Positions 1 through 32,000 are shown, counted from the first letter of the stretch. The stretch is DNA of 32,000 nucleotides from Geobacter metallireducens GS-15 (GCF_000012925.1 NC_007517.1:840001-872000); one strand, 5' to 3'. Made by a program: numbers and translations. The notes: generated from the letters alone by a model not told the origin.

Positions 1-1086
1 CTCCTCGAAGGTGTGGTCCCTGACCTCGGAGGCGCGCTTTTTGGCGAAAAGAAGCCTCACCATGTCCTCCCGGTCGATGGCGCTCTCGATCTCCCGTTCC
101 CGCAGGAAGAGCCCTTCGAGGATCTGGCGGGTCTCGGCGATGGATTCGTGCTCCTCGGTCCCCCCGATCTTCTTGTCTTTTTTCAGCATGTCGTCGAGGG
201 CGTAGAAGAGGGCACCAGGAATCTTGTTTCGCACCGACAGGGTCTTAAGGCGGGTGAGCCGGGCGTTTTCCAGGGCGCTGATCTCCCCCTTGAGGTGGCA
301 GCCAATGAGGATGTTCTTGTATTCGTCAACGATCCGCCGATTGGCCGGATGTTTGTACATGACATCGATCCGGATCCGCTCCTGCTGGTAGCGGTCGATG
401 TTGTGACGCTCGGCAATGTCCGAAAGCCCGGCGAAATCCTCGTCGGAGATTTTCTTGCTGGCAAAGTAGAGGCTGCGGAAGGTGTCGTAATATTCCCGGT
501 GATGGATGTTCACCAGCTTGAAGAGAAAGAAGAGGGCGCCGGGGTCGTTCAGGAGCCCGAGCACCTCGTCGATGAGGGTGTTCTCGTCATGGGCGCCCAC
601 GGTCGGAGAGCGCTTGAGGGCCTTGCCGACGGCGCGGACGATGGCTGTCTGCTGTTGGCGGAGGCTCGCGCCGAGGCGTTCCGAGGCGAGGAAAAAGAAG
701 TAGTTCGCCACCGCGTTGCCGTCGAAGAAAATTTTGTCGAAGCCCAACTCCCCACTGGTCTGTTCGCTGAAGTGGAGCGTCCCTCCCTCGTCGCCGGAGC
801 GGGCGCCGTAGACCACGAGCCGGTTGATGACATCCCCCTTGGCCAGGTCAGCCATGGGCTGGTCCACGCCGAACATGTACTCGCAGAATGAGCCGCCATT
901 GCCTGCGTGTCGTATGCCGCCGCGGCCGATGACGAACTCGTTGCCGGGGGAGAAGAAGCGAAGCTGCGCCCCGTTGCTCTCGGCGGCGTTGAAGAAGTAG
1001 CGCCGGTGGGCATCCTCGCCAGCCACGATGGCGTAATACTCGATTCGATCGTCGATATGTCCGTGGAGGCGGATGTCTTTGTTCAT
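1..1086 (-). CDS. Conserved hypothetical protein of unknown function; 3' end cut by the window edge (362 codons visible)
   Basis: Absent from the ORF track because there is no stop inside the window. I translated the reverse strand block by block from the ATG (complement of 1084-1086) to base 1. It gives an uninterrupted MNKDIRLHGHIDDRIEYYAIVAGEDAHRRYFFNAAESNG...LFAKKRASEVRDHTFEE, in frame to base 1, with strong GC3 bias like its neighbours. The + ORF 13..891 is its antisense shadow. Confidence 0.7.
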   Translation of the reverse strand, partial: MNKDIRLHGHIDDRIEYYAIVAGEDAHRRYFFNAAESNGAQLRFFSPGNEFVIGRGGIRHAGNGGSFCEYMFGVDQPMADLAKGDVINRLVVYGARSGDEGGTLHFSEQTSGELGFDKIFFDGNAVANYFFFLASERLGASLRQQQTAIVRAVGKALKRSPTVGAHDENTLIDEVLGLLNDPGALFFLFKLVNIHHREYYDTFRSLYFASKKISDEDFAGLSDIAERHNIDRYQQERIRIDVMYKHPANRRIVDEYKNILIGCHLKGEISALENARLTRLKTLSVRNKIPGALFYALDDMLKKDKKIGGTEEHESIAETRQILEGLFLREREIESAIDREDMVRLLFAKKRASEVRDHTFEE

Positions 1087-1120
1087 GGGAACCTTATGCC
1101 GCTTGTTTGGTCAGCTCCGT

Positions 1121-1876
1121 CTACAAAGCAATCTCCATGCCGTCGTATGCAAACTCAACACCTTCGGGGAGCCGCGACTCATCCCCATGGGCCACCTCGT
1201 GGGTCAGGTGGGTAAGGATGGCCCGCTTTGGCTTCAGTTGCTCCACGATCCTGAGCGCCCCCTCGATGTTGAAGTGGTTCTCGTGGGGAGTGTAGCGGAG
1301 GGCGTCCATGATGAGGATGTCCAGGCCGGTCAGGAGCGATAGCGACGAGTCGGGGATGCGGCTGCAGTCGGTGAGGTAGGCGGCGCCGTCGATCCGGTAG
1401 CCGGTGGCGGGCATGGCGCCGTGGTAGAGATGGATCGGGACGATGCTCTGCCCGAAAAGGGCGAACGGTTCGTTCACAATGTGGGCTTCCATGAGGGGAG
1501 AGTAGCCGACCACCTCCAGCCCCCGGAAGATGTAGGAGAAGTTCCTTTGCACCGCCTCCATGGTTGTCCGGCTGCCGTGGCAGGGGATCACCCGGCGGTG
1601 GATGAAGTGAAAACCGCGCAGGTCGTCAATGCCGTTTATGTGGTCGGCGTGGGGATGGGTGAGGAGTACCGCGTCGATGTAGGGAATCCGCTGACGCAGG
1701 GCCTGGCGCCGGAGGTCCGGCGAGGTGTCCACGAGGATGTACTTCCCCGCCGTCTCGATCATGATAGAGGACCGGGTTCGCTTGTCCTTCGGGTCGCTTG
1801 ACGAGCAGACGGGACAGTGGCAGCCGACCATGGGGACGCCGGTTGAGGTGCCGCTGCCGAGAATGGTTATTTTCAT
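1121..1876 (-). CDS. MBL-fold metallo-hydrolase (beta-lactamase superfamily, PhnP-like)
   Basis: ORF 1121..1915. The internal start MKITILGSGTSTGVP at 1876 is preceded by AGGGAA. The HxHxDH motif is present as LTHPHADH, and the length (251 aa) is typical of the family. Confidence 0.85.
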   Translation of the reverse strand: MKITILGSGTSTGVPMVGCHCPVCSSSDPKDKRTRSSIMIETAGKYILVDTSPDLRRQALRQRIPYIDAVLLTHPHADHINGIDDLRGFHFIHRRVIPCHGSRTTMEAVQRNFSYIFRGLEVVGYSPLMEAHIVNEPFALFGQSIVPIHLYHGAMPATGYRIDGAAYLTDCSRIPDSSLSLLTGLDILIMDALRYTPHENHFNIEGALRIVEQLKPKRAILTHLTHEVAHGDESRLPEGVEFAYDGMEIAL

Positions 1877-2005
1877 GTGGTGAATTCCCTGTAAAATATC
1901 TACGAAAAATACCATGAGCCGGAGCAGCCCTGCAAGGGCTTTGTCCTTGCATCGGAAGGCGCAGTCAGGCTACTATCCTCGCTCCGAGAGGAGCCTCCCG
2001 CATAC

Positions 2006-3025
2006 ATGAAAATTGCCCTCATCACTCCCTACTATGCCCCGCCGGTGCGGGGGAACGCCGTTACCGTCAGGCGCATTGCAGCGCATCTTGCCACTGCCGG
2101 GTGCGAGGCGGCCGTCTACTCCCTCGACTGTCTGACCGCGGCCCAAATCCTTGAGGAGATCAGGCAGATGAAGCCGGACGCGATCCACGGTTTCCACGCC
2201 TATCTCGGGGGGCGGGTGGCCCGGGAGATCGCCCGCGTCGTCGGTATCCCCTACATCGTCACCCTGACCGGTTCCGATGTCTACGAAGCCCTTGCTGACG
2301 ATCGGCGGGAAGAATCCCTTGCTGTCCTGCGTGATGCGACTGCCATCGTTGCCTTTGACCCCAGCGTCAAGCACCGCGTGGTCGATCACCACCCGAGTCT
2401 GGCGGCAAAGACCCGGATCATTCCCCAGGGGGTTGAGCTTCCCGGCGAGATTTTTTGCTGGGGAGAGGAGCGCTTCGACGCCGGAGAAATCGTCTTTTTT
2501 CTGCCGGCCGGGCTTCGGCCGGTGAAAAACGTCGGCTTCCCGCTGGCTACCATGGCGGAACTCCACGGGGAGGATTCCCGCGTCCGGCTTGTGGCGGCCG
2601 GCCCGGTCCTCGACGAAACGTATGGGGCAACGGTTCTGGCGGAGATGGTGCGCCATCCCTTCGCCCGCTACCTGGGGGAGGTGGGGCATGACGCCATTGG
2701 TGCCATCTACCGGCGTGCCGACGTGGTCCTCAATACCTCCATCTTCGAGGGGGGGATGGCCAACAGCGTGCTGGAGGCCATGGCCTTCGGCCGGCCGGTC
2801 CTGGCGGCGGACATCGAGGGGAACCGCTCCATCGTGAAGGAGGGGAAGACAGGGCTCCTTTACCGGGACGAGGGGGAGTTGCTCCAAAAGGCCCGGGACC
2901 TGCTGCAGGACGACGGGCTGCGCCGGCGGCTCGGCGAGCAGGGGCGCCGGTTCGTGGAGGAGCGGTTTTCGGCCGGGCGGGAGGCGGAGGCGTACCGGGA
3001 ACTCTATGGGTGGGTGCTGGGGTGA
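2006..3025 (+). CDS. Glycosyltransferase, family 1/GT4-like
   Basis: ORF 2006..3025, with GAGAGGAG upstream. The N-terminus MKIALITPYYAPPVRGN matches the family, as does the C-terminal E-x7-E region FEGGMANSVLEAMAFGRPV. The minus ORF 1973..2887 is an antisense shadow. Confidence 0.85.
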   Translation: MKIALITPYYAPPVRGNAVTVRRIAAHLATAGCEAAVYSLDCLTAAQILEEIRQMKPDAIHGFHAYLGGRVAREIARVVGIPYIVTLTGSDVYEALADDRREESLAVLRDATAIVAFDPSVKHRVVDHHPSLAAKTRIIPQGVELPGEIFCWGEERFDAGEIVFFLPAGLRPVKNVGFPLATMAELHGEDSRVRLVAAGPVLDETYGATVLAEMVRHPFARYLGEVGHDAIGAIYRRADVVLNTSIFEGGMANSVLEAMAFGRPVLAADIEGNRSIVKEGKTGLLYRDEGELLQKARDLLQDDGLRRRLGEQGRRFVEERFSAGREAEAYRELYGWVLG

Positions 3026-3111
3026 GGGTGCGTTCCGGTTGGAGAAATGGTTGGCGGTAGTTCAGCGGCAACACTTCAAGAGGATGCCATGAAGGAAAGG
3101 GAGGAAGATAT

Positions 3112-4560
3112 ATGGGTACTGCACTGGACGCACTGCTGATAGCCAAGGGAGAGAAGGAAGTCTGCCTCCTGCCGCGGATGGCCAACCGCCACGGGCTCGT
3201 GGCCGGCGCCACCGGCACCGGCAAGACGGTGACGCTGCGGGTGCTGGCCGAGCGGTTCAGCGCCATCGGCGTGCCGGTCTTCATGGCCGATGTGAAGGGG
3301 GACCTGTCGGGGCTGGCCCTGCCGGGGGACGAGAACCCCAAGGTGGCCGAACGGGTGGCGAAGATGGGGCTTGAGGGATTCGCCTGCAGCGGTTTCCCCG
3401 TGGTCTTCTGGGACGTCTTCGGGGAGCAGGGGCACCCGGTCCGGACCACGGTCTCTGAGATGGGGCCGCTTCTCCTGTCGCGGCTCCTGAACCTGAACGA
3501 CGTCCAGAGCGGGGTCCTCAACGTCATCTTCAAGGTGGCCGACGACAACGGCCTGCTGCTCCTCGACTTCAAGGACCTCCAGGCCATGGTCCGCTACGTG
3601 GGGGACAACGCCGCCGAGTTCCAGACCGCCTACGGCAACATCTCCGCCGCCAGCATCGGCGCCATCCAGCGGAACCTCCTGGCCTTGGGCGAGCAGGGGG
3701 CGGAGCAGTTCTTCGGGGAGCCGGCCCTGAACCTCCAGGACTTCATGCAGACCGACTCCGACGGCCGGGGGGTGATCAACATCCTCGCCGCCGACAAGCT
3801 GATGCAGTCGCCCAAGCTCTATGCCACCTTCCTCCTCTGGATGCTGTCGGAGCTCTTCGAGCAGCTCCCCGAGGCCGGGGACCCGGAGAAGCCGAACCTG
3901 GTCTTTTTCTTCGACGAGGCGCACCTCCTCTTTGACGACGCCCCCAAGGCCCTGGTGGAGAAGATTGAGCAGGTGGTGCGGCTCATCCGCTCCAAGGGGG
4001 TGGGGATCTACTTCGTGACCCAGAACCCCGTCGACCTCCCCGATACGGTGCTGGGGCAGCTGGGGAATCGAGTCCAGCACGCCCTGCGGGCCTTCACCCC
4101 CAAGGACCAGAAGGGGGTCAGGGCTGCTGCGGAAACCTTCCGGGCCAACCCCGCTTTCTCCGTGGAGACGGTCATCACCCAGCTGGAGGTGGGGGAAGCT
4201 CTTGTATCGGTCCTGGACGGGAAGGGGGCCCCCACCGTGGTGGAGCGGGCCCTGGTCTGCCCACCCCAGAGCCGCTTCGCCCCCCTCGCGGGTGCCGAGC
4301 GGACCGCGGTCATCGCCCGCTCGCCCCTGGCCGGTTTCTACGAGAAAGCGGTGGACCGGGAATCGGCCTACGAGACGCTCAAGGCCAAGACCGAGGCGGC
4401 AGCGCCGGCGCCAGAGGAGGGGAAGAGCGAAGTGGCAAGCCAGGTGGGGACGGTGCTCGGGGCCTTTGCCAAGAGCGCGGCCCACGCCATCGGCAGTCAG
4501 GTGGGACGCCAGATTATCCGGGGGGGGCTGGGATCCCTCTTTGGCGGAGGGCGGCGGTAA
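3112..4560 (+). CDS. DUF853 / YjgR-type P-loop NTPase (HerA/FtsK-like ATPase fold)
   Basis: ORF 3112..4560, with GGGAGGAAG upstream. Walker A is GATGTGKT and the Walker B-like motif is [12 protein letters not shown]. The Gly/Arg-rich C-terminal tail is typical of the family. Confidence 0.85.
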
Positions 4561-4585
4561 CAGCATGCCGGTGCTGGAAACAGCA

Positions 4586-4618
4586 AAAAGGGCGACCCCT
4601 CCAGGTCGCCCTTTTTTT
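4586..4618 (+). terminator. Rho-independent terminator after the DUF853 gene; A-run/T-run on both sides, so probably bidirectional
   Basis: Reads aaaaa GGGCGACC cctcca GGTCGCCC ttttttt: an 8-bp GC stem (4590-4597 / 4604-4611) followed by T7. Confidence 0.8.
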
Positions 4619-4637
4619 GATAGCATCCGGAATGCCG

Positions 4638-5008
4638 CTATCTCGTGAAGTAGCCGTCCGAGAGCGTCTTCAGGAAGAGGACGATGTTGTCCACCTGGGG
4701 CCGAGGGAAAAATCCCATGGCGGTGCGGTTCTGGTCCACTTCCGGCGGCGGGAACATGGTGGCCATGGCTTCGCAGTTTCCGCCCATGCCGCCACCGCCT
4801 CCCATGCCGCCGCACATGCCGCTATCCATGGCCGCACGCCAGTGGTAGTCCACCGGTCGGGGTCCGTTCCGCTGCCGGGACATCCCATGGCGCCACCCAT
4901 ACCGCCACCGCCCATGCCGCCACTGCCGCACTTGAGCCTGGTGACGTCCTTGCCGGCCGCTATGGCATTATCCCAGAACTGGAGGGGAGTTGCCGCATTT
5001 TTCGTAGG
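4638..5008 (-). pseudogene. Met/Gly-rich locus with an apparent frame break; possible decayed small periplasmic or cytochrome-c-like protein, or a sequencing indel
   Basis: Two minus-strand frames both look coding. The upstream frame reads PLQFWDNAIAAGKDVTRLKCGSGGMGGGGMGGAMGCPGSGTDP and has no start codon after the TAA at 5009-5011. The downstream frame reads RPVDYHWRAAMDSGMCGGMGGGGGMGGNCEAMATMFPPPEVDQNRTAMGFFPRPQVDNIVLFLKTLSDGYFTR*. The same Gly-Met DNA repeat (4896-4921 and 4783-4811) is read in different frames, and the switch point is compatible with the C4 run at 4859-4862. Confidence 0.35.
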
Positions 5009-5042
5009 TTAATCAGGAAGGGATTAATCGGTGTTTGTCCCA

Positions 5043-5076
5043 TAAAAGCAAGAGGGCCTCCGGAGAAGCCCTCTTG
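5043..5076 (-). terminator. Probable rho-independent terminator of the ppsA-thioesterase transcript
   Basis: The stem AAGAGGGC (5050-5057) / GCCCTCTT (5068-5075) is followed on the minus strand by GCTTTTATG. It lies 24 nt downstream of the stop at 5100. Confidence 0.6.
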
Positions 5077-5099
5077 GGCTGCGATAATTGCCGCGTTGG

Positions 5100-5543
5100 T
5101 CACTTCCTCTCCCGGCGCCTGGCCCGGCGCTCCCCGGACGCTTCGCAGCGGCGCCGCTCCTCCTCGGTGCGGGGTTCCCACGGCGGGACCTCCGTCGGCT
5201 TCCCTCCCTTGTCCAGGGCCACCATGGTGAAGTATCCCCGGGCCGCCTCGTAACTCTGCCCCGTGAAGACATCCTCCGCCTCAACCATTACCGCCATGTC
5301 GATGGACGTTCGGCCGGTACAGACCACCCGGGCCTCCACCTTGACCACCTCCCCCACATGCACCGGCCGGATGAAGGCGATCTCCTCGGCCCCGGCGGTG
5401 ACCATGTCGCACCGGGCGTAGCGCCAGGCGGTGATGGCCGCCGCCTTGTCCATGAGGCTCATGAGCACCCCGCCGAAGATGTTTCCCGCAGAATTGGTGT
5501 CCTGGGGGAGGAGGGTCTCGATGAGGGTCCAGTCGCGGTTCAT
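5100..5543 (-). CDS. Acyl-CoA thioesterase, hotdog fold (YciA/Acot-like)
   Basis: Lower part of ORF 5100..6059. The start is MNRDWTLIETLLPQDTNSAGNIFGGVLMSLMDKAA at 5543. This ATG overlaps the ppsA stop as ATGA (5540-5543). Confidence 0.8.
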   Translation of the reverse strand: MNRDWTLIETLLPQDTNSAGNIFGGVLMSLMDKAAAITAWRYARCDMVTAGAEEIAFIRPVHVGEVVKVEARVVCTGRTSIDMAVMVEAEDVFTGQSYEAARGYFTMVALDKGGKPTEVPPWEPRTEEERRRCEASGERRARRRERK

Positions 5544-7942
5544 GGTTTCTCTATCTCCTTTTCCATCTCCAGCACCCGCAAGGTGATCTTCAGGATCGAG
5601 TCCGGATTTAACGAGATGGAGTCGATCCCCTCCCGAACCAGGAAGGCGGCGAACTCCGGGTAGTCGCTGGGGGCCTGGCCGCAGATGCCGCTGTGGCGGT
5701 GATTGCGCCGCGCCCCTTCCACCACGCTGGCGATGAGGCGCATGACCCCCGGGTCCCGCTCGTCGAAGACGTGGGCCACCAGGGCCGAGTCCCGGTCGAT
5801 GCCGAGGGTGAGCTGGGTCAGGTCGTTGGAGCCGATGGAGAAGCCGTCGAAGAGCTGCGAGAATTCGTCGATCATGATGACGTTGTTCGGTATCTCGCAC
5901 ATGACGTAGACACCGAGGCCGTTCTCTCCCCGCACGAGGCCGTTTGCCGCCATCTCCGCCAGGACCTTCTCCGCCTCCACGATCCGCCGGCAGAAGGGGA
6001 TCATGGGGATCACGTTCACAAGCCCCATTTCGTCCCGCACCCGTTTCAGCGCCCGGCACTCCAGGGCGAACCCCTCCCGGTACCGCTCGTCGTAGTAGCG
6101 CGAAGCCCCCCGGAAGCCGATCATGGGGTTCTCCTCAGCGGGCTCGAAGGCCCGCCCCCCCAAGAGCGAGGCGTACTCGTTGGACTTGAAATCGCTCATC
6201 CGGACAATGACCGGCTTCGGGTGGAAGGCAGCGGCGATGGTGCCGATCCCCTCGGCCAGCTTCTCCACGAAGTAGGCGGGCGGATCGGGGTAGCCGGCGG
6301 TGAGGCGCCCGATCTCGCGGCGGGACGCCTCGTCCTCTACCCGCTCCGGGTGAACGAGGGCCATGGGGTGGACCTTGATGTGGTTGGTGATGATGAACTC
6401 CATCCGGGCGAGCCCCACGCCGTCGTTGGGGATCCGGCAGAGGGAGAAGGCCTCCTCCGGGTTCCCCAGGTTCATCATGATCCTGGTCCGGGGGCGGCGC
6501 ATCCCCGAGAGGTCCACCCGCTCAATCCGGAAAGGGAGCGCGCCGTCGTAAATACGCCCCACGTCCCCTTCGGCGCAGGAGACGGTGATCTCCCGGCCCG
6601 GGGCGATCCGCCCGGTGCCGTCGCCGGTCCCCACCACCGACGGAATCCCCAGCTCGCGGCTCACGATGGCCGCATGGCAGGTACGCCCCCCCTTGTTGGT
6701 GACGATGGCGGCGGCGGTCTTCATGACCGGCTCCCAGTCAGGAGTGGTGGTGTCGGCCACCAGGACCTCGCCGGGGCTGAATTCGTTCAATTTGTGGACA
6801 TCGGTGATGACCCGGGCCGGGCCGACGGCGATCTTCCCGCCGACGCTGGTGCCGGTGACAAGGACTTCCCCCTTGCGCTCCAGAACATATGTTTCGAGAA
6901 AGTCGAGCCGCTTCTGGGATTCCACCGTCTCGGGGCGGGCCTGGACGATGAAGAGCTCCCCCGAAACCCCGTCCTTGGCCCATTCGATGTCCATGGGGAC
7001 GTCGTGGCCGGCCCGCTTCGAGTAGTGCTCTTCGATGAGAAGGGCCTGGCGGGCCAGCTCCAGCACCTCTGCGTCGGCCAGGCAGTAGTGGCGCCGCTCC
7101 TCCCTGGGCACCTCCACGTTCTTCGTCAGGTGTTTGGAGGTGCCAGTGCCGTAGATCATCTTGATCTTCTTCTCACCGAGCTTGCGCCGGACGATGGGGC
7201 GGAATCCCTGGCGGAGGGGCGGCTTGAAGACGGTGAACTCGTCGGGGTTCACGGCCCCCTGGACCACGTTCTCCCCCAGGCCCCAGGCGCCGGTGACCAG
7301 CACCGTGTCCCGGAAGCCGGTCTCGGTGTCGAGGGTGAAGATGACGCCGCTGGAGGCCCGGTCCGACCGGACCATCTTCATGACCCCGATGGAGAGCCCC
7401 ACCTTGAAGTGGTCGAACCCCTGGTCGATGCGGTAGGAGATGGCCCGGTCGGTGAAGAGCGATGCAAAGCAGCGGCGGCAGGCGTCCAGGAGCTGCACCT
7501 CGCCCCGGATATTCAGGTAGGTTTCCTGCTGACCGGCGAAGGAGGCGGTGGGGAGGTCCTCGGCGGTGGCGGAGCTGCGGACCGCCACATCGCAGTTCTC
7601 GCCGTACTCAATGCAGAGCCGGCGGTAGGCGGCCGTGATTTCCGCCGCCAGGTCCGCCGGGAGCGGCGCGCCGCAGATAAGCTCCCGCACCCGGTGGCCT
7701 CGCAAGGCCAGGTCGTCCACGTCCTCCTTGTGGAGTTTCGCCAGGGTCCGCCGCATCTCGTCCAGCACCCCGGCAGAGCGGACCAGGTACCAGTAGGCCT
7801 CCGCGGTTATGGCGAAGCCGTTGGGTATCTTCACCCCCAGGGGGCGGAGTTCCCGGTACATCTCCCCGAGGGAGGCGTTTTTACCTCCCACGAGGGGGAC
7901 GTCGTCGATGGTGATTGCGGAGAACCAGCGGATCCAGGTCAT
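5540..7942 (-). CDS. ppsA: Phosphoenolpyruvate synthase (pyruvate, water dikinase)
   Basis: ORF 5540..7984. The start MTWIRWFSAITIDDVPLVGGKNASLGEM at 7942 has GGGAGG upstream. The phosphohistidine region is GGRTCHAAIVSRELGIP, and the C-terminal PEP-utilizer motif is FSIGSNDLTQL. Length is 800 aa. Confidence 0.95.
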   Translation of the reverse strand: MTWIRWFSAITIDDVPLVGGKNASLGEMYRELRPLGVKIPNGFAITAEAYWYLVRSAGVLDEMRRTLAKLHKEDVDDLALRGHRVRELICGAPLPADLAAEITAAYRRLCIEYGENCDVAVRSSATAEDLPTASFAGQQETYLNIRGEVQLLDACRRCFASLFTDRAISYRIDQGFDHFKVGLSIGVMKMVRSDRASSGVIFTLDTETGFRDTVLVTGAWGLGENVVQGAVNPDEFTVFKPPLRQGFRPIVRRKLGEKKIKMIYGTGTSKHLTKNVEVPREERRHYCLADAEVLELARQALLIEEHYSKRAGHDVPMDIEWAKDGVSGELFIVQARPETVESQKRLDFLETYVLERKGEVLVTGTSVGGKIAVGPARVITDVHKLNEFSPGEVLVADTTTPDWEPVMKTAAAIVTNKGGRTCHAAIVSRELGIPSVVGTGDGTGRIAPGREITVSCAEGDVGRIYDGALPFRIERVDLSGMRRPRTRIMMNLGNPEEAFSLCRIPNDGVGLARMEFIITNHIKVHPMALVHPERVEDEASRREIGRLTAGYPDPPAYFVEKLAEGIGTIAAAFHPKPVIVRMSDFKSNEYASLLGGRAFEPAEENPMIGFRGASRYYDERYREGFALECRALKRVRDEMGLVNVIPMIPFCRRIVEAEKVLAEMAANGLVRGENGLGVYVMCEIPNNVIMIDEFSQLFDGFSIGSNDLTQLTLGIDRDSALVAHVFDERDPGVMRLIASVVEGARRNHRHSGICGQAPSDYPEFAAFLVREGIDSISLNPDSILKITLRVLEMEKEIEKP

Positions 7943-7960
7943 GGGGGAACCTCCCTGTTG

Positions 7961-8052
7961 CCCCTCGCCCCCAGCCCCTCTCACCGAGGGCGAGGGGAGA
8001 CACCAAACCCCTCCCTCGGGGAGAGGGTGGCCGTAGGCCGGGTGAGGGGTTT
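7961..8052. repeat. GC-rich REP-like palindromic element in the wrbA-ppsA spacer
   Basis: There is a perfect 10-bp stem CCCCTCGCCC (7961-7970) / GGGCGAGGGG (7988-7997). A second 9-bp stem AAACCCCTC (8005-8013) / GAGGGGTTT (8044-8052) encloses GGCC-gta-GGCC (8029-8039) and overlaps the wrbA stop codon. Confidence 0.5.
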
Positions 8053-8662
8053 ATCCTTTTAGCTTCGCCGCGATTTCCGCAATGTACTTCCCTTGGTAGC
8101 GGGCGCCGGCCAGTTCGTTCTCGCTGGGGAGACGCTCTCCCTGGCCTCCGGCAATGGTGGAGGCGCCGTAGGGGGAACCACCGGTGATCTCGTCGATCCG
8201 CATCTGGCCGGCAAAGGCGTAGGGGAGCCCCACGAGCACCATCCCCTGGTGGAGGAGGAAGGTGTGGAAGGTGAGGATGGTGGACTCCTGGCCGCCGTGC
8301 TGGGTGGCGGAGCTGGTGAAGACCCCTCCCGCCTTCCCCACGAGGCCTCCCTTCACCCAGAGGCCGCCGGTGGCGTCCAGGAACTGGCGCATCTGGCCGC
8401 ACATGTTGCCGAAGCGGGTCGGGGTGCCGAAGATGATGGCGTCGGCGGCGGCCAACTCGTCCACGGTGCAGACGGGGATGTGGGCAAAGGCCTTCTGGGG
8501 CTCGACGGCCCCCATTTTCTGCAATACGTCGGTTGGCAGGGTTTCCGGGACACGGCGGAGCACCGCCTCGGCGCCCGAGACCTCCCGGACCCCTTCGGCC
8601 ACGGCCTCGGCCATCCGGTAAATGTGGCCGTACATGGAATAGAACGGAATGAGTACCTTCAT
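8051..8662 (-). CDS. wrbA: NAD(P)H:quinone oxidoreductase, WrbA type (flavodoxin-like)
   Basis: ORF 8051..8662, with AAGGAGGA upstream. Recognisable motifs are [33 protein letters not shown] and GGSPYGAST. Confidence 0.93.
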
Positions 8663-8754
8663 GGGTGAGTCCTCCTTGATGCAAGTATGTTCGGCATCAT
8701 CAAGGGTACCGCATTACGGGGCTGATGCAACGGAAGGGAGGTCGGCGGGGAGGG

Positions 8755-9147
8755 TCAGTGGCGGCGGATGATGACCTGGCCGCTGGCGAGTTTCTTCTGG
8801 AGCCAGAGCCCCAAGAACTGCTTGATTATTGTGCGGGTGGCGGGGATGAGGAAAAAGAGGCCGAGAAAGTCGGAGAAGAAGCCGGGGGTGAGGAGCAGGA
8901 TGCCTCCCACAAGGACGACGGCGCCGTCCAGGATGCTGGCGGCCGGAAGCCGCCCTGCGGCCAGCTCGCTCTGGATGGTGCGGAGGATGGCGAATCCCTG
9001 GTGCCGGACGAGCCACGCCCCGGCAAAGCTGATGAGGAGAAGGAGGGCCACGGTGGGGAGGGCGCCGATGAGTCTCCCGACCCTGATGAGGAGATAGAGT
9101 TCGATGACCGGGACAACGCTGAAGATGAGGAAGAGCCTGAAGAGCAT
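8755..9147 (-). CDS. fxsA: FxsA family membrane protein
   Basis: ORF 8755..9147, 130 aa. It has hydrophobic helices and the family signature region LLLTPGFFSDFLGLFFLIPATR. Confidence 0.88.
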   Translation of the reverse strand: MLFRLFLIFSVVPVIELYLLIRVGRLIGALPTVALLLLISFAGAWLVRHQGFAILRTIQSELAAGRLPAASILDGAVVLVGGILLLTPGFFSDFLGLFFLIPATRTIIKQFLGLWLQKKLASGQVIIRRH

Positions 9148-9170
9148 AGGTGACGGTGACGGTCGCCGAA

Positions 9171-10127
9171 TCAGCCGGAAACGGCGTTCCCCCCCGAGGC
9201 CTTGGCGGCGTCGAGGGCCTCAAGGGCGCCCCTGAGCAGGGTGAGGCTGTCCGAGCCGACGGCGGCTTCGGCAACCCCCACCGATATGGTGAGGGGGGGA
9301 AGCATGCGGCCGTCATGGATGTCGATGACGGTGTTGGTCAGCCGCTGGCGAAGGCGTTCGGCGATCATCCGGGCCGTGGCGACTCCGGTTTCGGGGAGGA
9401 GGATGGCGAAGGTGTCCCCCCCGTAGCGGGCCACCACCTCGGTGGGACGGAGGTAGTTGCGCAGGGCCTTGGACACGGCATGGAGCGCCCGGTCTCCGCC
9501 GATGCGGCCGTGCTCTTCGTTGAAGGCGCGGAAGTGGTCGATGTCGATCATCATGAGGGAGAGGGGTTTACCGCTGGAGGCGGCGCGGCCTGCCTGGCGC
9601 TCCAGGACCCCTTCCAACCAGCGGCGGGTCTGGAAACCGGTAAGGGGGTCGACGATGCTCTGGTCGTGGAGGGCGTATTCGCGCGCCGTTCCGGCAAAGC
9701 TCTCGCGGCTCGGGTCGTGGCGCCGCCGCAGGAGGATGCCGAGGAGGTTGCAGGCGGCGGCGTGGGATGCCTGGGCCAGGGACCAGATGAGGTCCTCCTC
9801 CATGACGAGGACGCGGCAGGGCTCGGCAGCCACCAGCAGGCACGGGACGCCCGGTTCTCCCGCGGAGAACGTCTCGCCGATGATATCCCCCGGTTCCAGA
9901 AAGAGGGGATCATTGGTCTCCCGAACGTCATAGTGGAGGGCAAGGCGCCCCGACAGGAGCACCGAGAGACTGCGGTCGAGGGGGCCGTCAGGTTCGAACC
10001 GCTCGCCCCGGGGGAGTTCCTGGGCCGTGCAGTGGGCCAAGATTCCCTCGATGCACTCCAGGGGGACGAAGCGGAAAAGGGGAACCGTTTCCAGTTCGGC
10101 GGTGCTGAAGAGGGAGTCGTGGGTCAT
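9171..10127 (-). CDS. cNMP-binding-like domain plus GGDEF domain protein with a degenerate active-site motif (GGDTF)
   Basis: ORF 9171..10298. I place the start at MTHDSLFSTAELETVPLFRF (10127), which has GAGGAG upstream. The GGDEF domain runs DPLTGFQTRRW...MMIDIDHFRAFNEEHG...ARYGGDTFAILL...SVGVAE. Confidence 0.85.
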   Translation of the reverse strand: MTHDSLFSTAELETVPLFRFVPLECIEGILAHCTAQELPRGERFEPDGPLDRSLSVLLSGRLALHYDVRETNDPLFLEPGDIIGETFSAGEPGVPCLLVAAEPCRVLVMEEDLIWSLAQASHAAACNLLGILLRRRHDPSRESFAGTAREYALHDQSIVDPLTGFQTRRWLEGVLERQAGRAASSGKPLSLMMIDIDHFRAFNEEHGRIGGDRALHAVSKALRNYLRPTEVVARYGGDTFAILLPETGVATARMIAERLRQRLTNTVIDIHDGRMLPPLTISVGVAEAAVGSDSLTLLRGALEALDAAKASGGNAVSG

Positions 10128-10144
10128 GTCGCTCCTCACGGGGC

Positions 10145-10690
10145 TCAGTAGCCCCTCACTACCACGTCCAGGTGACCGTCGTTGGGGCAGAAGATGAGGC
10201 CGTGGATCGGCACGTCCCGGGGGATGAGAGGGTTCTGGCGGAGAACGGAAACCACCCGCCCGACGTTCTCCTCGGGGCAGGAGAAGGCCCCCATCCACTG
10301 GGCCAGGTCTGGCACCTGGGCTTCGATGATCGCAGGATCCACGCCCCGCGCAATCATCCGCTCTTTCAGGGCCTTGGCATCGACGCTGGCCATGCCGCAG
10401 TCCTGGTGCCCGATTACGAAGATTTCCTCCACGCCGAGCATGAAAATGGCCGCCACGAGGCTCCTCACCACGCCGCCGCTCATGGGGTCGACGATGGTGT
10501 TGCCGGCGTTCTTGATGACCTTAGCATCACCGCGCTTGATTCCCATGGCCGGTTCCAGAAAGTCCACGAGCCGGGTATCCATGCAGGTGAAGATGGCGAA
10601 CTGCTTCCTCGGGTTCTTGGGAAGGGGAGGGAATACCCCGGGGCGGACGAACTCCCTGTTGGCGTCGAGGATCGTGTCGAGAAGGGTCAT
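10145..10690 (-). CDS. Beta-class carbonic anhydrase
   Basis: ORF 10145..10759. I place the start at MTLLDTILDANREF (10690), which has GAGGTG upstream. The Zn-ligand motifs are CMDTR and GHQDCG. Confidence 0.88.
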   Translation of the reverse strand: MTLLDTILDANREFVRPGVFPPLPKNPRKQFAIFTCMDTRLVDFLEPAMGIKRGDAKVIKNAGNTIVDPMSGGVVRSLVAAIFMLGVEEIFVIGHQDCGMASVDAKALKERMIARGVDPAIIEAQVPDLAQWMGAFSCPEENVGRVVSVLRQNPLIPRDVPIHGLIFCPNDGHLDVVVRGY

Positions 10691-10728
10691 CGGGCACCTC
10701 GCGTTTTCGCATGGTTTGAGCGTGCATC

Positions 10729-10759
10729 TATATAACCCGGCCGTGGTGCGACCTGTCAA
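10729..10759 (-). promoter_or_regulatory. Candidate sigma70 promoter for the carbonic anhydrase operon
   Basis: The minus strand reads TTGACA (10759-10754), an 18-19 nt spacer, then TTATAT/TATATA (10735-10729). It sits about 40 nt upstream of the ATG at 10690. Confidence 0.35.
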
Positions 10760-10794
10760 CCGTTTTCATGACGAGCTTCGCGCATTTGCATCCG

Positions 10795-10822
10795 TTGACA
10801 AGCGGTAATGCCGGTCTATAGT
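10795..10822 (+). promoter_or_regulatory. Candidate sigma70 promoter for the OmpA-like gene
   Basis: TTGACA (10795-10800), a 16-nt spacer, then TATAGT (10817-10822). It sits about 50 nt upstream of AGGAGG (10861-10866) and the ATG at 10874. Confidence 0.5.
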
Positions 10823-10873
10823 TTTTCCGAGATTGACTTGAGGCTGCCTTACACAGAACAAGGAGGTTCCGCG

Positions 10874-12247
10874 ATGAAGAGACTATTGGCTGCAGGATGC
10901 GCACTTTTCGCCCTTGCCTTTGCCACGACGGCGATGGCGGAGGTGAAGCCGGGTTCATTTGCCATCACTCCCTACGTGGGAGGATACACCTTCGATGGCG
11001 AGCAGCACATCAAGACGGGCCCCACCTTCGGTATCCGTGGTGGGTACAATTTTACGAAAAACTGTGGGCTTGAAGGGGTCTTCGGCTATACCCCCACCGA
11101 GCAGACAAAGCGCGAGTCCGATGTTGATGCCATCACCTACCGTCTTGAGGGGCTCTATCACTTCATGCCGGAAAAGGATCTGGTGCCGTTTCTGGCCGTT
11201 GGCGGCGGCGGAATCACCATCGACAGTGAGGGCGCCGGGGTGAAGAGCCGTACCGACGGCATCGTCACGGCCGGTGGTGGCCTCAAGTATTTCATCAACG
11301 AGGCGCTTGCGGTGCGGACCGATGGCCGCTACATCCTCGACCTGAGCCGGACGCTCAGCAACTGGGAATACACCGTCGGCCTCAGTTTCCTGTTTGGCGG
11401 CGAGAAGAAGGCTGTCGCTCCCGTAGCCCCCGCGGCTGCTCCTGCTGAAGCGACCCCGGCACCCGAGGCCCCTCCCGCAGTCATGGCTGCCGAGCCGCGC
11501 CCTGGCCTCATGAAGTACTGCACCGATCTCAAGATCGAGTTCGACATCGACAAGGCCGACATCCGGCCCCAGTACAAGGACGAGGTGAAGCGTGTCGCCG
11601 ACTACATGAAGCAGTATCCGAACACCACGGCGGTCATCGAAGGGTATACCGACGACGTGGGGAGCGACGACTACAACATGAAGCTCTCCCAGCGGCGGGC
11701 CGAAGCCGTTGTGAATTCCCTCGTGGATGATTTCGGGATTGACCGCTCACGCCTCTCCGCCAAGGGGTATGGGAAGACCCAGCCCCTTACCTCCAACGCC
11801 ACCGAGGCGGGAAAACAGAAGAACCGCAGGATCCAGGCGGTCATCGACTGCACCCTGGAGGATCCCAAGGTTATCGCCAAGCTTCCGGACCGGCTCTGTG
11901 TGAGCCTCAATATCCAGTTCGACACCGACAAGTACACCATCAAGCCCCAGTACCATGACGAAATAGCCAAGGTGGGCGAGTTCATGAAGCAAAATCCCAC
12001 GACAACCGCAGTTATCGAAGGGCACACCGACCGCGTGGGGAGCTACGACTACAACATGAAGCTCTCCCTGCGCCGCGCCGAGAGTGTCGTGACCTATCTG
12101 GCCGACAAGTTCGGCATCGAGAGATCCCGCCTCTCCGCCAAGGGGTACGGCTATACCCGCCCCATCGGCTACAACTCCGACCCGAAGGGACGCGCCATGA
12201 ACCGGCGGATCAACGCCATCATCGACTGCGTGTTGCAGCAGAAGTAA
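10874..12247 (+). CDS. Outer-membrane protein: N-terminal beta-barrel, Pro/Ala linker and two tandem OmpA C-terminal (peptidoglycan-binding) domains
   Basis: ORF 10808..12247. I place the start at MKRLLAAGCALFALAFATTAMA (signal peptide) at 10874, after AGGAGG. The barrel-like segment has alternating aromatic residues, followed by the linker APVAPAAAPAEATPAPEAPPA. There are two OmpA_C units with TDxxGSxxYNxxLSxRRA. Confidence 0.9.
   Translation: MKRLLAAGCALFALAFATTAMAEVKPGSFAITPYVGGYTFDGEQHIKTGPTFGIRGGYNFTKNCGLEGVFGYTPTEQTKRESDVDAITYRLEGLYHFMPEKDLVPFLAVGGGGITIDSEGAGVKSRTDGIVTAGGGLKYFINEALAVRTDGRYILDLSRTLSNWEYTVGLSFLFGGEKKAVAPVAPAAAPAEATPAPEAPPAVMAAEPRPGLMKYCTDLKIEFDIDKADIRPQYKDEVKRVADYMKQYPNTTAVIEGYTDDVGSDDYNMKLSQRRAEAVVNSLVDDFGIDRSRLSAKGYGKTQPLTSNATEAGKQKNRRIQAVIDCTLEDPKVIAKLPDRLCVSLNIQFDTDKYTIKPQYHDEIAKVGEFMKQNPTTTAVIEGHTDRVGSYDYNMKLSLRRAESVVTYLADKFGIERSRLSAKGYGYTRPIGYNSDPKGRAMNRRINAIIDCVLQQK
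11519..12229 (+). repeat. Internal tandem duplication encoding two 111-aa OmpA_C domains (11519-11851 and 11897-12229)
   Basis: I aligned the two units by hand and found 70/111 identical residues. Both units start and end with Cys. Confidence 0.8.
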
Positions 12248-12271
12248 GAAATAAACTCTCTTCTTCAAGAG

Positions 12272-12305
12272 AAAAGGCCGTCTCCCTAGTGGGGGACGGC
12301 CTTTT
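12272..12305. terminator. Bidirectional rho-independent terminator between the convergent OmpA-like and regulator genes
   Basis: AAAAGGCCGTCTCCC tagt GGGGGACGGCCTTTT: a 15-bp stem with one mismatch, flanked by an A-run and a T-run. Confidence 0.7.
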
Positions 12306-12327
12306 CTCTTGGTGGGATACCCAAAGC

Positions 12328-13692
<1,365 letters not shown>

Positions 13693-13725
13693 GGGTGGAT
13701 CCTCTTGTATTGAAAGCAGTGATTC

Positions 13726-13845
13726 AATAACACGGAGAGACGGAGAGCACGGAGAAACCAAGAGAAAAAAACAGAGAGGCTACCAGAAATGATTCTGAAC
13801 GCCGGTTTTTGATTTGCTCCGTGTCCTCCGTTTCTCCGTGTTATT
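13726..13845. repeat. 120-bp inverted-repeat element (29-bp arms, 26/29 complementary) between the kinase and regulator cistrons; MITE/REP-like
   Basis: Arm 1 is AATAACACGGAGAGACGGAGAGCACGGAG (13726-13754). The reverse complement of arm 2 (13817-13845) is AATAACACGGAGAAACGGAGGACACGGAG. Each arm is built from ACGGAG(A) sub-repeats, and the 62-nt loop contains a T7 run on the minus strand. Confidence 0.6.
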
Positions 13846-13852
13846 TGGATTA

Positions 13853-16099
13853 TTACGCCGTTACCGGCAGCTCGATGATGAATTTCGTCCCGTGGGGAAG
13901 ATTGTCCCGCACGCGGATGAAGCCGTTGTGGTCGGCGATGATGGTGCTGACGATGGCAAGCCCCAGGCCGGTCCCGGACTTCTTGGTGGAGAAATACGGC
14001 TCGAAGAGGCGGGGCTTGTCCTCGGGGGCGATGCCGTGTCCCGTGTCGGCCACGGTGATCACCGCCATCTTCAGGACGGGATCGAAGCGGCTTTCGATTT
14101 CGATCTCCCCCTCTTCGGCCACGGCCGCCACGGCGTTGTCCAGGAGGTTGATGAAGACCCGCTTGATCTGATCCCGGTCGAGCTGCAGATGGGGGAGCCG
14201 GCGGTCTTCCCGGAAGCCGAACGAGATGGCCCTGTGCCCCTGGCTGAAGAGGGTGAGGGCCTCGCGGATGATCCCGTTCAGGTCGTTGGGGGCCGGGTTG
14301 GCGGCCGGCATCCGGGCAAAGCTGGAGAATTCGTTCACGAGGTTTTTCAGCTCATCCACCGATTTGACGATCATGGCGGTGCATTCGTCAAAGACGGTGT
14401 CTTCGTCGCCGAAGCGGGGGAGATAGCGCTTTCTCAGCCGCTGAGCGGAAAGCTGGATCGGCGTCAGGGGGTTCTTGATCTCGTGGGCGATGCGCCGGGC
14501 CACTTCCCGCCAGGCCGCCATCCGCTGGGCCTTGATGAGCTGGGTCAGGTCGTCGAAGACCACCACCGTTCCCAGGAACTCGCCGCTTTCGTCCCGCAGC
14601 ATGGTCAGGTTGAAGAGGAGTGTCGCCCTGGAGTCGCGGATCGGGACCGTCACCTGACGGCTGATGGTGTCCTGCTTCGCCATCACCATGTCGCGCAGGA
14701 TACCCTTGAGGGTGTCGATCTGCTCGTGCTTGAGAACCTCCCGGAAGTTCTTCCCCACCACGTCGCGGGCGGCGACCTGCAGGAGCTCCTCCGCCGATTT
14801 GTTGATGGTGGTGATCACACCATGACTGTCCACGGAGATGACGCCGGCGGCCACGTTGCGCAGCACGATCTCCATGTTGCGGCGCCGCTCGTCCAGCTCC
14901 TGGTTGCTCCGGACGAGCTCGATGTTGGTCTGGCGCAGGGCCTGCTGGTGGCTCCGCAGGTCCAGGGTCATCTTGTTGAAGGCGGCCACGAGCATCCCGA
15001 ACTCGTCGCTCGAGCGCTGCCCCAGTTGCACGTCCAGGTTTCCCTCGGCCACCTGGCGGGTCGCCTCGGCCAGCTCCTTGATGGGGGTCGTGAGGCTGTT
15101 GGCCAGGTAGATGCCGAACCAGACCGCCAGGAAGACGATCACCATGGTGACAAGGAAGAGGGTCAGGATGTACCCCGAGCGGATGGGGTTCTTGAGGATC
15201 TTGAGCTGGCGGAACTCCTCGTAGGAGCTGGTGATCTCCCGCATCTTCTCCACGAGGGAGTAGGGGACGACGTAGTTCACCACCACCACCCCCACCACCT
15301 CGTCGGCCCGGTAGGTGGAGTAGATGGGCATGATGCCGCGGATCAGGTCGGCTTTCCCCACGGTGTTGACGCGACTCAGTTCCTTGCCGTTGAGCCCCAT
15401 CTTGATGTCCTCGGAGGAGGGGTTCGTGAATTCCCCCTGGGGGACGCCGGGGTTCGACGACCGGACCAGCTCTTCGTTCTGGGAGGAGTAGACCTCCACG
15501 ATGCCGAGGTTGTACTCCTGCTGCTTCCGGCGGACCAGCTCCCGGAGCCGGGGAAGGTTTTCCTCGTTCAGGAGCCGCTCGTCCCGGATGATGGAACTGA
15601 TCTGCCGGCCGTAATAGAGGGCGTTGGCGGCCGAGTTTTTGTAGTAGGTCTGGGCCACCTCCAGGGACTCGGACAGGGAGCTCTCGACCTGGGTGTTGAA
15701 CCAGTTGCGGATACTCATGTTGACGTAGGAGGCCGACACCACGAAGAGGAGCATGGTCGGTACCAGCGACAGTCCCATGAAGGCGATGACGAGCTTGGTC
15801 TGGAGATTGGCGCCAATGGCCTTGCTTCGTCGCTCCATGAGGAGCTTGGCCACATTGCGGAAAACCAGGTAGATGAGGAGAATGATGAGGAGAATGATGA
15901 TGTTGATGATGCCGAAGATGAGGATGTTGCTCCCCATGGGGACTTCGGAGCTGATGCGGGAGAGGTGGATCTCGGCCCGGGTCAGCACGAGGATCAGCAG
16001 GACGGAGATGGCGATGATAATCGCTTCCCGCCGCCGCTTCTTCCGCTCCTGTTCCGGAGGGGAAATGATGGGTGGCTGCTGGTGATGGTTTTCAACCAT
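13853..16099 (-). CDS. Membrane sensor histidine kinase (NtrY-like: TM, extracytoplasmic domain, HAMP, PAS, HisKA, HATPase)
   Basis: ORF 13853..16150. The start is probably MVENHHQQ (16099), though the start at 16150 is also possible. Motifs are the H-box IAHEIKNPLTPI, DTGHGI and GTGLGLAIV. Hydrophobic segments lie near the N-terminus and before the HAMP domain. Confidence 0.88.
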   Translation of the reverse strand: MVENHHQQPPIISPPEQERKKRRREAIIIAISVLLILVLTRAEIHLSRISSEVPMGSNILIFGIINIIILLIILLIYLVFRNVAKLLMERRSKAIGANLQTKLVIAFMGLSLVPTMLLFVVSASYVNMSIRNWFNTQVESSLSESLEVAQTYYKNSAANALYYGRQISSIIRDERLLNEENLPRLRELVRRKQQEYNLGIVEVYSSQNEELVRSSNPGVPQGEFTNPSSEDIKMGLNGKELSRVNTVGKADLIRGIMPIYSTYRADEVVGVVVVNYVVPYSLVEKMREITSSYEEFRQLKILKNPIRSGYILTLFLVTMVIVFLAVWFGIYLANSLTTPIKELAEATRQVAEGNLDVQLGQRSSDEFGMLVAAFNKMTLDLRSHQQALRQTNIELVRSNQELDERRRNMEIVLRNVAAGVISVDSHGVITTINKSAEELLQVAARDVVGKNFREVLKHEQIDTLKGILRDMVMAKQDTISRQVTVPIRDSRATLLFNLTMLRDESGEFLGTVVVFDDLTQLIKAQRMAAWREVARRIAHEIKNPLTPIQLSAQRLRKRYLPRFGDEDTVFDECTAMIVKSVDELKNLVNEFSSFARMPAANPAPNDLNGIIREALTLFSQGHRAISFGFREDRRLPHLQLDRDQIKRVFINLLDNAVAAVAEEGEIEIESRFDPVLKMAVITVADTGHGIAPEDKPRLFEPYFSTKKSGTGLGLAIVSTIIADHNGFIRVRDNLPHGTKFIIELPVTA

Positions 16100-16204
16100 T
16101 GATGGGGAATCCTTGGTGTGGCAAAAATGCAACAGGGTCACTTTATACAAACGGGAGCGTTAATGCAAGGGAGCGATTTGCCGAAGGGCGGTCTCGAAAA
16201 TGAG

Positions 16205-16241
16205 AAAAGAGGCACCGGTGGTTATCTGCGGTGCCTCTTTT
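16205..16241 (-). terminator. Rho-independent terminator of the CheBR-kinase-REC operon
   Basis: The stem AAAAGAGGCACC (16205-16216) / GGTGCCTCTTTT (16230-16241) is followed on the minus strand by TTTTCTCATTTTCGAG. It lies 42 nt after the stop at 16284. Confidence 0.7.
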
Positions 16242-16283
16242 CTCTAGGGGGGCTTGGTAACTCCGGTTTCTGCATGGTGCCGG

Positions 16284-16712
16284 TTAGTTGATCACCGCAG
16301 GCCTGTGACGTTTCAGCATGACCTGGTCAATGAATTTGCCGATAGCCAGGAACAAAAGCTTGGTGTCTACCGGTTTCAGGATATAGTCCGTGATGCCGAT
16401 ATCCTGCAACTGGTCGAAGTAGCACTTTTCGCTATAACCGGACATGACGATGATTTTGGCGTCCGGTTTCAGGCCTCTGATCTCCCCGGCCATCCGGATG
16501 CCGTCCATGTCGGGCATGTTGATATCGGTTATGACGATGTCGAATTCATTGGCCCGGCAGAGTTCCAACCCTGATTCGCCATTATCGGCAAGGATGATGG
16601 CAACCCCCGGGAATTTGTTGGAGATCATGAGCGGAATCAATTCTCTCGCATACCGGTCGTCTTCCACAAAGAGAATGTTGATGGATTTGGCTGGATTGCG
16701 GGCTGGTTCCAT
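16284..16712 (-). CDS. Stand-alone response-regulator receiver (CheY-like, no output domain)
   Basis: ORF 16284..16712. Motifs are ILFVEDD, the phospho-acceptor context DIVITDINMPDMDG, and the conserved Lys in ILKP. The ATG lies 1 nt after the stop of the upstream kinase. Confidence 0.88.
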   Translation of the reverse strand: MEPARNPAKSINILFVEDDRYARELIPLMISNKFPGVAIILADNGESGLELCRANEFDIVITDINMPDMDGIRMAGEIRGLKPDAKIIVMSGYSEKCYFDQLQDIGITDYILKPVDTKLLFLAIGKFIDQVMLKRHRPAVIN

Positions 16713-16713
16713 G

Positions 16714-18018
16714 TCAGACCTCGATCCTGAATTCGGCGCATTCTTTGATGTTGCGAACGGTCAAGTGGCCTCCCATGTTTCGTTCAATGATGTTTTTTGA
16801 CATGAAAAGTCCGATGCCGCTTCCCTTGCCGAGTTTCTTGGTGGTGAAATAGGGATCGAAAACCTTGTCGATAATGTTCTCATCGATCCCGCCGCCGTTG
16901 TCGGTGATCGTGACAACAGCCCTGCCGTTCTCCGGCCGGGAACTCACTTTTATCCATTTATCGGCAACGAGCGCATCCCGTGCGTTTAACAGGAGATTGA
17001 GCAGCGCCTGGCTGAATTCATTGGGGAATCCCGCCACCTGCGAATCCTGGACAAAATCGGACTGGATTGAAATGCCTTGCTGCGTGAAGAGTTCGCCAAC
17101 GAGTTCCAGTGTTTTTTTGATGACCTGGTTTATCCTGAACGGGATCTTTTCCCGGTCCGGTTCGGAAAAGGCCCGGAAATCATCGATGGTTTGGGACAGG
17201 TGTTTGAGGATTTCCATCGCCTTCGCAACGTTAACGCTGACCAACTGCTTGTCAAGGCAGTCGGATTCGCTGAACAACCCTAGTTGCTGAATCAATAGCC
17301 CCATGACATTCAACGATTGCCGCCATTGGTGGGCGATATTGGCGAGCATCTCCCCCATGGCGGCCATCCTCCCCTGGTGAACCAGCAGCAGTTCCTTGTT
17401 CCGGAGCTCTTCCACCGCCTGCAGCCGCCCGGTCATTTCCTCCTTTTCCCGGTCAATGGATCGGGCCAGTTCCACGGTCCGTTCCAAAACGCGCTGCTCC
17501 AACTCCTCCCTGGCCCGGAGGAGGTTATCCTCCGCCTGTTTCCTGGGGGTGATATCGATCACCGCCATAAGGCACTCGTCACCAGGGACGACAGTGGTCC
17601 CCTCTATCTGCACGAAGAGCGGCTGTTGCAGCCCCTTCGACATGAGCAGCTCGAACGTGTGCGTGTTATTGCCGGAAAACACCTTGTCCAGCAATTCCTT
17701 GAAGCGCGCGGAATTGATTTTGTCGAGAAAACGGCCAAAATTCTGCCTGATAAGCCGGGAGCGTTCCGTATTCAGCAGGGTCGCCCCGGCCAGGTTGGCG
17801 GAGAGGATCGTTCCGTTGCGGGAGAGGGTGAAATAGCCCACCGGGGCAAAATCATAGAGGAGCGAATAACGGTCCCGGGAACTTCGCAACTCATCCTGTG
17901 ACCGGTGCAGCTCCTCATTCTGCATTTCCAGTTCGATCTGGTGGACCTGCAACTCATGGAGGAGTGTTAAAGCGTCCCCCTCCGTCCTGGGGACAACGCT
18001 TTGAAGGGGAAGCTCCAT
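16714..18018 (-). CDS. Cytoplasmic coiled-coil, PAS, HisKA, HATPase sensor histidine kinase
   Basis: ORF 16714..18117. I prefer the start MELPLQSV at 18018, which has GGAGAG upstream; the start at 18117 would overlap the previous gene by 41 nt. Motifs are the PAS segment YSLLYDFAPVGYFTL, the H-box NIAHQWRQSLN, DNGGGI and GSGIGLFMS. Confidence 0.85.
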   Translation of the reverse strand: MELPLQSVVPRTEGDALTLLHELQVHQIELEMQNEELHRSQDELRSSRDRYSLLYDFAPVGYFTLSRNGTILSANLAGATLLNTERSRLIRQNFGRFLDKINSARFKELLDKVFSGNNTHTFELLMSKGLQQPLFVQIEGTTVVPGDECLMAVIDITPRKQAEDNLLRAREELEQRVLERTVELARSIDREKEEMTGRLQAVEELRNKELLLVHQGRMAAMGEMLANIAHQWRQSLNVMGLLIQQLGLFSESDCLDKQLVSVNVAKAMEILKHLSQTIDDFRAFSEPDREKIPFRINQVIKKTLELVGELFTQQGISIQSDFVQDSQVAGFPNEFSQALLNLLLNARDALVADKWIKVSSRPENGRAVVTITDNGGGIDENIIDKVFDPYFTTKKLGKGSGIGLFMSKNIIERNMGGHLTVRNIKECAEFRIEV

Positions 18019-18076
18019 GAGGCGTCTCTCCGCGCCGCGGCGGAGCGTTACGTCCTGCGGCGCGCCAGGTGGGGCA

Positions 18077-20740
18077 TCATTCTTCTTTCCGCCCCTGCAG
18101 CAGTTTTTTGACCTCATCCCTGAGTTCCTCTTCCAGCTTCTTGAATGGCGTGATGTCGGTCATGGTGATTACCACCCCGTCGATCACATCACTCACCGTG
18201 CGGTACGGCATGATCCGAACCGAGAACCAACGTCCGTCGTTGGTGGTCACCTGCTTTTCCGAATAGACCAGCGTCCGGAGCACTGCCTCGGCATCGTCGG
18301 TCAGTTCAGGGTAGCTGAGATCGTTGACGATGTCGGTGAGGGGGCGCCCCACATCGCTTGGGATCAGCTTGAACAGCTTGCTGGAGGCGTTGGCGAAGCG
18401 GCGGATGTTCAGCTTGCTGTCCAGGAAGATGGTGGCCACCTCGGTGCTGTTGAGGAAGTTCCGCATGTCGTCGTTCAGGTGCGACAGTTCATCCACCTTG
18501 GCCTGCTGCTCGGAGTTCACCGTCTGCAGTTCCTCGTTCATGGACTGCATCTCCTCCTTGGAGGTGGTCAGCTCTTCGTTGGTGGACTGCAACTCCTCGT
18601 TTATAGATTGTAACTCCTCATTCGAGGCTTTCAACTCTTCCTGTGAGGTTTGCATCTCCTCCCGCGTGGTCTGCAATTCCTCAAGGGTAATCCGGAGCTT
18701 CTCCTGGGTCTGCTGCAGTTCCAGTTCCAGTTCGCCAATCCGGGCGGTTACGGCATCCGATGACTTGACGCCGCGTTTCTTGACCGGAGATTCCTGACAG
18801 GGCTCCAGATCCTTGAAAATGATCATGGCCATCCCCTGCAGTTCCGGCTCTTCCATCTTCTGGACAATAAGGTCGAGGGTTTGGGGATGCCCGTTGCCGC
18901 TGATCCGGATGTTCCGCGTGATAACCGGCGCATTCTGCCGCATTGCCTTGTGGAATGCGGCGAGCAGTTCGGGGCGTAACCCCTCCCGGGCCATGGCGAA
19001 AACGTTAATGTTCGCTTTCCCCACCGGCGGCTCGAGATATTTACCGATCCGGGCGCTGATGTAGACGATGTCCCCTTCCTCGTTCACGAGAACAGCGGGG
19101 GGGGAGTGCTTTTGCAGCAGGATTCGGTCGGCCAGGACCTGGAAGTTGATCTCGGGTTTCACGGGCGAGAGCTCCTTGTGGGAGGCTGTCGCAAGGGGGA
19201 ACGTTGAGGGGAACGACGCCAGACTCGCCCGGCTGACGCCGTTGTCCCGTCTGAAAAGCCTCAATTTGGCATTGACGGCCGTGAAAAGCTCGGCACTGGC
19301 GCCGAGGGTCTCGGCACTGCCGAGAAACAGCACCCCTCCCGGGTTGAGAACGTAGTGGAAGAGGGGGAGGAGTTTCTTTTGCATTTCAACGTCCAGATAG
19401 ATCAGCAGATTGCGGCAGATGAGAATGTCGAGCTTGGTGAAGGGGGGATCGGTGATAACGTTCTGGGTGGCGAACGTGACCATTTCACGGATTTCCTTCT
19501 TGATCCGGTACCCGTCTTCATCCTTGACGAAATAACGGTTCAGCCGCTCGGCGGAAACATCACTGGCAATGTTGGGGAGAAAGAGCCCCAGCCGGGCCTT
19601 GTCTATGGCGTCCCGGTCGAGATCGGTGGCAAAGACTTGCAGGCTGAAATGGGCCTTGGGTTTGACCTGCTCCAGGACTTCCCTGAAGATGATGGCCAGG
19701 GAATAGGCCTCTTCGCCGGTGGAGCACCCGGCCGACCATGCCCGCAGTACCCCCCCCTCCGGGTGGCTGGCCAGCAAATCCGGAATTACCTCGTTTTTTA
19801 GGTTTTCCCACGCGGCAGGGTCCCTGAAAAAACTGGTCACGCCAATGAGGAACTCCTTGAAGAGCAGTTCCAGTTCCTGGTGATTCGCCTGGATGTAGCG
19901 CACGTAGCCGGCGATGGAATCTATCTGGTGAATCCCCATTCGCCGCTCTATCCGGCGGTAGAGGGTACTCTTCTTGTAAAGGGAGAAATCGTTCCCCGTC
20001 TCGCTCCGGAGCAGGATGACGATCTTGTCGAGGGCACTCAGCTCCTTGTCCTCCAGTTTCGTCTTCTGCTGCGAAGGTGCGGGGGTGTGCTGGAGAAAGT
20101 CCATGATTTTCCCGGGGATATTCTCGGCCCGGGCAACTATGTCAGCAAGACCGAAACTGATGGCGCTGTTGGGCATGCCGCTGAACTTGGCCGAGTCGGG
20201 GTCCTGCACCAGGGTGAGCCCCCCCTTCTCCTTGATGGCCCTCAGCCCTAAGGTGCCGTCCGATCCCATGCCGGAAAGGATTACGCCGATGCTCCGCTCC
20301 TTGCAGTCTTCGGCAAGGGAGCGGAAGAAGTGGTCGATGGGGAGGCGCTGGCCCCGGGGTTCGGAGGCCTCGAACAGGTGCAGCACCCCGTGGAGGATCG
20401 ACATGTCGCGATTGGGGGGGATGACGTAGACGGAGTCAGGCCTGACTCGACTCCGGTCCTTGACCGCCGTTACCTTCATGCTGGTGACCCGCTGCAGCAG
20501 TTCGGGCAGGAGCGCGATATGGTCCGGGTCGAGATGCTGGATCACCACAAAGGCCAGGCCGCTGTTCTGGGGGACGTGCTCAAGGAACTGTGTCAGGGCC
20601 TCCAGCCCCCCGGCGGACGCCCCGATGGCGACGATGGGGAAATGCGTTTCATCACTTTTCCGCTCAGGTTCGGGAGCTGAAGGGGCGGGGGTGGGGGGCT
20701 TTTTCCCCGCAACGGAGGTCTTGGTGGACTTTTTTGTCAT
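18077..20740 (-). CDS. CheB methylesterase / CheR methyltransferase fusion protein with coiled coil and C-terminal PAS
   Basis: ORF 18077..20740, with GGAGAC upstream. The CheB domain shows VAIGASAGGLEAL, VVIQHLDP and LSGMGSDGT. The CheR domain shows FFRDPAAW and RAWSAGCSTGEEAYSLAI. The coiled coil has EELQ heptads, and the PAS segment is ATIFLDSKLNIRRF. Confidence 0.9.
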   Translation of the reverse strand: MTKKSTKTSVAGKKPPTPAPSAPEPERKSDETHFPIVAIGASAGGLEALTQFLEHVPQNSGLAFVVIQHLDPDHIALLPELLQRVTSMKVTAVKDRSRVRPDSVYVIPPNRDMSILHGVLHLFEASEPRGQRLPIDHFFRSLAEDCKERSIGVILSGMGSDGTLGLRAIKEKGGLTLVQDPDSAKFSGMPNSAISFGLADIVARAENIPGKIMDFLQHTPAPSQQKTKLEDKELSALDKIVILLRSETGNDFSLYKKSTLYRRIERRMGIHQIDSIAGYVRYIQANHQELELLFKEFLIGVTSFFRDPAAWENLKNEVIPDLLASHPEGGVLRAWSAGCSTGEEAYSLAIIFREVLEQVKPKAHFSLQVFATDLDRDAIDKARLGLFLPNIASDVSAERLNRYFVKDEDGYRIKKEIREMVTFATQNVITDPPFTKLDILICRNLLIYLDVEMQKKLLPLFHYVLNPGGVLFLGSAETLGASAELFTAVNAKLRLFRRDNGVSRASLASFPSTFPLATASHKELSPVKPEINFQVLADRILLQKHSPPAVLVNEEGDIVYISARIGKYLEPPVGKANINVFAMAREGLRPELLAAFHKAMRQNAPVITRNIRISGNGHPQTLDLIVQKMEEPELQGMAMIIFKDLEPCQESPVKKRGVKSSDAVTARIGELELELQQTQEKLRITLEELQTTREEMQTSQEELKASNEELQSINEELQSTNEELTTSKEEMQSMNEELQTVNSEQQAKVDELSHLNDDMRNFLNSTEVATIFLDSKLNIRRFANASSKLFKLIPSDVGRPLTDIVNDLSYPELTDDAEAVLRTLVYSEKQVTTNDGRWFSVRIMPYRTVSDVIDGVVITMTDITPFKKLEEELRDEVKKLLQGRKEE
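18524..18691 (-). repeat. Eight tandem 21-nt coding units (heptads xxNEELQ) inside the CheBR gene
   Basis: Minus-strand translation gives ITLEELQ TTREEMQ TSQEELK ASNEELQ SINEELQ STNEELT TSKEEMQ SMNEELQ. The DNA units all have the form CTGCA(A/G)(C/T)TCCTC.... Confidence 0.8.
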
Positions 20741-20774
20741 CTATGGTCTCCGTAACGTTTCGTTAGAGTTAAAA

Positions 20775-20803
20775 ATAATATCCGCAGCAGTGGTGATTGG
20801 CAA
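20775..20803 (-). promoter_or_regulatory. Candidate sigma70 promoter of the CheBR operon
   Basis: The minus strand reads TTGCCA (20803-20798), a 17-nt spacer, then TATTAT (20780-20775). It sits about 35 nt upstream of the ATG at 20740. Confidence 0.4.
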
Positions 20804-20977
20804 GATAACAGGTGTGGATAGCGATAGCAAATCCCTGTCGGTTAGCCTCGTCGTTCAAGTCCTCAGAAAGGGGGAGACCCCATGAAATCAAAAAAATGAA
20901 TAGTGGCAGAGCAGTTCCTCACTTTTACGCTGAAAAGCGAATAGAAAAATGTTATTAAACAGCATGTTTTGTCGCTT

Positions 20978-20997
20978 TGGCCATGGCATTGCCATGG
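20978..20997 (+). promoter_or_regulatory. Sigma54-type -24/-12 candidate (TGGCCATGGCATTGC) embedded in a perfect 17-bp palindrome
   Basis: GG lies at 20979-20980 and GC at 20991-20992, which is the consensus spacing of TGGCAC-N5-TTGC. CCATGGCA-T-TGCCATGG (20981-20997) is a perfect palindrome. The site is 70 nt upstream of the ATG at 21062. Confidence 0.35.
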
Positions 20998-21061
20998 ATA
21001 CGCTGTAATCGTCATGACCGACAGAGTGGCTATACCGCAATCAGCCTGAGGAGGGTCTTTG

Positions 21062-21907
21062 ATGAGGCATTCGATTGGTCCAGCGTTGTCACTGGTTGCC
21101 GCATTGATGTTTTTTGCGCTGCTGACGGGGCCGTGCCGAGTGGAAGCCGCCGGGGCCGAAACCATCCGGGTGAATGGTTCCGGCAGTGCCCTGTACGTAA
21201 TGAGGCCGCTGATCAAGGCGTATCTCAAGGCCCACCCCGGAGTCCGCATCGAAATGGAAAAGCCCCTGGGGAGTTCCGGGGCCGTAAAGGCCCTTCTTGC
21301 AGGGGGGCTGGATATGGTTGTCAGCAGCAAGGTGCTCAAGTCGGAAGAGGCGGCGCAGGGAGGCATTTCCCGGGAATACGGCAAAATGCCTCTGGTCGTC
21401 GTGACAGGGAAGCAGGTATCCAAAAGGGATATCACCACGAAGGAACTGGAGGATATCTATTCCGGAAAGGTGAGAACCTGGCCCAATGGCGAGCCGATCC
21501 GGCTGGTGCTGCGGCCCGATGCCGATATCGACACCACGATCCTTGCGGGGCTCTCCCCTGCCATGGGCAAGGCGATGAAGGCGGCCCACTCCCATCCCGG
21601 CATGATTGTCGCGGTGACGGATCCCGAATCCGATGAAGCGGTCGCAAAGACTCCCGGCTCCCTGGGTACCGCCGCCCTGTCGTCGATCCTGGTGGAGAAG
21701 GCCCCTCTGAATGTTCTCGCCCTGAACGGAATCAAGCCCTCCGTGAAGACCCTGGCCAACGGGACGTATCCCCTTGCCAAGGATATCCGCTTCATCACCA
21801 CGAAGCATACTCCGCCCGCCACCCTCAAATTCATCGATTTCATCTACTCGCCTCAGGGCCGGGCCATCGCCGGTAAGGCAGGGGTTCTCGTTCCCGTGGG
21901 GCGGTAA
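21062..21907 (+). CDS. Periplasmic substrate-binding protein, PstS/PBP_like_2 fold, no cognate permease
   Basis: ORF 21059..21907. The ATG at 21062 comes after GAGGAGGG. The signal peptide is MRHSIGPALSLVAALMFFALLTGPCRVEA. The mature protein has IRVNGSGSALY, GSSGAVKALLAGGLDMVVSS and the periodicity of a type-II binding protein. Confidence 0.85.
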   Translation: MRHSIGPALSLVAALMFFALLTGPCRVEAAGAETIRVNGSGSALYVMRPLIKAYLKAHPGVRIEMEKPLGSSGAVKALLAGGLDMVVSSKVLKSEEAAQGGISREYGKMPLVVVTGKQVSKRDITTKELEDIYSGKVRTWPNGEPIRLVLRPDADIDTTILAGLSPAMGKAMKAAHSHPGMIVAVTDPESDEAVAKTPGSLGTAALSSILVEKAPLNVLALNGIKPSVKTLANGTYPLAKDIRFITTKHTPPATLKFIDFIYSPQGRAIAGKAGVLVPVGR

Positions 21908-21916
21908 AAAGGGCCT

Positions 21917-24127
21917 GTGACAACACTCTACAGATCCATAGCCCGTCTCACCACTCTCTTTGCGGGGGCCATAACCATTACCGTGGCGGTTCTGGTCCCT
22001 GCCGGCTATTTTCTGGTTTCCTACCAGTATCTGCTTGGCAGCCTCGATACCCAGGCCGAAGTCAACTCTCGGGCCGTCACCCGCCTGGTAACGGCAAATC
22101 CCGAGATGTGGCGGTATGAAGAGGTCCGGCTCATGGAGCTGTTGGAGCGCCGCAGCCGGCGGGATATCCCCGAGGTGCGGCGGGTTCTGGATCTCCAGGG
22201 GAAAACCATCGTGGCGAGTGCGGACCATTTGCGTCCGCCGGTGGTGTCGCGGCGCTATGCCATCTATGACGCCGGTCACGCGGTAGCTCAGCTGGAAATT
22301 TCCCGTTCCCTCGGCCCCCTGCTGCTCGAAACGGCCCTGGTGGCCGCCTGCGCGCTGCTGGTGGGAGGGCTCGGTTTCGTCATGCTCCGCACAATCCCCT
22401 TGCGGGCCGTCAACCAGGCTCACCAGTCCCTGGCGGAGAGCGAAGCGAAATATCGTTCCCTCTACGATTCGATGAAGGAGGGGATGGCGCTGCACCGGAT
22501 CATCTCCGACATGGAGGGCAATTCCGTCGGCTTCGAGGTGGTCGACGTAAACCCTTCGTTCGCGTCGATCCTCGGCATGGAGAAATCGGCGATTATCGGC
22601 ATGGGGGGCGAAGAGTTTTTCAGCGGTGCGCTTATGGCCCGTTTTGCCGAGATAGTTCGCGGAGCAGAGAGCGGCGAGGCGCTGATGTTCGAATTGCCCC
22701 TGCCGGAGAAAAACCTCTTTTTTGATGTGTCGGTGTTTTATCCGGATAGCGGTCTGTTTGCGACCTTGTTCGAGGATACCACGGAGCGGAAGAAGTCGGA
22801 CGAACAGATCCAGAGACTTGCCTACTACGACACCCTGACGGCGTTACCGAATCGAACCCTCTTCCTCGACCGGTTGGAACAGGCCCTTGCCGGGGCCATC
22901 CGCGATAACGGCAAGTTTGCCCTTTTCTTCATCGATCTCGACGGCTTCAAGGTCATCAATGACAACCTGGGACACGCCCAGGGGGACCTGCTCCTCACCA
23001 TGGTTTCGCAACGGCTGAGGGAAGGCATCCGCCGCAAGGACACCCTTGCCCGGCTGGGGGGCGATGAGTTCATGGTGCTGATTTCCTACGCTGGCGAAGA
23101 ACGCAATGCCGCACACCTCGCCCAGCACCTTCTGGAGAGGATTTCGCCTCCCTACGAGATCGGCAGCCGTGTCGTTTACACTTCCGCAAGCATCGGTATT
23201 TCCATCTTTCCCGATGACGGGCGCGACGCAGAGACGCTCCTGCGATGCGCCGACATGGCCATGTACGCAGCCAAGGAAGCGGGGCGCAACGGCTACCATT
23301 TCCATTCGCCGGAAATGAACCGCAAGGCCCATGAACGGATGGAACTGGAGATGAGTCTCCGGCAGGCCCTGGAGCGGGATGAGTTTTTCCTGGAGTTCCA
23401 GCCCATCATCAATGTTGGCGGAGACTGCCTGGTGGGGGCCGAAGCCCTTGTCCGCTGGCAGCATCCTGCACAGGGGAGGGTCATGCCGGGAACCTTTATC
23501 CCCCTTGCGGAAAGCTCGGGCCTGATCATTCCCCTGGGCGAGTGGGTGTTGCGGAAAGCCTGCGAGAAGATGAAGGAGTGGCGCGATGCCGGACTCCCGC
23601 CCGTCAAGCTGTCGGTCAACATCTCGGGGCGGCAGTTTGAGCAGCGCAACTTCACTGCGTTGGTCGATGAAGTTCTGAAGGAAACCGGCGTCGATGCCCG
23701 CGCGCTTCAGTTCGAGCTTACGGAAACCAGCCTCATGAAAGATGCCGGAGCCACGGTGAGCGCCCTCTACAAACTCAAGGAACTGGATCTGAGGATCGTG
23801 GTCGACGACTTCGGTACGGGGTATTCTTCCCTGGCGTATCTCAAGAACTTTCCCATCGATCACATCAAGATCGACCGCTCGTTCGTCATGGATATCTGCG
23901 ACGATCCCGACGACCGGTCCATCGTGGAAGCCATTGTCGCCATGGCAAACAAACTCAACCTCGATGTTGTGGCGGAAGGTGTTGAAACCCGCGAACAGCG
24001 GGACTTGCTTCTGGATCTCGGCTGCCACGAGATGCAGGGGTTCCTCTTCCACCGCCCGCTGCCCGAAGAAAAGTTCGTTGAACTGCTGCGGGACGTGAGG
24101 CTTTGCACTCTTCCTGCGGCGCTTTGA
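21917..24127 (+). CDS. Membrane-bound PAS-GGDEF-EAL protein (putative bifunctional c-di-GMP cyclase/phosphodiesterase)
   Basis: ORF 21917..24127 has a GTG start 9 nt after the previous stop. Two TM segments flank a loop of about 115 aa. Motifs are PAS (SLYDSMKEGMALHR), GGDEF (LARLGGDEFMVL), and EAL (GAEALVRWQHP, QFELTE, DDFGTGYSSLAYL). Confidence 0.9.
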   Translation: MTTLYRSIARLTTLFAGAITITVAVLVPAGYFLVSYQYLLGSLDTQAEVNSRAVTRLVTANPEMWRYEEVRLMELLERRSRRDIPEVRRVLDLQGKTIVASADHLRPPVVSRRYAIYDAGHAVAQLEISRSLGPLLLETALVAACALLVGGLGFVMLRTIPLRAVNQAHQSLAESEAKYRSLYDSMKEGMALHRIISDMEGNSVGFEVVDVNPSFASILGMEKSAIIGMGGEEFFSGALMARFAEIVRGAESGEALMFELPLPEKNLFFDVSVFYPDSGLFATLFEDTTERKKSDEQIQRLAYYDTLTALPNRTLFLDRLEQALAGAIRDNGKFALFFIDLDGFKVINDNLGHAQGDLLLTMVSQRLREGIRRKDTLARLGGDEFMVLISYAGEERNAAHLAQHLLERISPPYEIGSRVVYTSASIGISIFPDDGRDAETLLRCADMAMYAAKEAGRNGYHFHSPEMNRKAHERMELEMSLRQALERDEFFLEFQPIINVGGDCLVGAEALVRWQHPAQGRVMPGTFIPLAESSGLIIPLGEWVLRKACEKMKEWRDAGLPPVKLSVNISGRQFEQRNFTALVDEVLKETGVDARALQFELTETSLMKDAGATVSALYKLKELDLRIVVDDFGTGYSSLAYLKNFPIDHIKIDRSFVMDICDDPDDRSIVEAIVAMANKLNLDVVAEGVETREQRDLLLDLGCHEMQGFLFHRPLPEEKFVELLRDVRLCTLPAAL

Positions 24128-24152
24128 TTCTTGCGCTCTTGGGCGGCATTAC

Positions 24153-24207
24153 GGGACGCTGTCGGCCCAGAAGAAAGGCGGGCCGGTAAACTGGCCGGCA
24201 GCGTCCC
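24153..24207. terminator. Long GC-rich stem-loop between convergent genes; possible terminator without a U tract
   Basis: GGGACGCTGTCGGCC (24153-24167) pairs with GGCCGGCAGCGTCCC (24193-24207), 14/15 complementary. It is nested within a 7-bp outer pair GATTCTT (24126-24132) / AAGAATC (24225-24231). Confidence 0.35.
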
Positions 24208-24250
24208 CGGAATGTTCTCCTGTTAAGAATCCGAGGGCAATTCCTCGTTG

Positions 24251-25327
24251 TTATTGTTCCTTTCGTGCCCTCACCCGATGCAGCCCGAGCAGGGAAACGA
24301 GCCCGGCACCCACCAGAAGCATCGAGCTTGGCTCGGGAACTGCTTCAGGACCGGGGGGTACCGCATTTTCTGCTGGGGGTACCGGATTTCCGATCTCCCA
24401 CCCCAATACCACTCCATTCGTGGGCGTCAGGCCGAAAGCCAAGGTTTTGTCGAAATCGGCAAATGATTCCGCATCGTTGTTGGCGTCGACATAGGCCTCC
24501 AGGTACGACTCGATATCCAGCGTGTGCCCTACGATGGCCTCGAAGACGAGCGTCAGGTAGCCGGTGTCGAAACTGCGTCCCCAGTCGTAGTACATGCCTA
24601 CGCCCTGTTCCTTGGTTCCCCCGGCAAGATCATGGGAGGTTTCCGGGGTGATGTTGCTTCCGTAACTCCAGGACTCGCTCCAGTGGTTGGAGTAATTATA
24701 GCCCCAACCGGGCCCATAGACATCATAGGCTTCGGCCTCCCCGGAGGCGCCGAAAAAGGCCAGTTGGGGCGACCAGCATCCTACTTCACCCGGTCCGCAT
24801 ATGGTGACGCTGGAGTCACTGATGGCAAACCCGGCGTCGAACTCGGCATGGGCCCATCCTTTGCCCGGATAGGATCGCGCATCAGCTCCCAGCGTCCCGT
24901 CCAGCTTCATTGTTAACTGGAGGCGGGTAGTGTCCCCCGCCGAAAGCCCTGAGGTCCCCGGCAGGATTGTGGCTCTGTTTGTCGCGGTGGTAGCTATGTA
25001 TGAGGACGTAAAATAATTATTCTGGGGCCTTGAAACCGCCGAAGCCGAAATCCCCATGCGAAGCTTTCCGGCATCGGCATACCCGGAGGATGTGGCATAC
25101 GATTTATTGTCTCCAATTGAAAGCATGTCTCCCACCGGCCGGCTGAAAGAGACGCGCGCGGCAGAATCGTTGTATTCCCTGTAGTAACCCGGATTCGACG
25201 AGGACGTAGGATTATAATCTCCATACGTGTAGTATTCAGCGTATCCGAAAACCTGAGCGCTCTGGCACAGCAGGATAAGCAAAGCAGCCGCGCCAGCCCC
25301 GAACCCCGAGCGAATCCTCTTTGCCAT
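24251..25327 (-). CDS. PEP-CTERM sorting-signal protein (secreted, Tyr/Ser/Gly/Asn-rich, no recognisable enzymatic domain)
   Basis: ORF 24251..25387. I place the start at MAKRIRSGFGAGAAALLILLCQSAQVFG (25327), after GGGAGGGA. The C-terminus VPEPSSMLLVGAGLVSLLGLHRVRARKEQ shows a PEP motif, a hydrophobic helix and a basic tail. Confidence 0.8.
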   Translation of the reverse strand: MAKRIRSGFGAGAAALLILLCQSAQVFGYAEYYTYGDYNPTSSSNPGYYREYNDSAARVSFSRPVGDMLSIGDNKSYATSSGYADAGKLRMGISASAVSRPQNNYFTSSYIATTATNRATILPGTSGLSAGDTTRLQLTMKLDGTLGADARSYPGKGWAHAEFDAGFAISDSSVTICGPGEVGCWSPQLAFFGASGEAEAYDVYGPGWGYNYSNHWSESWSYGSNITPETSHDLAGGTKEQGVGMYYDWGRSFDTGYLTLVFEAIVGHTLDIESYLEAYVDANNDAESFADFDKTLAFGLTPTNGVVLGWEIGNPVPPAENAVPPGPEAVPEPSSMLLVGAGLVSLLGLHRVRARKEQ

Positions 25328-25690
25328 CTCATTCCCTCCCGAATGAATCTGAACGTTTTGTTGGCCGATCTGACTCAGTAGTTGCAATAACTGTGTCGTT
25401 TTATAACTTATTGTTATGTTTGAACTTAATTAAATTGGAATTGGCAGATGTAATGTTTTTCGACAGGTACGGACAATGGGTGGGGAAGGGTTCAACCTGA
25501 AGTGGCCACGTTGCGAGGAGGGTGGTGTGCTTGTTCTGATGGTATGGACACTGTCCTACAGCAGATAGCTATAGAATAGGCAGCACGTGCCCCATGACGC
25601 AAGCAGTCCGTGGGGCGACTTTATCCCATTCAAAAAAGTTTACAGTAATTGTCGAATTGTTTAACAGATTCCCATGCGGGAAATGCGCAC

Positions 25691-25727
25691 AAAAAAGGCT
25701 GCTCCCCGCGGGAAGCAGCCCTTTTCT
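25691..25727 (-). terminator. Rho-independent terminator of the mla operon
   Basis: AAAAAAGGCTGCTCCCC gcg GGGAAGCAGCCCTTTTC. On the minus strand the stem is followed by a T6 run. It lies 24 nt after the mlaC stop. Confidence 0.75.
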
Positions 25728-25750
25728 TGTGATCGATCGATGGCGGTCGG

Positions 25751-26353
25751 CTACGGCGCCTTGATCTCCGCACGCTTGGACCTGAGCTTTTTCAGGAGGG
25801 CGGGGTACCCCTCGTTGGTGATGATCTTGTTGAACTGGCCCCGGTAGTTGGATACGAGGCTCACTCCCTCGATGACCACGTCGTAAGCCATCCACCGTCC
25901 ACCCTTGTTCATGAGGCGGTAGTCGAGGGAGTATTCGTCGCGCTTGGCGGTGACCACCTTGGACCTCACCTCGGCGTACTCCCCCTCGATCCTTTCGTTG
26001 AGGTAGACGATCTTCTCCTGGTTGTAGGATTCGATCTTGTCAGCGTAGGAGTTTTCCAGGAGCGTCTCGAAGAGGGAGACGAATTCCTTCTTCTCGGCGG
26101 CGCTTCGGTCCCGCCAGTTGCGCGCCATGGCACGCTGGGCCATCTCGCCGTAGTCAAAGACGGCACCGATGGCCTTTTTCAGCTCCTGGCGGCGCTTCTT
26201 CTCGTTCTGGGGTTTCTTCATCTCCTTGTCGGAGACGATCCGAACCACCTCATCCACGGTCTTCTTGACGGTCTGGGTGGGGCTTCCTTGGGCGAAGACC
26301 GGCCCGCCAAGGGCGAGGGTGATGAAGAGAATCGGCAGGGCAAACCATTTCAT
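25751..26353 (-). CDS. mlaC: MlaC/Ttg2D-family periplasmic phospholipid-binding protein
   Basis: ORF 25751..26353. It has a signal peptide MKWFALPILFITLALGGPVFA. Family-typical segments are FDYGEMAQRAMARNW, EFVSLFETLLENSYA and YDVVIEGVSLVSNYRGQF. Confidence 0.88.
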   Translation of the reverse strand: MKWFALPILFITLALGGPVFAQGSPTQTVKKTVDEVVRIVSDKEMKKPQNEKKRRQELKKAIGAVFDYGEMAQRAMARNWRDRSAAEKKEFVSLFETLLENSYADKIESYNQEKIVYLNERIEGEYAEVRSKVVTAKRDEYSLDYRLMNKGGRWMAYDVVIEGVSLVSNYRGQFNKIITNEGYPALLKKLRSKRAEIKAP

Positions 26354-26371
26354 GACAATGTTCCTCCGGGG

Positions 26372-27733
26372 TTATTTCTCCAGCGGCATGGCGCCGACGG
26401 CGTAGTCCAGGTTGGCCCGGGACATCTTCTGGTTGTAAATGGACTGGAAGTAGCCGGCCCGCATCCGGGCGTAGTTCTGGAGCCCGTCGAAGAGTTCCTT
26501 GGCCGGGCCGACGCCGAAGTCGAAGTTGGCCATGGCGGAGACGATCCACTTCTTGGCATTGCTGTATGCGTCCCGGGTGGCGTCGATGCTCTTCTCCGCC
26601 TCCTTCAGCTCCAGCCACGCCTTTTTCACCTGGAGGGGGATGTTGGTGTCGGCGTAAACCTTAGTGGAGAGGAGCCGGTTGTACTGGGCCCGCTCGCCGG
26701 CCACCTTGGAGCCGGTGATGCCGAAATCGAGCTTCCACCTGGCCCCGAGGGCGATTCCCGTCCAGAAGTGGTTGAACTCGTCGGTAATGAAGGGGTTGTC
26801 GATGCGGCTCCGCTCGGGGGAATAGGCGCCGGACAGGAGCCCCGCCAGGAAGATGTCGGGGTAGTAGGCCGCCTTGGCCGCCTCCACGAGTGCTTCCCGG
26901 GCCTGGAGCCCTTCCTTGAGCTGCTTGAACTCGGGGCGCTTTGCCCGGGCCTCGTCGATGTAAGCCGGAAGATCGCCGGCGGTTCCCTCGTCGGGCACGA
27001 GTCGCTCGGTGGCAATGTCGATCCGGGCCTCCGGGGGGAGGCCGACGCGGCTCCGGAGCGCCGAGAGGGCCAGGGTTTCCCCCTTGTCGGCCTCGGCCAG
27101 GTATTTCCCCACCTCGCCGTTAAAGGCGTCGAGCTTGTAGATGTCCAGCTCCTCCACGTTGGGGGAAGACTTTTCCAGAAGCTCCTGGGCCTTCTTGCGG
27201 GCCTTGTCCAGGTTCTCCCGCACCTCCAGGACCACTTCCCTCATTTCCCGGGCCAGGAGAACGCCGTAGTAGTACTCCTTGGTCTGGAGCGCCACCTCGT
27301 TGCGTCGCTGGTCCTTCTTGGCCCGGTCCACCTCGATGCCGTGGGTGGCCGCCTTCATGTTTTCGCTGATCTTGCCGAAGGTGTAGAGGGGCTGGACCAG
27401 GGTGGCGTCGGCCCGGGCGAACCAGGTGATGGAATCGGTGTCGTTGGACCCGTCCGGCGACCAGACCTGGTTACCCCGGGCTTCGGGGACCGGCCCGAAG
27501 AGGGCCTTCATTTCGATCTGCGGGAATCGGTACCCCTTGGCCTCCTCAAGCCTGGACTGGGCCAGCTCGATGTCTGCCTGGGATTCGCCCAGCTCCGGCG
27601 CCGTGGCTATGGCGCCCCGGATGCATTCGTCAAGGCTGAGGGTTTTCGGTGCCGTTGCCGGTTCGGCGGCCAGCGCCCCGGATAGCGGGAGTGCCGTCAG
27701 ACATGCCAGTGCCACTGCGCGAAGTGTTCTCAT
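26372..27733 (-). CDS. TolC-family (OEP) outer-membrane protein embedded in the mla operon
   Basis: ORF 26372..27733. It has a signal peptide MRTLRAVALACLTALPLSGALA. The start LSLDECIRGAIATAPELGESQADIELAQSRLEEAKG is typical of outer-membrane efflux proteins, and the protein has a two-repeat helical/beta organisation. The + ORF 26288..27685 is an antisense shadow. Confidence 0.85.
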   Translation of the reverse strand: MRTLRAVALACLTALPLSGALAAEPATAPKTLSLDECIRGAIATAPELGESQADIELAQSRLEEAKGYRFPQIEMKALFGPVPEARGNQVWSPDGSNDTDSITWFARADATLVQPLYTFGKISENMKAATHGIEVDRAKKDQRRNEVALQTKEYYYGVLLAREMREVVLEVRENLDKARKKAQELLEKSSPNVEELDIYKLDAFNGEVGKYLAEADKGETLALSALRSRVGLPPEARIDIATERLVPDEGTAGDLPAYIDEARAKRPEFKQLKEGLQAREALVEAAKAAYYPDIFLAGLLSGAYSPERSRIDNPFITDEFNHFWTGIALGARWKLDFGITGSKVAGERAQYNRLLSTKVYADTNIPLQVKKAWLELKEAEKSIDATRDAYSNAKKWIVSAMANFDFGVGPAKELFDGLQNYARMRAGYFQSIYNQKMSRANLDYAVGAMPLEK

Positions 27734-27760
27734 TTCCTTCCCTCCTGGAATGCGGCTCAG

Positions 27761-28213
27761 TCACTCCACCTTGCCGTGGATGTACTTGCTCAGCAGTTCC
27801 TCCAGATCAACTGCCGATTCGGTCTCCCTGATCCTGCCGTTGTCGGCCAGAAAGTTATCGGAGCCGCCGGGCTTCAGCAGGATGAATTTGTCGCCGATGA
27901 TGCCGCTGGTGCGTACCGAGGCGATGACATCGTCCTGGAGCTTTACCCCGTTGGCGATCCGCATGGAGACCCGTGCCCGGTCATTGAACTTCGGATCGAG
28001 AGCGATCCTGTCGACCCGGCCGACCTCCACCCCGGCAATCTCCACCGCTGCCCCCTCCTTGAGTCCCGACACGGAGTCGAATTCGGCGTAGACCTCGTAG
28101 TGGTCCCCGCCGACCAGCTCCATCTTGCCCAGCTTCACCGAGAGCCACCCGAGGCAGAGGATGCCGATGGCCACGAAAATGCCGACAATGAGTTCGAGAG
28201 TGACTTTCTTCAT
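27761..28213 (-). CDS. mlaD: MlaD (MCE domain) inner-membrane-anchored protein
   Basis: ORF 27761..28213. It has an N-terminal TM segment LELIVGIFVAIGILCLGWL, followed by the MCE core GLKEGAAVEIAGVEVGRV. Confidence 0.88.
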   Translation of the reverse strand: MKKVTLELIVGIFVAIGILCLGWLSVKLGKMELVGGDHYEVYAEFDSVSGLKEGAAVEIAGVEVGRVDRIALDPKFNDRARVSMRIANGVKLQDDVIASVRTSGIIGDKFILLKPGGSDNFLADNGRIRETESAVDLEELLSKYIHGKVE

Positions 28214-28231
28214 AACAATCCCCTGCCTGTG

Positions 28232-28978
28232 TCAGATGAACTTGATGGGTCCTTCGAGACTGCCGCTGATGAACTGCCGCACCACCGGGTGCTCCGAGCG
28301 CCGGATCTCCTCCGGCGTCCCCATCTCGGTGATCCGTCCCCGGTAGAGCATGGCCACCTGGTCCGAGATGTCGAAGATCTCGGGAATCTCGTGGGAGACG
28401 ATCACCGCCGTGTAGCCGTACCGTTCGTGGGTATCCCTGATGAGCTGGTGGATGGCCCGGCAGATGATCGGGTCAAGCCCCGTGGTCGGCTCGTCGAAGA
28501 GGATGATCCGCGGGTTCAGCAACAGCGCCCGGGCAAGCCCCACCCGTTTCTTCATCCCCCCTGACAGCTCGTCGGGGTACTTTTTGTCGATCCCCCTGAG
28601 CCCCACGTTCTCCAAGGCGTTGTGGACCCGGTCGCGAATCTCGGCCCGGGAGAACCGGGTCTTCTCCTCCAGGGGGAACGCCACGTTCTCGAAGACTGTC
28701 ATGGAGTCGAAGAGGGCCGCGTTCTGGAAGAGCATCCCGAACTTCTCCCAGACCCGGTTCATCTCGAACCGGCGCATGGCGGTGATGTTTTCCCCGTCCA
28801 CGTGGACTTGGCCCCGGTCGGGCTTCATGAGGCCAATCATGTGCTTCAGGAGCACGCTCTTCCCTTCGCCGCTGGGGCCGATCACCGCCGTGATCTTCCC
28901 CTCGGGTATTTCCAGGGAAAGGCCGTCCAGCACTGTCTGGGAGTCGAATGACTTGTGGATGTCAACGAGTTTGATCAT
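28232..28978 (-). CDS. mlaF: MlaF ABC transporter ATP-binding protein
   Basis: ORF 28232..28978. Walker A is GPSGEGKS, the signature is LSGGMKKRVGLARAL, and Walker B is ILFDEPTTGLDP. Confidence 0.92.
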   Translation of the reverse strand: MIKLVDIHKSFDSQTVLDGLSLEIPEGKITAVIGPSGEGKSVLLKHMIGLMKPDRGQVHVDGENITAMRRFEMNRVWEKFGMLFQNAALFDSMTVFENVAFPLEEKTRFSRAEIRDRVHNALENVGLRGIDKKYPDELSGGMKKRVGLARALLLNPRIILFDEPTTGLDPIICRAIHQLIRDTHERYGYTAVIVSHEIPEIFDISDQVAMLYRGRITEMGTPEEIRRSEHPVVRQFISGSLEGPIKFI

Positions 28979-28981
28979 AAA

Positions 28982-29755
28982 TTACAGCATCACCGACGTG
29001 AGGAAGTAGTCCCACACCAGCACCAAGACCGACGACATGACCACCGCCTCGGTGGTGGCCCGCGACACCCCCTCGGCGCCGTGGCTGGCGTGGTATCCCT
29101 TGTAGCAGCAGACCCAGGCGAGGATGCCGCCGAAGGAGATGGATTTGACGAACCCGGACCAGACGTCCTTCCACTCCACGCTCCGCTCCATCTCGTGGAA
29201 ATAGGCGCCGGGGTTAACCCCCAGGAGTTTGACCCCCACCAGGTACCCGCCGTAGATGCCGACCACGTCGAAGATGGCGCACAGAAGCGGCACGGCCACC
29301 AGCGCCCCGACGATCTTCGGCGAGATCAGGTACTTGAACGGTTCCAGCGCCATGGTCTTCATCGCGTCGATCTGTTCGGTTATCTTCATGATCCCGATTT
29401 CGGCGGTTATGGCGCTGCCGGCACGCCCCACCACCATGAGGGCCGTGAGGACCGGCCCCAACTCGCGGATGAGGGAGAGGGCCACCGCCGAGCCGAGCAT
29501 CCCCTCGGAGCCGAACTTGGCCAGGGTGTAGTACCCCTGGAGCCCCAGGACCATACCGGTGAACGAGGCGGTGAGGGTTATGACGAAGAGGGATTTGGTG
29601 CCGATGAAGTGGATCTGTTTGAAAATATGGAAGGGCCTGCCGGGCCGGATGATGATGTTCACGAGGGCCATGACGAGAAAGATCAGCATCCGGCCCATTT
29701 CCCGGAAGATGAAGATGGTGACGGCGCCCAGTTTTTCGAGGAAGGTGCGGAGCAC
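28982..29755 (-). CDS. mlaE: MlaE ABC transporter permease
   Basis: ORF 28982..29884. I place the start at GTG 29755 (VLRTFLEKLG), after GGGAGAG. That gives 257 aa and aligns end to end, from memory, with E. coli MlaE (GMVLGLQGY, LSLIRELGPV, GRAGSAITAEIG). The longer N-terminus would overlap the aldehyde dehydrogenase gene. Confidence 0.85.
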   Translation of the reverse strand: MLRTFLEKLGAVTIFIFREMGRMLIFLVMALVNIIIRPGRPFHIFKQIHFIGTKSLFVITLTASFTGMVLGLQGYYTLAKFGSEGMLGSAVALSLIRELGPVLTALMVVGRAGSAITAEIGIMKITEQIDAMKTMALEPFKYLISPKIVGALVAVPLLCAIFDVVGIYGGYLVGVKLLGVNPGAYFHEMERSVEWKDVWSGFVKSISFGGILAWVCCYKGYHASHGAEGVSRATTEAVVMSSVLVLVWDYFLTSVML

Positions 29756-29789
29756 GGTTCTCTCCCGATAAAATTGATAGGTGCGACAG

Positions 29790-29818
29790 AGTATATGACG
29801 AAGAGTCGCCGAAGTAAA
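29790..29818 (-). promoter_or_regulatory. Candidate sigma70 promoter in front of mlaE
   Basis: The minus strand reads TTTACT (29818-29813), a 17-nt spacer, then TATACT (29795-29790). It sits 35 nt upstream of the GTG at 29755. Confidence 0.3.
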
Positions 29819-29825
29819 GCCACAC

Positions 29826-31451
29826 TCAGAGGATGAAGTCCGTGGAGAGGAAGTTGGAGCGGTGCTCCCGGACGATATCGGCAATGATCTCCTTGTTCAG
29901 ATCTATTTCCTTGGCCGCCACCAGGGTCCGGATGGAGAAGGAGCGCAGAGCGTCCGAGACCGACAGGGTCCCCACAGCCGAGTCCTTCCGCCCGGTGAAG
30001 GGGAAGATGTCGGGGCCCCGCTGGCATTGGCTGTTGATGTTCACGCGGGAGACCTGGTTCACCAGGTGGTCCACGAGGTTCGCCAGGGTCTGGGGATCGC
30101 GGCCGAAGATGCTCACCTGCTGGCCGTAGTCCGACTCCTCGATGGCGCGGATGGGGGTGCTGACGTCGGTGAAGGGAACCACCGGCACGATGGGGCCGAA
30201 CTGCTCCTCGGCGTAGAGGCGCATGGCCGGGGTCACCGGATAGACCACGGCCGGGGAGAAGAAGGAGCAGTTCACGGAGCCTCCCCCGTCATTGACGATC
30301 CGGGCGCCGTGGCTCCGGGCGTCTTCCAGCAGCTCTGAGAGATAGACCGCCTTTCCCGGTTCGGGAAGGGGGGTGATCATCACGCCCGGCTCCCACGGCA
30401 TCCCGCAGCCGAGGGCGGCGAGGGCTCGGGAGAAGAGATTCAGGAAGTGGTCGGCCACCGATTCGTGGACGAAGATGATCTTGAGGGCGGTGCAGCGCTG
30501 GCCGTTGAAGGAGAGGCTTCCGGCGATGCACTCCTCCACCGCCAGGTTCAGGTCGGCGTCGGGGAGGACGATGGCCGGGTTCTTGGCCTCGAGCCCCAGG
30601 ACCGTCCGGAGCCGGTGGGGCTTGGGGTGCTCCTTGTGGAGCGCGTTGGCCGCGGGGCTCGTGCCGATGAAGGCGAGGACGTCCACCTTTCCCGACGCCA
30701 TGAGCGGCGGGGTGACGGTGCGGCCGGCCCCGAAGAGGGTATTCACCACGCCGGGGGGGAAGGAGTCCCGGAAGGCTTCGAGCAGCGGTGCGAAGAGGAG
30801 GACCCCGTGGCGCGGTGGCTTCAGGAGCACCGTATTCCCCATGATGAGGGCCGGAATGAGGGTGGTGAAGGTTTCGTTGAGGGGGTAGTTGTAGGGCCCC
30901 ATGCAGAGGGCCACGCCGAGGGGTGCCCGGCGGATCTGCCCGATGATCCCCTCGTGGATCACGAAGCGGGAGGAGACCCGGTCCAAGTCCTTGAGGGCAT
31001 CGATGGTGTCGTCGATGTAGGTGATGGTCCGGTCGAACTCCTTGGCGGCGTCCTTTTCGGTCTTGCCGATCTCCCACATGAGGAGCCGGACCACCTCGCT
31101 CCGCCGTTCCTTCATCCTGGCCGCGAACCGTTGCACGTGGCCGATGCGGTCGGCAACGGTCATGGTGGGCCATTCACCCCTGCCGTTGTCATAGGTGGCC
31201 ACTGCCGTGTCCAGGGCCGCCATGGCGTCGTCCCCCCCCATGAGGGGAAAGCTCCCGATCCTGACCCGCTCGGGTCCGTCCGGGGTCCTGACGCAGACCG
31301 GGGAGAAGACTTCCTGGGATGCACCCTCCCAGTGGCGAAGTTCCCCTGCCACGAGGTAGGTCCGCAGTTCCACCGGGGCCGGGAGCCGGTGTTGGGGCGG
31401 GATATCCTCCGATGCGGGAAAGAGGGTTGCGATTTTTTCACTGATGGTCAT
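29826..31451 (-). CDS. Aldehyde dehydrogenase family protein (non-phosphorylating GapN-like)
   Basis: ORF 29826..31451, with AGGAGGAGG upstream. The catalytic Glu context is LGLEAKNP and the catalytic Cys context is FNGQRCTALK. GPYNYPL is also present. Confidence 0.9.
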   Translation of the reverse strand: MTISEKIATLFPASEDIPPQHRLPAPVELRTYLVAGELRHWEGASQEVFSPVCVRTPDGPERVRIGSFPLMGGDDAMAALDTAVATYDNGRGEWPTMTVADRIGHVQRFAARMKERRSEVVRLLMWEIGKTEKDAAKEFDRTITYIDDTIDALKDLDRVSSRFVIHEGIIGQIRRAPLGVALCMGPYNYPLNETFTTLIPALIMGNTVLLKPPRHGVLLFAPLLEAFRDSFPPGVVNTLFGAGRTVTPPLMASGKVDVLAFIGTSPAANALHKEHPKPHRLRTVLGLEAKNPAIVLPDADLNLAVEECIAGSLSFNGQRCTALKIIFVHESVADHFLNLFSRALAALGCGMPWEPGVMITPLPEPGKAVYLSELLEDARSHGARIVNDGGGSVNCSFFSPAVVYPVTPAMRLYAEEQFGPIVPVVPFTDVSTPIRAIEESDYGQQVSIFGRDPQTLANLVDHLVNQVSRVNINSQCQRGPDIFPFTGRKDSAVGTLSVSDALRSFSIRTLVAAKEIDLNKEIIADIVREHRSNFLSTDFIL

Positions 31452-31619
31452 GGGAACCTCCTCCTGGACTCAAGGCAACAAGGAAAAGGGTAATGCAGAC
31501 TCCCCGATAATCAAGGAGCCGGAGGCGCATACGACGCCATGCGGGAAATTTCTCCGTAATCTGGTAAAGTTACCGCAGACGTTGGAACCGCCTTCGGGCG
31601 GCGGGAGAGGAGGTGCGGC

Positions 31620-32000
31620 ATGGGCGGAATCAGAAAATTTGTCTGGGTGGCGGTCGCACTGGCCGGCGGCTTCCTGGGCGTGTCGACGGCGGATGCCGCG
31701 GTGCAGGGGAAGGTGGTCGAGTACCGCGACGGCGAGGTGACCATGAAGGGGTATCTCGCCTGGAACGATACGGTGAAGGGAAAACGTCCGGGTGTCCTTG
31801 TGGTGCACGAGTGGTGGGGGCTCAACGACTACGCCCGCAAGCGGGCGCGGATGCTGGCGGAGCTGGGGTATACGGCCCTGGCGGTCGATATGTACGGCGG
31901 GGGGAAAGAAGCCACCCATCCCGACGATGCCGGCGCGTTTTCCTCTGCGGTAATGAAGAACATGGACCTCATGGCTGCCCGCTTCCGGGCGGCGATGGAG
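31620..32000 (+). CDS. Dienelactone hydrolase family protein; 3' end cut by the window edge
   Basis: Not in the ORF track because there is no stop inside the window. Manual translation starts at ATG 31620, after GGAGAGGAGG. It gives MGGIRKFVWVAVALAGGFLGVSTADAAVQGKVVEYRDGEVTMKGYLAWNDTVKGKRPGVLVVHEWWGLNDYARKRARMLAELGYTALAVDMYGGG..., in frame to base 32000. Confidence 0.8.
   Translation, partial: MGGIRKFVWVAVALAGGFLGVSTADAAVQGKVVEYRDGEVTMKGYLAWNDTVKGKRPGVLVVHEWWGLNDYARKRARMLAELGYTALAVDMYGGGKEATHPDDAGAFSSAVMKNMDLMAARFRAAME

Follow-up and report, generated by a model that had tools for sequence, protein, structure and literature searches.

The window analysed here is a 32 kb stretch of Geobacter metallireducens DNA which contains a three-gene operon on the minus strand encoding, in this order, a CheB-CheR fusion protein, a histidine kinase and a receiver; all of the features described below lie on that strand. 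The fusion gene (18077..20740, 887 aa; ORF call and Pfam) specifies a CheB-CheR-PAS-helix-PAS_10 protein which is 100% identical to a G. metallireducens protein annotated 'MCP methyltransferase/methylesterase, CheR/CheB with PAS/PAC sensor'. The kinase gene (16714..18117, 467 aa; ORF call, Pfam, NCBIfam and start-codon reasoning) encodes a tag-PAS-histidine kinase. Its ATG at 18117, preceded by a GAGGAA ribosome-binding site, lies within a 41-nt overlap with the end of the fusion gene, an arrangement of translational coupling, and this start was adopted because the alignment with a close homologue at another locus (L001) reaches upstream past the next in-frame ATG. The receiver gene (16284..16712, 142 aa; ORF call and Pfam) begins at an ATG at 16712, 1 nt past the kinase stop codon (16714-16716). 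Its product is a receiver-only response regulator, in which Response_reg covers residues 13-123 of 142 (5.6e-24, Pfam) without an output domain, and the phospho-acceptor Asp63 aligns with D57 of CheY.

An earlier preliminary description of this DNA had proposed the same minus-strand operon of three proteins, including the lone 142-aa receiver and the 1-nt spacing before it, and the ORF calls and Pfam assignments agree with it. Both flanking signals that it named were also recovered. A promoter-like sigma-70 site (TTGCCA-17 nt-TATTAT, 20775..20803) is found upstream of the fusion gene by a consensus scan with 10/12 matches, and is to be read as a consensus match only; a terminator-like hairpin (AAAGAGGCACCG, loop, CGGTGCCTCTTT) followed by the T-rich tail TCTCATTTT (16205..16241) was read directly from the sequence, and is absent from the output of a terminator scanner.

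Catalytic domains of the fusion protein

The CheB methylesterase domain (aa 36-218, 20087..20635) is supported by Pfam (CheB_methylest, residues 37-212, 1.5e-58, with the full model covered), by alignment to E. coli CheB and by the fold predicted by AF2. Ser42 (in GASAGG), His69 (IQHLDP) and Asp161 (GMGSDG) align with S164, H190 and D286 of the E. coli enzyme, and this triad is kept among 150 diverse relatives at ~45% identity (Ser in 142/150, His in 147/150, Asp in 138/150). Pfam detects no REC domain on the CheB part, which begins at residue 36-37 and is preceded by residues 1-35, disordered in the AF2 model.

The CheR methyltransferase (aa 231-498, 19247..20050), which combines an all-alpha N-domain bearing a basic alpha2 helix with a SAM-binding domain, is matched by CheR_N (237-286, 2.4e-16) and CheR (301-491, 1.4e-54). 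It aligns with E. coli CheR, including R306, E343/E344, D373, R443/N444 and Y448, and also with the CheR structures 1af7 and 5ftw in the PDB. Recognition of the acidic methylation helix in MCPs falls to the alpha2 helix of CheR, whose basic residues in the fusion protein (K256, R262, R263, R266 and R267) are kept, together with R306, E343, E344, D373, R443, N444 and Y448, in 136-150/150 relatives. The alignment to E. coli CheR places a 4-residue gap in one loop of the fusion CheR, a loop which marks pentapeptide-dependent CheRs. As far as can be judged from sequence, both the CheB and the CheR domain look active. The Ser/His/Asp positions, the missing REC domain and the SAM methyltransferase had all been proposed in the preliminary description, and a loss of catalytic residues, the objection that it anticipated, is not seen in the alignments with E. 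coli CheB and CheR, where the residues are intact.

Linkers, PAS domains and the long helix

Between CheR and the C-terminal half lies an alpha/beta domain (aa 533-644, 18809..19144) which is missed by Pfam, and which in the secondary structure of the AF2 model (pLDDT about 60-90) consists of a helix followed by five strands with helices between them; it is PAS-like by inspection of the fold only. Disordered linkers (502-530 and 647-668) flank it. There follows a single, uninterrupted helix of 100 residues (aa 665-764, 18449..18748; AF2, pLDDT about 80-89), overlapped by coiled-coil-type Pfam matches at about 658-770, which links the enzyme half of the protein, whose domains are joined to it via the disordered linkers, to a PAS_10 sensor domain (aa 767-864, 18149..18442; Pfam and AF2) and then a C-terminal helix (864-886). 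The Pfam match to PAS_10 spans 759-864 (4.9e-33), and the domain has a weak match to the PAS domain of ThkA (PDB 3a0r). The heptad coiled coil and the PAS domain that had been noted before are thus both present, but the protein was credited with one PAS domain, and the AF2 model adds the second, PAS-like one between CheR and the helix. The inter-domain arrangement in this model has a pTM of 0.35, at which the packing is not interpretable.

Candidate methylation sites in the helix

Residues 687-745 of the fusion protein (18506..18682) form a heptad array, LEELQTT REEMQTS QEELKAS NEELQSI NEELQST NEELTTS KEEMQSM NEELQTV NSEQ, which is defined by motif matches and conservation and in which the second Glu of each EE pair is a candidate methyl-accepting site. 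The pattern EExx[AST][ST] has five exact matches in the array, all in heptad register, and none elsewhere in the fusion. When the pattern [EQ][EQ]xx[AST][AST] is applied to E. coli Tar as a control, it returns only the four known sites (Q295, E302, Q309 and E491), and at least three matches to it in heptad register are found in 82/85 fusion ORFs (3-6 sites), compared to 1/3371 other ORFs, the sole match among the latter being a truncated fusion. Site 3 of Tar reads ASMEQLTAT, where the fusion reads STNEELQST.

This likeness is claimed at the motif level only, and not as homology, because a BLASTP comparison of the fusion helix with Tar is not significant; it may have arisen by convergence, or may simply reflect the composition of coiled coils. 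Searches of the PDB and Pfam with the helix return no structure and no family, and the signalling (kinase-control) hairpin of MCPs is not found in the fusion, which has no MCPsignal match in Pfam and no phmmer match with Tar or Tap. Within these bounds the preliminary description, which held the methylation substrate to be unknown, can be amended in part, since the protein's own heptad coiled coil bears what appears, motif for motif, to be an MCP-type array of sites.

All seven heptad positions, the exposed b, c, e and f included, are conserved in about 130-148/150 relatives (~90-99%), a level which equals that of the active sites and makes the array the best-conserved part of the protein. A helix with a purely structural task, or one that binds another protein, could also show such extreme conservation on every face. 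In many MCPs, the sites that CheB deamidates are marked by alternation of Glu and Gln, of which there is almost none at the candidate sites among the 150 relatives, where the Glu is invariant. The lack of this signature, and a conservation compatible with a binding surface, are what could be said for a very improbable reading in which the signal does not run through methylation: CheB and CheR would be SAM/SAH- or metabolite-sensing or scaffolding modules, much as methyltransferase-fold domains serve binding rather than catalysis in other systems, and the helix would be no more than an extended signalling coiled coil that joins PAS domains. This reading, however, leaves a hydrolase triad and transferase residues which are 92-100% conserved at ~45% identity, and which are hard to explain without catalysis.

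The kinase and its N-terminal tag

The kinase begins with a short helix (aa 21-35, 18013..18057; H21-35 in AF2) containing an LRxxAE motif, whose L25, R26, A29 and E30 are kept in 54-61/64 partner proteins encoded beside homologous fusions, and are also found in metagenome loci that were retrieved with the tag as seed. A second helix (aa 46-89, 17851..17982; AF2 pLDDT 94-97), the tag helix, runs directly into the PAS domain, and its core, LLHELQVHQIELEMQNEEL (aa 52-70, nt 17908-17964), belongs to a stretch in which 17 consecutive residues are near-invariant across 64 partners of differing output. The tag has no Pfam family and no PDB match. Its heptads combine a polar a position (Asn/Gln) with Leu at d, the same unusual pattern as that of the fusion helix.

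The remainder of the protein is a PAS domain (aa 94-188, 17554..17838; Pfam PAS_9/PAS/PAS_4 at about 83-190, and AF2) and a kinase core (16750..17358; Pfam and NCBIfam) made up of a DHp domain with His263 (aa 254-321) and HATPase_c (aa 366-456, 2.3e-17). The PAS-HisKA-HATPase order that had been proposed is upheld by these matches, with HisKA under the Pfam cut-off (19.2 vs 26.9 bits) and an AtoS-like kinase core recognised by NCBIfam at 237-459 (3.3e-37). His263, in the H-box IAHQWRQ, falls at the His position conserved among the kinase partners.

Gene neighbourhoods of the family

The fusion protein itself is not new, because the family to which it belongs is already catalogued (KEGG-style "CheB/CheR fusion protein") and is very large, numbering ~10^4 clusters when grouped at 50% identity. 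Each of the 150 best representatives combines CheB, CheR, the heptad array and PAS_10, with or without an output domain or a tag partner; here and below, the Pfam domain content of relatives and partners was taken from subsets. A tag-bearing gene lies directly downstream of the fusion in 64/77 loci from many phyla, often overlapping its stop codon, and in the reciprocal test the fusion lies directly upstream in 37/75 tag-seeded metagenome loci and within 6 kb in about 10 more. For about 28/75 tag-bearing genes there is no fusion within the DNA at those loci, so the tag may also have a function independent of the fusion.

The wiring of the fusion to a two-component kinase, which had been suggested for this operon, is borne out genetically, but the kinase is one output among several. 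The output domains among the 64 partners are HATPase_c (42), REC (20), GGDEF (7), EAL (4), sigma-54 (3) and GerE (2), and the partners comprise several histidine-kinase subfamilies, a hybrid kinase, GGDEF/EAL proteins, a sigma-54 activator and a LuxR-type regulator; one partner (locus L003) has no PAS domain at all. Longer members of the family have the same types of output covalently attached, without the tag. The tag does not co-vary with the fusion helix, the array being invariant whatever the variant of the tag. A REC-containing gene follows the partner in only 11/64 loci, and the fusion-kinase-REC triad was rejected as the defining unit: the expectation that it would be conserved holds only among close relatives (L001 and, similarly, L008), while the deeper conserved unit is the fusion paired with an output protein of whatever kind whose N-terminus is formed by an LRxxAE...HELQVHQIELEMQNEEL helix.

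The same linkage points to a second possible methyl acceptor, the tag helix of the kinase, in which E55, E62 and E69 each precede a Leu; the NEEL helix of the fusion would then be a dimerisation, docking or pseudo-substrate element which positions the enzymes. The tag is near-invariant (E62 in 64/64 partners), its Glu residues are spaced by seven, it is the feature linked genetically to the fusion in both directions, and tag-bearing genes outnumber fusions through nearby second copies and orphans, as MCPs do in the usual many-to-one ratio to CheR. We nevertheless regard it as a rather unlikely acceptor, since it does not fit the consensus of MCP sites, having bulky pairs (V/H, M/Q and R/R) where those sites have Ala, Ser or Thr, and since some partners have A, T, D or M in place of E69. 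The tag moreover cannot be a universal substrate, because the covalently extended members keep both enzymes and the array without any tag.

Phmmer searches in which the ORFs of the window were probed with Tar, Tap, CheA and CheW from E. coli detect no MCP, CheA or CheW, and of 85 homologous loci 3 have an MCP, 1 has CheW and 1 has CheA, with the qualification that the probes were E. coli proteins and a very divergent CheW could be missed. The window is thus not a canonical che cluster, in which an MCP, CheA and CheW accompany CheB and CheR, and neither are most of the loci of its homologues; the description of the fusion as an orphan holds for the window and most of the 85 loci. Judged by its gene context, the family argues against MCPs as the main substrate of its CheR. 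An improbable reading that would retain them makes the fusion an accessory adaptation enzyme, regulated by its PAS domains and serving ordinary chemoreceptors whose genes lie in other parts of the Geobacter genome, with the kinase merely co-expressed. A mutant of the CheR/CheB fusion of Azospirillum brasilense reportedly has cyst and chemotaxis phenotypes, of which the latter would fit such a role, as would the bona fide nature of the two catalytic domains and the MCP in 3/85 loci; G. metallireducens, for its part, has many MCPs and several che clusters (PMC2577667). Against this, 82/85 loci have no MCP and 84/85 no CheA, and the family is found in lineages generally without MCPs: many of the homologous loci come from Bacteroidota, whose first sequenced genomes were without MCPs (PMC1183210). 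The invariant array, the linkage to the tag and the overlapping start and stop codons would also be left unexplained.

A proposed self-methylating circuit

The reading that we prefer, and to which we give about an even chance, is that the operon specifies a signalling circuit which is independent of chemotaxis and works by reversible methylation of glutamates, in which a soluble, MCP-like and self-contained sensor is coupled to the kinase via the tag helix. The 887-aa fusion would be sensor, methyl-accepting element and adaptation enzymes at once. Its 100-residue helix, between two PAS-type domains, presumably dimerises into a coiled coil. The CheR domain would add methyl groups to the exposed EE pairs, seven residues apart and in the MCP-like context S-T-N-E-E*-L-Q-S-T, and the CheB domain, which has no REC, would remove them, with the two enzyme domains tethered to the helix by the disordered linkers. 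The co-translated kinase is envisaged as docking on the fusion via its N-terminal tag (the LRxxAE helix and the HELQVHQIELEMQNEEL helix), so that kinase activity, and in turn phosphorylation of the 142-aa receiver, would depend on what the fusion senses and on how it is methylated. We infer the helix as methyl acceptor, the docking by the tag, the direction of the signal and the receiver target; the logic would be that of MCP, CheR and CheB in one soluble protein, with the tag in the coupling role of CheW/CheA-P5.

A wider proposal, which we offer tentatively and with somewhat less than even expectation, is that CheBR-PAS_10 proteins constitute a widespread second kind of methylation-adapting sensory system which operates without MCP, CheA or CheW, in which one protein is both receptor and adaptation enzymes and methylates its own heptad helix, and in which a portable LRxxAE...HELQVHQIELEMQNEEL tag plugs in thousands of outputs (kinases, diguanylate cyclases, sigma-54 activators and small tag-PAS proteins). 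Such a system would extend from Proteobacteria to Bacteroidota, Verrucomicrobiota and Chloroflexota, and would include at least one archaeal MAG.

Methylation of glutamates by CheR and CheB is the textbook molecular memory of chemotaxis, and to our knowledge this type of methylation has been thought to act essentially only on MCPs. Across ~10^4 clusters in many phyla these enzymes are decoupled from MCP, CheA and CheW, and their ties are instead to ordinary kinases, to c-di-GMP enzymes and to activators of transcription. Should the heptad helix prove to be methylated, methylation-based adaptation or memory would be general to bacterial signalling, beyond taxis, and the tag would be a new and predictable wiring code marking the proteins under such control.

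Comparison with known systems

The fusion in the window is a member of the database family 'two-component system, chemotaxis family, CheB/CheR fusion protein' (cheBR; CheB_methylest-CheR_N-CheR-PAS_10), with an identical architecture. As had been said of these catalogued fusions before, no mechanism for the cheBR family was found in the literature searched, in which phrases naming the fusion were perhaps mis-tokenised at slashes. The heptad array, the partnership of fusion and tag, and the covalently extended relatives without the tag go beyond that earlier account.

The window module shares with the CheR-CheB-MCP system of E. coli and Salmonella its catalytic domains and residues, an acidic helix with EExx(A/S)(S/T) sites every seven residues, and enzymes kept near the substrate by a flexible tether. 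It differs in that its CheB is without REC, its two enzymes and the putative substrate helix share one polypeptide, and it has no MCP signalling hairpin, CheA or CheW, the output passing instead, as proposed, via a novel N-terminal tag to a classical histidine kinase or other proteins. The Wsp system of Pseudomonas and the Che3 systems of Myxococcus and Rhodospirillum centenum likewise use methylation-based adaptation for non-motility outputs (c-di-GMP synthesis, transcription and development), but they retain an MCP, CheW and a CheA-type kinase (PMC3147164, PMC3868531), of which the window module has none. Soluble chemoreceptors such as FrzCD are also soluble, PAS- or sensor-linked methyl-accepting helical proteins, but they have an MCP signalling domain, signal via CheA and CheW, and carry no enzymes of their own. 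In the cfcABCDE genes of Pseudomonas putida, the hybrid kinase CfcA stands beside a CheB/CheR pair which has no role in chemotaxis (PMC4951495); there, as in the window, the genetic linkage of CheB and CheR is to a histidine kinase other than CheA and not to MCPs, the difference being that in P. putida CheB and CheR are separate proteins.

Organization of the operon

The three minus-strand open reading frames that the preliminary description assigned to this operon are present: the gene for the 887-aa fusion protein (18077-20740) is followed by those for the 467-aa PAS histidine kinase (16714-18117) and the 142-aa receiver (16284-16712). The kinase ATG at 18117 sits inside the last 41 nt of the fusion gene, after a GAGGAA ribosome-binding site, and proves to be the real start on comparison with the Geomobilimonas homologue; a single nucleotide separates the kinase stop from the receiver ATG, as had been reported. 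The proposed promoter corresponds to a candidate sigma-70-like element, TTGCCA-17-TATTAT, at 20803-20775, and the proposed terminator to a strong hairpin, followed by a T-rich stretch, at 16241-16205.

The module is flanked on one side by a divergent pair of genes for a PBP-like periplasmic binding protein and a PAS-GGDEF-EAL protein (21059-24127, plus strand), and downstream by an NtrY-like kinase and sigma-54 NtrX-like regulator pair (12328-16150, minus strand); both of these signalling units lack the N-terminal helix, here called the tag, that is described below. The window also encodes OmpA, a PEP-CTERM protein, Mla and ABC transport proteins, PEP synthase and a HerA-like ATPase. The G+C content of the three-gene module (window 16000-21000) is 0.52-0.58, against approximately 0.60-0.67 in most of its surroundings, and in Geomobilimonas the order fusion-kinase-receiver is kept in a completely different genomic context. 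The low G+C content and the intact copy in an unrelated neighbourhood suggest that the module moves as a unit.

Domain architecture and active-site residues

Pfam matches bear out the domains predicted for the fusion (CheB_methylest 37-212, CheR_N 237-286, CheR 301-491 and PAS_10 759-864), with coiled-coil-type matches between them. The kinase contains PAS and HATPase_c domains, a weak HisKA match and an AtoS-like kinase core (NCBIfam, 3.3e-37), and Response_reg is the sole domain of the receiver. The residues put forward as the CheB catalytic triad, Ser42, His69 and Asp161, align with E. coli CheB, and the SAM and catalytic residues of the CheR domain align with E. coli CheR; the kinase has His263 in its H-box, and Asp63 of the receiver aligns with CheY Asp57. 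A non-catalytic role of the CheB and CheR domains must be set beside these alignments, and is considered very improbable.

The AlphaFold2 model of the fusion (pLDDT 75.9) is predicted to comprise CheB (aa 36-218), CheR (231-498), a disordered linker (502-530), a PAS-like alpha/beta domain missed by Pfam (533-644), a second disordered linker (647-668), a single uninterrupted helix (665-764), PAS_10 (767-862) and a terminal helix (864-886); since the pTM is 0.35, the relative positions of the domains are undefined.

The window derives from Geobacter metallireducens, and a protein with the annotation 'MCP methyltransferase/methylesterase, CheR/CheB with PAS/PAC sensor' matches the fusion at 100% identity. 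As an ordinary representative, the fusion falls in a family already catalogued as cheBR ('CheB/CheR fusion protein'), and reviews of Geobacter simply count it among the che genes (PMC8396549). An exhaustive HMMER search at E<=1e-30 yielded 16,370 representatives of clusters at 50% identity. All of the best 150 of these cover query residues ~30-875, at total lengths of 662-1793 aa, and CheB-CheR-X-helix-PAS_10 is therefore a fixed core. The core alone occupies ~830-950 aa, or ~950-1100 aa with one extra PAS domain. Other members carry extensions made of PAS or GAF domains and outputs; of 38 long proteins in the family, 21 contain HATPase_c with HisKA, HisKA_2, HisKA_3 or HWE dimerisation domains, 5 contain REC and 2 contain SpoIIE. 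A 1010-aa member is encoded in an archaeal (Methanolobus) MAG (locus L078, 9827-12859), with no tag-bearing gene found in the 9 kb downstream; it could have been acquired horizontally or reflect an artefact of binning.

Methylation-type heptads in the helix of the fusion

The long helix contains an array of heptads at aa 687-745 (LEELQTT REEMQTS QEELKAS NEELQSI NEELQST NEELTTS KEEMQSM NEELQTV NSEQ). Across an alignment of the 150 representatives, at ~45% identity, every position of the core heptads is conserved: Asn at a (about 141-147 of 150), Glu at b (about 145-148) and c (about 144-148), Leu at d (about 130-137), Gln at e (about 143) and Ser at f (about 136-140), with g variable but limited to small residues. 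This conservation equals or exceeds that of the catalytic residues. An extra heptad, EKLRITL, in the N-terminal part of the helix (aa 680-686, window 18683-18703) is present in the closest relatives of the window protein and missing from 148 of the 150 diverse ones; as a whole-heptad insertion, it leaves the register unchanged.

The classical MCP methylation site, Glu-Glu-x-x-Ala-Ser/Thr, was coded as [EQ][EQ]xx[AST][AST]. In E. coli Tar this pattern has exactly four matches, whose second residues are the known sites Q295, E302, Q309 and E491, and the heptad register holds for three of them. At least three matches in heptad register occur in 82 of 85 fusion ORFs from homologous loci and in only one of the 3371 remaining ORFs that reach 100 aa or more, which is itself a truncated fusion. 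In the window fusion, exact EExx[AST][ST] matches number five and are confined to the helix, and the repeat STNEELQST of this protein agrees with Tar site 3, ASMEQLTAT, residue class by residue class. In CheR mutagenesis work, the alpha2 helix is reported to contact the acidic methylation helix, and the basic residues of this alpha2 helix (K256, R262, R263, R266 and R267) are kept in 136-149 of the 150 fusions. BLASTP gave no significant match between the array helix and Tar, the 150-member alignment has no E/Q alternation at the array sites, and no solved structure containing such a helix was found. Judged by its motifs, the helix is an array of putative MCP-type methylation heptads, the likeness to MCPs being one of motif.

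Rarity of chemotaxis genes at fusion loci

E. coli Tar, Tap, CheW and CheA served as phmmer probes against 1.48 Mb of loci and detected an MCP in 3 of 85 loci, and CheW and CheA in one locus each; the same probes found no MCP, CheA or CheW in the 32-kb window, in agreement with the preliminary description. At least nine loci originate from Bacteroidota, and the Galperin census recorded numerous kinases and zero MCPs in the Bacteroidetes sequenced first (PMC1183210), which is indirect evidence. Action of the fusion on distant MCPs appears quite improbable. Locus L054, from a Desulfobulbus MAG, has a 1851-aa fusion (9842-15397) with an internal tag at aa 1053; alone among the loci it has a bona fide CheA, and a weak MCP-like match also lies nearby (regions of note 448-2670 and 3882-5876). 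This locus could link the orphan module to che pathways.

The tag of the partner proteins

In two groups of Geobacter paralogues the downstream gene encodes a sigma-54 activator, with a PAS domain in one group and none in the other, and all partners in the neighbourhoods of four relatives have ...HELxVHQIELEMQNEEL... near their start. The survey was extended to 80 loci on one-genome-per-species contigs from Verrucomicrobiota, Bacteroidota, Desulfobacterota/Desulfuromonadales, Myxococcota, Beta- and Gammaproteobacteria, Chloroflexota, Firmicutes, Planctomycetota, Acidobacteriota, Nitrospirota and the Methanolobus MAG. With a motif HMM, a same-strand tag ORF was found immediately downstream of the fusion in 64 of the 77 loci with downstream room, at a median distance of 120 nt from fusion stop to tag start and often with a 4-nt start/stop overlap. 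The 13 exceptions include one with the tag gene immediately upstream, the internal tag of L054 and at least one (L037) whose diverged tag scores under the threshold used. A further 14 tag ORFs lie near the surveyed fusions. Four loci (L040, L041, L069 and L075) have two or three tag genes in a row or flanking the fusion on both sides, as if several outputs were served by one fusion; in L006, from Verrucomicrobiae, which has two fusion genes (2017-6744, minus, 1575 aa; 9935-12682, plus, 915 aa), the tag partner lies directly downstream of the 915-aa fusion only.

Domains counted among the 64 partners are HATPase_c (42, with HisKA in 25, HisKA_3 in 9, HisKA_2 in 3 and HWE in 2), REC (20), GGDEF (7), EAL (4), Sigma54_activat (3) and GerE (2). 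What marks a partner is its N-terminal tag and not kinase identity. Across these unrelated proteins H54-L70 is near-invariant on all faces of the helix, and L56 and E62 are invariant. In the AlphaFold2 model of the first 200 kinase residues (pLDDT 86), helices are predicted at 21-35 and 46-89, the latter (pLDDT 94-97) continuous into the PAS domain; the former (window 18013-18057) contains a second conserved motif, LRxxAE, which in all tag loci stands ~20-25 residues N-terminal to the tag helix; this short helix may fold back on the tag helix as a hairpin. No matching Pfam family or PDB counterpart of the tag was found, nor were its motif strings in the literature searched.

A metagenome scan seeded with a tag-only alignment gave 75 loci whose upstream DNA is 500 nt or longer; in every one, the tag stands at the N-terminus, after an LRxxAE motif. 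A fusion C-terminus lies directly upstream on the same strand in 37, a fusion or fragment occurs elsewhere within 6 kb in about 10 more, and no fusion was found in the available DNA of 28; the linkage of tag and fusion is therefore strong in both directions, and not exclusive. Tagged proteins appear to outnumber fusions: kinase residues 1-200 match 5,590 proteins in a word-indexed search, including many small tag-PAS-only, tag-PAS-GGDEF and tag-PAS-AraC proteins. Many consist of the tag and one PAS domain with no output (200-260 aa), others are tag-PAS-GGDEF proteins of ~345 aa or have an AraC-type HTH, and the small tag-PAS proteins could act as adaptors or compete for the fusion.

Proposed mechanism and relation to known systems

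The array is the only potential substrate that accompanies both intact enzyme domains in every member, and for this reason the fusion is read as its own methyl acceptor. The tag also offers heptad-spaced glutamates, E55, E62 and E69, but it accompanies the enzymes only where the output is on another polypeptide; in covalently extended members the same outputs occur without it. That these glutamates are the methyl acceptors seems unlikely. We give about even chances to the reading in which the fusion is a soluble, self-contained methyl-accepting sensor coupled by the tag to an output. Its PAS domains would sense, the helix would both relay the signal and store methylation, and the disordered linkers would tether CheR and CheB covalently to the helix, in the role played in E. 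coli by the pentapeptide tether. The tag would provide the coupling, by docking onto the fusion an output protein made as a separate chain; array and tag helices share an unusual pattern of Asn/Gln at a and Leu at d, which by coiled-coil design principles would favour specific in-register pairing. The output in the window would be the kinase, which would then phosphorylate the 142-aa receiver.

In a literature whose coverage here is incomplete, nothing was found that describes the methylation-consensus array, the tag or the linkage between them, so that an earlier description elsewhere is possible. The locus matters more as an instance of a general and testable rule than for its own sake. The nearest functional precedents include adaptation through MCP, CheR and CheB. 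Chemosensory pathways that serve alternative functions are also near, yet still use MCP, CheW and CheA, and in the P. putida cfc cluster a CheB/CheR pair without a role in chemotaxis adjoins the kinase CfcA (PMC4951495).
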